Below are positions 1-64,000 of a stretch of DNA of 64,000 bases, piece after piece (the stretch's first letter is position 1; every line of letters starts with the position of its first letter). Origin of the DNA: a virus (taxonomy: Duplodnaviria > Caudoviricetes); IMG/VR virus record IMGVR_UViG_3300037692_000137, positions 96,001 through 160,000 of that record; one strand, written 5' to 3'. The notes below the pieces were generated by a model that saw only the letters and a program-made list of their open reading frames with translations, ran no database searches and had not been told where the DNA came from. Position numbers and translations under genes: made by a program.

Positions 1-3000
1 AAGTCTCCTTCATCAGTTGATACGTAAGCAGTGGAATCAAATAGGTTGGCCGTTGTAACCCAGGGTGTTTCTAAACATATTTTATATAACCCTAAAGAGT
101 TGTCTATGAGCGTCGAGTCATACCCAACAAATTCAATTGTATCAAAAAATAGCCACTCTGTTGGAAGTTCTTCTAGTAAAATGCCATCTATATCAAAAAC
201 CCTTGGTGGGCCATTATCTAATTGTATAAGAAAGTAATTGTCTGCTGGACCATATTCATCTTTATTCTTGGAGGGTACTATTGTTATATAGTGGTCACCT
301 TCATCACAGACTATTTGGTGCTCCACTTTTTTATAGTCAAAAATGTAGTCTGGATGTTCTATACTAATAAATGTGTGTCTGCCGTGACCGCTTTCGTAAG
401 GTAAAGAATAAGCAACATGTTCATCCTCTGCGCTTAGTATGTCATCACGTAGAGTCTCAGATCTATCTACTTCAAGCCATTTTTCTTGCCAAACCCATTG
501 AATTGATTTGGTCTCATCCATTGGATAGTCATAGTAAGTGTACCAAGAACACACCGGGGTGGCATCGTCACCAATAAGGAACTGCGGTCTTGGTTTTGGG
601 TACACAGCTGTGGAGCTAGCGTTGGCCCTAAATATAGTACCAAACTTAAACCTATTTACATCATCCACAGTTTCTGCTATTGTTACATTATCTATTAAAG
701 CCACTTGCAATAAACCAAGTTGGTGTATAAATGGAGAGGCATAGTCATCTGTAATTAAGTCAATGTTGTAGTAATCAGCCGGTAAAGATATGTCAGCAAC
801 AGTATAGTGTAAGGCCATGGGCATCCAACGTTTCTTCTCTACGGCATTGGCTCCAGATAAATCGTAATAAGTAACACAATCCATAGTGCGGTAAGAGTTT
901 AATTGCCCACGAACAACATCACCAAACTTTGGAGGTACCCCGCTATTCCTTAAACAGTATTCAAGTGCTATAGCATCAAGGCCTCCGCGATAGAAGCCTT
1001 GACCGTTAAATAAGTTATCTGATACTTTTTTACCATTATAATAGTAAAAGTCGCAGGTACAATTCCACAGCTGCGCGTGGGATTCTTCAAAACCGTAGGA
1101 ATCCACTGGACCTAACATGCGCATATCATGTGATCCGTGATCAGCAGCTTCATCCGCGAACACCTCCATAACACCTCTATCAGAGATATGAGCACTAGAT
1201 ATCTCTTCATAAGAGGCTAATTTATCACAAGCGCTATAAGGGTACCACATAAAACCTGCTCTTGCATATGTTGACAACTCATGATCTCCACATGGGGGTG
1301 AAGAACCCCCAATAATACCTGTTTCTAATACTACTGAATATCTTCTACCGTAGCAGAAACCTTGTGGATATAATGTATATGTTGTATAGTTAGCTTTCCA
1401 ACTATAGAAAATTTCAACATCTTGACAATAGGGTTGTCTAACCCACATAATAGGCTTTGTCCTTGTTACCCCTTTAACTCTACCGCCAGTACTTTTATAA
1501 ACCACAGATATTAATATACTAGTAGAATCAAACTTTGATAGTGTGTACTCTATGGACTCCCCATCATTTATATTAGTTACATCTAAGGATAAAGGGTCAT
1601 TTAAATCGTTTACTGTTATCTTTTCAAAAGGCTCAGTAGGTACCTCATCAAAACTCCGTTTTTGGTAATAATGTAGTTTTGGTATATTAAGTTGAAATGA
1701 ACAAGGTCTTACAAAATCTTCTATATCTTTAGGTTTAACAAAAAACTGATTTACCTCAAGAGCGTCATTACACCAATCCATTATCTCCATCTCAATAGAC
1801 TTATGTTTACCGTCAACGTCTATAACGTCTAATGTTAATTTACCCTCTATTTCAAATGGCCTATGAACGTAGCTTAAATTAGGATCTGTATCAGGTAGTA
1901 TTACAAGTGCTTTACCTTTGTTACCAAAAAACTTTATATTTTCTTCCGTTAAAAATAAATCTGTAAACGCTGTAACTTTATATGATATGAAACTTGTGAT
2001 ATCAGTGCTATTTGTGTCATTGTAAACGTAAGCCACATCTCCATGCACTTTATCTTCTCTTAAACTAAGAAACTTAAATTTTACAGCCCCATTATCATTC
2101 ATATTGGCGGCAAACCTACTTTCATAGTTTGGTAATTTGTCTATTGTACCCCCGTCACCTTCAATAGAAAAAGCTGTTTGAGCTATAATACCACCACAGT
2201 ATTCTTTTTTAAAGTCTACTGTAGCAAATTCCCACGTATCCTCAGTTTTCTCCACAACCAGTATTTTATTATCACCAAAGAAAGTTTTTGCTCTGATATA
2301 AAAAGAGTTCTCGTCTTTTGGTAGTTCATTACCAGCGATACTGTCAGGCATAAATACAAGTAGGTTGTCAACTACTAGATTTAATTGGTTTTTCCAATCG
2401 TCATAGGCTTCCGCACTTTTAGCCTTAGAAACATTGTAACTACTAACATATTCAAGTAAACCAACTTTTATCGTTGATGGTAGTCGCTTATTTACATCTG
2501 GATCACTTAGGTTTATGGCGTATACATCGGCGTTATACACAAAGGAGTCGCCCCAAATAACTAAGTATTTGTGATTAAGATCCCCTGTCTCAAACACATT
2601 GTATTTATTAGTTACAGGTGGGGTATCTTCAGTACCTTCTGATATTGTTTCTGTAACCTGATCAAACACATTTCTTATTATAGGTCTAAGATTGGGTTCT
2701 TTAATTTCTTTTATTAGTGTTGGAAAACTTGTTTCTTGTGTTTCAGTTGGTATGCCATCAGTTAACGTAGTGCTATCATAAGATACGTCAAAGTAATTAA
2801 AGTGCCTAAAATAGTTTCTGGCTGCATGAATTAAAGCGGAAGTAGAGTATACTTTTGGATTAATAAATAAAGTATATGTACCTAACCAAGCATACAAATC
2901 TGGATTATCAAAAGATAGTTGATATATTGGTTGCTTAACAGTGGCGCCTAAAGCATTAGTAGACTCTACTAAGTCTGCCCAGCGTTCTCTTCTTATATAG

Positions 3001-3878
3001 TATCTAAGCTCTAATAGCTGCTCAGCTAATACTTTATCACCTTCCCCCATCTTGTCATCAACACAATACTGCCAACAAACACCGGTGTAATGTGGGCACT
3101 CAGGTTTAGCTCCATTACAGGGAGCTATGTAACCATAATTAACGTCATACTTATATTCCCAAAATTCTTTTACATTGTCATCTGAGCAAGTACAGTAAGT
3201 AATTATTTCATTTGCTTGACCATTTACAGTGTCAATAGAAAAATTCTCTACATTTGCTTGCCACCAATAACATTTACTGAGTTTTGCGCGAACATTAAAT
3301 ACTAAGTACGGTAAAGGTATTCTATAACCTAATTGTTGTTTGGTATAACAACCTTCTAGCATATAAGGCGTTGTATCTTCAGAACCCAGCTCTTTGGGCT
3401 TAAGTTTACCAAAGGCCATAATAAATGGGGCATAACCAGAACAGGTTATTGATGTACCATAACCATCGCATTGACCGTCATGGTATTCATTGATTGCTTT
3501 AAATGACCAGTAAGTACTGGCTTCGGAGATTGTTATTGGGTTTAAACCGTCATCGTATAAATAAACAAGCTTGCCTGTGTCTGCAATTGCTGAACCACTA
3601 GCCACAGTATGTACCCATTTCTCGCAGGTAGTTTTATTAGTTACATGTCTTGATGGGTCAGGTAGAACACACCTATTTGATCGGGCTTCACCAGGTTCAT
3701 ATTGTTTACAAACGTAGTCTGCTGTACCAAGAAGATTACAATAAGGGGCCATAGTAGCTCGTAAAAGGGTTCCTTGATCATTTGTGCCCTTATATAAACA
3801 AATTGTCATGTCATTGTCCCAGTGCATGCATACGGCTGGTTCAATGGTTGACCAATATTGACATGGATTTTTAGCCAT
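1..3878 (-). CDS. Large virion-associated hypothetical protein, >1292 aa, 3-prime end outside the window; Cys-rich N-terminus
   Basis: Absent from the ORF track because it runs off the left edge. ATG at 3878 overlaps the stop of the upstream gene (ATGGCTAA). Reads MAKNPCQYWSTIEPAVCMHWDND. I checked codon by codon that it is open at 3-660 and near the start, and read the middle more roughly without meeting a stop. Confidence 0.8.
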   Translation of the reverse strand, partial: MAKNPCQYWSTIEPAVCMHWDNDMTICLYKGTNDQGTLLRATMAPYCNLLGTADYVCKQYEPGEARSNRCVLPDPSRHVTNKTTCEKWVHTVASGSAIADTGKLVYLYDDGLNPITISEASTYWSFKAINEYHDGQCDGYGTSITCSGYAPFIMAFGKLKPKELGSEDTTPYMLEGCYTKQQLGYRIPLPYLVFNVRAKLSKCYWWQANVENFSIDTVNGQANEIITYCTCSDDNVKEFWEYKYDVNYGYIAPCNGAKPECPHYTGVCWQYCVDDKMGEGDKVLAEQLLELRYYIRRERWADLVESTNALGATVKQPIYQLSFDNPDLYAWLGTYTLFINPKVYSTSALIHAARNYFRHFNYFDVSYDSTTLTDGIPTETQETSFPTLIKEIKEPNLRPIIRNVFDQVTETISEGTEDTPPVTNKYNVFETGDLNHKYLVIWGDSFVYNADVYAINLSDPDVNKRLPSTIKVGLLEYVSSYNVSKAKSAEAYDDWKNQLNLVVDNLLVFMPDSIAGNELPKDENSFYIRAKTFFGDNKILVVEKTEDTWEFATVDFKKEYCGGIIAQTAFSIEGDGGTIDKLPNYESRFAANMNDNGAVKFKFLSLREDKVHGDVAYVYNDTNSTDITSFISYKVTAFTDLFLTEENIKFFGNKGKALVILPDTDPNLSYVHRPFEIEGKLTLDVIDVDGKHKSIEMEIMDWCNDALEVNQFFVKPKDIEDFVRPCSFQLNIPKLHYYQKRSFDEVPTEPFEKITVNDLNDPLSLDVTNINDGESIEYTLSKFDSTSILISVVYKSTGGRVKGVTRTKPIMWVRQPYCQDVEIFYSWKANYTTYTLYPQGFCYGRRYSVVLETGIIGGSSPPCGDHELSTYARAGFMWYPYSACDKLASYEEISSAHISDRGVMEVFADEAADHGSHDMRMLGPVDSYGFEESHAQLWNCTCDFYYYNGKKVSDNLFNGQGFYRGGLDAIALEYCLRNSGVPPKFGDVVRGQLNSYRTMDCVTYYDLSGANAVEKKRWMPMALHYTVADISLPADYYNIDLITDDYASPFIHQLGLLQVALIDNVTIAETVDDVNRFKFGTIFRANASSTAVYPKPRPQFLIGDDATPVCSWYTYYDYPMDETKSIQWVWQEKWLEVDRSETLRDDILSAEDEHVAYSLPYESGHGRHTFISIEHPDYIFDYKKVEHQIVCDEGDHYITIVPSKNKDEYGPADNYFLIQLDNGPPRVFDIDGILLEELPTEWLFFDTIEFVGYDSTLIDNSLGLYKICLETPWVTTANLFDSTAYVSTDEGD

Positions 3879-4179
3879 TTATGACCTTTATATTAAATTT
3901 GCCAGTAAACTCATCAATAGTATAATGTACTTTTGTAGCGCCCTCATAAAAACCTATTGTGCGCTGTTCCACTTGAAAAGAGGCTTGATTACCCGGTATC
4001 ATAGACGCACGAGTATTAATGAAGTAAGCCTCTTTATTTAATAGGTGCCAACTTCTACCATCATAGTGTAAAGACAAACATTTTATCTGCGTTTTTGGTA
4101 TCGAAGCCCAAGAAGATTGATTTTCATTTATAGTAGTACCATCCTGTAGTTCTACTTCCCAACCTCTTCTAATTGACAT
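3871..4179 (-). CDS. Hypothetical protein, 102 aa
   Basis: Co-oriented ORF overlapping both neighbours, consistent with translational coupling; no recognisable motif. Confidence 0.75.
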   Translation of the reverse strand: MSIRRGWEVELQDGTTINENQSSWASIPKTQIKCLSLHYDGRSWHLLNKEAYFINTRASMIPGNQASFQVEQRTIGFYEGATKVHYTIDEFTGKFNIKVING

Positions 4180-5605
4180 GATTGGTTCCTTTTCCTTTAT
4201 TGTATTTAACGTATTTTAAATTACCACAATCCCATATACGTGTATAGCCTTGGGCTTTCCTTAGTTCCCATTCAGAAACATCTTTTGGTTCGTCTGCCTT
4301 TTTACGAAGAGAGAACCTGTTAAATCTTTCATAACATTGATCTTTGAGATACCAATAATTAGGTTTAGTGTATTGATCAAACTCAAATCCTAATTTAGTG
4401 TATAAAGCGCCATCAGACCATCTTCTATCGGCGTAAGAAAATAACTCTAACCACGAGTAATTGCGTTCAAAATATTTTAGTAATTTTGAAGCACCCCCTA
4501 CTATCTCAGTGTTAAGCTTAGAACAAAACCTATGTAATTCCCAAACCCCCTCTTTAATTATTTTGTGTCCTTTGGCTAGGGATGGCCTGGAAAAGGTCAT
4601 TACGGCAACTAACATATCATTATATAATAAACCAAGTTTAATTGATGACCCCGCACCATACCCTTGAAGATGATTTTCTTCACAAAACATACGTGCTTGC
4701 TTTGCGTTTATGGTGGTAACTTTGCAATTACGGGCGTATATTTTAATAAAAGCTGATCTATCTATATAACTCAACAACCGTGACCGACATATTGCATTTT
4801 TGTATCTAAACTCATCAGCAAAAACCGTTATGAGCTTATAATTGTTGTTTAAACAGCCCTCCAATTTTTTTAAATGGTAGCTTTCTCCTTTACCTGTTAG
4901 TTCTGAATGCCAATATAAACCACAATACTCTATGGCAATTTTTTTATCTGGGATTACTATGTCTAATTCTTTGGGTTTACAAATAAATCTATTATTAGTA
5001 CTTACTTCAGCATGCTCTGATATAAAGCCTCTTAAAGCCTCTTCTTCTTTTGATACACCGCTACTACCACAAGTAGCACAGCGACTGCCTTTACTTGACC
5101 AATTATCCCAGGTAAAACTATAAATGTGCCCATTCGGGCATTTAGTTGTTAAATGATCTTGACAACCAATATAGTTTTCTGACATTAAATTATAGCCTTC
5201 CTGCTCCAAAGATGTTTTAATATCTAAAATATTTTTTTTTATGTTGCCATTACATAAGTAGCACCTTCGTCCTTGAAGCCATGAAGAATAGCAAATTGTG
5301 TATTTGTGCCCATGTGGGCAAACATAGTCTAATTTTTGCTTATTGTTTAGGTATTCTTTTGTTAATAAGACATAACCTTCTAATGCAAAGGACTTACGTA
5401 TCTCATCTAATGTATGTATGGGCCTCCCATTACAATAGGGACATCTGGCATCTTTGTGCAGCCAGTCAGCCCAAGCTATACTGTGTATGTGGCCTTCTGG
5501 GCATTTGTAATTAAGTTTCTTTTTGTTACTAATGTAAGTGTCACTTAATAATGTGTATCCCTCATTTTCAAAAGCTTTTCTTACAACATCTATTGTATAA
5601 CGCAT
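4169..5605 (-). mobile_element. Hef-like free-standing homing endonuclease: Zn-ribbon repeats, Vsr/PD-(D/E)XK nuclease, C-terminal GNAT-like domain
   Basis: Three CPxGH Zn-ribbon units; ELDIVIPDKKIAIEYCGLYWHSE nuclease motif; C-terminal YARNCKV..ENHLQG..WELHRFCSKL..VGGASKLLKYF..YADRRWS block typical of Hef-like phage proteins. Confidence 0.75.
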
Positions 5606-5635
5606 TTAATTCCCTTACCGAGAGTTACTAGGTTA

Positions 5636-5657
5636 GAGGAGTGGGTAAGCACCCCTC
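5636..5657 (-). promoter_or_regulatory. Stem-loop in the leader of the Hef-like gene
   Basis: Minus strand GAGGGGTG-CTTACC-CACTCCTC, an 8-bp stem with one G:U pair, in the 100-bp gap upstream of the AAGGGAA RBS; no U-tract. Confidence 0.4.
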
Positions 5658-5706
5658 AACGTCCGTCAACGCTGTCCCTAATGTGTTTAATAACTTCATT
5701 TAATTA

Positions 5707-7260
5707 TTACGCGAAATCAAAGAATGTTCTCTGATTGATTTGGCTATTTGCCCCTGTCTCGCTTGCACCTAAACGTATATTAACAAATATTGGGTCGCTT
5801 GTCAAGCCAATATTTCCTACACTCTCACTATCATCAGCTGTGGCTACAACTAACATGTTGGCTACAGTATGATATAGATAGGCAGGAGGTGTATTACTAT
5901 CTATATCCGCGGCAGTTATACCTGGATACCATTCTATACCATTTTCTGGGGCTATACCAGCATTACTACCTGGCCCTACGGTGCCAAATCTAAAATAAGT
6001 GTCATTGTTGCCAGCCTCATGGTGTGAAAAACTTCCATGACTCTGTAAACCAAATTTTATTGAGCTTGCCTGTACAGCTCCGGAAACAATTTCAAACATA
6101 ACGCATTTAACTGGACTCTCAGTAGACACAGTAACGTTTCCATAATTAAGGCTGGTTATATCATAGGATTTTGGTTTAGGTCCTGAGCATATGATATTAA
6201 ACTCATCACGTATGCCTAAGTAGTCAGAAGGCCCTGTGGGCTCAAATTTAATATATAGGCCTCTTGTACCTAATCGTACCCAATTACCCTCTGATGGGGT
6301 CGTGGCGGCTGCTCCCATGTCCCCTCTTGTGGATGAGTAAGCAAACATAGCAGAACCTGCTGGATCTGTAACATTAGTGCCACTAGTATAGTCAGGTTTA
6401 TAGCAAGGTACTGTCCAATATCCCGCTGAGAAAACAGCATCTGTAAACTTAATCATAAGCCCACGAGTACCTATCTTATACCAATGGTTTGCATATAGAA
6501 GCTCTGTGGCTACAGTAGAGTTATCCGCAGAAGGAGATGCTGACCAAGTCATCATAGGCACATTACCTGTTCCTCCGCCCATAGTGGTTCCATTAGTTAT
6601 ATCTATAGTTATGGTGTATGTCGTATCCGCACTATCATTATATACACCTCCGGTGGTCATAATACCACCGTAGGTAATAACTTTTGAGGCTGTACCTATC
6701 CCTCTTGCGGCGTCATTATCATTAGTTATGACTACCTTGTATGTTTCATCAAAGAAGCCCTTATACGTTCCGGAGACTGTTACTGTTCCAGCAAAGGTAT
6801 TAGCTGTGGCTAAACCTCCAACCTCACTTTTTGTGCTAAAACCTAGTGTGGCATGCACCGTATTTGTGCCACTTATAACAGCAACAGTCGATGCTACTCC
6901 CATAGTACCCGAGTATATTTTAAAACAATTACCTTGACCGGCTGTATTAGTCCACTCACAAACGGCCTTATCCCAGCGCTCATCACTCTTACCTAAGTCA
7001 TGCATTTTTTCTGTAATATCTTTAGCCACAAATCTCGGATCAAGAGCTGTACCAGGATAAAGAGTGATGTATGCACCAGGATCTCCATCCATTGATAAGT
7101 AAAGCCTGTTATTAGCAGGACCTATAGTAAATGTGTCCCCTACAGCAGCCGTAGCAGTAGATGAAGCACGGGCTCCAACACAGCCGGCGCCCCTTCCGTC
7201 ACCGTAGTCACCTGCTGTGGCCGGATCAATTTCTACCCATCTTGTAATTACGCCGCTCAT
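5707..7260 (-). CDS. Putative virion structural protein (Gly/Thr-rich, beta-rich), 517 aa
   Basis: Long ORF with AGGAGG RBS in the tail-tip cluster; composition typical of phage tail proteins. Confidence 0.6.
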   Translation of the reverse strand: MSGVITRWVEIDPATAGDYGDGRGAGCVGARASSTATAAVGDTFTIGPANNRLYLSMDGDPGAYITLYPGTALDPRFVAKDITEKMHDLGKSDERWDKAVCEWTNTAGQGNCFKIYSGTMGVASTVAVISGTNTVHATLGFSTKSEVGGLATANTFAGTVTVSGTYKGFFDETYKVVITNDNDAARGIGTASKVITYGGIMTTGGVYNDSADTTYTITIDITNGTTMGGGTGNVPMMTWSASPSADNSTVATELLYANHWYKIGTRGLMIKFTDAVFSAGYWTVPCYKPDYTSGTNVTDPAGSAMFAYSSTRGDMGAAATTPSEGNWVRLGTRGLYIKFEPTGPSDYLGIRDEFNIICSGPKPKSYDITSLNYGNVTVSTESPVKCVMFEIVSGAVQASSIKFGLQSHGSFSHHEAGNNDTYFRFGTVGPGSNAGIAPENGIEWYPGITAADIDSNTPPAYLYHTVANMLVVATADDSESVGNIGLTSDPIFVNIRLGASETGANSQINQRTFFDFA

Positions 7261-7288
7261 ATTTGAACCTCCTTAAACATTAAATGTA

Positions 7289-7903
7289 TTAATTATTACT
7301 TATTGTAAAATCCCAGCTAAACGCAGGTAACTGATTACCACTGTAGTCCTTTATACCACTCACTGTTATGGTGTATGTATGACCATATAGATACTGCATT
7401 GTTTGTGGCCTAATCTCAGCACCTAGATTTGCCCAACCTATTGGAATTATGCTAGAGGTCAAATCATAGTGATCGTATTCTTTTGTTGTAAAATATGTTG
7501 TAATTCTTTCTGAGTGGGGGCATATAGCAGTATTTGATGCTGCTGCTGATACTAATATCTCGTTACCTGCACCCCAATCCTTAGTAGGATCTCTATATAA
7601 AATATGGTATCCAAATAAAAATGAGTAAGCCTCCTCTAAAATTTCGTCATCATAATTTGATATATGTAAAGTTAAGTCTACCGCCCCGCTTATATTTAGC
7701 GGACCCGTTTCTATTATATAGTAGTTAGCTCCCAAACCTGATACACTTGTTGGTAAAATAGCGTCATTAAATATGTAGTATGTATTTAATGGATTTACAC
7801 CAGATACAGTAGTATCATGAACTGTAGACGAAAATATAATGGGTGCTTCTACATATACCCAGTCATTGAGGCTTATTGCTAAATCCTCTATAGTTATTGA
7901 CAT
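7289..7903 (-). CDS. Virion protein with C-terminal SbsA/Big_5-type Ig-like domain
   Basis: C-terminus YGHTYTITVSGIKDYSGNQLPAFSWDFT matches the Big_5 Ig-like signature. Confidence 0.6.
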   Translation of the reverse strand: MSITIEDLAISLNDWVYVEAPIIFSSTVHDTTVSGVNPLNTYYIFNDAILPTSVSGLGANYYIIETGPLNISGAVDLTLHISNYDDEILEEAYSFLFGYHILYRDPTKDWGAGNEILVSAAASNTAICPHSERITTYFTTKEYDHYDLTSSIIPIGWANLGAEIRPQTMQYLYGHTYTITVSGIKDYSGNQLPAFSWDFTISNN

Positions 7904-7927
7904 TTAGTTCCTCTATTATTTAGATAG

Positions 7928-10534
7928 TTACATTATTCGTAGTATTATAGGCCTTGTGCTTATGTTAACACGATGCCTATCTACATCTAAAGTAATACTT
8001 TCTATATCTATTCCAGCATCATCTATCGCATATACATTAATTGACACCTCTCCTAATTTTCTATATACTCCGGATTTACACGCTGCCGGAGAAAGAGATT
8101 CCAAATCAAACCATGGGCCGCTACTAGCTACACAGTGAAAACGATAAGTATCGAATAAGTAGTTAGCTTGATCTGAAGCATCCTTAACACGGATAGCCAC
8201 CTCAACTGTTTGGCCAAAGTGAAAATTTATCTCTGGTGTGTATTTAATATGGTAGCCTTGTGCAATGGTAGTTACTGTGGGAATCTTTCTTCTATTATTA
8301 ACGTAAAATTCTAAACTACTTATATCCACCCCAACATTAAGATCAAGTAAGTCAAACTCTATATCCGTATCCACAGGAACATCTAAGGACTCTCTGGCTG
8401 GCAGTTCGTTAGTAATAAATGGTGCTTTATAATCAGCTATTGTTTTAAACCAGTAGTCTATCATTATTCTATTAGGTATAGGGGCTTTATCATATAAAAC
8501 TATATACACGTATACAACGGCGTTAGAGTGAAAAAATGCTATAGGTGTTACTGTTATATCCAACCCTAATAGCCCGCCTCCGGCGTCGTAGGTGTTTACA
8601 ACTATATTAGCAGTATCAGCATATTCTATGAAGCCTGTGTCGCCAGCATAAGACACCTCTCTAACTTTAAAAGACAACGAAGCTGCATCAAGGTCATAAC
8701 CAAATGGTGCCAGTCTGATCCATACTGTAGTATCAACACTGTTCTTCTCTGACCAAAATTTAGGTATGGCGTCTATTAAGAACCTAAATTGATTTATGGT
8801 TACAGCGTCTTTATTTCCAGAAGACATGTGCCTACTTATGTATGTTTGACTAAGCTGTAATGTATCTGTTTTAGTAGGTAACTGTTCTAGCAGTATAATA
8901 CTTTCAAAATCCTCAGCCTGCATAAATTTAGAGGTACTTGTAAAGTCCAAAATTTGCTTTATTAATGGGGCATTGCCTGCGGGTAGTGGGTAATCTCCGT
9001 CCCCTCCTGGAAACCAAAATTTACTTAAGGATTTTAGAATATATGTTATATAAAGGCCCACTAATTGTTTTAAAATGGTGGTACATCCAACAGTATCCAA
9101 CTTTTGTGTTATTACACCAGGATAAGTTACATGAATATATTTTTTTAGTAAGTCTAAGGATAAATTACCCCAAATATATTGACTTCCTGTATAGGTGCTT
9201 GACCCGGCTGCTCTGGTAGTTAATAGTATTATATCACAACAAGAATCTGCAATATTGGGATCATACCAACCACTGGTATATGTTAATGACGCTATACCGC
9301 TGCTATCTGTAGTATCTTGTTTATTTATATCATCATAGTTACCACTTGAATCACCAGAAACCTTATCAAAGAATACCACTATTCCAGGCAGGGTGTTACC
9401 ATATTGGTCTCTGACTAACGCGTACACCGTTGTTTGCTCTTGGTTATGTAAAGTACTGGTTGGGGCTGACCACATGGCTAAGGAATCTACATAAGGTATT
9501 ATACTGTCTTGTTGATAATTGTAGTTAGCCCAAGTATAATCAGATTGTGTGCCATTGTCATTTCGTAAAGTAGTTTCTTTTTGTAATCTGTAAACAACGG
9601 TGTTTGTAAAATCTATATCATACGTGATTATTGCTGTCATGTTATCTGATTTGGTATTAAGTATAGACTGTGACTTTTTAATTTCAAAATCATCTATATC
9701 TACATACAGTATGTTACTACTTTTAATAAAGGCTACTGTGTTAGTATAAGGTATACCATATCTTGACGCTATAACATCTTTATACAAACCACTACTATGC
9801 TTATCCATTACGGCGCCGGAAGTTGCATTTAATCTAAATAGTGTGCCTTTAGTTGTGTCACCTGAGTCACCTATATTACTAAAAAGTAATATATCTTTAT
9901 AGTATGTTATAGGGTCATAAGAATTATAGTAGTTACTGGGTGCGGACGGGCCACCAGAAATAGTGGTCACTATATCAACTCTTGATCCTGATATAGCTGT
10001 TATTAAGACCATTTCAAAAGCGTTAATATTATTTGCATGACTGCTTGGACCTAAATAAATAGTATCGCCTACAACCATACGAGCAGTGCTGGATACGTTT
10101 ATATAGCCTGTGCCGGAAGCAGTGGGCGCTGAAAAACCTGTATTGTAATGTTCTAAAGAAGCAGTATAGCAGTCAAAATTATCAGAACCGCTATCTGTTA
10201 TATTTAATGTTTGTACTAAGTCTAGCCTATTAGAGGTATTATTTAATTCCCAACGTTTTATAGTACAATTAGAGTCATCCACACGCTGCAGTGTGAAAAA
10301 GGGCATACCATCTGATAATGATGAGGTATTAGTAGGTCCTGTATAAATAAATGAATCAACAGTAGAATTTTGTGGTATAGTAGGGTTTAAAGTATAGTTT
10401 CCTTGCACAGCCCCAGATGAATTACGTATCTGCATAACAGCAGCAGCATTTGTAGTGTCAATACTACCAAAGGTGCTGGTAATTGGTGCTATACAAAAAT
10501 TACCATATTTAAAATCTATATTTTCATAAGCCAT
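7928..10534 (-). CDS. Tail-tip or fibre-like protein, paralog 3 (shared N-terminal domain, Big_1-like Ig domain, C-terminal Ig-like domains)
   Basis: N-terminus MAYENIDFKYGNF resembles the two neighbouring genes; ALVRDQYGNTLPGIVVF..TDSSGIASLTY is Big_1-like. Confidence 0.6.
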   Translation of the reverse strand: MAYENIDFKYGNFCIAPITSTFGSIDTTNAAAVMQIRNSSGAVQGNYTLNPTIPQNSTVDSFIYTGPTNTSSLSDGMPFFTLQRVDDSNCTIKRWELNNTSNRLDLVQTLNITDSGSDNFDCYTASLEHYNTGFSAPTASGTGYINVSSTARMVVGDTIYLGPSSHANNINAFEMVLITAISGSRVDIVTTISGGPSAPSNYYNSYDPITYYKDILLFSNIGDSGDTTKGTLFRLNATSGAVMDKHSSGLYKDVIASRYGIPYTNTVAFIKSSNILYVDIDDFEIKKSQSILNTKSDNMTAIITYDIDFTNTVVYRLQKETTLRNDNGTQSDYTWANYNYQQDSIIPYVDSLAMWSAPTSTLHNQEQTTVYALVRDQYGNTLPGIVVFFDKVSGDSSGNYDDINKQDTTDSSGIASLTYTSGWYDPNIADSCCDIILLTTRAAGSSTYTGSQYIWGNLSLDLLKKYIHVTYPGVITQKLDTVGCTTILKQLVGLYITYILKSLSKFWFPGGDGDYPLPAGNAPLIKQILDFTSTSKFMQAEDFESIILLEQLPTKTDTLQLSQTYISRHMSSGNKDAVTINQFRFLIDAIPKFWSEKNSVDTTVWIRLAPFGYDLDAASLSFKVREVSYAGDTGFIEYADTANIVVNTYDAGGGLLGLDITVTPIAFFHSNAVVYVYIVLYDKAPIPNRIMIDYWFKTIADYKAPFITNELPARESLDVPVDTDIEFDLLDLNVGVDISSLEFYVNNRRKIPTVTTIAQGYHIKYTPEINFHFGQTVEVAIRVKDASDQANYLFDTYRFHCVASSGPWFDLESLSPAACKSGVYRKLGEVSINVYAIDDAGIDIESITLDVDRHRVNISTRPIILRIM

Positions 10535-10542
10535 GAATCACC

Positions 10543-13500
10543 TCAATTATACTGGGTAGCCGTTCCTTCTATAATTACCGGGGTTACATCTGTACCTGAC
10601 TTATACACCGTTGTTGCTTTTCCTGTAGCAGAGTAAGCATCTGTATATACTTGTGGTATCGTTATATAACCGGTAGCATTGTCGTCTGTAAAAGACACCG
10701 GTTTATTAATCATACCGTTACCATACTGATCTTGCACAATTGCTGTTATTACAGAAACACTTTTACCGTCTGCTGGTAAAATTATGGGCTCCGCGCCTAA
10801 AGTTATAAAATCTACGAAAGGCCTTATAGGTGCTGTTTGATAATTGTAAGTAGCCCAACCATTATTGGTTCCATAATAAGTAGCCTCTAATTGTAGCCTA
10901 TACATGGTGCCTCCATTTATGGCTAAATCGTATACAGCTATGTTAGTTACCTGGTCAGCCCTTATGTTATCCATATTCATAACACCAAAAGAGGTAGCCA
11001 GTTCACCTATAGATCCATTACCTGAGGTGTATAATAGGTCATCAAAGTAAACACCATTATTTATTAGGGAGTTCGCTGTAGCGCCCAAAGATAAGGTCAC
11101 CTGACTATTATAATCCGGTAGCACAGACAAAGAGTTCCATGAATCCTCATATACCCCCGATATAGTGGTTTTGTAGTCAAAAGTTAGTATGTTATCCGTT
11201 TTTGTTACTTTTAAAAAGTAACTTGGATAGGTGGTCAAATTTAAGTAAAGAACCACTTCTGAAACTAGCGTATCATTAGTTTTAATATATGCATTAATAC
11301 TGTCATGGAGTACTTCAGAATAGTTTACTACTTCATACGTTTTTACAAGTATATCATCTAAACCAGTCCCAGCCCCACCTGTATATGAGGCGTGTGAATT
11401 AAAAACGCCTTGTGTTGGAATCCCAGCTGCGGCGGTGGGGGAGACATAATCCCAATTAGTTGGCTCTGTACTAAAATCAATCCATACTTTAAAGTATATA
11501 AAGTCGTCTGAACGTGCCATACGCACATTAAACCAAGTACCGTAGTAGTTATAATAGTTATATTTGGTGCTAGTAAATAAAGTGGTTATTACACCATCTA
11601 CATAGCTATATACTCTGATATAATTATCAGTGTATGAATAGGTTCTCATATAAACTGCTAACTTATTAGCTACCTCTAAATGAATGGGTGAGACCCAATA
11701 TTGATCATTACCTACTCCTCGGCCATGATTTTTAAATCTAAATTGTATGTCCCATTTTGTTCCAAAGTTAATTGTGTCTGTAGTTCTAGCAGAGGCATCG
11801 TCTGTCATATGATTCAAATAACCATTTGTATACACAGTGGTACCTACCAGTGAAGTCCATTGCACGTCGGCCAGAGAAAAATCGTCACTAAACACATTGG
11901 TAGTGATATCTGTTGTTACTAAATTTGAAATATTAATAGCGTCAAGACCGGTGCCATTGGCGACTGTATATTGGGCCCACGAGTAAAATTGACTTTGACT
12001 TGGTAAATCGGCGGTGGCTGCTTCTGAACTAACATAATCCCATATAACAGGTTCAGTAACACTGCTCATCCAAACTCTAAAATAAAGTTTATTGTTGGTT
12101 CTTATTAGTCTAACGCTAAACCATGTTCCATATAAATTGTAGTAATTATATTTTTGATCTTTATATAATTCGGTACTAACACTGTTTATACGTTTGCTTA
12201 ATTGAACATAGTAACTTGATGAAGCATTGTAAGTGTACATTACTACAGATAAACGGTTATTAGTGTCAATATATAATGGGTTTACAAGGTAAGTGTCATT
12301 AGATGAGCCCCTACCGCTATTTTTAAACATAAAAACTATATTGTAGTCATCCACATAATTTATGGTATCTATAGTTCTAGCTATTGCACCGTCTGTGGTT
12401 TGTTTAAGATACCCTAAAGAGTAATCAGCCACACCTATTACGTTTTGCCAATTGCCGCCGCCGAGAGTAAAGTCTTCTTCAAATATTGTGCTTGTATAAC
12501 CAGCAGTGTAGGAAATACCAAAATTGTAGGTATTGTTGGATGTGCTGGCTACTTCGATGTAATGTTCTAAAGATCCGGAAGTTCCTGAAAAAGAGGTCAC
12601 GCTGCCGACAGTACCGCTAACCTGTACTTCAAAGTCCCCTATTAAGTGGTAATTAGACTCAATAGAGTTGTGTCCGGTAGCCGCGGTGCTGCAAGACAAC
12701 ATGTTATTTAGTATCTCAGGGGCACCGTTAGTAACTGACCATAAGTCATTTCTTGGGGCTGCATGATCAACACCAGTGAAGTCATCGTTGAAGCTTGTAG
12801 CATCGGTTAAATTTATCAGGTTTGACATATCCAATAATTTGGCATTGGTGTTTTTAACATAAACTAATGAGTGCGCGTCAGGGTAATTAGGCAGTACATT
12901 TTGAAATCTATAGAATGTAGCAGCATTCACATCTTTATAGTCTACGTCAACTATTGATGATAAAAAATGGCCTGAGTAAGAGTCAAACCTAATTAAAGTC
13001 CCTTTAGAAGGGTCTATACCATCATAGTTATTAAACACAAAAAAGCTATTACACAGGCACACTAAATCACCGTTGCTATACTTATACAGTGTGTTTGTGG
13101 TTAAAGTTATCTGGCCAGCTATAACAGTAGCTACTTCTACTTCCTCGCGTTGCTTATTGTTATTTGGACCAAGTATTAATTTTGTGCCAACTGTAACTGC
13201 ACTATCATAATACTCATTTATGTATAATGTATCGGTGTGTGTATTAGCTATGGAGGTTATGTATGTTTTATAGTGCTCTACACCAAAGGCTTCGGCGGAG
13301 TAAATAAAACCTGAGCCGCTTATATATTCTAAAGTGTCTATTAATACGCATATAAAGTTTTTAATTGCCCATTTTTTAAATAGTAATCCGCCTGATGGGT
13401 GGTTTTGTAAAGACCAGAAATAGTAGCCATCATACTGTAAACTTTTTACTGCAGTGCCTACATCAGTATCTGTTGGATATTCAAATGCGGTATCTCCATC

Positions 13501-13605
13501 ATCTACTTTGCATACTAAAGTATTTTTTGTTTCATCTAAAAAATAGAAGTAGCTATCTATTACTACAAAGTTAGCTTTCGATAACTTAATATTTTCATAA
13601 GCCAT
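10543..13605 (-). CDS. Tail-tip or receptor-binding protein, paralog 2, with two tandem ConA-like lectin modules and a C-terminal Big_1-like domain
   Basis: N-terminus MAYENIKLSKANF; internal ~195-aa duplication; C-terminal AIVQDQYGNGMINKPVSF Ig motif. Confidence 0.65.
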   Translation of the reverse strand: MAYENIKLSKANFVVIDSYFYFLDETKNTLVCKVDDGDTAFEYPTDTDVGTAVKSLQYDGYYFWSLQNHPSGGLLFKKWAIKNFICVLIDTLEYISGSGFIYSAEAFGVEHYKTYITSIANTHTDTLYINEYYDSAVTVGTKLILGPNNNKQREEVEVATVIAGQITLTTNTLYKYSNGDLVCLCNSFFVFNNYDGIDPSKGTLIRFDSYSGHFLSSIVDVDYKDVNAATFYRFQNVLPNYPDAHSLVYVKNTNAKLLDMSNLINLTDATSFNDDFTGVDHAAPRNDLWSVTNGAPEILNNMLSCSTAATGHNSIESNYHLIGDFEVQVSGTVGSVTSFSGTSGSLEHYIEVASTSNNTYNFGISYTAGYTSTIFEEDFTLGGGNWQNVIGVADYSLGYLKQTTDGAIARTIDTINYVDDYNIVFMFKNSGRGSSNDTYLVNPLYIDTNNRLSVVMYTYNASSSYYVQLSKRINSVSTELYKDQKYNYYNLYGTWFSVRLIRTNNKLYFRVWMSSVTEPVIWDYVSSEAATADLPSQSQFYSWAQYTVANGTGLDAINISNLVTTDITTNVFSDDFSLADVQWTSLVGTTVYTNGYLNHMTDDASARTTDTINFGTKWDIQFRFKNHGRGVGNDQYWVSPIHLEVANKLAVYMRTYSYTDNYIRVYSYVDGVITTLFTSTKYNYYNYYGTWFNVRMARSDDFIYFKVWIDFSTEPTNWDYVSPTAAAGIPTQGVFNSHASYTGGAGTGLDDILVKTYEVVNYSEVLHDSINAYIKTNDTLVSEVVLYLNLTTYPSYFLKVTKTDNILTFDYKTTISGVYEDSWNSLSVLPDYNSQVTLSLGATANSLINNGVYFDDLLYTSGNGSIGELATSFGVMNMDNIRADQVTNIAVYDLAINGGTMYRLQLEATYYGTNNGWATYNYQTAPIRPFVDFITLGAEPIILPADGKSVSVITAIVQDQYGNGMINKPVSFTDDNATGYITIPQVYTDAYSATGKATTVYKSGTDVTPVIIEGTATQYN
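11350..12490 (-). repeat. Two diverged ~195-aa tandem protein repeats (beta-sandwich, lectin-like)
   Basis: ARTIDTINY..FKNSGRG..KYNYYNLYGTWF..EPVIWDYVS..GTGLDAI versus ARTTDTINF..FKNHGRG..KYNYYNYYGTWF..EPTNWDYVS..GTGLDDI; offset 585 nt at the GLD motif. Confidence 0.9.
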
Positions 13606-13616
13606 TACAGACCTCT

Positions 13617-15488
13617 TTAGTTAGTCTGCTCAACAACGGCGGTTATAGTAACCTCACTGGCTGTGATACCTGCTCTATAAACTGTTTGTGCCATACCATT
13701 AGAGTCTGTATTTATCTGTGTGCCGGCCGTTATCGCACCATCACCGTTTTCCGAAAAAGTTACTCTTCTTCCGGGAATGGGTTGTAAAAATTGGTCCTTT
13801 ACATAGGCAGTGATATCTGAAGTACTTAAATTATTAGCTGCTATTATAGCCGGCGATGCAGCTAATGATATAGAAGTTACAAATGATGCTAGTGGTGATA
13901 GCTGGTAATTATAACCAGCCATACTACCACCAGCGTCTGCTGTAGTTTGTAGTCTATAAATATTACTATTGTCTATAGCTAAATCATATACGGGTATAAC
14001 TGTTATTTCATCACTTTGAATGTTTTCCATAACCATAGAGCCGTAAAAGGGTAGACTAGTTGCTGTAGTATACCAAACCGTTTCCCCGGATACGTATGCT
14101 ATATCATCAAAGGTGGCTGTTACTGTGCTACCAAGTGTATTTTTTAAACCAAGTAGGAGTTTACATTCAGTATCAAACATCTGCACAGTGCCCATAAAAT
14201 CCCAATCTTCCACACCTTTTTTATAGTAGAAACTTACATTGTCTGCTGCTCTACTAATTCTAAACATATAGTTATCAACCAATCCGCCGCCACTATATGT
14301 GGCTACCGCACTAAAATCTATATTTTTATCGGCTTTATAGGATGTAACATTGAAGTTATTTATACCTAACTGGTCAGCTATTTCGTCATTATTAGCTCTG
14401 GCTATATAGCAATACCTATTAGTTTCATTTGGGAACCATAAACCAAACATGTGTGTAAAGTAGTTAGCACCTGAGTAAGTAGTATTGTAGTTATTTAAAG
14501 ACCCTGTAACAGTCACATCAAAGTTTCCACGTAGGTAGTAGTCAGATACTACACTTTCTTGTCCTGAGGCCGTACTGGTGTATAATTGATTACTTTGTAT
14601 CGTAGGCGCTCCTGAAAGTATAGACCAGTTATCAGTATTAGGTGTTGAACCATTAGCCCCTGTGAAAGAGTCATTGGATTCAGTAGCATCATATAACATG
14701 GACAAGTCTGCTCTTGTGTCAACAAACAAAGTATTTGTGCCTTTAATATAAGCTAGGGTGTCAATGTCACCATAAGCTGTGAATGAGCTTATTTTATGAA
14801 ATGTGCTTGCCTGTATGTCTTTATATTGCCCGCCGGGGTATTTAGTTATATAAGCGCCTGTATGAGAGTCAAACTTATACAGAGCACCGGTACCTGTATT
14901 AACACCGTCACTATTATTTATTAACCAGATATACTTATGAAAACCTACATCATCATCAGTATCATAGCCATACACTAATGGGGCTGTCAAACTTACTCCG
15001 CCAAATATAGTATCAGAGACAGTCACTAATTCGTAGTCATCATTTGAATTAGGACCAATGTATAATGTACAACCAGCTATGATATCAGGTCTATCGGAAT
15101 ACTCATTTAATAGTATCTCTGTAGAACCTGAGGCCGCTGAATCTGTAAGTTTAGTATGATAATGTTCTATGGTGAAGGTGTTAGCATTATATGTATGGCT
15201 ACCATCATTAGTTAACGTAATGGTTTGTTGTAATTTACAAACGTAGTTGTCTATAAGCCAACGTTTAATTACCCTACCGTCTGCCTTAGACTCTAATGTC
15301 CAAAAATACAGACCATCATACTCAGTGCTTAATACTGTTTGTGTTAATACGGTGTCTAATGGATAAGAAAAGGCGGTATTACCATCATCAGTTTTTTGTA
15401 ACAATGCATCTTGATCTTCATCAAATGTTAAAAAGTAACCGTCTAATGTGGTAAAATTTGGTTTTCTTAACTTAATATTATCTGCCAT
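13617..15488 (-). CDS. Tail-tip or receptor-binding protein, paralog 1 (ConA-like domain plus Big_1-like Ig domain)
   Basis: N-terminus MADNIKLRKPNF; C-terminal AYVKDQFLQPIPGRRVTF..TDSNGMAQTVY Big_1 motif. Confidence 0.65.
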   Translation of the reverse strand: MADNIKLRKPNFTTLDGYFLTFDEDQDALLQKTDDGNTAFSYPLDTVLTQTVLSTEYDGLYFWTLESKADGRVIKRWLIDNYVCKLQQTITLTNDGSHTYNANTFTIEHYHTKLTDSAASGSTEILLNEYSDRPDIIAGCTLYIGPNSNDDYELVTVSDTIFGGVSLTAPLVYGYDTDDDVGFHKYIWLINNSDGVNTGTGALYKFDSHTGAYITKYPGGQYKDIQASTFHKISSFTAYGDIDTLAYIKGTNTLFVDTRADLSMLYDATESNDSFTGANGSTPNTDNWSILSGAPTIQSNQLYTSTASGQESVVSDYYLRGNFDVTVTGSLNNYNTTYSGANYFTHMFGLWFPNETNRYCYIARANNDEIADQLGINNFNVTSYKADKNIDFSAVATYSGGGLVDNYMFRISRAADNVSFYYKKGVEDWDFMGTVQMFDTECKLLLGLKNTLGSTVTATFDDIAYVSGETVWYTTATSLPFYGSMVMENIQSDEITVIPVYDLAIDNSNIYRLQTTADAGGSMAGYNYQLSPLASFVTSISLAASPAIIAANNLSTSDITAYVKDQFLQPIPGRRVTFSENGDGAITAGTQINTDSNGMAQTVYRAGITASEVTITAVVEQTN

Positions 15489-15498
15489 CTATAAACTC

Positions 15499-15996
15499 CT
15501 AGTTAAAAGGATTTTTCCAGCTAATTAAATACTCATAAGGATCACCTGAGATACGGACTTGATCTGTTATATTAAAGTCAACCGCCCCGTTATTAAGTGT
15601 AATCCTCATATCGGACAAGTCCAACCCTGAAGAAGGTAAACTATCCTTTATTTTAAAAGAAACTAATGTACTAGGTAATATACCTGTACCAGTCGGTGTT
15701 ATATCTGTAATTTCTGGCTGGTACTTATCTTGTGCAAACTCTGACCAGTCTATATACTTACAAAGGTCAGCCACAGCTTTTTCAATTTCAGCATCCAGTG
15801 TTTTTTCTGTGATGTCATAGACTACTTTGGTAGGTACTTTGCCGCCGTTAGCTGCGGGATAGGTGGTACCCACCTCTAAAATCCATTTAGCGTCACCTTC
15901 GGCGTCCCTACTTTTAAGGGTGTATTGTTTAAAAGTAAAATTAAACTTTACACCCTTAGTAGAGTTAAGGCTATGTCTTACAAATACTTCAGCCAT
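15499..15996 (-). CDS. Hypothetical virion protein, 165 aa
   Basis: Co-oriented ORF; the C-terminal Ig-like stretch resembles the C-terminus of 7928..10534 (LDLSDMRITLN versus VDISSLEFYVN). Confidence 0.7.
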   Translation of the reverse strand: MAEVFVRHSLNSTKGVKFNFTFKQYTLKSRDAEGDAKWILEVGTTYPAANGGKVPTKVVYDITEKTLDAEIEKAVADLCKYIDWSEFAQDKYQPEITDITPTGTGILPSTLVSFKIKDSLPSSGLDLSDMRITLNNGAVDFNITDQVRISGDPYEYLISWKNPFN

Positions 15997-15998
15997 GT

Positions 15999-16979
15999 TT
16001 ATGAGCTATAGTCTATAAGGTTAATTATATTTTTAACACCATATCTAATAACGGAGTCAACCGAGGAACACCACGCCGTAGGTGTATTATCTGGATCTTG
16101 TTCTTTTAACACTTGTACCTTGGTACCAGAAGTTGTTGTGTAGCTGTGTGATACACCAGTAAAGCCATTTGTGGCTAAAGTAGGTACTGTAAGCGTAGTT
16201 TTTGTAATATCTACCGTGATAGCAGTAAAGTAGTCTGTATTATTACCGTCTGTTATTACTAAGCTATCCCCGTTCTTTACCCCTGTACCCGCGCCGATTA
16301 TCATTGTAGCAGTATCAGCAGTGTAGTTGGAGGCTAATAAAGTCTCACCTACAGTAGTAGAAGCTATATCCTCACTTGTAATAGCCAGATTAAATCCTAA
16401 AAGAACAGAGCAGTCATTTAGTGAGGCCGCGCTCACTTTTACTGCTGACCTATAGTCACCAGTGTAGTATCTACCTATTGTACCAGAAGTTATCCAAAAA
16501 CGACCATCTCTGAATTCTACTGCCGCATTTTTATAAGCCAATTGATATCCGGTATCAGCTGTAACACATGTAATAGCTCTAATTTTAGCTTCAATATCTT
16601 CGGCAACAACGTCGCCACTAATAGATAGACCGTCGTCATCATAATTTAGCGTTACTGTGTAATAACCTGAGCCATCTTCCCCTACAGGTGTATTGTCCAT
16701 CTTTACACGTAGTTTATTATGTGTGGCGTCTAAAGCGAACTTTCCGCTAATGCCAGCTAAACCAGAGGACTTACACCAACCAATATCGAAGTCTGTTATG
16801 TATAGTGCCTGAATGGCTGTATTAACAGTATTATCGCTATAAGCTGATGTCGATATTTTTATAACAAACTGTTCATCACCATCATACCCGATTGGGGTGA
16901 TAGTTGCTTGATCTACGGTTACTCTTTTTATTGTTCCTGGATACTGATCTATATCCTGTGTATCAATTTGAATGGCCAT
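15999..16979 (-). CDS. Putative tail structural protein, 326 aa
   Basis: AAGGAGA RBS; Thr/Gly/Ser-rich ORF in the tail-tip cluster. Confidence 0.65.
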   Translation of the reverse strand: MAIQIDTQDIDQYPGTIKRVTVDQATITPIGYDGDEQFVIKISTSAYSDNTVNTAIQALYITDFDIGWCKSSGLAGISGKFALDATHNKLRVKMDNTPVGEDGSGYYTVTLNYDDDGLSISGDVVAEDIEAKIRAITCVTADTGYQLAYKNAAVEFRDGRFWITSGTIGRYYTGDYRSAVKVSAASLNDCSVLLGFNLAITSEDIASTTVGETLLASNYTADTATMIIGAGTGVKNGDSLVITDGNNTDYFTAITVDITKTTLTVPTLATNGFTGVSHSYTTTSGTKVQVLKEQDPDNTPTAWCSSVDSVIRYGVKNIINLIDYSS

Positions 16980-17005
16980 GGTAAATTTCTCCTTTTATAA
17001 TAATT

Positions 17006-17892
17006 TCAACACTTTAACTCTGAATAATTACAGCCAGGCAGTTTATGTGCTTTTTTATGGCAGTCTTTACAAAATGTTATACAATTATCAATATCTGCGG
17101 ATTCTATGGGATTGTTGATTACAGGGTCAATGTGGTGACAGTGTAATGCAACCTCAGTTTTTCCGCATTTTTGACAAGTCCAGTTGTCTCTTTCTAGTAC
17201 TAATTTTCTTAGTGCCGGTTGAACTTCACGGGAAGTAGCTGATTTAAACCCTTTTGGGTATGTATGCTGCTTATATATAGAACAAGCATTTTTGCATTGT
17301 TCTGAGCAGTAAAATCGCTGGTCCCCTCTAAGCAACCCAATCTATGATTTATTTCATCTATATTAGGTACAGTTACTTTATTGCAATACTCGCAATGTAC
17401 ACCTAACAGAATAAATCCAGCCTCATGGGGCACTTCCTTTATTTCATGGAAAGGAGCTAACCTTTTCATATAAGTGCTATATAAAGGTAAGCGTATTTTT
17501 CCAATACCCTCTTTCCAAGTTCCGCCGCAGATTCTGCATCTATGCCCTTGCTTCCAACGATCCCAAGTCATGGAATAGGTATGCCCGTTGTTACATATAA
17601 AAAGTAATTTTTGTTTAGCATTAATATATGTTTTTGTAAGTAGTTGGTAGCCCGCTTGCTCAAAAGATTTCTTTACTTCTTTAAAAGCAACTGGAGCGTT
17701 ATGTGCACAGTCTGGGCATCTATATCCAGTAACCCAATTTCCCCAGGTAATACTATTTTTATGCCCAAAAGGACATATGTAATGCATCTTGGTTTTAGCA
17801 TTTATATATGTCTTATCTATAAGGATATATCCCTCAACTTCAAAATTATTACGCACAAAACAATATTCTATTTTTTTAGGCATAGTAATCAC
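17006..17892 (-). pseudogene. HNH homing endonuclease with Zn-ribbon repeats, split by a -1 frameshift (joined product ~295 aa)
   Basis: ORF 17209..17892 carries CPFGH and CNNGH Zn ribbons and CEYC. The overlapping ORF 17006..17335 carries RFYCSEQCK and an HNH domain (ERDNWTCQKCG..LHCHHIDP..NCITFCKDCHKKAH). One extra G in the G4 run at 17323-17326 joins them as CLEGDQRFYC. Confidence 0.75.
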
Positions 17893-18221
17893 TTATAAAA
17901 ATAGCTTCTTCCGTTAGTTAGTAAATATGGGCAATTATCGAAAGTACACGCATAGCCCCAGGAATTTCTTCTATCTGGAGACATGTAGTATACTTTACCA
18001 GCATCGTCAGTGTGGTCTACCTTAGTGGGTACAATACCCAGCCTATGAGCACTACGTAAGTCGTCACTTTGTGTAGAGTATGGACAAGGGTTCCATTTAT
18101 TACCTACATGTTGGTCTTTTTTATACTGTGGTAAATTGCCATAGGCAGTGGTACCATGAGTTACTTCCCACAATTCTTGTGCGGTACCACTAAATGTTAA
18201 ACATACAGTGCATCCTGGCAT
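17889..18221 (-). CDS. Small Cys-rich hypothetical protein, 110 aa
   Basis: CTVC, CPY and CTFDNCPY motifs; ATGA-type overlap with the next gene. Confidence 0.7.
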   Translation of the reverse strand: MPGCTVCLTFSGTAQELWEVTHGTTAYGNLPQYKKDQHVGNKWNPCPYSTQSDDLRSAHRLGIVPTKVDHTDDAGKVYYMSPDRRNSWGYACTFDNCPYLLTNGRSYFYK

Positions 18222-18223
18222 AA

Positions 18224-18652
18224 TTACCCTCTAAAATTATATAAATTTCCAGCTTCATCTACAACATACGATGTGTAAACAAGGCTAAATGCGTGTCTTG
18301 TATCCTCATGGTTAGAGGTATCTATTAATATAAAATCATTGTGCTTAAATTGTGGTACTCTATTAAGTTCCGTATCATGTGATATTTTGGCTTCTTTAAG
18401 GGTTACTGTATTATCTTTATTGTATACTACATCACCCCAAGACATCTTGGCCACGTAAATGTTTTTTACAAATAATAGGTACTGTTTATAAAAGTCCAAC
18501 TTGATAAACTCATTGGGGTTAATTTTGTTAGCTATGCTTAAAGCAGGACCAGATAATCGAGCGTTAACCAATAAGCATTCGCCATCAGTTTTGTATAAAA
18601 CTTTATCCCATGATAATTCCAATGTATATTTCTCTGCAATACTAAATTTCAT
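18224..18652 (-). CDS. Hypothetical protein, 142 aa
   Basis: Co-oriented ORF with AGAGG RBS. Confidence 0.7.
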   Translation of the reverse strand: MKFSIAEKYTLELSWDKVLYKTDGECLLVNARLSGPALSIANKINPNEFIKLDFYKQYLLFVKNIYVAKMSWGDVVYNKDNTVTLKEAKISHDTELNRVPQFKHNDFILIDTSNHEDTRHAFSLVYTSYVVDEAGNLYNFRG

Positions 18653-18666
18653 TTAAGCCTCTTTAA

Positions 18667-19344
18667 TTATATCCATAATGGTGTAAAAGTTATGTTAGCA
18701 CTACCAGAACAAATATCGCCAGCGCCGGCAGAGGGGTTACCAACAGCAGTAACTACCCCAGTAAAGCTTCTATCCGCAGTACCTTGTTGGCCGGCGGATA
18801 CACTACCGGTCATGCTCTCCAACACACTGGCCATATCAAAAGTTACGCCCACTATACTTCCATTCGGCACACCAAAAGCCACATTAGCTGAACCCTCTGT
18901 AATACCTCGTAGGAGTACAGTTGGTGCGGGAGACTCAGTTGGGTTAGACCCAGCTACCCACCTAGTTAGTCCCCATGTTTCTTGGCCAATCATTTGTGGA
19001 TCTGACTTATTGTAGCTGTAGCTTGTTAACTGCCAATCATTGTAAGAAAAACTAGTAACCTCAACGTCACAAGAAGCGGGGTTAACACCAGCTGTAATAC
19101 CTGCAGGAGTACTACAACTTGTACTCGGCGTGACGCTGTAGGGGCCTATGCCGGAACCCCCTGGTGGGCTATATACAGTAACAGTTAAAGTTTCTGTTGG
19201 TTTTTCCATAGTTCTATAAGCAGAAAAACTACCCAAACAGTATAACCTTTGTGTATTAGGGTTAACCCCCCATTGTGCAGATACACCGCAGGCACTAGAA
19301 AAAATACCTGTAATGTCTGTGCCAAAACCTATTATAACACCCAT
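18667..19344 (-). CDS. Ser/Thr/Gly-rich putative tail-tip protein, 225 aa
   Basis: AAGGAGG RBS; position in the tail-tip cluster. Confidence 0.65.
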   Translation of the reverse strand: MGVIIGFGTDITGIFSSACGVSAQWGVNPNTQRLYCLGSFSAYRTMEKPTETLTVTVYSPPGGSGIGPYSVTPSTSCSTPAGITAGVNPASCDVEVTSFSYNDWQLTSYSYNKSDPQMIGQETWGLTRWVAGSNPTESPAPTVLLRGITEGSANVAFGVPNGSIVGVTFDMASVLESMTGSVSAGQQGTADRSFTGVVTAVGNPSAGAGDICSGSANITFTPLWI

Positions 19345-19382
19345 AAACTACCTCCTTATTACTTACTTTTACAAAGGTTACT

Positions 19383-19589
19383 TTATTTTAATCTTTCTAA
19401 ACAATTAAGATGCAACACATAGTCACAGGCATAACGTGTAGCGCAGTCTTTACAAAATCTACGCTTATACACTTCTAACCTAGCTTTTATTTGTCTATCT
19501 GTAAGATACTTATAACCATCAGTAATACTTTTACTTTTTTCAATATCAGTTTCTTTACTATGTCTTCTACCACAAGCACCACAAGCCAT
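19383..19589 (-). CDS. Small Cys-rich, probably metal-binding protein, 68 aa
   Basis: MACGACG and FCKDCATRYACDYVLHLNC; start overlaps the upstream stop. Confidence 0.7.
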   Translation of the reverse strand: MACGACGRRHSKETDIEKSKSITDGYKYLTDRQIKARLEVYKRRFCKDCATRYACDYVLHLNCLERLK

Positions 19590-19840
19590 TATATAAAACC
19601 CCCATCAGTAGTTGTTATTAGTGTCACATGGTTTTCATTAAATCCTTCTGTATCAACTATTGGATTAGTATCTATTGATGCCACGTAACCTGTAAAAGTT
19701 TGGTCGGCGGCATCTATTGGATGCCAATAACGCATACCAGGATAATTAGATATTAAAGTATAAGACACAGTAGCTATACCCATTATATCATAACTTATAG
19801 ATAAAGTGGTACAATCTATGAATTCAATATATTCAGCCAT
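19589..19840 (-). CDS. Hypothetical protein, 83 aa
   Basis: Co-oriented, coupled ORF. Confidence 0.7.
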   Translation of the reverse strand: MAEYIEFIDCTTLSISYDIMGIATVSYTLISNYPGMRYWHPIDAADQTFTGYVASIDTNPIVDTEGFNENHVTLITTTDGGFI

Positions 19841-19843
19841 AAC

Positions 19844-20167
19844 TTAAAAATCCCCTATATTACCTGTAATTACTTCCTCTTCTTCTACATACTCGGAGTT
19901 AAACGAGGTCTTTCCCGAGAAAACAGAGCCACTTCTATCATTTAATCTACTAAAACTAGCCGAGGTAAATTCACCAAACTGGCCTCTAAAATCCTCACTT
20001 TCTGGCAAGTACTCTGTGTACAAATAGGTATTATTTTGTGTTTTTTCGGCCATGAAGGTATGAACATAAAAAGCCCCTGCACCTTGTTCTCCCTTAGACA
20101 TTGGTGATCCACTTCGTAGTTTATATGTATAGCCTGTGTATTTAACTGTACTAGCGCCGTCTTTCAT
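19844..20167 (-). CDS. Hypothetical protein, 107 aa
   Basis: Co-oriented ORF with AAGAG RBS. Confidence 0.7.
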   Translation of the reverse strand: MKDGASTVKYTGYTYKLRSGSPMSKGEQGAGAFYVHTFMAEKTQNNTYLYTEYLPESEDFRGQFGEFTSASFSRLNDRSGSVFSGKTSFNSEYVEEEEVITGNIGDF

Positions 20168-20179
20168 AATAAATACTCC

Positions 20180-20803
20180 TTAAGTATCATATTTTACAAA
20201 TTTCACATCGCTCGAACTACCAGAAAAATTATTAGCGTAAACAAATTCATAGTTAGCTGTAGGTAGCTGTCCTGGTTGAAATTGTGCTGAAAAACTTTGT
20301 AAATTTAAACTACCATAATCAGCTATACCTGTATCTATAGTTAAAGAGTTGCTGTTGTTTGTATTAAAAGACCAGGGATCTCCTATATATCTTAAACCAT
20401 AGCCGTCATTCTGTATTTCATCTTCATATATAGACGCTGGTCCAGAAGACGCTGAGGCGTTAATAGTTCTATACGAGACTGCTGGTAGATTAAGAAAACC
20501 TAATTCTTCTACATCCCCAGCTATACTGGCCTGACCTTCACCTTGATATAAAAAGTATATAATATCCTTATCGCAATTGTACTTTCTTAACCATGGGATA
20601 GATACGTTAATCCTACCAGGACAACCTATATGTGTATTATTATTTATGTACGCAGATATAGACACAACACCTATAGTAGGACCAATTACTAAGTTACCGG
20701 CTACTTTAGATACCTCTGTATTTATCCTAGAACTAATAGATATAAGACATCGATCTAGTCCTGGAAAAGCTCCAACTAGTTTACAACAAGTACTATCAGC
20801 CAT
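20180..20803 (-). CDS. Hypothetical tail-tip protein, 207 aa
   Basis: Co-oriented, coupled ORF downstream of the hub-like genes. Confidence 0.65.
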   Translation of the reverse strand: MADSTCCKLVGAFPGLDRCLISISSRINTEVSKVAGNLVIGPTIGVVSISAYINNNTHIGCPGRINVSIPWLRKYNCDKDIIYFLYQGEGQASIAGDVEELGFLNLPAVSYRTINASASSGPASIYEDEIQNDGYGLRYIGDPWSFNTNNSNSLTIDTGIADYGSLNLQSFSAQFQPGQLPTANYEFVYANNFSGSSSDVKFVKYDT

Positions 20804-21210
20804 TATGGATTCTCCGCCGTAGGTGCTGGTGTATAATCGGTAAAGTAAGTACCATATGCCGGACCGCCCTGAGAAATAGATGAGTGATCGTGTATTGGTA
20901 CCGCTACTATATTTACAATGTATGTATTAGCATCATTTAATGCAAAGAAATAAACCCTATTGGGGTACGGCTTATTATGTGTATATCTAACACTCGTCTC
21001 ATCGTAAGTTACTGGTGTGATTTCTCCAACAGCTGCGTTCTCTACAACAAAACCCCTTATAGGTAGTTTTTTCTCACCTGTCATAGTTACCTCTCTAAAT
21101 TCAGGAAATAACCCGTTTGGGTGATATTGGGTCTCAGTAACTGCGGGTATTTTAAGATCTATGTACATACCTGGAGTTAAACTAGTGGATATTAGATTAA
21201 CAGTAGACAT
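20803..21210 (-). CDS. Hypothetical protein, 135 aa
   Basis: Coupled ORF (TAATG overlaps); C-terminal HDHSSISQGGPAYGTY. Confidence 0.7.
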   Translation of the reverse strand: MSTVNLISTSLTPGMYIDLKIPAVTETQYHPNGLFPEFREVTMTGEKKLPIRGFVVENAAVGEITPVTYDETSVRYTHNKPYPNRVYFFALNDANTYIVNIVAVPIHDHSSISQGGPAYGTYFTDYTPAPTAENP

Positions 21211-21803
21211 TATTCTACTCCTGAATTAGTAATTGTAGAGTCAGTGTAGCCAATAGTAGCTTCCATATTAACACTGGGTATATCTCTGTCAGCAGACATT
21301 TTAGCAGGATTATCCTTAGTTGTTAATGTTTGTGTGTTTTCTTCTATTAATCCATCTTTTGTAGGAATTAATCTAGGTTCTTGTGGTGCATATTTTAAGC
21401 GGCTACTTTTAAGTCCATCACGTACAGATGTAATGATGGCCCAAGCAGAATCGGAATAAGTTTGTCTTCTAGTAAAACGTTTATTATCCAATCTATATAA
21501 AACATCCGTACCACTTACATTTAACATTAAATAGGCAGGGTCATCCCATACAGGGGAGGGGACTACTTTTTTTATAAAGCCGGTAAATATTAGTGGCATA
21601 TTATCTTGTGTACCGGCATATATTGCTACTTCACCGGTTACTGAGCTTAAATCCTCACCTAATACTTTTAGTGACGCATTAAAAGTAGACGCAGCCCCTC
21701 TACTTTTATTAACACTAAAAGACTGTATATAAGGTGTTACTATTTCCAACTCAGTTTCCTTACAAACTATCTTAGCCCTAATATGGATTAAATCAATGGC
21801 CAT
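21210..21803 (-). CDS. Baseplate-hub-like tail protein (gp27/GpD-like N-terminal barrel)
   Basis: IQSFSVNKSRGAASTFNASL..IFTGFIKKV..LNVSGTDVLYRL pattern typical of hub proteins; second gene after the TMP. Confidence 0.55.
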   Translation of the reverse strand: MAIDLIHIRAKIVCKETELEIVTPYIQSFSVNKSRGAASTFNASLKVLGEDLSSVTGEVAIYAGTQDNMPLIFTGFIKKVVPSPVWDDPAYLMLNVSGTDVLYRLDNKRFTRRQTYSDSAWAIITSVRDGLKSSRLKYAPQEPRLIPTKDGLIEENTQTLTTKDNPAKMSADRDIPSVNMEATIGYTDSTITNSGVE

Positions 21804-21814
21804 TTATAATCTCC

Positions 21815-23989
21815 TTATGATTCCATAGGAACATTGTTTATTTTTACAGATACTTCGTCCCCAACTCTTATAATATCAGATACAGCGCTATAAGCTGTTA
21901 CAACACCTATCCCAGACACTAAAACTTTGTATCTAAGACAATTACCCTCATCTTGCACTACCACACCATTTTCTGTAACAGCTTCCACTTGTTTTGTATA
22001 CTGGCCTCCGGTTACACCTGATATTAAGCCAGTGTTAGGTATATATGGACCTTCCGTTACGGATATTGTGTAGGAACCCATATCAGTGTAAGAGTATGTT
22101 ATACTGTTAACTATACCGCCCTGCAGCCCAGTACCGCCCAGCTGAGGATCACAGTTAGGGCCACAAACATAATTTATTTCTAAGGCTTTATCTCTATTAA
22201 GTATCTCTTTTAGTCTGTAAGAAAAATCAATAGTTTCTTGCTCTGTTAACGTGGCCATATTGGTCTCAAATAGTTGAGTTCCATTTAATGCCCGCATTTT
22301 TAGTTCATAGTCGCTGTCTTGTAAAGCTTGTACTGTTGTTGGGTCTGAGTCCACTATAGCAGAGGCTTGATCCACTAGTTCACCATTGATAGCCATTGGG
22401 GCTGGATCATCTACAGTGACAAGTGGGGCTATCTCTAAACGTAAATCCTGTGCTATCTCTAATGCGCGACCATGTGGATCAAATATCTCTACCGAAGGGA
22501 TGTTTAGGTCAATTTGTGCCCAAAGTTGTTGCACCAAGTAACCCGCACCTTCTTTTGGTATTAAGGTGCCTTTACCTATACCAGGATCTAAGTTTGGCTC
22601 ATTGGCTAAAATGCAGTTAGGGTGTATTTTGAAAGAAACGTCTGTGCCATATGTACCCCAGTCGTAAGCATGTGCGTTATTAATTACCTGTATACATAAT
22701 TGCCCTGTATCAATATTATAGCCTATACCGTAATCTATACCTTCTTCTAATACATAGGCTTTTGGGGTTAAGTCGTTAGCTATTACAAAAACTTCTGTTT
22801 GTTTTAATAGCTCTAATTTTTCTTCGTCGTTCTGAGCCTTTAAAAAGTTAGCTACTACTTCGTCATTTTTAGGAAATGACTTGCACATAGATAACTCTTG
22901 GCCAACTACAAATATTTTAGAGACTCTAATTAAATTGTCTGTTTGCACATTTCTAACAGTGGTGTATCTTAAGCTGTTCGGTAAACTAACAGGTATTGTT
23001 TCAGTACCGTCACAACTTATTTCGTAGCTTAAACCTTCATAACAACTATTTTCAGGCGTGGCTTGTGGTAGAAGACCAACCCACACATCGCGTTTCTTTA
23101 GCGTGCCTATGTTAACTGAGTTATCGTTTACGGGGGTAGCTCTTGCACTGATTACACCTTTGGGGCCGGCAAGTAGATAAGGTACAGATGATTGTTGTTT
23201 AACAGTTACTTTTGTAAGCCTATCAACCTTTGGCCCTGGATCTAAATACCATAACCAGCCAATGACTTTTTCCCAAACAGACTGTACTTCATACACACTT
23301 TCTACACCGTCATTTACTGCCCAAGCATTTAAGTTGGGATCTTTAAATGTTACAACCGCGTGCCTTTTATATGTTGTTAATGGACAGTCACCAGCTATTT
23401 GGTTAGTATCCCAAATTAAAGCTTGTGCTAAACTATATTCAGATTCTTCTATGGACATACCATCTTCAGAATTAACTGTTTGCACATTATATAGTAGATT
23501 CACCCAATCACGCACTTCTCTTCTTGATCTGGGTTTTTTACCTGTAACCTTAACACTTATTTCAGGGATATCAAATGTAGTGGATACCACGCTTGTGTAT
23601 ATATCAGCTATACCGCCAGACATAGATCCTACTTCTATTATACTTGCAGTTCCTTCAGGTGTTACTACAAGCTCTAATGGGCTACTATAAAGCCCTTTAG
23701 CAAAAGGCTCTATTAGGGACATTTTTATGGCAGACACTGCGTCCACATCTTTAATATCAATACCCATAAGTTCCCCGCTAGGATCGGCAGCCATATCTGA
23801 AGGTATACCGAACGTACCAAGGATAGTACCTACTAAAGGGCCAGTACTTTGTTGTGACATTAAGTCAGCTAGTTCCTGATCTAATCCATCATAATTAACT
23901 GGTAAACCGTTAATCATGTGATAGTTAGTCCAGGTACCGTCCGCCTTTTGATGCACATCATTGGGTATTCTGTATTCAGTAAGTGCCAT
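21815..23989 (-). CDS. Tail-tip or hub protein, 724 aa
   Basis: Immediately downstream of the TMP, where distal tail and hub genes normally sit; assignment is positional. Confidence 0.5.
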   Translation of the reverse strand: MALTEYRIPNDVHQKADGTWTNYHMINGLPVNYDGLDQELADLMSQQSTGPLVGTILGTFGIPSDMAADPSGELMGIDIKDVDAVSAIKMSLIEPFAKGLYSSPLELVVTPEGTASIIEVGSMSGGIADIYTSVVSTTFDIPEISVKVTGKKPRSRREVRDWVNLLYNVQTVNSEDGMSIEESEYSLAQALIWDTNQIAGDCPLTTYKRHAVVTFKDPNLNAWAVNDGVESVYEVQSVWEKVIGWLWYLDPGPKVDRLTKVTVKQQSSVPYLLAGPKGVISARATPVNDNSVNIGTLKKRDVWVGLLPQATPENSCYEGLSYEISCDGTETIPVSLPNSLRYTTVRNVQTDNLIRVSKIFVVGQELSMCKSFPKNDEVVANFLKAQNDEEKLELLKQTEVFVIANDLTPKAYVLEEGIDYGIGYNIDTGQLCIQVINNAHAYDWGTYGTDVSFKIHPNCILANEPNLDPGIGKGTLIPKEGAGYLVQQLWAQIDLNIPSVEIFDPHGRALEIAQDLRLEIAPLVTVDDPAPMAINGELVDQASAIVDSDPTTVQALQDSDYELKMRALNGTQLFETNMATLTEQETIDFSYRLKEILNRDKALEINYVCGPNCDPQLGGTGLQGGIVNSITYSYTDMGSYTISVTEGPYIPNTGLISGVTGGQYTKQVEAVTENGVVVQDEGNCLRYKVLVSGIGVVTAYSAVSDIIRVGDEVSVKINNVPMES

Positions 23990-23993
23990 CTAT

Positions 23994-26900
23994 TTAACCT
24001 ATATTCCTGTTAGCATACACTAGAGTCATTAAACGTTTTAATTGCCCATCAATTGATGTAAGCTCAAACTTTAATTTACTAATGTCTGTCCGTTGCCTAT
24101 TTATATAAGAGTCTATTAATTTTGAGTTGTTATTCAAAATATCTTTTTTAACTTCAGCTATACGTACATTTATTTCAGCCTGTACGTCCTTTCCAAAAGA
24201 CTCCTGTAAATTAGTAATTTTAGAGTCTATTATGTGTATTTGTTCATCAGTTTGTTCTTTAACAAAAGCTATGCTTTCCAGGGCTGTATCTAAAACAGTA
24301 CTATCCGCACCTACAGACTTAGTATTATTTATGGAGTCTGCTAAATTCTTAAACATGGCCTCTAAATTGGAAGTATCCAGTTTAACATTAGAAGAGTCCA
24401 AAGATATTTTATCTGGTATACTACTTATTACAGAAGTTAGTTTATCAGTAATACCGTTATCATCCAGTTTAACATCAAACACTTTGTCTTCTACTTTTAA
24501 GGGGGCTATATCAGCTAACTTTAATTCTTTGTCCTCTACGCGTAGTACTCTATCTTCTACTTGTAATTTTTTACTTTCATCCCAGGTTAGTACCACACTT
24601 TTCTGTTGCGCATTAGTAATAGTATTGGTGGTAAGTTCATTATTAACAAGCCCACCGTCCGCAAAGCGCCTTGGTAAAACCACTTCACCTTTCTCAAGGT
24701 AATGAGGTCCGGTAGATCTAGTAACGCCGCCGTCATGCATAATAGGCATGAATCTCCCACCTTCAGATTTCTTATTATCTTTAAAAGTGTCGCTTAAAAG
24801 ATTACTAGTTTTATCTAGGGAGCGGGCTTTAAAATAATCATCTATCATAGTTTTAATACGCGTTGGATTACCTTCGCTAATACCTTTAGCAGCTAAAGCT
24901 CTAAACTCATTTTCTGTTAATAAGCCCGCTAGTTCTTTTGGCACACTTTGTTTGGATACCACATTGCTTACGTAGTTCCAAAATTTGCCCATGTCGGTTG
25001 CACTAATATCAGCGCCAGCCATAGGCAGCATTGAATTTAACTGCCCTGCCGCATCTAACTCTATACCTCTGCCTATAGTGGATGTTAATGCTACACGCTC
25101 ACCTGCTCCCGCCAAAACTTGCCTTAGTGATCTTAGTGCTGGGCTGTCCTGTAATGTACTACCAGAAGCTACCAAATCATCAAACCTATTTAAGGATTGT
25201 CTTGCTTGCCATACGTATTCCTCTGGAAGATAACCAGGATTAGCTTTACCAGATTTTTTATCGGTACCATGGGATAACGCGTTACGCATAATAGTTGGAT
25301 CTTCCAGATAATTCCTAAGTTGTTCTACTTCTGTATAAGCAGGCCCTACTGCCGCAGTCATGCTAGACATTTTGGCGCCTTTATCTAAATAATTGGGTGT
25401 AAAAGTCATGGTATTTGTTTGCTCTTCAGTACCTATATCTTTTACTGCCAATCGTCTAACATTCTCCTTTATGTCACGTGTGGCAGTAAAATACTCTTCA
25501 GCTGCACCAACCCTACCGGCGCCATAGGAATCTCCAAAAGCAGTTTTTCTTTCTACCATTTGGGCCATAAGTTGCTGCTCTTCAGGAGATACTCTTGAAG
25601 TAGTATTGCCTAGTAACGCCTTGGTTTGTGTGCCTTTTCTTAGTTGTTCTTCCTCATTTAAAACAGAGGCTCTTGCTTTAGCCAGAGTTAATATCCCCTG
25701 TGTATCAGAGGGGCTAAAAGAAGTTACTTTTTCAGGTGGAACGTACCTTTCCCATGGCTCCCATTCACCTGTTACTGGATTAAATTTAGTAAGTGTTTTT
25801 TCTCCTGACAGCATCCTATATTTAGGAACGTCACCGCCATCCGCCATACCTGTTTCTTTCATGGCTGCTTCTAACTGTTTTTTATGCATGTAGATAGCAT
25901 CTTGTGCTCCAGGGGCAGAGAATACATCCGCCTGGTCATCGAACTTCTTTTTGTCCTCTTTTTTAGCCTTAGTATCATCCGTAATTACGCTATACATTGC
26001 TGCTCTAAGTCTATCCACAACACTACCACCATCAGCAAAACGCGCTAAGTCCTCTTTATCAGGGTCTTTGCCGGCCGCCTCTTTCATTGCCCGTCGGCGA
26101 GCGTCTAGCTGGGTTTTACCCTTAGCCTCTTCTGGTACAGAGGTTAACCAAGAGTAAAATACTTTTCTAGCTTCTGAGGCTATACCACCATCAGCAAAAC
26201 GGGATAAATCCTTTTTATCAGGGTCTTTGCCGGCAGCCTCTTTAAAGGCACGGCGGCGGGCGTCTAGCTGGGTTTTACCTTCATCCTCTTTAGGCACTGA
26301 TGTTAGCCAGGAGTAAAAAGCCTTTCTAGCATCAGAGGCTATACCACCATCAGCAAAACGGGATAAATCTTTTTTATCCGGATCTTGCTCTATAGCCTTT
26401 CTTAATTCGTGCCTCTTAATATCCAGTGGTTTTTCATCCTCGGTTCTAGGTTTAGGGACATCGGTAAGCCAACTATAAAAGCCTTTACGTAGACTAGCTG
26501 TGATACTACCACCTTCCGCTAATACAGGTATAGTTCCTTTCTTATTCATATGGTCTAGTGTGTCATAACCCAGTTTCTGAGCGGCGTGGGCGCGTATCAC
26601 GTATTCCCCTGGACTAAGCATAGCTGGAACTTTGTCCTCTCTTGGACCGCCAGGGCCAGTAATGTGACCACCAGCGGCTTTCCCAATGGTAGTAGTAGGT
26701 ACAGACTCAGCGGGGTTTTCACCTAAGGCTTTATTTAATTCTTGCAGTTGTGTTGTATTATTGTAAAGCGCTTTTATCTGTGCGTCAAAATATTTATCAT
26801 CACCTAAATGTAGATTCTCTAAATCAGGTAAATTCAAGGAGGGTTTTTCAAAAACATTGCCACTAGCTGCAGACTCCTTCTCTGCTTTAGTAAGTAAATC

Positions 26901-29900
26901 GTTAGTATCTTTTAAAGCCAACAAGTAGTCTACTTTAGGTTCAGCCATGGAGTATGCTTTTGTGCCAGCCGCAGCAAGCATTGGGGAGGCTGTTAAAAGT
27001 GGTCCAATAGTAGGCCCAGTAAAATAGCTAGCTATTGCGGAAAGTGCCTCAGCGTTAGATATAACAGCCGCAGCACCGGCAACCCCTGTTAAACCTATAG
27101 CCGTGTCTGCTGCAACGTTACCTGTATATTCACCAGTTGGTTTATTTCTTGCATTTCGACGTTCTTGTTCACTAATAAACATAGCTTGTCCGGCAGCAAA
27201 CTGGGCTATCCTAGCTTTTATTATTGGGTCATTAACCTCGAATCCTTGTTGCTCGGCCATTTTTGTGCCAATAAAAGTAGCTTTTTCTTTAGTTGCTTCT
27301 TTCTGTGCTGTCACTGGGGAAACAACGTTAATATCTTTAAGAACTGCTCCGGCTGCTTTACTAGCCAAATTAACAAGGGTGTTACCCAAAGCCTTATTAA
27401 ATTCTACAATTATTGGTACTGTTTTACCTAGTTCTGTATATAAGTCACCGGTGGGCACTGAAAGAGTAGCTAAGGCCTTATCAGCTGCCAACATACCCGC
27501 CATAGAATTTTGTTCCACCTCCTGCAGATACTTTTGTACGGGTGATTTAAGGCTCGGTGTTTCTATAGTTGGGATTATTTTATCTGTTTCTCCAGAAGTT
27601 TTAAATAACTGTTTTAATTCTTCCACAGGAACACCCATTTTTTCAGCTAATTTTTCTAGTATTTTTTGTATATTAACCAACTCTTTTACTACTGGGTCGG
27701 AAGTGATTAACGATTTTTCAAGATCGTGCTGTATTCTTGCAAAACCCTCTTTAACTTCTGGTGTTACTGCTACTGCTCTAGTACTTTCTGCCATACCACC
27801 AAATTGAGACATGTACCTTTGGTACTCTATAGTACCTTCACCGTACTGGGCTTTGGCTTTATCTTTAAGTTCTCCAATAGTAGTTTCTGATTTTATGAAG
27901 GCTGCCTGAGAATTTTTAAGCTCCTCTAGTTGTTTTAAAGAATTAGCGTAGTAAGTCTTTGTACCATCATCCTCGTTACCAAAAGATATCTTTTCAATTA
28001 ACGTATCTTCCATAGAGTTTATAGCGGAAACCATGGTGTCCAAACCTTGAAATTGTTTAACAAGGTCTTGTTCTTCTCTTACTCTTGTCTTTTCTTGTGG
28101 CATATAAGTTATTTGATCAATAACTTTCTGAAGATCATTACCTTTAAGATTACTAGAAAATAACTGAGTGTATAAGTCAGCCGTTCTTATTTCAAACTCA
28201 TCGGCGAACTTACCTAAGAATACCCCTCCATCCATTAAAGCACCCATTTGCTGAGTTGGTGTAACCATTCTTTTAGCAAAAGGGCCGCTGGCGCCAACCA
28301 AAGAGTCCATAGCTAACTTAAGATTTCTAGTACCTTCTAAACCCGCACTAAACCCCTGCACACTTAATGATTTAAAGCTTTCATTAAACGCCCTCAAACT
28401 TTTGCCTGTATCAAATAAGGTCTGTGTAATACTTCCTAAAGCTGCCATGCTGTCTTTAAGTGTTCCAAAGTCCTCTGTTAAAACAGATATCTCGTCACTT
28501 AATTTTAGTATCTCTTCTTTATATTCTTTAGTTTGAACAGTCTCTTTATCGCCGGCGTCTAATAGTTTCAGTCTGACATCTGCTATTAATTGCTCTCTAT
28601 CAGCTATTTTTTTGCCTACACTTTCTGTTAATGCCTGGGTAGACTTTAGTTGATCTATTGCATTCTTTGTTGGACCTTGCGCTGATTTAAAGAAGTACTC
28701 TTGATCACTTAATTCGGCATCTTTACGTTTAAATTGTAGATCACCTCTAAAACCAGATAATTCAGGATTCATGGCAGCAGTCATTGATGTTTTAGATTGA
28801 GAAATTGATCTAGTGATGCTAGAAAAATCTTCAACTAATTCGGTACTGGCCCGTTCAGACCTAGCCTTCTTAAAGGCCCCTTCAATTATTACAGGATCTA
28901 GATCTATTTTTATATTTTTTATCTTAGAGACTTGTCCTTTTATAGAGCGCTCATACTCATCTATTAAGACGTCCACATTTTTAAGACGTTTCTTTTCTTT
29001 ACCACTTAAACCCACCGTTTTATCTAGAGCCTCTAACTCCTGTTTTTCTACATATAATTCAGTAAGTTTAGATTGCATAAGGTCTGTTTTACTCTGTGCT
29101 TTTTCCAACTCTTTAAAAGAAGTTTCTACTTTTTGGTATTTATTTGTTGTAAATATTTTGCCAATATCCAAACCTTTTGTTGCCCCAGGTGCTGTTTCTG
29201 GTTTAACCATAAAAGAAAATAACGACTTAATTAACGCAAAAGGAGAAGACAGCTTTTTAAGATCTAATAAACCCTTAGACGGATCTTGTATAGAACCTAA
29301 AGTATCTACTAGTGTACCGATAGATTCAAAATTTATGTCTTTAGCAAATAGGTCTAAATCTGTGAATATTCTTCCTAGATTAGTAAAAAAGTTTTTTCCT
29401 CCTTCAGAAAATGTTTTAGCTCTAGATATAAGCTCTGTGTCTTGGAATACAAGGTATTGTTCTGTAGACATGTCACGTGTACTTCTAACACCTAAGTCAA
29501 CCTGTGGTGGGTTATATTTGCCTGATAATAAGCCACCTGGTTGTGGTGTAGCAAAGTTACTAGACCAGAAGGAAGGTCTAAGAAAACTTTTTACGCCGTA
29601 TGCCATTGTACCAGATACTAATTCACTAAACCTATTTTTTGCATTTGCTGTTATCTCTACATTAGCTATAGCAGTTGCCATGTCATCTAATTCTTTTTTC
29701 AGTTCCTCAGACATCTCAAGCTTAAGCATCTGTTCTTGCATAGCAGACACTTGCTTATTTATGATTTGGGTCTGTTGCTTATAGGTCTCTCTCATGTCCT
29801 TTACAGCTTGTTCTACTTTTTTCTTCTCGGCGTCAACATCTAATACTTTAGATTTCACCTCTGTCCCTTGAAGTACCTCGACAGCTGTTTTGCTTTTAAT

Positions 29901-32900
29901 ATTCTGTTCATTAAGTGCATCAAATATTTTTTGAGCAGATGTTGTATTTTTTTGTATCAACTTTGATATTAAAGCAGATTCTGCCGCTGACTTTTTAGAC
30001 GCAGTGGCTATCTCTGTAAGTTTTTCATTGCTTTCTGCTAAGTAGCCTGCCATAGTAGCAGCAGCTGTTGTAGCTAGTATCTGTGCTGGCCTATTAATGT
30101 CGGGGCCTGTTATTGGGCCACCAACAGCGCCTCCCGATGCAAATGCAGGTAGTTTACCATGTTCGTTCATATAGTCTAACTTACTTTGGCCTAAATACTT
30201 GGCAGCATCAGCATTGATTATGTATTCGCCATTACTTACCTTAGCTAATATGTCATCTGATGTACCAGTGCCTTCACCGGTTATTAAACCACCGGCAGCC
30301 ATTTTCATGGTTGTGCCCGCCCCAAATACTCGGCCGCCGTCTGAAAAACCATACTGGGACTTATTTTTCTCATAGTCGGCGTAAAATGTTTTTTCAGCCC
30401 GTTTAAGCTTTATGGCCTGTAACAAAGAGGGTGCCTCGCCAGTATTTGCCACACCTGTTGCTACATCTTTTAATATTTTACCATAATTCTTGGTAGCTTC
30501 AGAAAGGTCTGTTCCTAGTAGTTTGCTAAAGGTTAGTATCGCAGCATAAGTAGCTACAGTACCTGCACCTAATTTCTTTATAGTGTCATCAGCAAAACCT
30601 AAACTTTTAGCAAACTCCATGATGGCTGTTTTTGAAGCAGTCATTGTAGAAACAGCCCCATATAAAGTAGCTTTAGTTGTAGTGTCCTCTTTAGAGGCTG
30701 TAAGTGTTTTCTCTTGTGTTTTTAAATCATCTATTAATCCTTTATTTTGATTAACTTCAGGCTTAGCTTCTTCAGCTGCCAGTTGTGCTTTTAATATCTG
30801 AAGCTGCTCATCTAATTTTTTAACTGTTGCATTTTCTCCAGCTTTTTGAAAAGCAGCGGCAACACTTGCCGCAGCAGTAGCCTTCATTACAGTTTTATCG
30901 TCTATCAATTGTGGTTTTTGATTAGCCGTTTGTAACTTATTTATGGACTCTACATCTGCGATAAATGATGGTTTATTTGGCACAGTTTTTAAACCAAACC
31001 ACTTGCTCTCTTCTGGTATAACATCTTTTATTTGCGTTACAAAATCATTGAAATCAAGGCCAGAAAACATACGCTGTGAAGCTTCTGTTGCTGTGTAGTT
31101 TTTGGCGCCGAATACATTCTGCCCACCTATCTCTTTAAGAGTTCTATCAACACCTAATTGAGATGTTAAATTTTTAGTCATAACATCAAGTACTTTATTA
31201 GCCGCTATAACCATATCTGGATTACCAGCTGAGGAAGCCCTATCACGCATTTCAGCAACACGCTCTAACCCAGTTAACAAGTCTTGTGGTGAACTAGCCG
31301 ACATGTATTTTTCAAGTTGTTTATCTAAATCACCTGGGCTACCTAAAGCCATTAGAATATCTTCAAGCTTAGTAACGGTATCAGCGGTATTAGTAGCTAC
31401 TCTAGAGGTCTCAATTTTTAATTCTGCGTAACCTGTGTCACCTGTTCTAGCTACAGTCTCTGTAAAGTTTTGCATTTCATCTTTAGTTAAAACAGATCCA
31501 AACCCTTTTGACACTGCGGCTATACTGTCCAAGGCCACAAGAGCTTTATCTGAAGAGTAGATACCCTCCGCAGCGCCCTGCTTTCTTATGTCTAGTTCTT
31601 TTAATTGTGCGGCCAAATTTCTGTAGTCTTCAGATCCAATTAAAGTACGTTGTTGTACAGTTAGATCTTTATACTTAGCGCCGCCTGTATCAAAAGTGTC
31701 TAGACCCTCAGAAATACCTTTTAAATAGCCCGCAGTACCTTTGAATACTTCTTGACGGCTACGTTCAACAGATATATTTTCTTCTACTACCCTTTTACCG
31801 GCTTCGAATGTTTTAGTTAAATCCGCCAATACAGCCCTGTATTGCATTACCACTTGATTATTTTTTAATATAGTAGTAAGGTTTTCTAGTTCTTTATACA
31901 GGTCGTTGGCTATGGTAACGCTACTATCATCTAATCCCTCTATTTTTAATTTATCTAAGTCTTCCATATAACTTCTAAACTTAGTCATGGGCTTAGCGTA
32001 GTATTCCTCAAAATCTTTTTTCCAAGATTTTTGAAATGGGGACTCACCAAAGTCTTTACCTGGGGTGGCGGTGACTGTGGGGGTATACCCTTTACCTGAC
32101 TGTAACAGCGTGGTAGTGGCTACGTCACTAAAAAAACGCTCCCCTAGGTCAAACTCTTTTTTGAAATCTTTTGCTGATATAGCTCTAATACCTGCTCCGG
32201 CGCCGGCTACAAACTCGTTAAGTATTTCTATTTTGTCAGTTAACTCATCTTGTATATGATTAGCTGGGAAAATATTCTCAACCAGTTGTTGCATGTTTTT
32301 ATCAAAAGAGCGTTCTTCCACCTTTAATGTTTTTGTATTAAAATACTGTGCTACCCATTCAAACACACCATCAGAAGTTTCTTTAAGTTTAACTATTGCC
32401 TGTTTACCGGCCATATTGTACTTTGCTGTTACATCATCCATAAAGAGTACTATATCATTATTAAGCACTTTACCCTGACGTTCAAAAAGGCCGGCAGACT
32501 CTAGTTTACCCTTAGTTAACTCTTTTGTAAAACCCAACGACTTAGCTTCGGGTAAAGCTCTTTGCATAACTGTTTGGCCTAAAACATCCTGCCAATTAAT
32601 TTTACCTTTAAGGGAGGCCACATTTAGCCTGGGCTCCATATTTACAATAACATCATAGCCTTCTTTTAATCTAGGATCGGCAAATATCTTGGCAACCTCA
32701 TTTGGGTCTAGGCCCTTAGTATTAATATTACCTAATACATTACTAAATTCTTTGTAAGTAGATGCGTAGTCAGTTCTAAGTGCCTTTAAGGCTTCTTGGT
32801 ATTTTTTAATATCTTTGTCAATAGCAGAGGACATAGGGGACTTTGCTTTTATTGCCAGTAACTTATTTAATTGTGCAGTTATGTCAGCAATAGCTTTGGC

Positions 32901-35900
32901 AGGTGCCACTTTAATACCTTTGGCTAGCATTTCACCAATAACAGGTATTTCACTGGCCATATCTTTAAGCATTTTTTTAGTATTTTCAGAGCCTCCTGTT
33001 TTAGTTAAATCTTCTATAAATTTAGAAGCTACGTCTACTTCGGACTCAGCTAATTGTTTGGTCTTAGACTTATCAAGCACTTTAAAGTAGTCAGCAAAGT
33101 TTGTACTAACTTTAAGCACCGCATTACCCACTTTATCATAGCCTAATACCAAGTTGCTGTTAGATTCTGCTAACTGATTTGCTAAGCTTATGACATCTTC
33201 TTGCGCTTTACCTAAAGTAACTATTGGCGCTTCATACGTACTTAAGGACTTTCTACGTTCTTGAACACCAGGATCTCTTAATTTATTTAAGTCCTCTATC
33301 TTATTTTGTAAAACATCGTAGGAAGCGGCCATATTTTTAATATTAGTGAGACTGTCCTCTTGAACGCTACGGGTATTGTACATAGAATCTGCGTAGTCTT
33401 GCGCAGACTGTGTCATTCTATGGTATTGGTCCCCTAATACTTTTATAGCAGGCACTAAAGCTGCTATTGTGGTCAGTAATGGGGCTACGGCAGCTACAAA
33501 TGATGTATCATCAGTAGCTAGATTCTCAGTTAACTTTTTGCCTATATCGCCCAGAGAGTCACCAAAACCTTTTACAGCCATACCCCCTAAATATGATCCC
33601 ATTCCAGCTACTTCAGCGCCCATGGCCAAACCACCAGAAACTAGTTTCTTTAAAGCCTGATGTATACCTAGTTCTTTTACTGTTTTTTCTACATCCTCTT
33701 TGGTCATACTATTACGTTTTCTAATGTCTGCTACGGTTTCACCTATACCAGCGGTACTACTAAGTTTGGTACCCACTGTTTTACCAGCAGATCCGAAGGA
33801 CGCTATACCTTTACCTGTAGTAGAAATGCTATCAGCAACAAAGCTATTAAATACTTTACCAACTTCTTGTAATTTAAAAGCCAGCTTACCAAAAGATGAA
33901 TGAAAGTCAGATAGTTTAACACCTCTGGCTACGTCTGTTTTTTCGCCTTCTGGGCCAGCAGTAGTAAATTTACCTAATGTCTTTAAACCAGCAGTGGCCA
34001 GTTTACCACCACCTAAACCAAACAGCTCATACTTAGTCTTAGCCAGTTCTTTACTGAACTGTGCTCCAGCGCCGGATATACCTAAAAAGTCTTTACCACC
34101 AGCAAGCATGTCACCTAAGGATTCAGCTAACTGCTGCCCTTTAGTCATATAGGCTAACAAGGTCACAAAAGCAGCTCCGGCAGCTTTAATTGGTGCGGGT
34201 ATAGCTGATAATGCCTCTAAAAATGTTTTAACACCGCTTAAGCCAATTTTAAACGCAGGGAGCGCTACTTTACCAATAGACATCTGCAGTTCTACTAAAG
34301 CAACTTTAGTTTGTTCAAGTTGTTTCCTATAAGTGCCCATTAATTCAGCATTACGCCTTTCTGCCGAACCTTTGGAGTTCATACTATCTTTGGTGGCTCT
34401 TAAAGCTTGGTCCCAGTTATCCATTAAAGCTATAAGAGAGTTGTATTGTCTAGTACCACCAAGTGCTTGGGAGGTGGTTAATTTTTGTGCATTGCTAAGG
34501 TCTTTCCATTTTTTGCTTAGGTCATCTAAAACATTAAACCCAGCCCTTAATTGCCCAGTAGGCTCCATAACAGGGATACCAAGTTTACCTAGTTGCTGTG
34601 GCCCTTTTTCTGCGGAGAGCCTACGTAAAATAAATCTAAGTGAGGTACCAACCTCTTTACCTGACTGCCTTGTAGTTGAACCTATAGCAGCTACAATACC
34701 ATTTAATTGGTCAAAAGTAACACCGGCAATTTTAGCTGCGGAAGCAGATTTTTGGATAGCGTTAGCTAGATCACCAGCAGTAATAGCGCTCTTGGCTTCA
34801 ACCTCACTCCAAGCGTCCAAAAAGCGCATGGCACTGTTGCCCTCTTCTTGATAAATTTTCATAGCTGAGGTTAACGCTTCAGTAGCTTCAGAGGCCTTTA
34901 ATGTTGTAACATTAGCTGCTAAAGTAGATACTCTAGTTCTATCAATAATTTCTGCTTGTGTTAAACCTTGTTGTGCAAAAACGTTCATGGATTGTAGTAT
35001 ATCAGTTACACCGACACCGTACTGTTTAGCAAATTTAACCGCTGCTGCCGATAATCCTTCAATATCGGCTGATAAAGGGTTTAACATCATTTTAAGAGTA
35101 GCCAAACCATATTCTATTTCGGATAAGGTGCTGATGGCTTGTTTAAGCTGAGCAAAACCACCATAAACTACAGAAGAAGCGGCACCCCATTTAACCGCAC
35201 GGCCTATTGCGCCCCTAAAACCGCTATTAGATCCCTGCATAGCGGCGGCTAAGTCTCTCTCTTTTATAGTTATATCGCTTAATGACTTACCATATTTAGC
35301 AAAGTCTACTACTACATTACGCACAATTTGACCGGTTTGATCAAGTACTTTAATAGGATACGATCTAACCTCACCTACACGAGCACCACCAGCCTCTTGT
35401 GGTTTCTCAAAATATTCTTTTACTTTCTCTACATTACTTGTATGCATCGCAAGCTGTTCTTTTGGTGCTAACCACTTAGGAACTGGCACGGCACCGGCCT
35501 CACCCCAGTCTTTATTAGCAGACTGATTTATCATGGTGTATGAGTTCTCTACCGATTTTAGATACTTTATGACAGTTTCTAAATTCTTCTTTTGGGCTGC
35601 TCCAAAATCGTCTGTTAAATTATACTTCATATAACGTTCGAGAGAAGCACGAAGCCTGCTTAATTTTTCTGCTAAAAGGTCAAAGTCCCAAGCATGCATA
35701 ACATCTGAGCCCATTCTAGTAAGCATCTCAGCGTTCTGCATCATGTCTACCATTTCTCTTTTAACATTGGACCCTGTTATTGTGGATACTGCTGTGCGCG
35801 CTTTTTCTACTGCAGGTGTCATGGTGTTATCTTTTTGTAAGTCAGCCACTATATTTTCAAACATAGCTTGCAGTTGTTTATCGTCACCCAAAGGTGTGGT

Positions 35901-38900
35901 AGATTTAGTAGCCAGTTCTCCTGGTGTCTGATAAACGTTTAGTCTACGTGCCATTTCTGGCATTACAAACTTTTTATCTTCTGTGTAAATGTCTGTTCTA
36001 GAACCAGCTACCCTACTAACAAACTTACGCATCCTAGCAATAGCAGATTGTGCTTTACCGTAACTTGCAGTCTCTGATTCAAAGTCTTTTGACGTACTGG
36101 CAGCTTCGTATGCTTTTTTAGCTTCTTTGGCCTGTGATAAATAGTAGTCACCTTCAGCCATTCTGTACAACTTCCAGGCTTTATTTAATTGTGCGCCGGC
36201 TTTACGTTCACCCTCAGGACCTCCTTGATCGGTAGCAAGCTGTTTAAATTTATCTGTTGCTGCTCTGAATTTATCCATATCAGGGCCGGTTTTGCCCGTA
36301 CCCCTAATTATGTCTGACAAATCTTTACTTACTTTTTCTAGATTATTAAGTTCTTCATCATAGTTAATATTACGTACCTGCCGTTGAAATTCTTTGGCAG
36401 CTGTATGAAACGTGATAAAGTTCTCCAAATCAGCCCACACATCTTTACCAGATGCTATTTTAGGGCTGTATAATTTATCTATATCACTAATTGAATCGGT
36501 TTCGTCAAGTTTAAACCCTTTAACTTTCTCTTCATTTTCTTTAGGTGTCATCGGTCTGTAAGAAGAGGTTCTTTGTCGCCCCCCACCAGCACTTTTAATT
36601 GACTCAAAATGTTTTGAGGACTCATCTAACATACTTTTTAAATCAGACTCACTTATGTTTAAAGGACTGGCCTTCTTTGCTGCATTCTCCTGTTCTTCTA
36701 AGCTACCGGTGGTTCTAAACTTACCAGCAAATCTTCTGGCTTTGGATATAGCATCTACATCTTTAGCCAGTAATGCTGGGTCTTGTTTAAACTTTACAAC
36801 TTCTGGTGTATCAGTTCCCTTACTAGTACTACTATAATAGTTAGCCTCGCCTTTAGAGGAGCCAATAGCTGACATATAAACATTTAATTGTGATGCCACG
36901 TCGAGCAGTTTATAGGCCGCGGCCAAACTAGGTTTATCCCCTTTTTCAATTAGTTTAGCATAAACCTCTGGAAAATCGGATGTGCCCGCAGCCTGTATAG
37001 CGACCCCTATGGCGTTTTTAACACCCTCACCTACTGTCTTTATATCTATGGGATACTTTTCACCTGTTGTTTCATTTTTCATTACAACATCTATGTGCCC
37101 AGTTATAGTACCGGCTTTTGTAGTTAAAGCTACAAATTGCTCTATCGCCGATGATGGGTCCATAGACATTATATCTTTTTGTATTTTAGCATGTATAGCT
37201 TGACCAACAAGTGCTGAGGCTTCTAAAAAGTCGTTTGGAACACCACCCTTTTCTCCGCGCATGGCTGCTACTATAGCGGTCAGCTGGCTACTATTTAATT
37301 CTTTTTCGGAGAAATCTTCTCTTTTAAAACCGCTTTTATACTCACCTCCGCCAGCTAAGGCGCTGGCCCGATACATTGTTTCGTATGTAGCCCCATTAAG
37401 TTCATTATTACCACCTGTTATTTGGTTGGACCATTTTTTAAGTTGTTCCACGTCAACAGCCGGCTCGGAGGCCATTTTAGTTTTAGAAGAAGGTGGTGTG
37501 TCCCCTACAAACAGCCCTATACCAGAAGCTATGCTTTGTAAATGTACATTTAAAGCACCGCCTGTAAAAGTAAAAGGGCCGCCAGGAACGCCTGCCCCTG
37601 GAGCACTTATTCCAGGAGTAACGGGTGGTGGTGTGCCACCTACAGAGCCAGTAAGATCCGCATCCATTATAGGAGATGCTACCTTAACTGCTTCTATACC
37701 GGCTGCTGAAGGATAGGCGGTACCCTTTGCGCTACGTCCCGAAGAAACAGGCGGTAACATAGCAGCCACATCCATACCTGAAGCACTTGAGGTCTTAAAT
37801 ACCTTTAAGGCCCTATCTAATGAATACAGTGACTTCATTTTTTCTGAGAATACTTTTACATATTCATCAACTTTGGTTTGCAGTTCTTCTGGGGTTAATC
37901 CTTGATCTTTAAATTTTGTTTCAGCTATCTTGCTAAGTTCGCTCTTACCTAATAACTCTATTTCTTGTAGCACTGAAGGCTCTACTACAGGTAGTCCAGC
38001 CAGTGTGGTATAGTAATCTACAACATCACGCATGCGCATTAGATCTTTAGCTGAAGATCTATCTTTAAATACCTGCTCATGTATTGGTGACATATCAGCT
38101 AGGTCACCAGTAGTTAATTCAGTAAGTTTACCTATACTGTCTTGTATTGACTTAACATCTAGCGGCTCATAATTAGCTATGGCCGCAGTTGCTGCCTGGA
38201 CGTCCTTCTGAGAATTTTTCAGCCTGTCTGCGGATGTCTTTACTAGTTCACCGTATGCCCCAGATCCGGATACTTCATATAGCTGATTGAGTTCATCCTC
38301 TAAATTGGCTGCTGTAGCTACTGCTTTTGCCATGCTAGAAGAATATCGGGCTTCTTCTTTTTTGCCATAAGACCCTGGCTGTAATTTAGCTATACCCACA
38401 TCTAAGTCTAATGAGCCCTTACCATGTTTACTAATGTAAGCACCAGCTTGGCTTTCTGTGGTAGCACCGGCAGTTCTAAACTTATATAAAGGGGCCTCTT
38501 TACTGGTTATGAGGCTTGAGGCTACCGCAGATGGACTTGACTCTTTTAGTCTACGTGTGTATTCTTCCTCGGCCGCGGCTTTAAGAGTATCAGGAGACAT
38601 CCCTTTACCTCTTGTAGCGGCTATTTGTTTTTGTAATGTATCTAGAGCCGAATTTCTAATAGACTGCTCTAACCGTGTTAGAAAGCCTCTAAAACCCATC
38701 TTGTCTACCATCTCAGCAGTAAACTTATCTATGTCAGATAAATCGGCGGTTACACCGTAGGCAGAGGCCATGCTTTGAACATCCTCTGTCATACCCTTAG
38801 ATAGCATACTATGTATTCTGTCTGTTATAGCCTGTGCGTCTGCTTTAACAAAGTCTTTAAGATCTTCATAGTCTTTGTTGTTTAAAACATTCTTATAAAC

Positions 38901-41900
38901 TTTTTCTCCGCCGCCTAGTTCCATTATATCTTTAGTGATGTCTGAAGATACTGATGCCGCGCCAGCATGTTTAACATCCATACCTTTTTGTAGACTAAAT
39001 CTGGTTAGCTCATTCATTCTAGATTGTTCGTCTCTAGAGAACTTCTGGTCGCCCTTGGCGCCTATTAAACTTGAACCGCCCGATACATCTTTATTATAGG
39101 AAAGACTTAGTCTAGTAAAAGCCTCTGTTTCAGGACCAGTGTGTATTTTAAATAACTGCGCTGCCACAGCAGACTTAGTACGCTCATTAGCTAGAGTAGC
39201 TCCGGTTTGAAACTTAAAAGACTTTTTAAACTTGTCATCTAGCGTCTCTACTACCTCAGCTATTTTATCTGCGTTATTTTTTAATTCATCAGCGTTGCTA
39301 AGATCTTTTATATTAGATACAGCAGTTTCTAGTTTATCGGCATCGGTTTTATCCAACATATTGCTTACTTGCTCTAATACTTTGTTTAAATCTTTAGAAT
39401 CCCCAGCCAAAGCTTGGAGTTGCTCTGATAAAGATAAAAAGCCCATATCTTCTGTAGCAAAAGGTTTCTGCATAAAGCTAAAACCTTTTTCTGTTGGGAA
39501 CTTTTTAGCAAAAGATTCACCCATTTCAGCCAGTGTATATTCTGAAGCAGGTGGTTGAACAGCGCCGTAAGTAAACTGGTCTCTAAACACTGATGCTGTA
39601 TCAGTCAAATCTTGAGTTAGTGTGTCGTAATGCTTTTTAATGTCATTTCTAGACTTAAGATTAATAGCAGAGTGGATTTCTATTGCGTCACCGTCAAAGT
39701 CTAGTTTTTGTTGGTGTGCTATATACTTGGGCAGTAAATTAGATATAGCCGCATTAAGACCATCTATCAAATCAGTTAGTTTTGCAAGTTTTTCAGGGGA
39801 GGCCGCAGCACCTTTACCTAATTCTGTTGCCCGCACCGTGGACAAAGATTCTCTCTGTTTTGTCACTCTCTGGATAACCCCAGATAAAGCATCCATAGGT
39901 AAATTAGGCATGCCAGGGACAGCTAGTACATTACTAGCCATACCACCCTTACCTTCACCCAATAATTTAGCTTTATATGGTTGTATGGATGAGGTTCCTG
40001 TAAAGGGGTAACGTAAACTCTCTATATAGGGGGCTAGTTCTTCCTCTATATACTTCTTTATGGTTGCTTTTTCTTCGGAGGTATTACCTTTACCTTGCAG
40101 GTCTTGCGTATAACGCAGCATGTCTAGTAAAGTGCCTTCTACCTTAGTAGCTGGAGCAGCTTCTCCTTCTTTTGTAAATTTCTTGGTGAAGGATACAGGT
40201 ATCTTTCTGGCTATTTCCGCAGGGACTCCAATTTCATGCTGGCCTAATATTGGCAGACCTAACTCACTTGTGCGTTTTAAGCGCTCAGAATGTTTTTCTT
40301 TTATGGACTGTGTTTGTTCTTGTAGTGTTTTTAAATATTTAATACTTTTTTCTGATATCCCCATCTCTTGTTGCATTTCTGGTGATAGGCCCTCTAAATC
40401 ACTTATGATGGCGGACATCTGTGTATCAAATGTTTCTAGATCTTTTGTCTTATCAACAGTGGCGGAAACTGCCTTAGCCATAACAGCTGGAATTTTTCTG
40501 GTAAACAATGTTTCAGCTACAGAGCCACTCTTGCCCAATGTAGTTTCAGCTAAAGTCTCTAAGTAATTTATTTTAGCTTTTTGTACGGCCGCTAATTTAT
40601 TATTCATCTCTTGTTCTAGCATACCCTTACCACCAGAAAAGTCTTTACTGATGGTATTTAGTTGCTCAAGTAAATTACCCTTTGGATCTGTTTTAAACGG
40701 TACTTTACCCTCACTTAATTGACTAGAAACAGTGGCGCCAGCATGTCTAAGCGATTTAAGTATAGCATTATACCTTTTTTCAGCATAGTTAGCTTGTGAT
40801 TGAACAACACCTTCCATAGAACTAGCGTAAGATTTATTCATAGATTCAGATAGGGCATCATTTATATTTTTCTTAAATGTGATCCACATCTGTTCTAGCT
40901 CTTTTACATATTTAGGATCGTAGGTAGATAGTCTTCCACCTTTTACCCTTATATCACTAGTGGTGGATAAAACAGAGGATTTCAACATACCGGCAGCAGC
41001 CTCTTTCATAACTGCTTCAGCTGTTTTACGAGAGTCTACATTTTTAGCCATGTAGTATTGTTCAGTATTAGTTACAAAATCTTGATAGTCCTTAGCGGAG
41101 TTTATTAAGTTTTGTAACACACGTGTGGGTTCCTCAGGACCAAACTCACCCGCTACCAACGGCTCAGGGTAAACACCTCTACCGGCCGGGGAGGGCACGT
41201 AAAAGTCCTCAAAAGCTGTGGGCTTTTGCCCTAGCTTAGCTTTAGAAGCATCTGGGGAAGGTAGTTGCAACATGAATGGTTTATTGAATTTCTCAACATC
41301 CATAACGGTACCAAGCATGCTGCGTTTACCCTTATCCAGTGTTCCAGTAGAGTAGTCAAAAGAGTTCAATTCGTCTACTGATACCTTATCCAATTTATTT
41401 CGTAAGGCACCTAAAACCTCTGAGTCTTTATTAGTATTGGCTATTAAAGTTTTTATATATTCCCAATGTTTTTTATCAGTATCACTCAACTGCTCAACAA
41501 GGTCCGCCTGACTACCAGCACCTTGAATTGGTGTTTGGTTTATTTCCTTCATCAACTCAGAATCTTTGCCAAACACATTCAGGTAAGCAGTATAAGCAGG
41601 CACGTTTAACTTAGCGCCTTTTACACGTTTGCGCACGTCGGTGGTAGACCATGCCTCGGTAGCTGTGGGTTCTTCTACTACCTGTAAGAATTTTTGACCT
41701 ACTAGACTTTTTCGTTTTTCTCCAAATTCGTCTATAACCTCTGAGTAGAAATTAGACATTTCTTCAAGAGCTGCACCACGCTTTGCCATTACGGCGGCTT
41801 GATCAGACTGCTTACCACGCTGCATAAATATTTTTGTCAATTCTTTTTCTGCTTTACCTGGGTCTGTTCCCTTAAAACCCAAGGCGGAACTATATGTAGA

Positions 41901-44900
41901 TAAGGACTCTTTGCCGCCACCAAGTAATTTTTTATACATGTCAGGATCAAAAGTGTCACGTAGTGTGGTATGTGCCTCATCTTTTTCCGAGGCTTTCTGA
42001 ACGTTAGCTACGTTGTTAAGTATTGTTTCTAATACCTCTGTCTGTAAACCACGTTTACCAGCACCTAAAGAGCTAATTCTAACATCGATAGGTTTTAGTT
42101 CGTATAAACCACCCTCTTTAATCATACTACTATATGTTTGTTTTAGGTTGTTTATGCCGTCTACACCGTCTGTTATAGCTATACCGATAGAGCTAAACAG
42201 CTCTTTGGCCTTATTGTATATATCTTGCTGTATTGTGGCCTCCTCTGGAACTGTCAACCCTGAAGTAGCATCTTTAAAATACTCTATCATAAACTTATTA
42301 CCGGAATTTATGAGTTGTGATTTTAGTCCTTCTACTTCTGATTGAGAAGCGCCAGATGCTGTAAGCCCCTCTATTTGACTATCTAGTAATTCAGCTGCCA
42401 ACTGTCCCATACTTTTAGGCATTTTGGCAGTACCTAAACCAGCGTTTACCTGCTCTTCACTAGTGAGCACTTTTATGTTTTTATCACCCCAAGTTTTAAG
42501 AATATCTGACATTTTAGATGTGTCAGTAGAGGTCATAGAAACACCTTTTGAACCAAAACGAGTAGTAAATTTTCTACCGAAATGATTCATAAAAACTTCG
42601 GCCACTTTTGCTGCCTGTACTTCTACATTCTCAGAACGTACCGTAGCCATACTTTTCTGTACTTCTGTAATAAAAGCTTTATCAGCCCGGCCTTTATACG
42701 TATTACTGACCCCCATCATATCTTGAAACTGGCTATATACTTTATTAATAGCGTCAGCTGAGTCTACATCTTTTAATACGCCTGGCTTAACATCAGATAC
42801 AGCCTCAGTACCTTTACCAGAAGTACTTAGCTCCTTACCGAGCATTCTACCGCCGGCGGCAGGTAAAACTAACGTCTTTGTTAAAGAAGTAACAGCATCA
42901 GCTAATTTACCAGATACAAGTATCTGGTCCTCAAAAGTACCAGAAGTGTGTCGTAGCTCCGCAGTTACATTGAACCCATAGCCCTTCTCACCATAACGAC
43001 CGCCTTCTATTAAAGATTTTTCACGCTCTGTTCTTAATGTGGGTGTTGTTGTGCCTAGACCCTTTACACGGGATACACCAAATTTATCAGTAAGCCCGTT
43101 TATCTCATCTATAGAAGAAGACATAGCGTTAGTAACGCCGGCTATGTTACGCCCCAGTTGTTGAAATTCACCAAAAGGTGCCATGCTTGTTAAGTCATCA
43201 ACAAACATTTTTATGTTAGTTCCACCTAGCGCTTTTAGATAAGATAACCCCTCTTCATAATCTTTGTTATCTTCATCTGCGCCTCTAACTTTATTAGACT
43301 TAAGATAGGCTATAGAGCTGGCCTGGGATTCAGGTATACCCAAAGAGGCTAGTTTTCTTCCTTGCGAGGGTAATTCCTGTAATCGTTTAACAATCAGTGT
43401 AGACTCCGGAGATTCTGTGGCTAGTTTAGCTAGCATATCTCTTTCAGCGTACATTTCTTTGAAACGTAGATTTAAGTCTTTAATATAGTTTTTATGCTCT
43501 TCTGGTTTTAACTCATAATCTCTCTCAGTAGGATATAGTCCTGGAGTACCTCTAGAAAGAAGATTAACCACGTTGGACTGTTGTAATCCTCGGCGAGGTT
43601 TGCCTGGTTCTATTAGAGGCATTAGCTGCTCTACTTGCTTTGTGGCACTTTCAAAGCCTCTGGCACCACTTTGGTATGCTGGTTTTTCTACTAATTTTTT
43701 AAGTGGTGCTTCTAAAACCTTACCATAGATATCATATATATTTTTAAATTCTACCTTGTCCAAAGCTTTAGCAAAATCGTATGCGGATACTTGGGCCGCG
43801 TTCATTATATTGACAAATGACATAACCTGTGTTTTAAGGTCTTTATTTGGATCAAGTGTAAACTGATCTATTTGCTTATTTATATTGGTTAATGTAGGCT
43901 GTATATCTAAGTCAGGGTCTATGCGTTTTTTCTGAACCATTGTTGAAACTGCGGCTGCCTTGTACCCCTCCTTAATACCCGAGAATTCCTTTGTTACACG
44001 GGCGTGCTCAGTTACTGGTGATTCATTTGGTTTAAAGGTGCTTATGTCAGCCAGTAACTTAGTTACCAAGTCAGATACAGCACTCTGCTCTAAACGTGTT
44101 TGTGGATTAACACCTATAGATTGTATTTTAGATGTGTAGTCTTCCTCGCGACGCAGCGTTCCGGCTTGTAAAGCTTTGCTATAGAGCTTCTCTAGACCTG
44201 TTTCAAACATGGCAAATTTAGATAAGGCCCTCTCTGATCCGTGTGCAGTTTCTAATATAGGGGTTCCGGAAGGAGTCATTCTAGCGGCAGGCAGTGCTAC
44301 ATTACGTATGTAGGGTGCAGGGTGCTCTCTCCTTGTGGTGTCTACGTCGGCTAGGCCTCTATTAACCTCAGCCACAGCATAGGTCTGTCTAGTGAGTTGT
44401 GTTAGAGGACCAAGCTGGCTACCTACTGCTTTTTTCACGCCCTCTACTAAATTGACACTACCTTTAGAAGTTTCATAAGCGGTTTTAAGATCAAGCAATG
44501 CTTTTTTAATTTCAGGATCTGACACAGTGGTCCAACCAGCTATATTTTCTTTTGACGCAGATTTCATCCATGTGGCTACTTTACTAGCCAGTAAGTCTGT
44601 ATTTTCGTCAGTACTTCCGCCATGAGTTATACCAGCCATCAATTTATCAAGTTGAAGTTCTTTAAATGCTGATACTATTTGGTTTGGATCTCCTGTAGCA
44701 GTTCTTTTACTTTTTGTAAGTTCCTTTTGCATAGACTTTATATCTGCTATCTGCATGGTCCACATCTTAGAGTTAGTCTGATTTAGACTATTACTTACAT
44801 TTGTAAAGTATTTGCTGCTTTCCGGAGCGCCGGGCATTTCTAAAGGCTTCCAGTCAGACTTACCAAGCTGCTCGGTAACTGTTTTAGTAATATCTTTTAG

Positions 44901-47141
44901 TAGGGCATTCAATGAATTAGATAGTTGGCGCTCCATAGCATGGACGTCGAGGGAGGCTCTTGACGTGGATATACCTTTAAGTATGTCTTGTACGGACTCA
45001 GCCATCTGATCTTTTGCAGCCGATACTTTATCAAACTCTTGTTTCATACTATCAGGACTATAACTACCCGCTGCTGGTTTTATTACTTTAGACCCATAAA
45101 TAGCCCGTTGTTCTGGTATATTACCTATGGATTTAATTCTTGCTACGTTAACATCGGGTATAGTGGGTGACTTGACGCCAACGTTAGTACCACTTTTTGT
45201 AGTAGGTGCCGCCAAGACAGTATGTTTAGTACTATCAGATAGTTTAGTTAAAGAAGCGGCTACCTCGGCTACATTACGTTCTAATGCCTCAAATTTGCTG
45301 CTTAAATCATCTGTTTTTATAGCTCTAACTTTAGTTACTAAACTATCAACAACCTGAGACCCGGCTTTGGCTTGATTGACCATAGCAACCTCAGTTGTAT
45401 TTTGTAGTTCCTCAATTAAAGAGCGTAGTGCTGCAATCTCACCTGAAGCTTTTTTCACCTCTGGGCTATTAAAAGAACCAGTTCTTATAGCCTTATTTAT
45501 AGCCTCAGTTTTAACACTTAAAGAGTCTGTAAGAACTCCTTTTAAAGATTCTAAATTCTTTTTTAAATTAGATATAGCCTGTTTATAGTTATTAAAATAA
45601 CCACTTAAAGCTTTGGCAGCCTCATCCGCATTTAAATCAAGCAGTACATCTAATTTTACATTATCTGGGAATTTAGCTGTTATTAGTTTCTCTATATTTT
45701 CTAACTTGGGGGATACTATAATTTCAGCTGTCCCAGAAGAAATTTCTTTTATTACAGAGTTAAGTTCTTTTTTAATATCAGCTGTATCAATTGTTACATC
45801 TAATGAGGCGGCCTTATCAATAATAGTTAGTAGTGCGGTTATCTCTTTTAATTTTTTATTGAGAGCACCATCTACACCTATTTTAAGATCTCTGTCCTTT
45901 ACTAAAGAGTCAATTTCTTTTTCGGCGGTTTTAGTATCAGCAGCAACCTGTACAGTAACTTTACCACTAAGAGAGTTTACTAAGGAGTCAACTGTTTTTC
46001 TTAACTCTTTATCATCAATATCAACGGATATAGTTAACTTTTCTGAAAGTTTGCTAAGCTTATTAATTATATCTTTATCGTTGAGCGCTACATCTAATTG
46101 TTGTTTAGCCCTCTTAGTAACAATGCCAACATCTTTTATATTACCGGTAGCGCCACTAGCTTTTAAAAGTTTAGGTAATTCCTCTAATGACTTGCTTATA
46201 TTATGTAACTCAGCAATCATAGAAACTAGCGCCTTGTCTGTTTGTTTAGAGGGCTCTTTACTACCGGTACTTGCTTGCTTAACAGCGGTTAATGCCGTTA
46301 GTCCTTTTTCTACTGATTTGGTTATAGCTGATGCTAGTTTGTCTGCATCAATATTTCCTCCGGCGGAGGAACGTTGTTTTGTGGTCTCTTCTTTTACAGC
46401 CTTTTTTATTTGACTTAATTCTTTTATAACGTCGGCACTAGCTGCTGGTGAGGATTCCACTACTTTGGATAGCCTTGTCAGGCCGGAAGTAAGTTGTTTA
46501 ATCTCTGAATATAATTTTGATAGTCCGGCACTCACTGCCTTTACATCTGATGTGTCTTTGGTAGTGGTAACTGTAGATTTGTAGGAGTTGTCTACACTTT
46601 TAGCTAAACCATCTATAGCTGTTTGTAATTTAGTTAGTTTACCAAAATCTGCGGAAGCTGGATCTTTTTTAATGGCTGTTAGAATGGAGGCGTTAAGATC
46701 GCGGATACTTTTTTCGATAGATGCTTTGTCGGATTTTCCTGACGCAGCACTTAGTACTTTTGTTAAAGCGCCTAATTCCTTTGTTACAACTGATTCTAGT
46801 GCTTTGGTATCTAATGCTGTGGTTGATTTACCAGAAGCTGTGGTACCCGTCATAGTAACGCTTCTTTGGAACTCCTTGGCTATTGTTTTGGAAATGGTAT
46901 CCGCTATAATCTTTGCTTGCTGCGCAGTAGCTTTTGTAGCAGTACTTGCCTGAGCCTTACCATTTATGTCGATAAGTCCGTCTCTTAGCGCTTTTTTAAT
47001 AGAAGAAGCTAACTTGTCATTTAAATTATTAAATGCTTTTGTTAGTGTACTATCTAAAGTAGTTGCAATATTATCAGACTTAGTACTTCCTGCGCTTGAT
47101 CCACTTATTATGTGAGATACTGTAATGTCGTGCTTAGCCAA
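23994..47141 (-). CDS. Giant tail tape measure protein (7715 aa) fused to a two-barrel RNA polymerase and a PD-(D/E)XK nuclease
   Basis: TTG start with AGGAGG RBS; follows the tube and chaperone genes. TP901-family TMP core at about aa 3975-4280, TMP-type GG..GPG....D.IPAMLS.GEYVI motifs near the C-terminus, RNAP motifs at aa ~1320-2725 and nuclease motifs at aa ~3317-3422. Confidence 0.92.
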   Translation of the reverse strand: MAKHDITVSHIISGSSAGSTKSDNIATTLDSTLTKAFNNLNDKLASSIKKALRDGLIDINGKAQASTATKATAQQAKIIADTISKTIAKEFQRSVTMTGTTASGKSTTALDTKALESVVTKELGALTKVLSAASGKSDKASIEKSIRDLNASILTAIKKDPASADFGKLTKLQTAIDGLAKSVDNSYKSTVTTTKDTSDVKAVSAGLSKLYSEIKQLTSGLTRLSKVVESSPAASADVIKELSQIKKAVKEETTKQRSSAGGNIDADKLASAITKSVEKGLTALTAVKQASTGSKEPSKQTDKALVSMIAELHNISKSLEELPKLLKASGATGNIKDVGIVTKRAKQQLDVALNDKDIINKLSKLSEKLTISVDIDDKELRKTVDSLVNSLSGKVTVQVAADTKTAEKEIDSLVKDRDLKIGVDGALNKKLKEITALLTIIDKAASLDVTIDTADIKKELNSVIKEISSGTAEIIVSPKLENIEKLITAKFPDNVKLDVLLDLNADEAAKALSGYFNNYKQAISNLKKNLESLKGVLTDSLSVKTEAINKAIRTGSFNSPEVKKASGEIAALRSLIEELQNTTEVAMVNQAKAGSQVVDSLVTKVRAIKTDDLSSKFEALERNVAEVAASLTKLSDSTKHTVLAAPTTKSGTNVGVKSPTIPDVNVARIKSIGNIPEQRAIYGSKVIKPAAGSYSPDSMKQEFDKVSAAKDQMAESVQDILKGISTSRASLDVHAMERQLSNSLNALLKDITKTVTEQLGKSDWKPLEMPGAPESSKYFTNVSNSLNQTNSKMWTMQIADIKSMQKELTKSKRTATGDPNQIVSAFKELQLDKLMAGITHGGSTDENTDLLASKVATWMKSASKENIAGWTTVSDPEIKKALLDLKTAYETSKGSVNLVEGVKKAVGSQLGPLTQLTRQTYAVAEVNRGLADVDTTRREHPAPYIRNVALPAARMTPSGTPILETAHGSERALSKFAMFETGLEKLYSKALQAGTLRREEDYTSKIQSIGVNPQTRLEQSAVSDLVTKLLADISTFKPNESPVTEHARVTKEFSGIKEGYKAAAVSTMVQKKRIDPDLDIQPTLTNINKQIDQFTLDPNKDLKTQVMSFVNIMNAAQVSAYDFAKALDKVEFKNIYDIYGKVLEAPLKKLVEKPAYQSGARGFESATKQVEQLMPLIEPGKPRRGLQQSNVVNLLSRGTPGLYPTERDYELKPEEHKNYIKDLNLRFKEMYAERDMLAKLATESPESTLIVKRLQELPSQGRKLASLGIPESQASSIAYLKSNKVRGADEDNKDYEEGLSYLKALGGTNIKMFVDDLTSMAPFGEFQQLGRNIAGVTNAMSSSIDEINGLTDKFGVSRVKGLGTTTPTLRTEREKSLIEGGRYGEKGYGFNVTAELRHTSGTFEDQILVSGKLADAVTSLTKTLVLPAAGGRMLGKELSTSGKGTEAVSDVKPGVLKDVDSADAINKVYSQFQDMMGVSNTYKGRADKAFITEVQKSMATVRSENVEVQAAKVAEVFMNHFGRKFTTRFGSKGVSMTSTDTSKMSDILKTWGDKNIKVLTSEEQVNAGLGTAKMPKSMGQLAAELLDSQIEGLTASGASQSEVEGLKSQLINSGNKFMIEYFKDATSGLTVPEEATIQQDIYNKAKELFSSIGIAITDGVDGINNLKQTYSSMIKEGGLYELKPIDVRISSLGAGKRGLQTEVLETILNNVANVQKASEKDEAHTTLRDTFDPDMYKKLLGGGKESLSTYSSALGFKGTDPGKAEKELTKIFMQRGKQSDQAAVMAKRGAALEEMSNFYSEVIDEFGEKRKSLVGQKFLQVVEEPTATEAWSTTDVRKRVKGAKLNVPAYTAYLNVFGKDSELMKEINQTPIQGAGSQADLVEQLSDTDKKHWEYIKTLIANTNKDSEVLGALRNKLDKVSVDELNSFDYSTGTLDKGKRSMLGTVMDVEKFNKPFMLQLPSPDASKAKLGQKPTAFEDFYVPSPAGRGVYPEPLVAGEFGPEEPTRVLQNLINSAKDYQDFVTNTEQYYMAKNVDSRKTAEAVMKEAAAGMLKSSVLSTTSDIRVKGGRLSTYDPKYVKELEQMWITFKKNINDALSESMNKSYASSMEGVVQSQANYAEKRYNAILKSLRHAGATVSSQLSEGKVPFKTDPKGNLLEQLNTISKDFSGGKGMLEQEMNNKLAAVQKAKINYLETLAETTLGKSGSVAETLFTRKIPAVMAKAVSATVDKTKDLETFDTQMSAIISDLEGLSPEMQQEMGISEKSIKYLKTLQEQTQSIKEKHSERLKRTSELGLPILGQHEIGVPAEIARKIPVSFTKKFTKEGEAAPATKVEGTLLDMLRYTQDLQGKGNTSEEKATIKKYIEEELAPYIESLRYPFTGTSSIQPYKAKLLGEGKGGMASNVLAVPGMPNLPMDALSGVIQRVTKQRESLSTVRATELGKGAAASPEKLAKLTDLIDGLNAAISNLLPKYIAHQQKLDFDGDAIEIHSAINLKSRNDIKKHYDTLTQDLTDTASVFRDQFTYGAVQPPASEYTLAEMGESFAKKFPTEKGFSFMQKPFATEDMGFLSLSEQLQALAGDSKDLNKVLEQVSNMLDKTDADKLETAVSNIKDLSNADELKNNADKIAEVVETLDDKFKKSFKFQTGATLANERTKSAVAAQLFKIHTGPETEAFTRLSLSYNKDVSGGSSLIGAKGDQKFSRDEQSRMNELTRFSLQKGMDVKHAGAASVSSDITKDIMELGGGEKVYKNVLNNKDYEDLKDFVKADAQAITDRIHSMLSKGMTEDVQSMASAYGVTADLSDIDKFTAEMVDKMGFRGFLTRLEQSIRNSALDTLQKQIAATRGKGMSPDTLKAAAEEEYTRRLKESSPSAVASSLITSKEAPLYKFRTAGATTESQAGAYISKHGKGSLDLDVGIAKLQPGSYGKKEEARYSSSMAKAVATAANLEDELNQLYEVSGSGAYGELVKTSADRLKNSQKDVQAATAAIANYEPLDVKSIQDSIGKLTELTTGDLADMSPIHEQVFKDRSSAKDLMRMRDVVDYYTTLAGLPVVEPSVLQEIELLGKSELSKIAETKFKDQGLTPEELQTKVDEYVKVFSEKMKSLYSLDRALKVFKTSSASGMDVAAMLPPVSSGRSAKGTAYPSAAGIEAVKVASPIMDADLTGSVGGTPPPVTPGISAPGAGVPGGPFTFTGGALNVHLQSIASGIGLFVGDTPPSSKTKMASEPAVDVEQLKKWSNQITGGNNELNGATYETMYRASALAGGGEYKSGFKREDFSEKELNSSQLTAIVAAMRGEKGGVPNDFLEASALVGQAIHAKIQKDIMSMDPSSAIEQFVALTTKAGTITGHIDVVMKNETTGEKYPIDIKTVGEGVKNAIGVAIQAAGTSDFPEVYAKLIEKGDKPSLAAAYKLLDVASQLNVYMSAIGSSKGEANYYSSTSKGTDTPEVVKFKQDPALLAKDVDAISKARRFAGKFRTTGSLEEQENAAKKASPLNISESDLKSMLDESSKHFESIKSAGGGRQRTSSYRPMTPKENEEKVKGFKLDETDSISDIDKLYSPKIASGKDVWADLENFITFHTAAKEFQRQVRNINYDEELNNLEKVSKDLSDIIRGTGKTGPDMDKFRAATDKFKQLATDQGGPEGERKAGAQLNKAWKLYRMAEGDYYLSQAKEAKKAYEAASTSKDFESETASYGKAQSAIARMRKFVSRVAGSRTDIYTEDKKFVMPEMARRLNVYQTPGELATKSTTPLGDDKQLQAMFENIVADLQKDNTMTPAVEKARTAVSTITGSNVKREMVDMMQNAEMLTRMGSDVMHAWDFDLLAEKLSRLRASLERYMKYNLTDDFGAAQKKNLETVIKYLKSVENSYTMINQSANKDWGEAGAVPVPKWLAPKEQLAMHTSNVEKVKEYFEKPQEAGGARVGEVRSYPIKVLDQTGQIVRNVVVDFAKYGKSLSDITIKERDLAAAMQGSNSGFRGAIGRAVKWGAASSVVYGGFAQLKQAISTLSEIEYGLATLKMMLNPLSADIEGLSAAAVKFAKQYGVGVTDILQSMNVFAQQGLTQAEIIDRTRVSTLAANVTTLKASEATEALTSAMKIYQEEGNSAMRFLDAWSEVEAKSAITAGDLANAIQKSASAAKIAGVTFDQLNGIVAAIGSTTRQSGKEVGTSLRFILRRLSAEKGPQQLGKLGIPVMEPTGQLRAGFNVLDDLSKKWKDLSNAQKLTTSQALGGTRQYNSLIALMDNWDQALRATKDSMNSKGSAERRNAELMGTYRKQLEQTKVALVELQMSIGKVALPAFKIGLSGVKTFLEALSAIPAPIKAAGAAFVTLLAYMTKGQQLAESLGDMLAGGKDFLGISGAGAQFSKELAKTKYELFGLGGGKLATAGLKTLGKFTTAGPEGEKTDVARGVKLSDFHSSFGKLAFKLQEVGKVFNSFVADSISTTGKGIASFGSAGKTVGTKLSSTAGIGETVADIRKRNSMTKEDVEKTVKELGIHQALKKLVSGGLAMGAEVAGMGSYLGGMAVKGFGDSLGDIGKKLTENLATDDTSFVAAVAPLLTTIAALVPAIKVLGDQYHRMTQSAQDYADSMYNTRSVQEDSLTNIKNMAASYDVLQNKIEDLNKLRDPGVQERRKSLSTYEAPIVTLGKAQEDVISLANQLAESNSNLVLGYDKVGNAVLKVSTNFADYFKVLDKSKTKQLAESEVDVASKFIEDLTKTGGSENTKKMLKDMASEIPVIGEMLAKGIKVAPAKAIADITAQLNKLLAIKAKSPMSSAIDKDIKKYQEALKALRTDYASTYKEFSNVLGNINTKGLDPNEVAKIFADPRLKEGYDVIVNMEPRLNVASLKGKINWQDVLGQTVMQRALPEAKSLGFTKELTKGKLESAGLFERQGKVLNNDIVLFMDDVTAKYNMAGKQAIVKLKETSDGVFEWVAQYFNTKTLKVEERSFDKNMQQLVENIFPANHIQDELTDKIEILNEFVAGAGAGIRAISAKDFKKEFDLGERFFSDVATTTLLQSGKGYTPTVTATPGKDFGESPFQKSWKKDFEEYYAKPMTKFRSYMEDLDKLKIEGLDDSSVTIANDLYKELENLTTILKNNQVVMQYRAVLADLTKTFEAGKRVVEENISVERSRQEVFKGTAGYLKGISEGLDTFDTGGAKYKDLTVQQRTLIGSEDYRNLAAQLKELDIRKQGAAEGIYSSDKALVALDSIAAVSKGFGSVLTKDEMQNFTETVARTGDTGYAELKIETSRVATNTADTVTKLEDILMALGSPGDLDKQLEKYMSASSPQDLLTGLERVAEMRDRASSAGNPDMVIAANKVLDVMTKNLTSQLGVDRTLKEIGGQNVFGAKNYTATEASQRMFSGLDFNDFVTQIKDVIPEESKWFGLKTVPNKPSFIADVESINKLQTANQKPQLIDDKTVMKATAAASVAAAFQKAGENATVKKLDEQLQILKAQLAAEEAKPEVNQNKGLIDDLKTQEKTLTASKEDTTTKATLYGAVSTMTASKTAIMEFAKSLGFADDTIKKLGAGTVATYAAILTFSKLLGTDLSEATKNYGKILKDVATGVANTGEAPSLLQAIKLKRAEKTFYADYEKNKSQYGFSDGGRVFGAGTTMKMAAGGLITGEGTGTSDDILAKVSNGEYIINADAAKYLGQSKLDYMNEHGKLPAFASGGAVGGPITGPDINRPAQILATTAAATMAGYLAESNEKLTEIATASKKSAAESALISKLIQKNTTSAQKIFDALNEQNIKSKTAVEVLQGTEVKSKVLDVDAEKKKVEQAVKDMRETYKQQTQIINKQVSAMQEQMLKLEMSEELKKELDDMATAIANVEITANAKNRFSELVSGTMAYGVKSFLRPSFWSSNFATPQPGGLLSGKYNPPQVDLGVRSTRDMSTEQYLVFQDTELISRAKTFSEGGKNFFTNLGRIFTDLDLFAKDINFESIGTLVDTLGSIQDPSKGLLDLKKLSSPFALIKSLFSFMVKPETAPGATKGLDIGKIFTTNKYQKVETSFKELEKAQSKTDLMQSKLTELYVEKQELEALDKTVGLSGKEKKRLKNVDVLIDEYERSIKGQVSKIKNIKIDLDPVIIEGAFKKARSERASTELVEDFSSITRSISQSKTSMTAAMNPELSGFRGDLQFKRKDAELSDQEYFFKSAQGPTKNAIDQLKSTQALTESVGKKIADREQLIADVRLKLLDAGDKETVQTKEYKEEILKLSDEISVLTEDFGTLKDSMAALGSITQTLFDTGKSLRAFNESFKSLSVQGFSAGLEGTRNLKLAMDSLVGASGPFAKRMVTPTQQMGALMDGGVFLGKFADEFEIRTADLYTQLFSSNLKGNDLQKVIDQITYMPQEKTRVREEQDLVKQFQGLDTMVSAINSMEDTLIEKISFGNEDDGTKTYYANSLKQLEELKNSQAAFIKSETTIGELKDKAKAQYGEGTIEYQRYMSQFGGMAESTRAVAVTPEVKEGFARIQHDLEKSLITSDPVVKELVNIQKILEKLAEKMGVPVEELKQLFKTSGETDKIIPTIETPSLKSPVQKYLQEVEQNSMAGMLAADKALATLSVPTGDLYTELGKTVPIIVEFNKALGNTLVNLASKAAGAVLKDINVVSPVTAQKEATKEKATFIGTKMAEQQGFEVNDPIIKARIAQFAAGQAMFISEQERRNARNKPTGEYTGNVAADTAIGLTGVAGAAAVISNAEALSAIASYFTGPTIGPLLTASPMLAAAGTKAYSMAEPKVDYLLALKDTNDLLTKAEKESAASGNVFEKPSLNLPDLENLHLGDDKYFDAQIKALYNNTTQLQELNKALGENPAESVPTTTIGKAAGGHITGPGGPREDKVPAMLSPGEYVIRAHAAQKLGYDTLDHMNKKGTIPVLAEGGSITASLRKGFYSWLTDVPKPRTEDEKPLDIKRHELRKAIEQDPDKKDLSRFADGGIASDARKAFYSWLTSVPKEDEGKTQLDARRRAFKEAAGKDPDKKDLSRFADGGIASEARKVFYSWLTSVPEEAKGKTQLDARRRAMKEAAGKDPDKEDLARFADGGSVVDRLRAAMYSVITDDTKAKKEDKKKFDDQADVFSAPGAQDAIYMHKKQLEAAMKETGMADGGDVPKYRMLSGEKTLTKFNPVTGEWEPWERYVPPEKVTSFSPSDTQGILTLAKARASVLNEEEQLRKGTQTKALLGNTTSRVSPEEQQLMAQMVERKTAFGDSYGAGRVGAAEEYFTATRDIKENVRRLAVKDIGTEEQTNTMTFTPNYLDKGAKMSSMTAAVGPAYTEVEQLRNYLEDPTIMRNALSHGTDKKSGKANPGYLPEEYVWQARQSLNRFDDLVASGSTLQDSPALRSLRQVLAGAGERVALTSTIGRGIELDAAGQLNSMLPMAGADISATDMGKFWNYVSNVVSKQSVPKELAGLLTENEFRALAAKGISEGNPTRIKTMIDDYFKARSLDKTSNLLSDTFKDNKKSEGGRFMPIMHDGGVTRSTGPHYLEKGEVVLPRRFADGGLVNNELTTNTITNAQQKSVVLTWDESKKLQVEDRVLRVEDKELKLADIAPLKVEDKVFDVKLDDNGITDKLTSVISSIPDKISLDSSNVKLDTSNLEAMFKNLADSINNTKSVGADSTVLDTALESIAFVKEQTDEQIHIIDSKITNLQESFGKDVQAEINVRIAEVKKDILNNNSKLIDSYINRQRTDISKLKFELTSIDGQLKRLMTLVYANRNIG
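25840..26530 (-). repeat. Tandem 159-165 bp (53-55 aa) coding repeats delimited by (F/L/M)A(D/E)GG in the TMP C-terminal region
   Basis: CCACCATCAGCAAAACG recurs at 26026, 26185 and 26344 (period 159), with a diverged unit at 26509; units read FADGG..RKxFYSWLTxVP..KDPDKKDLSR. Confidence 0.9.
34300..35220 (-). other. TP901-family tape measure core domain
   Basis: AVKFAKQYGVGVTDILQSMNVFAQQG..TLAANV..EATEALTSAM..ITAGDLANAIQKSASAAKIAGVTFDQLNGIVAAIGSTTRQSGKEVGTSLRFIL..LGGTRQYN. Confidence 0.9.
36840..37290 (-). other. RecB/Cas4-like PD-(D/E)XK nuclease domain within the TMP
   Basis: SSQL..GQAIH (H3317)..E..GHID (D3351)..DIKT (D3366, K3368)..SQLNVY (Q3418): the RecB-family motifs in canonical order. 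Confidence 0.8.
38900..43300 (-). other. Fused beta/beta-prime-like RNA polymerase domain within the TMP
   Basis: Beta-like motifs: SMAPFGE..R (aa 1319), GFNV..SGTFEDQILVS (F1403), GRKFTTRFGSKGV (G1522), KPIDVRISSLGAGKR..EVLET (K1683), VGQKF..GAKL..AY. Beta-prime-like motifs: VPSPAGR..GEF, GKSGSVAETLFTRK (G2203), HEIGVPAEIA, RYPFTGTSSIQPY (R2377), catalytic DFDGD (aa 2481-2485, nt 39687-39701), trigger loop Q2718-M2721-H2725. Confidence 0.9.
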
Positions 47142-47220
47142 AGCTGTGCCTCCTAGGTAGTGTTACTTTGATCAATTAAACATTCTTTTGTTCATAATAA
47201 TAGAATGGTTACCTTATTAC

Positions 47221-48243
47221 TTAACTCCGGCGAGTGCGTTTTTTAATATCCGTTCTATCCTTTATTTTCTGGGCTTCTTTAGGTTTGTCATATTTTATAT
47301 CTTGATATAGATCATTAGACTGAGTAATTATTACTTCCTCTTTATTAAAGGCGGACATTCTACCTTTATTGGTCTTATTACTTTTTCTAGCAGCAGCCTC
47401 TTTTGTACGCTCATTATAGTAATCAGTCATATATGCATCTAATGCTTCATCATCATCTATTATACTGTCCGGGGGTCTGTCCTCGGGCATCATTTCATAT
47501 ATGTTAGAGTAGTAACTTGACCAATATATCAAATTCAACTGATCATTGGAGTATTCTACTGTAGGTATACCAAATAGGGCCTCATTAACTTTTTGGCTAT
47601 GTACATAACGTATACGCCATAAGTTGTGCCTTGCTATAAGCCTAATATTCTTCATTGGGATTCCATGATAAAAATGCAGAAAAGTATTCATAACTTTAAT
47701 CTTAAAGGCTATGTTTTTTTCTAACACCAAACTGTCAACGTTGTCCCAATAGTGCTTATCACCTTGTTCTGTGTAGGTGCAGGCCCAGCACAAGTAATTA
47801 TGCCTTTCTTCGTCAGCTTTTGTTTCGGCGGACATGACTAACCTAGAGTTCTTTTTATATTCTATTTCATTTATTTGATCTTTAATTTTATTGATAAGCC
47901 GTTTAATTCTTTCTGCATTAGCTTTTACTTTGGTGGTTTTAGACAGAAGCGCTTCTTGTGCTTCTAATTGTGACTTGAGTTTGTCAACTTTTGCTATGTC
48001 TTCTTCTGTATATAAACCACGCTCACTTAGTAACTGCTCTAGCTCAGTTATAGAGTACAACCCTTCACGGGTTGCTTGCTTATAGGCCCTCTCATAAACT
48101 AATGTAGCTCTAAGACGTATTTCAGAAGTTGGTTGCTTAAATATTAAGTATACATCTTCTGAACCTATAGTAATGTTTACTATTTCCTTTCCTGTGAAAA
48201 TCTTAAGTAGACAACTATCGACTTCTTCATAAGATAGTTCCAT
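47221..48243 (-). CDS. Putative tail assembly chaperone (paralog B), 340 aa
   Basis: Directly upstream of the TMP; shares PT.E..A..Y..Y..G..E..L..RG and E..AD..R..L with 48303..49061. Confidence 0.6.
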   Translation of the reverse strand: MELSYEEVDSCLLKIFTGKEIVNITIGSEDVYLIFKQPTSEIRLRATLVYERAYKQATREGLYSITELEQLLSERGLYTEEDIAKVDKLKSQLEAQEALLSKTTKVKANAERIKRLINKIKDQINEIEYKKNSRLVMSAETKADEERHNYLCWACTYTEQGDKHYWDNVDSLVLEKNIAFKIKVMNTFLHFYHGIPMKNIRLIARHNLWRIRYVHSQKVNEALFGIPTVEYSNDQLNLIYWSSYYSNIYEMMPEDRPPDSIIDDDEALDAYMTDYYNERTKEAAARKSNKTNKGRMSAFNKEEVIITQSNDLYQDIKYDKPKEAQKIKDRTDIKKRTRRS

Positions 48244-48265
48244 GCGTGGCCTTATATATAGTTAT

Positions 48266-48285
48266 GGGGCTGTATAAACAGCCCC
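48266..48285 (-). terminator. GC-rich hairpin between the two chaperone genes (possible weak terminator or attenuator)
   Basis: Perfect 8-bp inverted repeat GGGGCTGT-ATAA-ACAGCCCC; no clear U-tract on the minus strand. Confidence 0.45.
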
Positions 48286-48302
48286 TTACAACAGACAATT
48301 CT

Positions 48303-49061
48303 TTATTTGGACTTTTTGCGGACTACTTTTGGTTTTGATATCTCAGAGTCAATGGCTGCATTGTGCTCCTCAACAGCAACTTGTTCTTCTTTAAGTTCTC
48401 CAACAAGCTCTTCTTCAGCGGCTGCTTTGGCGGCTTCCAAGGCGGCACGTGCGCGCCCCATAAGATCCTCTTCTACTTCTTTCATAGCCACTGCTTCCGG
48501 TGATTTTTCCATAAAGTTTGAGTCCAGCCCTTGTAGAAATAGCATTACTTCAAAGCGAGATCTCATTGCTAAATCCTTATTCTTTGACTTTAGAAAAACA
48601 TCATAAGTCTCCCATACCCTTTTACCAGTAGCATCTTTGGTGATGCTTGAAGTTAGATGTTCCAATCTGGCATCATCAGCCATCTGTTCACAAGTATTTG
48701 ACAAGGGGCCATTTAAGCGTTGATTCCATTGGAAAAGTTCCTCTCTGGCTATAGATACCTCTACAGCTAGATTTCTCTTATCTTCCATTGTTTCTGCTGA
48801 TTCTAGCTGATCGATCTTAGAACGTAGGTCCATTATAAGCTCTTGAGCTCTTTGTTCAAACTCAGGACCGATGATGCCTCTACGCATAAGGATATCCTGC
48901 ATTTCTGCAGCAGTTGTTATGCCCTCTACTAAACACTTGGTATATGTTTTGCTGTATTGCCAATCGGCACCGCGGATGTCTTCTGCGGTGGGGGATGAGA
49001 TAAAATATTCAGTGGTGCCATCAGCACCCATGAATTTGCGGTCTACACTGTTGTCACTCAT
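48303..49061 (-). CDS. Putative tail assembly chaperone (paralog A), 252 aa
   Basis: Between the tail tube and the TMP; helical, acidic, with AAGGAG RBS. Confidence 0.6.
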   Translation of the reverse strand: MSDNSVDRKFMGADGTTEYFISSPTAEDIRGADWQYSKTYTKCLVEGITTAAEMQDILMRRGIIGPEFEQRAQELIMDLRSKIDQLESAETMEDKRNLAVEVSIAREELFQWNQRLNGPLSNTCEQMADDARLEHLTSSITKDATGKRVWETYDVFLKSKNKDLAMRSRFEVMLFLQGLDSNFMEKSPEAVAMKEVEEDLMGRARAALEAAKAAAEEELVGELKEEQVAVEEHNAAIDSEISKPKVVRKKSK

Positions 49062-49100
49062 AATAGTCTCCTTTACCTTTAAATTAAAAACCTTAACCTT

Positions 49101-49352
49101 TTACTTCCTATTATTTGAAACTTCTATAATGTCCTCTGAGTTGATTTTTAATACCATCTCGTATTGATCTGACTTGTTTTTCAGATTTCTAATACAGTTG
49201 TTACCAACCCTGAGGATTTTGGCTCGAAGCGCTTTGAACGTTCCTTGATGTTCGCAGGCTACCTGAGCAAAGTCTAAAGCAGATTCAAATAGTCTTGTTA
49301 CTTCTTTTTCTATTTCTCTCTTAAATCTATCCCTGCTTTTTAGATTGTCCAT
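49101..49352 (-). CDS. Hypothetical protein, 83 aa
   Basis: GGAGG/AAGGA RBS; helical ORF after the tube terminator. Confidence 0.7.
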   Translation of the reverse strand: MDNLKSRDRFKREIEKEVTRLFESALDFAQVACEHQGTFKALRAKILRVGNNCIRNLKNKSDQYEMVLKINSEDIIEVSNNRK

Positions 49353-49374
49353 TCCTTTAATCCTCCAAATATAT

Positions 49375-49403
49375 AAAAAGGGGTAGGGTGTTACCCCTAC
49401 CCC
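49375..49403 (-). terminator. Rho-independent terminator after the major tail tube gene
   Basis: Minus strand GGGGTAGGG-GTAACA-CCCTACCCC followed by TTTTT, 17 nt after the stop codon. Confidence 0.85.
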
Positions 49404-49420
49404 CTCCAGTTAATTAAAAA

Positions 49421-51001
49421 TTAACCATTACGTCTTACTTTGAAGTCACCTGTAATGTGTGAAACATCAAGGTCACCCTTAACTACATAAAGGTCGTTGG
49501 TTGACCTGAAACCAAATGTCTGAGTCATATTAGCACCCATATCAAGTGTTGAACCCTCATCAGTAATCTTGAGGTGTTCTACGATGATGGTTTTAAGAGC
49601 ATACTCTGTGTCGCCCGCAACATATGTGCCCATAACACCGTTGTTCCAGTAATTCTGACCAATAAGATCGGAACCAACTCTAACTGTTCTAACACTACCT
49701 GTGCCTTTAGCTTCCTCATCAGTTTGTGCGTAAACTTTAACAACAAGTTTAAGATCTTCAGAGGCCATAAGGTCGGCCAGGTTGATGTCATCTAAAGAGT
49801 CAGCATCAAACTCATTAAGACGGTTGGCTACTTTTGACCAGTTCTCCAAATCACCAGCTGTAGAATCTACAGTTACAGTAATCGGAATAGGAAGCGTAAG
49901 AGGTCTATCATAAGGTCCTAAATGACCAAGCTCTGATAGAGGCTCACGTGTAAGGTCAGAAGAAATAGTACAACCAGTCAAACGCCATGCTATATCCCAC
50001 TCAGCAGCATCATTAGCTACAATGTAAACTGCAACTTGTCCCTGACGAAGAGCCCCTAGGAAGTCAGGTCTTGAGGTAGCATCAAGTACTTGGAAGTATG
50101 TGTTTTGAGTTGTGTCTCCGTACCCATTAGCTGCGTACAGCATTTCTAACCTGTCTCCGGCAGCAAATGTGGTGCCTGTAGGGAAATAAAGTACGTGCCC
50201 TGTGCTGTTATATACAAAAGTAGTGGTTGCAGCAGCAGTCCCTGCTACAACAGCAACATTTTTCATCTCATTAGCTACGGAGTCATACCAAGTTACAGCA
50301 GGAGACCCGTTGTCATCTTTTCTTAAGAACCCAGGGTTTGCCGATGAAAGCTCGGCTACTACATAAGCTCCAGCAGATAAAGTTGTGGAGGTCTCTGAAC
50401 CGGTTGTAAAAGTGAAAGTATCCATGTTTACAAAGCGACCAGCATTCAGCAGCCACATCTTGTTATCAGTTTCAGCGCCATAGTTCTCTGTAGCGTTGGC
50501 GCCTGTGGTGTAACTAAATTCGAGACTATTAACATAAACTTCATCCATAAACAGAGTTTGGTCGATGTTATTAGCAAGTGTACCAATAGAGCACTCATCC
50601 TGTACAGGCGCCCAAATTGTAACACCGGGTAAATTACCGCATACTATTGAAAAGTCAGCCAGTGAAACACCATGCAGATAAGTACTGGTTTCTGCAAGCT
50701 GGGTACCACTTACAACAATTAAATTACCATTTGCACTTGTAGCAGTAGCACTCATAGCTGCTTTTACAGGTGAAACTTGCGCTAGTGTAGCCAGTGTTTT
50801 GACATCACCGAAGTCATTTGTGTTCAAGGTCACTGCCACTGCTGGAACGTCATCAACAACGTCGATGATATCCAGATGACCGAGTTCAAAAATATCTTCA
50901 CTGGTAAATGTCGTGGTGCTTCCTAAAGATTGTACACGGTAGAGAACCTCACCGTTACACCACACCGATTGGCTCGCATAAATTATTCTATTCCTTGCCA
51001 T
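49421..51001 (-). CDS. Major tail tube protein, 526 aa, probably with an inserted accessory domain
   Basis: RVQSLGSTTTF..DIFELG..DVPAVAVTL pattern of tube proteins, echoed in the second half (EPLSELG..PIPITVTV); strong AGGAGG RBS and its own terminator; canonical position between terminator and chaperones. Confidence 0.7.
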   Translation of the reverse strand: MARNRIIYASQSVWCNGEVLYRVQSLGSTTTFTSEDIFELGHLDIIDVVDDVPAVAVTLNTNDFGDVKTLATLAQVSPVKAAMSATATSANGNLIVVSGTQLAETSTYLHGVSLADFSIVCGNLPGVTIWAPVQDECSIGTLANNIDQTLFMDEVYVNSLEFSYTTGANATENYGAETDNKMWLLNAGRFVNMDTFTFTTGSETSTTLSAGAYVVAELSSANPGFLRKDDNGSPAVTWYDSVANEMKNVAVVAGTAAATTTFVYNSTGHVLYFPTGTTFAAGDRLEMLYAANGYGDTTQNTYFQVLDATSRPDFLGALRQGQVAVYIVANDAAEWDIAWRLTGCTISSDLTREPLSELGHLGPYDRPLTLPIPITVTVDSTAGDLENWSKVANRLNEFDADSLDDINLADLMASEDLKLVVKVYAQTDEEAKGTGSVRTVRVGSDLIGQNYWNNGVMGTYVAGDTEYALKTIIVEHLKITDEGSTLDMGANMTQTFGFRSTNDLYVVKGDLDVSHITGDFKVRRNG

Positions 51002-51204
51002 ATCGTTTTTTCCTCCTAAAAATTAATTTTTAACTTCTTACTTTTAAGTAAAGTGTAATTCTATAAAGTTTGGTTGGTATGTTTACTACTTCCTTTGTAT
51101 TTAATAAGAGCTGAGGCGGCCCTATATTAAACCAAAGCCGTTTCCTCCCGCGCACTGCGGGAAATTTAAAACTTATATTATTCTACTATATCTTAATAGG
51201 TTAG

Positions 51205-52611
51205 TTAATTATTATGCATTATGTATTTTAAATTACCACAATCCCATATACGATTATAGCCCTGTGCTTTACGTAAAGTACGCTCTGACATAGTGGAGCC
51301 ATTAGGTTTTCTGAGGCCATATCTATGATAACGTTTAGTATTATTTTTAAAATACCAATAGTTACAAGCAGTGCTATATGAGTAGTTAAAGCCTATATTT
51401 GCGTATAACTCACCAGTAGACCAGCGTCGATCAGCAAAAGAAAACACACTTTCCCAAATGTGATTACGTTTAAAGTAGGTAAGTAGTTTAGAGGCTATAC
51501 CAACAACACGTAGATTTAATTTAGAACAAAATCTATGTAGTTCCCAAGTATCTTTATACTTGTCTTTTGCCCCCTTAGCCAAAGATGGTTTTGAAAAGGT
51601 CATCACTGCTATTAAAGTCTGGTTATAAAAGGCACCGATTTTTATAGAAGCGCCGGCACCGTAACCCTGAAGATGGTTTTCTTCACAAAACATACGCGCC
51701 TCTTTTACAGAAATTTCTTGTATACGGCATTTTCTGGCATATACACTAGTTAATTTAATCCCTATTAAACTTGAAAGGCGCGATAAAACTATAGGTTTCT
51801 TAGTTATATACTCATCTTCAAAAATAGTTATTAGTCTGTAACCAGCTTCTAAACAACGTTCTAGTTTGTTTATATGATAAGAGCTGTCTTTATTACAGGC
51901 ATCAGAGTGCCAATATAAACCGCAATATTCAATAGCAATTTTTTTGTCAGGGATTACTATATCAAGTTCATATGGGCTTATAATGTCACGTACTCCGGTA
52001 TGTACAGTTATACCAAAATTTTTGATAAAAGCAATCAGCTCTAATTCTGGTTTTGAGCTTCCTGCTAAAGAGCATGTAGGACACCTAGAACCACAACTAT
52101 TCCAATTATCCCAACTAACTTTATAAACATGGTTGTTAGGGCACACACATTCTAATTTAGTTTTATTGTTGATATAAGAAGTTGTTACTAATGCGTAACC
52201 TTCTAATGACAGTTGTTGTCCTATATTGTCTAAGTAGTTTGGACTATTATGTGCACAGTGCGGGCATCTATGTCCAGATACCCAGTTGCTCATTACAACC
52301 TCGTACTTATGTCCTTTTGGGCATAAAACTTGTAAAGGGGTTTTATTATTAATATAAACAGCACTTAATAATTTGTACCCTTCCAATGCTATACGTTTGG
52401 CAATTTCTTCGATGGTTGGTGTATTATTACCGGCACAATAAGGACATCTAGCGCCGTCACGCCAATGATCCCACTTGATACTATGTTTGTGTCCATTAGG
52501 ACACTCATATAATAGTTTTGTAGCGCTATTTATGTACTCTTCACTAATTAACTTATACCCGGCTATATTAAATGATCTGCTTATGTAATCGTAAGTAATT
52601 TTTTTAGGCAT
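51205..52611 (-). mobile_element. Hef-like homing endonuclease (paralog of 4169..5605)
   Basis: CPNGH, CPKGH and CPNNH Zn ribbons; ELDIVIPDKKIAIEYCGLYWHSD; same C-terminal GNAT-like block. Confidence 0.75.
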
Positions 52612-52743
52612 TATACTAAATTCTCTATATCTTTTAGATTTATATTTAAATAAACTACTTTATTGCAATTTATACAATAAATCTATACTTTAACACATAT
52701 ATTATGTTAACATAGTATATAAAACTTTGCAATTAAAAAAAAA

Positions 52744-53625
52744 TTAAAAGCGGCCATCAAGATAAGAATACATATCTAACGATATCTTACTTCGGTACGC
52801 ATTTAAATCACTCAACATTACTTGGTCAACACCTCTTGACATTACTAAGGGTAGATTAACATGCCTTGCTGTTACGTTATCAAAATATAAGTTACTTACA
52901 CCTAATACTACGGATCTATCAAATAAATTGGTATCCTTGTCCATATTGTATTTCCTATTATAGAATGTGCCATCATAATCTAATACAGATCCATCTGGAA
53001 ACTCCATTAATGGTATACTTTTTAAATACAGTGCGTTGTATATAACCTCTACTATGTCATTACGTTCAGATGTGGATGAAGCAAAAACATGTATGTCCAC
53101 TTTTCTAGCATCTTTATGGCCGCCGCCTAATTGATAGCCTGTTTTATCTGTACCATTTATGTCGATAACAACCACTGGCGGATCTTCGGCTTGAATAGCA
53201 GCCCATTCATCAACTATACCAGCGTAGTGCCAGTAGTAGTCTATAGAATGAGGGGGCACGGTGCCGGATGTTACTATTCTACCATCAACATAGTCTACTA
53301 TATAACTGTTTTCATCTATTATATTACCATTAATGTCATATACCACAACACGTGCTGATTGTTCTCTTGTTGGAAGTCCTCTATAACAGTAAGGACTCGT
53401 ACCGGATACGGTATCGAAATAAACCCATCCTCGCCCGCGGGCGGTAGGTTTAGGTATCATCTCCGTAAGCGCTTCGTACACAAAACTGGTAGCTGAGGAT
53501 ATTTCAGGTATGTATTCGAGAGGTACATTTTCTTCACGCTCAATAAAATCTACTAGCGCTATCTCTTTAAGATAATGGTATAAACTCAGGTCCTCTTTAC
53601 GCAGTTTGGTCATTTCTGAACTCAT
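52744..53625 (-). CDS. Putative tail terminator / tail completion protein
   Basis: PPVVVID..YQLGGG..RKVDIHVFASSTSERNDIVEVIYNAL pattern; last neck gene before the tube. Confidence 0.55.
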   Translation of the reverse strand: MSSEMTKLRKEDLSLYHYLKEIALVDFIEREENVPLEYIPEISSATSFVYEALTEMIPKPTARGRGWVYFDTVSGTSPYCYRGLPTREQSARVVVYDINGNIIDENSYIVDYVDGRIVTSGTVPPHSIDYYWHYAGIVDEWAAIQAEDPPVVVIDINGTDKTGYQLGGGHKDARKVDIHVFASSTSERNDIVEVIYNALYLKSIPLMEFPDGSVLDYDGTFYNRKYNMDKDTNLFDRSVVLGVSNLYFDNVTARHVNLPLVMSRGVDQVMLSDLNAYRSKISLDMYSYLDGRF

Positions 53626-54263
53626 TTAATAACCTCTCCTAGCTTTAATTGCGCGTCTACTACAGCCTCTTTTAGCCACAGTGGTAATTGTGTAGCAACA
53701 TAGTCATTCACATCTTTAAATATGTCCATAGGCCCTGCGTTAGAAAAAGGGTACATAACAAAATTAGTTTTTAACTCTTTTTCTTTGCTCCTAATAAAAG
53801 CATTATATTTTAATAAGTATATCTTTTCCTTAGTTGATAAAGAACTGTCAGATAAGTGTTTTGTTACACCACTTTTGCCAAATATTTTAGCGTATTGATC
53901 CCCATTAACTTCAACATATTGCCCTACTATGCCCTCTAATATATTCTCTATTACTCTTAATTTACCACTAAAATCAAAGTTTGCCATGTCAGGAACAGTA
54001 AAAGACACTTGCCCGTTAGTAACTGTTACGTACTCAAAGTTATCTAACCTGGTTATAAAGTCTTCAATATAATCTTCGGGCCGAGTTTTACTACGCTTGT
54101 CTGTAACTACATTAGTTAGTTGTTGAGAGTAAGAGTCCACAATAACACCTTTAACCTCATCTATTCTAGAAGTCAGTTTAAAGAACAACTCTTTTTCTAT
54201 AATATTCTCAAATTTATCCGCTATTTCATGTACGGATTTAATTACTTTTACTGGTGCTGCCAT
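53622..54263 (-). CDS. Putative neck or tail completion protein, 213 aa
   Basis: Positional only; coupled to both neighbours. Confidence 0.45.
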   Translation of the reverse strand: MAAPVKVIKSVHEIADKFENIIEKELFFKLTSRIDEVKGVIVDSYSQQLTNVVTDKRSKTRPEDYIEDFITRLDNFEYVTVTNGQVSFTVPDMANFDFSGKLRVIENILEGIVGQYVEVNGDQYAKIFGKSGVTKHLSDSSLSTKEKIYLLKYNAFIRSKEKELKTNFVMYPFSNAGPMDIFKDVNDYVATQLPLWLKEAVVDAQLKLGEVIK

Positions 54264-54862
54264 TATGTATAGTCCTTAATTATCTCTGTAGTGTCCACTT
54301 TAGGCTTATCAGTAGTAAAAGCGGTGATTATTAGTAAGGATTGATTACCTAAACCTCTTAATAATGGGGGTTTTGATAATTTGCAGTCTACACCATCTAC
54401 TACAAGTTTAACACAATTTTTAAATAAATCAAAGTATTTAGGGTCTGTTTTTAATTGCACTATTGTAGACCCTTCTGTTCCTGCTGGTGTATATGTCATT
54501 GTATTACCACCGCCGGTAGCTGATGGGTCCCAAGTAACTAAACAGTCGGCCCAGGCTCGACGTTGTGTTTCCAAAAAACCTTTGCCAGCGCAAACTGGGC
54601 ACCTACCACGTAAAAAATATTTATAGTGTATGGTTACATTACCAGCTGCCACCCATTCTGCTTGTTTAGCTAGGGCTTCTAATGGGGTCCATGAGCACTT
54701 GCCTGTACTTGCATCTGTCATTTTATCATAGTAACAATTAGGGCACTCAGATTTTATAGGTTGCTTATACACTTGCACTTTACGTGATAATCCCTTCACT
54801 ATATTACGTATAGCTTTTTGATAACGGTCTTTAGTAAAGGATCTAATTCTATTATCTTTCAT
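54263..54862 (-). CDS. Putative head closure (neck) protein with Zn finger
   Basis: CPNC..C..CPVCAGKG motif; located after the adaptor gene. Confidence 0.5.
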   Translation of the reverse strand: MKDNRIRSFTKDRYQKAIRNIVKGLSRKVQVYKQPIKSECPNCYYDKMTDASTGKCSWTPLEALAKQAEWVAAGNVTIHYKYFLRGRCPVCAGKGFLETQRRAWADCLVTWDPSATGGGNTMTYTPAGTEGSTIVQLKTDPKYFDLFKNCVKLVVDGVDCKLSKPPLLRGLGNQSLLIITAFTTDKPKVDTTEIIKDYT

Positions 54863-55557
54863 TAATTAATTTCCCAAAGGTTTAAGTGTCCATCTGTTTC
54901 TGGATTGTAATGTCTACATTTATACCCTTTATATGCAGACTGCCGTGTTAAAGTAATGGTATGAAATGACTTATATTTTATACTATTACTTTTACAAAAA
55001 TTTCTTAGCCCAAAAACTACCACCTCTTTATTATTAGACAACGTTACAACATACTTTTTAGATTTCCAATTATTGTCGCCATTGTAATTTTTAGATTTAC
55101 GTGTAGCAGTCCTCTTATATATAGTTTCTGGCGACAATTTTCCGCCCATTTTTGCGGAACTTATCTTTTTACACCATTCTTCAGTACGTGGAGGTAACTT
55201 TCTACCTTTATTATTATAAGATAGTAATTTTTTTGTTTCTTCTGATAATGTATGTCCTAACGTACCTTCTCCGCCGATGGTCATATTATAACCTGATTCG
55301 AAAGTGTCATAAATATCTATATAATGCTTTTCCATTTTATTAAGGTCTTCCAAGGAAGAGCACTCACAAAGTGTTTCCCATTTAAAAGACTTAGATCCGT
55401 ATTTTCTTATAGAGTTATGAAAATAAAAATTATCAACATTACGTAAAGCAGTACTTATATGATCACTTTTCCTAGAAGATAGCCCTCTTATAGTCTGACC
55501 GATATATACTTTACCATTAACTTTATTAGTAGCTTTGTATATAATTCCGTAACTCAT
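54862..55557 (-). mobile_element. GIY-YIG homing endonuclease with NUMOD3-type repeats
   Basis: YGIIYKATNKVNGKVYIGQT..R..H..E..YI..YN; HTLSEETKKLLS repeats. Confidence 0.9.
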
Positions 55558-55558
55558 A

Positions 55559-56521
55559 TTAGTCTATCCTTACTCCGCCTATACCTAGCATCTTAACGGA
55601 ATGAATAGCATCATCTAGCCTTTTCTTTATTAAATCTAGTAAATCTTTTCTAGCCCTAATTCCGGCCGAGGGGTCATATTTGCTACCCTCATCAGTTATC
55701 ACAGCGCCATCCTCAGACACATAATCCCATGTCTCTGCCATAAGTAAATCATAGGCACATGCTAACATGTATATTTCTGAGTTACAGTTGAAGGTGTTTA
55801 GTGGTGGCGGCGGAGGTGTATTATCGTAGGCCTCCATTATCTCTCTGTCAGACCAACGGAAGGTGTATATCCACACATCCACCCCCTGCTGAATCATACG
55901 TCCACCTGATATAACTGTGACAGGAGTATCAATATATTCGTTAAATCTTAAATATCTATAACCATTTATAGAAGGATTAGCAGTCTCTGTATACTGCACT
56001 CCATTCATATTTACAAAAGCAGGCCAGCCTTTTTCATCCAGCACGTAAGTTCGGCCATCAGGCATTATAGAAGACTCTGCTTCGTCCCCGTATTCTCTAT
56101 CCAAACCGACAGGATCGCCTATAAGTAAACGTATACGTTTTATTATTAACTGATCTGCTGTGCCATATTCGATCTCAGGAGGATAGGCCGGGTCGTAGTA
56201 TAAATCTTGTGCCTCTCCAAGTATAGGGTCTGTCCAACCACTTACTGACCCGGTAGATGAGCTATAGTATCTAGATGTATACCAATCCGTAGCTGCTCCA
56301 CTTGGGTCCATAAAGTAGTATTGACTATATTGTGGTAGTAATATAATCTCATCTGTATCAGTAATATTACTTATCTGGTCTGTACCAGATACAGCAGTGT
56401 AGTATGTAACATCAACAGACGTCTGTGGTATGCCTATACCAGAGTAACGCATTAGCTGTATTCTATCAAATACTGATAGTATTGTGGCTATGGAATCTAG
56501 CGTAAATGTAAGATTAATCAT
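55559..56521 (-). CDS. Putative head-tail adaptor protein
   Basis: IIKRIRLLIGDP and helical C-terminus YMLACAYDLL..RKDLLDLIKKRL are typical of adaptor proteins; position upstream of the neck genes. Confidence 0.55.
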   Translation of the reverse strand: MINLTFTLDSIATILSVFDRIQLMRYSGIGIPQTSVDVTYYTAVSGTDQISNITDTDEIILLPQYSQYYFMDPSGAATDWYTSRYYSSSTGSVSGWTDPILGEAQDLYYDPAYPPEIEYGTADQLIIKRIRLLIGDPVGLDREYGDEAESSIMPDGRTYVLDEKGWPAFVNMNGVQYTETANPSINGYRYLRFNEYIDTPVTVISGGRMIQQGVDVWIYTFRWSDREIMEAYDNTPPPPPLNTFNCNSEIYMLACAYDLLMAETWDYVSEDGAVITDEGSKYDPSAGIRARKDLLDLIKKRLDDAIHSVKMLGIGGVRID

Positions 56522-56538
56522 TCCTTATTCCTCTATTA

Positions 56539-58755
56539 CTATAAGTTTGTAGGTCCTGGAAACACTATATTAGTTTTTTGTACACGCATACTAGGTTTAA
56601 TTTCTAGCGCCTGAGTTGATTTTTCACCAACCTCGTGTGCATTAACTTCAGGGTCTTTTATAGAAACAACTCTGGTTATTACAGAGCCTATACCCATTAT
56701 AACATCATCTAAATAAATACTTAAAGGCCTGGTAGCTTTAAATTCTATCTCATCTATGTATACATCGGTCATATTAAAAGCGTCAAATGGTATATAAATT
56801 CTCTGCCATTCTGACATTAAGCTGCTGTTTAAATAATGTCTTAAACTAATTGGGGTTCCGTTAGTACTCCCCACACTCTTCAAAGTAACCTCTATATCTG
56901 CGGCTGCTTTCCAATCCTGTAATTTCAACTGTACTGCTATTAAATCATATTCTTCGGTGCTTATTGGAGGACCTATACGTATAAAACTAAAAGAACTGTT
57001 GGCTAGCATACCAGACGCGTCTAAACCGTTTGTACCTGATTTCATAGCATCTGGTGATTCTACACCAAAACCACTATGCAGCCAATCACCACCTATATCA
57101 GCTACACCGGTACCATTCCAAATATAGTAATAAGCTTCTGTAGGGCAAACAACATCAATTTCTTGTAGTACGCTGTCACTTGTTGTTGCTCCTGTTCCAT
57201 GAACATAGCCTATTATTTTATAGGAACCTAGAGAAGTAAAACATACCTTTTTCTCTTTTTGTTCTAAATCTACCGGACTCTCCCAAGTCAATTCCCAAAC
57301 ACCTGAATTATCTTTGTATACTTCCCAATGATACCCTGTTGTTGTACCATCAGAGGAGGTACCAGTTATTTCTAGTAAATAATAGCACTCTACTGTAGTG
57401 ATAGCAACATGTGTAGCAAATACTACGTCATAACTTACAGCTGTGTTTTGGTTGTACCAGCCGTCATTCCAGTAAGCGATTAATGTTACAGTACCTGAGT
57501 CCATCTCCGGTGTGTACCCAAATACGTAAGCATGGTTTACATTGGTAGCTGCTGTTATACTTCCATCTTCATCATATTGCCAACTGTACTTATATCCATT
57601 AGGTGTGTAAGTACCTACTCTATCGTAGTTAGTTGTGGTATTAAGAAACTGTGCCCCACTTGTAACTGTAACTTGTGCAGGTAGTTGGGTAAAGTCCACT
57701 GTTGGGCCGGAAAATAACCCTTGCTCAACCTCTATACCATAACTTATTATATGATCATTAAAGCCGTCATTCCAGAATACATCTATACCTATTGTGTGTG
57801 TGCCTGGATTAGTGAATGCTCCTGCTACATTGGTTTGTCCGTACCAAGAGGTACCTTCTCCTTCTGTATGACTTATTATATCATCTCTGCCAGAGGAAAC
57901 TATTGTTGTTGTAGAACCAAAGGCACCTGTATCCACTATGGCCCAATCTATATTAGTTATTCTATCATCTACGTCTGTTCCTGTGTATTCAAATGTTACT
58001 GGTGTATTTGGGTCCAATACAACACCTGATACTGCCTGATGACATGTTATAGCTGGAACAGGGGTATGATATAATATCTGTATACTTTTGGTGCCACTTG
58101 TTACTGTGCCACATTCATCTTCTATATTTATATCTACATTATATATACCAGCAGTAGCCCATTGGTGTGTGGATGCTGCTACACCAGAAAGGTCTAGTGT
58201 GTTTGTTGTGTCACCCCAATAGTAATCTGTTTTAAAAACACTGTTTATATTAAAAATTGTTTCTCCATATCTTGTGTACCAGTGGTACATATCTATACCA
58301 TCAAAAATCCAATTATGCACATCATAGCTTGTATTTGTAGTACTATATATAGTTTGCACTAGTCCTATTGAAGGTAGTGTCCATATCAAATTAGGGGGTA
58401 TATTACTTCTAGTCTGAACATCTAATATATAAACGTCGCTGACCGTTTTTGTAATTTCTGTTGCTGACCACTCTTCTAATAGAGAACAGTCCGCATTTCT
58501 ATTAATAGTACTGCCTTTCCAGAACGCTAATATTATTTTACCATTAGTAGCCATTATCCCAGCTTGTGATAGCCATGAGGCATCCCCACCATTAATGGAC
58601 CAATACCCTGTATGTTCACAAAGCCTCACATCACTCCAAGTAGTAGGAGAACTAGCAGTCCCATTCGGAAACCAAAGGGCTTGATAATACACATTAGCAT
58701 TGGCTAGCGTATTGTCTGCCAAGTATATGTAACCAGCAAAAGTAACATTTAACAT
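56539..58755 (-). CDS. Virion surface protein with PKD-like Ig domains and a C-terminal carbohydrate-binding-like beta-sandwich, 738 aa
   Basis: SHQWATAGIYNVDI, PTVDFT..FLNTT..YSW and SLGSYKI PKD-like motifs; EWQRIYIPFDAF..IYLDDV CBM-like motif. Confidence 0.55.
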   Translation of the reverse strand: MLNVTFAGYIYLADNTLANANVYYQALWFPNGTASSPTTWSDVRLCEHTGYWSINGGDASWLSQAGIMATNGKIILAFWKGSTINRNADCSLLEEWSATEITKTVSDVYILDVQTRSNIPPNLIWTLPSIGLVQTIYSTTNTSYDVHNWIFDGIDMYHWYTRYGETIFNINSVFKTDYYWGDTTNTLDLSGVAASTHQWATAGIYNVDINIEDECGTVTSGTKSIQILYHTPVPAITCHQAVSGVVLDPNTPVTFEYTGTDVDDRITNIDWAIVDTGAFGSTTTIVSSGRDDIISHTEGEGTSWYGQTNVAGAFTNPGTHTIGIDVFWNDGFNDHIISYGIEVEQGLFSGPTVDFTQLPAQVTVTSGAQFLNTTTNYDRVGTYTPNGYKYSWQYDEDGSITAATNVNHAYVFGYTPEMDSGTVTLIAYWNDGWYNQNTAVSYDVVFATHVAITTVECYYLLEITGTSSDGTTTGYHWEVYKDNSGVWELTWESPVDLEQKEKKVCFTSLGSYKIIGYVHGTGATTSDSVLQEIDVVCPTEAYYYIWNGTGVADIGGDWLHSGFGVESPDAMKSGTNGLDASGMLANSSFSFIRIGPPISTEEYDLIAVQLKLQDWKAAADIEVTLKSVGSTNGTPISLRHYLNSSLMSEWQRIYIPFDAFNMTDVYIDEIEFKATRPLSIYLDDVIMGIGSVITRVVSIKDPEVNAHEVGEKSTQALEIKPSMRVQKTNIVFPGPTNL

Positions 58756-59576
58756 AGCCCTTCCATCCAGATAGGTATGTTTTTATCTAATTTTTCGTTA
58801 TAATAACTACATTTATACTTTTTATGGTGGGCTAATTTACCTTTAGCGCAGGCGCTTAAATGGTTATCTGCCAACTTAGCCTTAGTATACAATTTACAAA
58901 AATGCCTTAAGCCTATTACAACAAAAGTTACATTTTCTGGGGTAGTTATTACATATTTCTTAGAACTACCATTTTCTGATCCATATTTACCATAACTAGC
59001 GTTTTTATGTCCTTTTTGGGCCAGGGCCATTTTATGTTTAGTATCTAAAGAAACTATTTTTCCTGTATGAACTTTTGATATATTATTTTTTTCTTCTTCC
59101 GAAAGGATTCTCCCTTTTTTGCCCATATGTGCTATACTAATCTTTTTACGTGCTTCTTCGGACACTATTTTACCTTTATTGCCTAAACTTATTAGTTTTT
59201 TAGTAGCCATAGATAATTTTCTACCTTTACGTTGTTTAGACATTAGTAATCTAGCTTCTTTTGAGTGTTTGTAACCTAAAATACCTTCTCCACCTAAGGT
59301 CAAATTATACCCAAAACCGCTGTTTATACTATTATACTGCTTTATATAGTGAAATTCCATCTCGTCTAGTTCTAATTTACTAGCACAATATTCAATAACT
59401 TCCCACTCGAAACTATTTAAGCCGTAGTATTTTAAAGCTCTGTTAAAGTGGTAGTCGTTGTTGGAACAAAGATGTTCTCTCTTACGTTTATTTAAAGTAT
59501 AGGTTGTTTGCCCTATGTATACTTTATCATTAACCGTATTAGTTGCTTTATATATAATGCCAAAAGGTGCCATCAT
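58749..59576 (-). mobile_element. GIY-YIG homing endonuclease with about 5 NUMOD3-type repeats
   Basis: FGIIYKATNTVNDKVYIGQT; HSKEARLLMS, SEEARKKIS and SEEEKNNIS repeats. Confidence 0.9.
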
Positions 59577-59998
59577 TCACCCCAACTAATAATCATTATG
59601 GCCGTGTGTAAACTTTTTACCCAAAAACCAGAAATCTCTTCGGAATCATTATCAGTATACACGAGTTGAAAGTTATGAACACTGTTTTCAGGTGTTATTC
59701 CTGGAATAAAAGAATAGAATGCCTGTATATCACCTAAATATGCATTGGCCACCTCAACTTTACCTATACCATACAGATCCTCTATCTGGTCCAACACATA
59801 GTTTTTGAACTTAGCTGTTGTTACTCCATCGTGTTCATGTCGATGTAAGGCTGTGCTCCAAAAGCCGTACTGTATGGGTATAGCTACTAGTTGCCACGTC
59901 AATGGCTCGAATTCTATGGTGCCCCTACCCCCAACAGAAACCCCGGCTCCGCCGCCATATAAATCGTAGCCTGCACTAGCTACAAATCGCATGTCCAT
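59573..59998 (-). CDS. Hypothetical protein, 141 aa
   Basis: Coupled co-oriented ORF. Confidence 0.65.
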   Translation of the reverse strand: MDMRFVASAGYDLYGGGAGVSVGGRGTIEFEPLTWQLVAIPIQYGFWSTALHRHEHDGVTTAKFKNYVLDQIEDLYGIGKVEVANAYLGDIQAFYSFIPGITPENSVHNFQLVYTDNDSEEISGFWVKSLHTAIMIISWGE

Positions 59999-59999
59999 T

Positions 60000-60530
60000 T
60001 TAGAAAGGTCCTCCCATTAGATAAGGAACAGTATCTGCGTCGGTTCTGTAATGGGCATGCACTGTCCCACTAGCTACAGGGCTACTCCAATCCATAGCGT
60101 CGTCTGCTTTAATTTTAGTTATTACATAATCTGTTCTATTTAAGGGGACGTTACGGGCTGTTTGTGATGAGGTAGAAACAGTGTTTGTTCTTATTACATC
60201 TTCTACTGATATATTATAGTGTCTTGTGTTATTAACTAAATTGTAAACATTTTGTTCATTTACTAAAATTTCTTCGCTGGATGTTAAAAACCCTGAGCAT
60301 GTAGCGTAGCATATAAATATACCTGCCTCGTCTATGGAAACGGCTGTTTTATATAGGCCGGATTCTACCGTAGACTCAACCAGAGCACCGTTTATAGGGG
60401 GTATTAAAGCGCTGTCGTCAATACGACGCACGTCATAGTATACAGTTTCGCCGGCCGCTAAACTGTTATCTTCCTCATTAAACAATGATACTAATATAGG
60501 GAAGCTTTCGCCAACATTAGCCCTGATCAT
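60000..60530 (-). CDS. Hypothetical Ig-like virion protein, 176 aa
   Basis: Co-oriented ORF with AAGGA RBS; beta-rich. Confidence 0.6.
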   Translation of the reverse strand: MIRANVGESFPILVSLFNEEDNSLAAGETVYYDVRRIDDSALIPPINGALVESTVESGLYKTAVSIDEAGIFICYATCSGFLTSSEEILVNEQNVYNLVNNTRHYNISVEDVIRTNTVSTSSQTARNVPLNRTDYVITKIKADDAMDWSSPVASGTVHAHYRTDADTVPYLMGGPF

Positions 60531-60539
60531 TTAAAGTCC

Positions 60540-61106
60540 TTATTCCTTCTTCCAAACCACTTCAAATATAGTTCCTAATAAGTCATCTGGTAGTATAAGT
60601 TTATCAATTTGTTTATTTTCATATTTTAAATTCCCATAACAATAGTCAATAAACTCTGTACAGTACATTGCTTCTTCATTATTAAAATTAAATTCATAAT
60701 CATACGCTATATCTTTATATAGATAGTTAAATGCTTTTTCAATGGCACTAGCTTTTTTGCTACTGTCCGCGCAGCGTAGTATACATATGTCGTCACAGCG
60801 TAAAAAAGTTAATATGTCTTCCTTGTTTATGCCTTGTCCCAACATGTGGATAACATAGCCATCTCCAACATACATAGCCGCGTGAGACCAATATCCTGGA
60901 ATTAAGATACTACCTAAGTAATGATCATACCTTCTTAAAAGAACATCCCCTGGTTCAAGTACATTTAATACATAACGTGTATCTGGTCCTTTTATACTGT
61001 AAGAAGAATTACCAAAAAGTACAAACCCTCCTACATATACACGTATATCAGCAAACCAAGCAATTGTGGTATTTTTAATTTTGTAAAAAATATTAGGAAG
61101 CGTCAT
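60540..61106 (-). CDS. Permuted papain-like amidase (YiiX/YebB, NlpC/P60 superfamily)
   Basis: LEPGDVLL..PGYWSHAAMYVG..VIH..YDY.F..MYCTEFI: catalytic His precedes Cys, the permuted arrangement. Confidence 0.85.
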   Translation of the reverse strand: MTLPNIFYKIKNTTIAWFADIRVYVGGFVLFGNSSYSIKGPDTRYVLNVLEPGDVLLRRYDHYLGSILIPGYWSHAAMYVGDGYVIHMLGQGINKEDILTFLRCDDICILRCADSSKKASAIEKAFNYLYKDIAYDYEFNFNNEEAMYCTEFIDYCYGNLKYENKQIDKLILPDDLLGTIFEVVWKKE

Positions 61107-61121
61107 AATAGTAACTCCTTA

Positions 61122-62108
61122 TTATACAGAACGTGCTCTATGCATACATAGTATACTAGCCATTGACCAAGTATGATCCCCTGATATAGTGGTATTGGTA
61201 TCAGCTATCACTTTAAGCCTCATTCCATTACCTATTTGATCAGTGTCTGAAGAATTTAAAGCTATAAACCCACTTGCCAGTAAAGGAACCTTGTTTATAA
61301 ATCTGGCTAATGTTACTTCTACTGAAAACATGTTGTATCTACCATTACCATACGGGGCAGGGGTTATATTTTCATAACGTTTGGTTGTAGTATTCCAAGT
61401 GGCATTCCAAAAAGCTAATGGGGTATTATGTTGATCATCATCTGGTATATAAACTAAACCACCTGTATGTGTGGTTATATCTGATGTTATTGCCACTGTT
61501 CCATTACCCGCGGCCGGTACTATTAAATAACCCCCATATAAATTATAATTTGTATTAGACCCTACAATAGTAGTTGTAACTATTGGCACCATTTCAAGTG
61601 TTATTGTATCCAGCAGTGCATCTTTCCATGTAATATAACCTTCATGCAACCAAGTCTCATTTTCTACAATATTAAAGTCTATATAGATGGGTTCAGGATC
61701 TGGATCTCCTATAATATGATTAACTACTATTGGGGCGCCTCCGCCAACCATTGTTGGGTTTGTTATATCATCCCCTTCTCCAGTCCAATAAACAGCTGTT
61801 CCTAGTTTTCTAGATGTTTGATGCACCCTTAATTTACCAGACAAGTCTCTATATTCATCTACTATACTTACATTAGCAAACTCACCTAAACAGTATTTTA
61901 TGCCTTCAGTGGGCGCTAATGTTGATACGCCGTTGCTAACAGTGATGTCTCCTACGGCTATTTTAGCTACTAAAACAGCAGATTGTGTTATTTCGCGCTG
62001 GGTCAGATAGTCAGTAATAGTAATGGCACTGGAAGCAGGTATGTTAAACCCCCTTACATCTAATTCTATGTCTTCTGTTGTATTATTAGTAAGTATTATA
62101 GTAATCAT
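61122..62108 (-). CDS. Hypothetical virion protein, 328 aa
   Basis: AAGGAG RBS; Thr/Ile-rich and beta-rich. Confidence 0.65.
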   Translation of the reverse strand: MITIILTNNTTEDIELDVRGFNIPASSAITITDYLTQREITQSAVLVAKIAVGDITVSNGVSTLAPTEGIKYCLGEFANVSIVDEYRDLSGKLRVHQTSRKLGTAVYWTGEGDDITNPTMVGGGAPIVVNHIIGDPDPEPIYIDFNIVENETWLHEGYITWKDALLDTITLEMVPIVTTTIVGSNTNYNLYGGYLIVPAAGNGTVAITSDITTHTGGLVYIPDDDQHNTPLAFWNATWNTTTKRYENITPAPYGNGRYNMFSVEVTLARFINKVPLLASGFIALNSSDTDQIGNGMRLKVIADTNTTISGDHTWSMASILCMHRARSV

Positions 62109-62605
62109 ATATCATATCTCCAGGCAGTTTCTACACGACACACTGTGTTAGTAATGGCTGTAGAACTTTTAGCAACATACACTTGTATTTTTTCCATGGG
62201 CTCTATGTTTAAATTTAAGCTGTTGGTTAAAAACACCCTATCTGTATTACCACCATAACTAAAAGTGTATATAGTAACACTGTTTTTCTTTAACTCAAAG
62301 TCTGCATAGAGGTCGCCGGCTTTACTTCTACAAAATATACCTAAAATGGTAGAGGACCTATTAGGCATATAAACATCATCTACATCATCTAAGTCCCCTA
62401 ATAAAGGTAGATAAATCCCTTTAGCCGCACCTTTTCTTGCATATTCGAACACTGGTTTCTCAGCAGATAACCACTTGTTTCTGGCAGCGTCATAACTATA
62501 TGTTATGTTTGTAATTGGGTCTATCCATAATATATCCCCTATTGTAGGCTGGCCGCCGTAAGCCACCAGACCTTTAGTGTGTCCTTGAAAAATACCCTTT
62601 GCCAT
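62105..62605 (-). CDS. Hypothetical virion or fibre-associated protein, 166 aa
   Basis: GGAGG RBS; PTIGDILWID motif common in tail fibre segments. Confidence 0.6.
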   Translation of the reverse strand: MAKGIFQGHTKGLVAYGGQPTIGDILWIDPITNITYSYDAARNKWLSAEKPVFEYARKGAAKGIYLPLLGDLDDVDDVYMPNRSSTILGIFCRSKAGDLYADFELKKNSVTIYTFSYGGNTDRVFLTNSLNLNIEPMEKIQVYVAKSSTAITNTVCRVETAWRYDI

Positions 62606-62607
62606 CT

Positions 62608-64000
62608 TTAAACTACCTCCGTTAATATGTCAAATGTGAGTAATAGTAAAATAGCGTCATTACTCATAGTGTCAGTAGCATTAGTACTATCTCTGTAAAC
62701 TCTAAAACTAACCGCGCTGTTTCTGTTTAAAGGGTTATTAGTATCGTTGTGTGGGATGTAGGATACACATTTTAAAAAAGTGTCCGCTGATGCATTATCA
62801 GGTATACTTTTATCTATTACCAAGGTGGATGTGATTTTATTCGCTACTACATCGAGTTCGTTGAATATTTGGTAGTCTAAAGCCCATCTGCATGCTGTTG
62901 TTCCGGTCTGTGAGTAGTCATTAAAAAAGCTTATCTTTACTAATATGTCTGTATATCTTTTCCAGTTTCCTGGTATTTCAAATGTTCCATACATAGACTC
63001 TTCTATAGTGTCATCGTAGGCTAAACCTGTTATAGGACATCCGGAAGCAGTAGTTTTATGTGGAAAGGCTGTTATACCCTCCGTTAAGCTACCGGCCCTA
63101 AATGTTAAGCTACGCACGTTATCTGCGGTTGATTTACTTATACAACATGTCTCTGCAGCGGAAGAAAAATCTAGTACAAGCTTACCAAAGTCAAGATACC
63201 GTAAGTATATGTCAGTATCTGCGGTGTTTACTTGCACTGATGGAGATGGACTCCATTCTCTACCTAAACCTTCGGTTTTAGGCCTATTCCAATAAGTAAC
63301 CGCTGCTGAGTTGGCGCCATAGTAAACGTCAGATGTTCCAAAAGCGTCCAAATTCCACATCATAGCAGAAACAAAACCAAAGTTAAATAGTTCCTGCCCT
63401 TCACCATTACTGTTGTTTATAATACCTACTGCAGCTACATTGATGTTATATTCATATCTTTTTAGGTTGGCTTTTGAACCCCTTGCAGCCCAATCAGTTT
63501 TTGATTCGTACCCGGCGGTAGAAGTGTATGAAGAAGTATTTATAGGAAAACTTTCTAAAAGACACCAGTCATTAGCAGTAAGATTTGATGTGCCTGATGT
63601 AGTATTATAGATGCTATTAGGGTAGTTTACATCATTTTCAACACCTAATATGTGATCTAAATTCCAAGCATTTACAAAGCATATTTTGGTATATGTTTTA
63701 TTATGCACATAGTCTATCCTACTATTTAACTCATCTCTAGTTACACCGTAATCGTACCCAGCTTCATCTATAAGGATACCCTCTATATTTAGAGTATCCC
63801 AATTATCTACCTTAGTTTGAAAGGCAGCAAGATCTTGATTAGCTGTTACGTAACCAAAAATTTGGGTTCTTGGGTTTAAAGCTTTGACTCTTGGTATTAT
63901 TACTTGTGCGTTTGAGTAGTCGCCGTGAGTTGGCAACTGCACACCGTCACCTAACACAACATAATTGTATTTGGCAATGTCCTGAGCCACCTTCTCGTTT
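62608..64000 (-). CDS. Virion protein with a putative TIM-barrel glycoside hydrolase-like domain (GH114/GH135-like); probably 5-prime truncated
   Basis: The frame stays open to the window edge (..NEKVAQDIAKY) with no RBS before the GTG at 63990; KALNPRTQIFGYV and IEGILIDEAGYDYG motifs. Confidence 0.5.
   Translation of the reverse strand, partial: NEKVAQDIAKYNYVVLGDGVQLPTHGDYSNAQVIIPRVKALNPRTQIFGYVTANQDLAAFQTKVDNWDTLNIEGILIDEAGYDYGVTRDELNSRIDYVHNKTYTKICFVNAWNLDHILGVENDVNYPNSIYNTTSGTSNLTANDWCLLESFPINTSSYTSTAGYESKTDWAARGSKANLKRYEYNINVAAVGIINNSNGEGQELFNFGFVSAMMWNLDAFGTSDVYYGANSAAVTYWNRPKTEGLGREWSPSPSVQVNTADTDIYLRYLDFGKLVLDFSSAAETCCISKSTADNVRSLTFRAGSLTEGITAFPHKTTASGCPITGLAYDDTIEESMYGTFEIPGNWKRYTDILVKISFFNDYSQTGTTACRWALDYQIFNELDVVANKITSTLVIDKSIPDNASADTFLKCVSYIPHNDTNNPLNRNSAVSFRVYRDSTNATDTMSNDAILLLLTFDILTEVV

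What the first reader, a model, noticed from the sequence alone, without database searches (positions are those of the whole stretch)
36840..37290. RecB/Cas4-like nuclease fused after the RNAP in the same ejected polypeptide
Seen in sequence: SSQL..GQAIH..E..GHID..DIKT..SQLNVY has the catalytic Asp, Asp and Lys and the QxxxY motif intact. It lacks the Fe-S cysteines of Cas4/AddB and is separated from the RNAP by a Pro/Gly linker (GGTPPPVTPGISAPGAGVPGG, ~37560-37660). Inference: the tail delivers both an RNAP and a nuclease at infection. Possible roles are genome-end processing, creating ssDNA entry sites for the RNAP, host DNA attack, or countering defence. I know of no described TMP-RNAP-nuclease triple fusion, but I could not search.
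Basis: partly seen in the sequence, partly recalled or inferred. Interest (0 to 1): 0.85.

Follow-up and report, generated by a model that had tools for sequence, protein, structure and literature searches.

The report
Optional nuclease cassette in giant tape-measure
A 7,715-residue tail "ruler" protein of an uncultured 234-kb phage carries, between its built-in RNA polymerase and its ruler part, an intact iron-sulfur-free Cas4/RecB-type DNA-cutting domain, which about a quarter of related phages lack; it is probably delivered into the cell with the DNA, but its target is untested.

Summary

- **Catalytic set:** H3317, E3334, G3348..D3351, D3366-x-K3368 and Q3418...Y3422 are kept in 82 of 82 homologous domains. 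dN/dS against the nearest relative is 0.07.
- **Position:** the domain lies after a DFDGD RNA-polymerase module and a single Pro/Gly linker, and before the PF10145 tape-measure core.
- **New here:** it is a discrete cassette of about 300 aa. 80 of 104 related RNAP-tape-measure giants have it and 24 lack it through clean in-frame gaps, which needs at least 11 changes on the tree.
- **Same genome:** it also encodes a separate, canonical four-cysteine Cas4-like nuclease.
- **Wider clade:** related cysteine-free nuclease domains sit in other tail-module proteins. One is Bacillus phage 0305phi8-36 gp145, annotated as a virion protein by mass spectrometry.

Delivery into the cell and DNA-end processing are inferred, not shown. 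I found no paper describing this arrangement. The scan has already noted the same arrangement in several other genomes.

The parts
23994..47141 (-). Single 7,715-aa ORF (TTG start). It is a giant tape-measure protein with no cysteine.
   Evidence: ORF list and translation. 141 Cys are expected from the rest of the genome and 0 are seen.
47149..47154 (-). AGGAGG ribosome-binding site, 7 nt before the TTG start.
   Evidence: Sequence read directly.
37662..44444 (-). RNA-polymerase module (about aa 900-3160). The DFDGD metal motif is at aa 2481-2485 (window 39687-39701).
37572..37664 (-). Pro/Gly-rich linker, aa 3160-3190. It is the only such stretch in the protein.
   Evidence: Composition scan and translation.
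36594..37481 (-). Nuclease cassette, about aa 3221-3516. This is the block absent from relatives such as P0108.
   Evidence: BLASTP: P0001 aa 3220-3517 has no counterpart in P0108, which is otherwise 56-61% identical. Four further pairs show the same gap.
36642..37376 (-). Folded PD-(D/E)XK nuclease domain, aa 3256-3500.
37089..37100 (-). Motif II, G-H-I-D (D3351, metal ligand).
   Evidence: G and D kept in 82/82 domains. Translation.
37038..37046 (-). Motif III, D-I-K (D3366, K3368).
   Evidence: D in 81 of 82 and E in 1; K in 82/82.
37140..37193 (-). Stretch from the GxAxH histidine (H3317) to motif I glutamate (E3334).
   Evidence: Both residues kept in 82/82.
36876..36890 (-). Q-L-N-V-Y (Q3418, Y3422), the QhxxY motif of RecB/Cas4-type nucleases.
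   Evidence: Q and Y kept in 82/82.
36900..37031 (-). Helical insert of about 44 aa between motif III and QhxxY. It is specific to the giant family.
   Evidence: Distant relatives match profile positions 30-122 and 157-216 and skip this stretch. Helices at model residues 117-171.
34455..35048 (-). Tape-measure core, PF10145 (aa 4032-4229).
   Evidence: Pfam E 1.8e-26. PHROG tape-measure families.
33432..34211 (-). Stretch holding two hydrophobic, membrane-helix-like segments (aa 4311-4329 and 4545-4570). A third lies at 27060-27116.
   Evidence: Kyte-Doolittle scan. All three lie C-terminal to the nuclease.

Best explanation
**Shown**
- Residues 3256-3500 of the giant tape-measure protein are a catalytically intact, cysteine-free member of the Cas4/RecB/lambda-exonuclease branch of PD-(D/E)XK nucleases.
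- The domain is carried as a self-contained cassette of about 300 aa, exactly at the junction between the RNA-polymerase half and the tape-measure half.
- The cassette is old in this phage lineage, co-inherited with the polymerase and under strong purifying selection. It has nevertheless been dropped cleanly many times.

**Inferred**
- The tape-measure protein is stored in the tail and expelled at infection. Its hydrophobic C-terminal half makes the channel, and its N-terminal half (polymerase plus nuclease) reaches the cytoplasmic side, where it folds without cofactors. That would explain why neither cysteines nor an Fe-S cluster are present.
- There the nuclease acts as a metal-dependent enzyme that needs a DNA end, like all its closest structural relatives.
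- The first free DNA end at that place is the leading end of the phage's own genome. I therefore commit to 5'-strand resection of the entering end. This would leave a 3' single-stranded tail that RecBCD/AddAB-type enzymes load on poorly and that can serve for annealing or polymerase loading.
- It is an accessory function, useful in some hosts and dispensable in others.

**Confidence**
- The figure of 0.4 is for the whole chain, including the resection step.
- That the domain is an intact nuclease of this family, I put at about 0.9.
- That it is delivered into the cell, I put at about 0.6.
For: **Fold and family**
- pLDDT 94.2.
- Profile E 8.8e-6 to 4ic1. PHROG 1706 E 4.4e-9. PDDEXK_1 is the only Pfam family that recurs, in 9 of 52 members.

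**Activity kept**
- The catalytic set is intact in 82/82 domains.
- dN/dS is 0.07 against the nearest relative.

**Cassette behaviour**
- 80 of 104 giants have it, with at least 11 changes on the tape-core tree.
- Clean in-frame gaps in five pairs, one of them 99% identical upstream of the gap.
- Pairwise identity correlates with the polymerase region, r = 0.86.

**Delivery**
- PF10145 core and hydrophobic segments lie downstream.
- P23-45 gp96 is a virion tape-measure protein with an active N-terminal polymerase, proposed to sit at the pore (PMC10770324).
- 0 Cys against 141 expected. P23-45 gp96 and 0305phi8-36 gp145 and gp146 are also Cys-free.
- gp145 carries a related domain (E 8e-41) and is annotated as a virion protein by mass spectrometry.

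**Not the phage's replication or recombination nuclease**
- A separate PDDEXK_1 gene with four Fe-S cysteines lies elsewhere in the genome.
Against: - There is no experiment on any member of this family.
- Nothing here shows that the N-terminal half reaches the cytoplasm or stays attached.
- 24 of 104 relatives do without the cassette, including near-identical phages. So it cannot be needed for genome entry or for the polymerase. That fits a host-specific or conflict role at least as well as end processing.
- A subclade adds a DEDD (RNase_T) exonuclease at the N-terminus. Together with a 5'-3' nuclease, this would suit complete destruction of linear DNA rather than controlled resection.
- The genome ends of this phage are unknown: the record is linear, has no terminal repeat, and is 89% complete.
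Confidence: 0.4

Rival explanations
1. Attack on foreign DNA. The delivered nuclease, alone or with the DEDD exonuclease of some relatives, degrades host DNA, resident plasmids, or the linear DNA of competing phages at the start of infection.
For: - Its accessory, repeatedly lost nature is typical of conflict functions.
- A subclade adds an N-terminal RNase_T/DEDD exonuclease.
- Related cysteine-free nuclease domains are fused to DEDD exonuclease or kinase domains in other phage structural-module proteins.
- The polyvalent-protein survey proposes host-DNA degradation for injected DNases (PMC5512222).
Against: - All close structural relatives need a DNA end or single-stranded DNA (established knowledge), and a circular chromosome offers none.
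- Only a few copies per virion are expected (inference from tape-measure copy number), probably tethered to the channel.
- The phage's own entering DNA would be the nearest substrate and would need protection.
Confidence: 0.25
2. Partner of the fused polymerase acting on RNA or on the template. It would cut RNA (5'-end processing, host mRNA cleavage) or open the template specifically so that the sigma-less polymerase can start.
For: - It lies directly next to the polymerase and is co-inherited with it, r = 0.86.
Against: - The QhxxY and GxxD motifs are those of the RecB/Cas4 group.
- 24 relatives, and P23-45 gp96, have the polymerase without the nuclease. P23-45 gp96 transcribes from defined promoters (PMC10770324).
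Confidence: 0.1
3. Not delivered. The domain would work only during virion assembly (for example trimming the DNA end that enters the tail), or would be cleaved off and never leave the producer cell.
For: - Processing of the giant protein is unknown.
- The cassette is flanked by flexible, low-complexity stretches.
Against: - The whole protein, nuclease included, shares the zero-cysteine composition of tail-lumen proteins.
- In P23-45 the N-terminal polymerase part is detected in virions (PMC10770324, Fig. 1e legend).
- gp145 of 0305phi8-36 is annotated as a virion protein by mass spectrometry.
Confidence: 0.08

Closest known systems
Cas4 (e.g. Sulfolobus SSO0001, PDB 4ic1; Pyrobaculum Pcal_0546, PDB 4r5q) and the Pfam PDDEXK_1 group (AddB, AdnAB, EXO5, MGME1)
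   Same: - Same motif order: N-terminal S-containing strand, GxAxH, E, GxxD, (D/E)xK, QhxxY.
- Profile E 8.8e-6 and 0.05.
   Different: - No cysteines, so no Fe-S cluster. The C-terminal Cys loop is replaced by helices.
- A 44-aa helical insert lies between motif III and QhxxY.
- Not linked to cas genes.
- Embedded in a virion protein.
- No Pfam model reaches its threshold on this copy.
Thermus phage P23-45 gp96, a tape-measure-fused virion RNA polymerase (PMC10770324)
   Same: - Giant tape-measure protein with an N-terminal DFDGD polymerase.
- Zero cysteines.
- Idea of a polymerase delivered by the tail.
   Different: - gp96 is 5,002 aa and has no match to the nuclease profiles. The paper reports none.
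- The family here has a much larger polymerase module and a PF10145 core.
- The two proteins show no detectable sequence similarity.
Bacillus phage 0305phi8-36 gp145 (ORF145, 'virion structural protein')
   Same: - Cysteine-free protein of 1,930 aa, encoded between the tail chaperonins and the tape-measure gene.
- It has a nuclease domain of the same subfamily (GTxxH, E, GxxD, DIKT, QQLNFY; HMM E 8e-41).
- Annotated as found in virions by mass spectrometry.
   Different: - No polymerase module.
- It is a separate gene from the tape measure.
- The nuclease lacks the 44-aa insert but has another one.
- The function has not been studied. The comparative paper held in the library does not mention gp145 or ORF145.
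Polyvalent proteins of phages and conjugative elements (Iyer et al. 2017, PMC5512222)
   Same: Large multi-enzyme polypeptides packed in the particle and delivered with the DNA, with modules gained and lost.
   Different: - That survey found only ParB-like DNases. [quoted passage not shown]
- It does not use the terms tape measure, Cas4 or RecB.
Lambda exonuclease / LHK-Exo / RecE (recombination exonucleases)
   Different: - No Pfam YqaJ match.
- No partner annealing protein next to it.
- Whether it forms a ring is not known.

Membership tests
PD-(D/E)XK nucleases, RecB/Cas4-like branch (Pfam clan of PDDEXK_1) | Alpha-beta-beta-beta-alpha-beta core fold | tested here: met
   [not shown]
PD-(D/E)XK nucleases, RecB/Cas4-like branch (Pfam clan of PDDEXK_1) | Catalytic D (GxxD), (D/E)xK, and an upstream E | tested here: met
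   E3334, D3351, D3366 and K3368 are kept in 82/82 homologous domains.
PD-(D/E)XK nucleases, RecB/Cas4-like branch (Pfam clan of PDDEXK_1) | QhxxY motif after motif III | tested here: met
   Q3418 and Y3422 are kept in 82/82.
PD-(D/E)XK nucleases, RecB/Cas4-like branch (Pfam clan of PDDEXK_1) | Match to the family model above its curated cut-off | tested here: not met
   This copy has no PDDEXK_1 hit. 9 of 52 relatives match, with best E 1.1e-4. Profile-to-PDB and PHROG 1706 matches are significant.
PD-(D/E)XK nucleases, RecB/Cas4-like branch (Pfam clan of PDDEXK_1) | Metal-dependent cleavage of nucleic acid | not testable with these tools
   Needs an enzyme assay.
Cas4 proper (CRISPR-associated) | Four cysteines binding an Fe-S cluster | tested here: not met
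   There are no cysteines in the domain or in the whole protein. The same genome's standalone nuclease has them.
Cas4 proper (CRISPR-associated) | Encoded with cas1/cas2 or a CRISPR array | tested here: not met
   The domain lies inside a tape-measure ORF in a one-strand block of divergent genes that I take to be virion genes. Apart from the tape measure, only one neighbour matched a PHROG family, and that was an HNH-type one.
Tape-measure-fused virion RNA polymerase (P23-45 gp96 type) | Tape-measure domain and polymerase in one ORF | tested here: met
   PF10145 E 1.8e-26. The DFDGD module is conserved in 104 relatives.
Tape-measure-fused virion RNA polymerase (P23-45 gp96 type) | Two-barrel polymerase fold | tested here: inconclusive
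   [not shown]
Tape-measure-fused virion RNA polymerase (P23-45 gp96 type) | Presence in virions and transcription activity | not testable with these tools
   No cultured member is known to me.
Lambda exonuclease / YqaJ family | Toroidal homo-oligomer around DNA | tested here: inconclusive
   [not shown]

The most novel reading that the evidence does not exclude
The polymerase, the nuclease and the tape form one self-contained entry machine. It would be stored unfolded in the tail lumen, which would explain the absence of cysteines and cofactors. After ejection the nuclease strips the 5' strand of the entering genome end, so that the sigma-less polymerase loads on the 3' tail and pulls the DNA in by transcribing it. 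More widely, cysteine-free Cas4-like nucleases would be a recurrent class of tail-delivered enzyme cargo across unrelated phage lineages.
Probability: 0.15. Interest if true: 0.85.

Novelty: new variant of a known kind. Interest (0 to 1): 0.62.

Why it matters
Tape-measure proteins are mostly seen as rulers and channel formers, and one phage family is known to fuse a polymerase to them. This family would be the first case I could find of a tail-delivered protein that carries both a polymerase and a DNA nuclease. It is widespread in uncultured phages of up to about 325 kb.

- **Protein folding:** the cysteine-free, Fe-S-free nuclease shows how a normally cofactor-bearing enzyme can be adapted to passage through a tail.
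- **Testability:** natural pairs of near-identical phages with and without the cassette give a ready-made experiment on what an injected nuclease is for: protecting the genome end, recombination, or attack on host or rival DNA.
- **Annotation:** long cysteine-free ORFs in tail modules deserve a search for hidden enzymes.

Tried and rejected
- **Pfam on the domain alone:** nothing meaningful.
- **phmmer of the domain and of the polymerase region against PDB:** nothing.
- **tblastn of the domain against 50,697 phage records:** no match. Only the outgroup domain found cultured phages.
- **Homotrimer prediction of the domain (3 copies):** no verdict, score 0.01. This says nothing either way.
- **ESM Atlas look-ups of the polymerase core and of the stretch between nuclease and tape core:** they gave only tape-measure-like or unnamed clusters.
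- **Foldseek on the polymerase-core model:** nothing significant.
- **hhalign of the domain profile against the genome's standalone Cas4-like nuclease:** only the GTAxH motif aligns, so the cassette is not a recent copy of that gene.
- **Finding whole records of cassette-less relatives,** to ask whether they encode the nuclease elsewhere: failed, because the protein is too long for the look-up and there was no IMG/VR match.
- **Context look-ups of two distant relatives:** little returned.
- **Rejected, inactive relic:** 82/82 catalytic conservation and dN/dS 0.07 argue against it.
- **Rejected, the phage's ordinary recombination exonuclease:** a separate canonical gene exists, and no annealing-protein gene lies beside the cassette.

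Full report
**What is there**

The window holds one 23,148-nt ORF on the minus strand (23994-47141; 7,715 aa). It has a TTG start preceded by AGGAGG at a 7-nt spacing. All neighbouring genes lie on the same strand. The record is an IMG/VR virus contig of 234,228 bp with 38% G+C. It is linear, and CheckV estimates it 89% complete.

The protein has a Pfam PF10145 tape-measure core at aa 4032-4229 (E 1.8e-26) and PHROG tape-measure matches. Three hydrophobic segments all lie downstream of that core.

**The observation**

The Pro/Gly linker (aa 3160-3190) is the only such stretch in the protein.

**What the domain is**

- **Sequence libraries.** Pfam does not recognise this copy. PHROG 1706, a Cas4-like phage exonuclease family, matches at E 4.4e-9.
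- **Relatives.** A profile search of 1.84 billion representatives found 103 proteins. About 45 of them are 6,400-8,000-aa giants with the domain at the same relative position.
- **Profile against solved structures.** A profile of 52 such domains hits the Cas4 SSO0001 (4ic1) at E 8.8e-6 and Cas4 Pcal_0546 at E 0.05.
- **Predicted structure.** AlphaFold2 on that alignment gives pLDDT 94.2 and pTM 0.90.
- **Pfam on the relatives.** Across the 52 members, PDDEXK_1 is the only family that recurs (9 members, best E 1.1e-4).

**Is it active?**

In 82 homologous domains, G3313, H3317, E3334, G3348, D3351, K3368, Q3418 and Y3422 are invariant. D3366 is D in 81 and E in 1. Against the nearest relative (87% amino-acid identity), dN/dS over the domain is 0.07. 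A relic would not look like this.

**No cysteines**

- The whole 7,715-aa protein has none. The other ORFs of the genome have 1.83% Cys, so 141 would be expected. Nearly all giant relatives have 0-2.
- The same genome encodes a separate 384-aa PDDEXK_1 nuclease (E 1e-23) with the canonical one-plus-three Fe-S cysteines. It is not a close paralogue of the cassette.
- P23-45 gp96 is also Cys-free, as are gp145 and the tape-measure protein gp146 of phage 0305phi8-36 (for gp146, the 2,380 residues inside the fetched locus). In the 0305phi8-36 locus every neighbouring gene has cysteines, and in P23-45 some do.

My inference is that proteins that travel through the tail lumen are selected to fold without disulfides or metal clusters, and that this is why the Cas4-type Fe-S module is gone. 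The P23-45 tail (800 nm for 5,002 aa; abstract) suggests that even the polymerase part counts towards tail length. That fits storage in an extended form.

**The polymerase premise**

**New point: the nuclease is an optional cassette**

- **Frequency.** A search seeded on the tape core found 111 giants. Of 104 that have both polymerase and tape core, 80 carry the nuclease and 24 do not. A relaxed search finds no trace of it in the 24.
- **Gaps.** The gaps are clean and in frame. P0108 is 56-61% identical to this protein on both sides, yet lacks exactly aa 3220-3517. P0165 is 99% identical to P0054 over 2,937 residues and then lacks a 299-aa block. Three more pairs behave the same way.
- **Tree.** On a tree of the tape core, presence or absence needs at least 11 changes, 7 of them forced by well-supported branches. 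The two deepest clades under midpoint rooting lack the cassette.
- **Inheritance.** Pairwise identity of the nuclease tracks that of the polymerase region (r = 0.86) and of the tape core (r = 0.70), much as those two track each other (r = 0.78). This favours old, vertical inheritance with repeated loss. The tree is unrooted, though, so it cannot prove the direction.
- **Other cargo.** A subclade also has an RNase_T/DEDD exonuclease domain near the N-terminus. The enzymatic cargo on this scaffold is therefore variable.

**Wider relatives**

The next-nearest proteins (about 170-3,000 aa) share the same motif set (RAS.LG, GTALH, E, GH.D, DIKT, SQLNFY) without the 44-aa insert. Most are themselves cysteine-free, and some add DEDD exonuclease or kinase domains. 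They lie on IMG/VR phage contigs. In one (L017) the 2,150-aa carrier follows tail-sheath and tube-like genes.

gp145 is 1,930 aa with 0 Cys, is encoded between the tail chaperonins and the tape-measure gene, and is annotated as identified in virions by mass spectrometry. The comparative paper on that phage held in the library does not mention gp145 or ORF145.

**How it probably works**

The shown parts are the fold, the intact active site, the position and the cassette behaviour. The rest is inference from tape-measure biology and from P23-45, where the authors propose that the polymerase sits at the pore made by the tape-measure protein and transcribes the entering DNA.

All close structural relatives need a DNA end or single-stranded DNA. 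At the channel exit, the first end is the phage's own. I therefore favour 5'-strand resection of the entering end, with confidence about 0.4. This would protect against RecBCD/AddAB-type loading and prepare a 3' tail. Because a quarter of relatives lack the cassette, the function cannot be essential for entry or transcription. Attack on host or rival DNA (0.25) remains a serious rival, and the added DEDD exonuclease in one subclade strengthens it.

**Comparison with what is known**

- P23-45 gp96 is the only published tape-fused polymerase I found. It has no such domain, by profile search and by the paper's text.
- The polyvalent-protein survey reports only ParB-like DNases and says no other DNase domains accompany them.
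- Six further literature searches found no description of a nuclease inside a tape-measure protein (one candidate paper read).

It is thus a new variant of two known kinds: tail-fused enzyme cargo and Cas4/RecB-type nucleases. The scan itself has already noted the same arrangement in several other genomes.

Noticed in passing
window 23994-47141: The 7,715-aa protein has no cysteine at all, against 141 expected. The same holds for nearly all giant relatives, for P23-45 gp96, and for 0305phi8-36 gp145 and gp146. Zero cysteine may be a usable signature of proteins that pass through the tail lumen.
   Followed up: partly
own genome G000:C1:72804-73958 (minus strand), outside the window: A standalone 384-aa PDDEXK_1/Cas4-like nuclease with the canonical four Fe-S cysteines. 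It is a useful internal contrast to the cysteine-free cassette.
   Followed up: partly
relatives P0037, P0040, P0050, P0150, P0153, P0156-P0160, P0163 (aa about 200-340): A subclade of the giant tape-measure proteins carries an RNase_T/DEDD exonuclease domain near the N-terminus, before the polymerase. P0157 has it without the Cas4-like cassette.
   Followed up: partly
window 51205-52611 (minus strand): A 468-aa protein in the structural block matches PHROG 559 'HNH endonuclease' very strongly (E 1.5e-113), and also a Mom-like DNA-modification family. It is an odd neighbour for tail genes.
   Followed up: no
window 26024-26386: A tandem repeat of 159 nt (53 aa) in 2.3 copies near the C-terminal end of the giant protein (FADGG...FYSWLT units). 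Recurring G-E-Y-V/I-I motifs occur elsewhere in the C-terminal half.
   Followed up: no
relatives P0054 and P0165: The two proteins are 99% identical up to the cassette site and only 71% identical after it. The junction between the polymerase half and the tape half therefore looks like a recombination breakpoint.
   Followed up: partly
window 13617-23989 and 47221-62108: Nine of the ten large neighbouring genes tested have no PHROG match at all. The virion module of this lineage is very divergent, and the tail type (contractile or not) could not be settled.
   Followed up: partly
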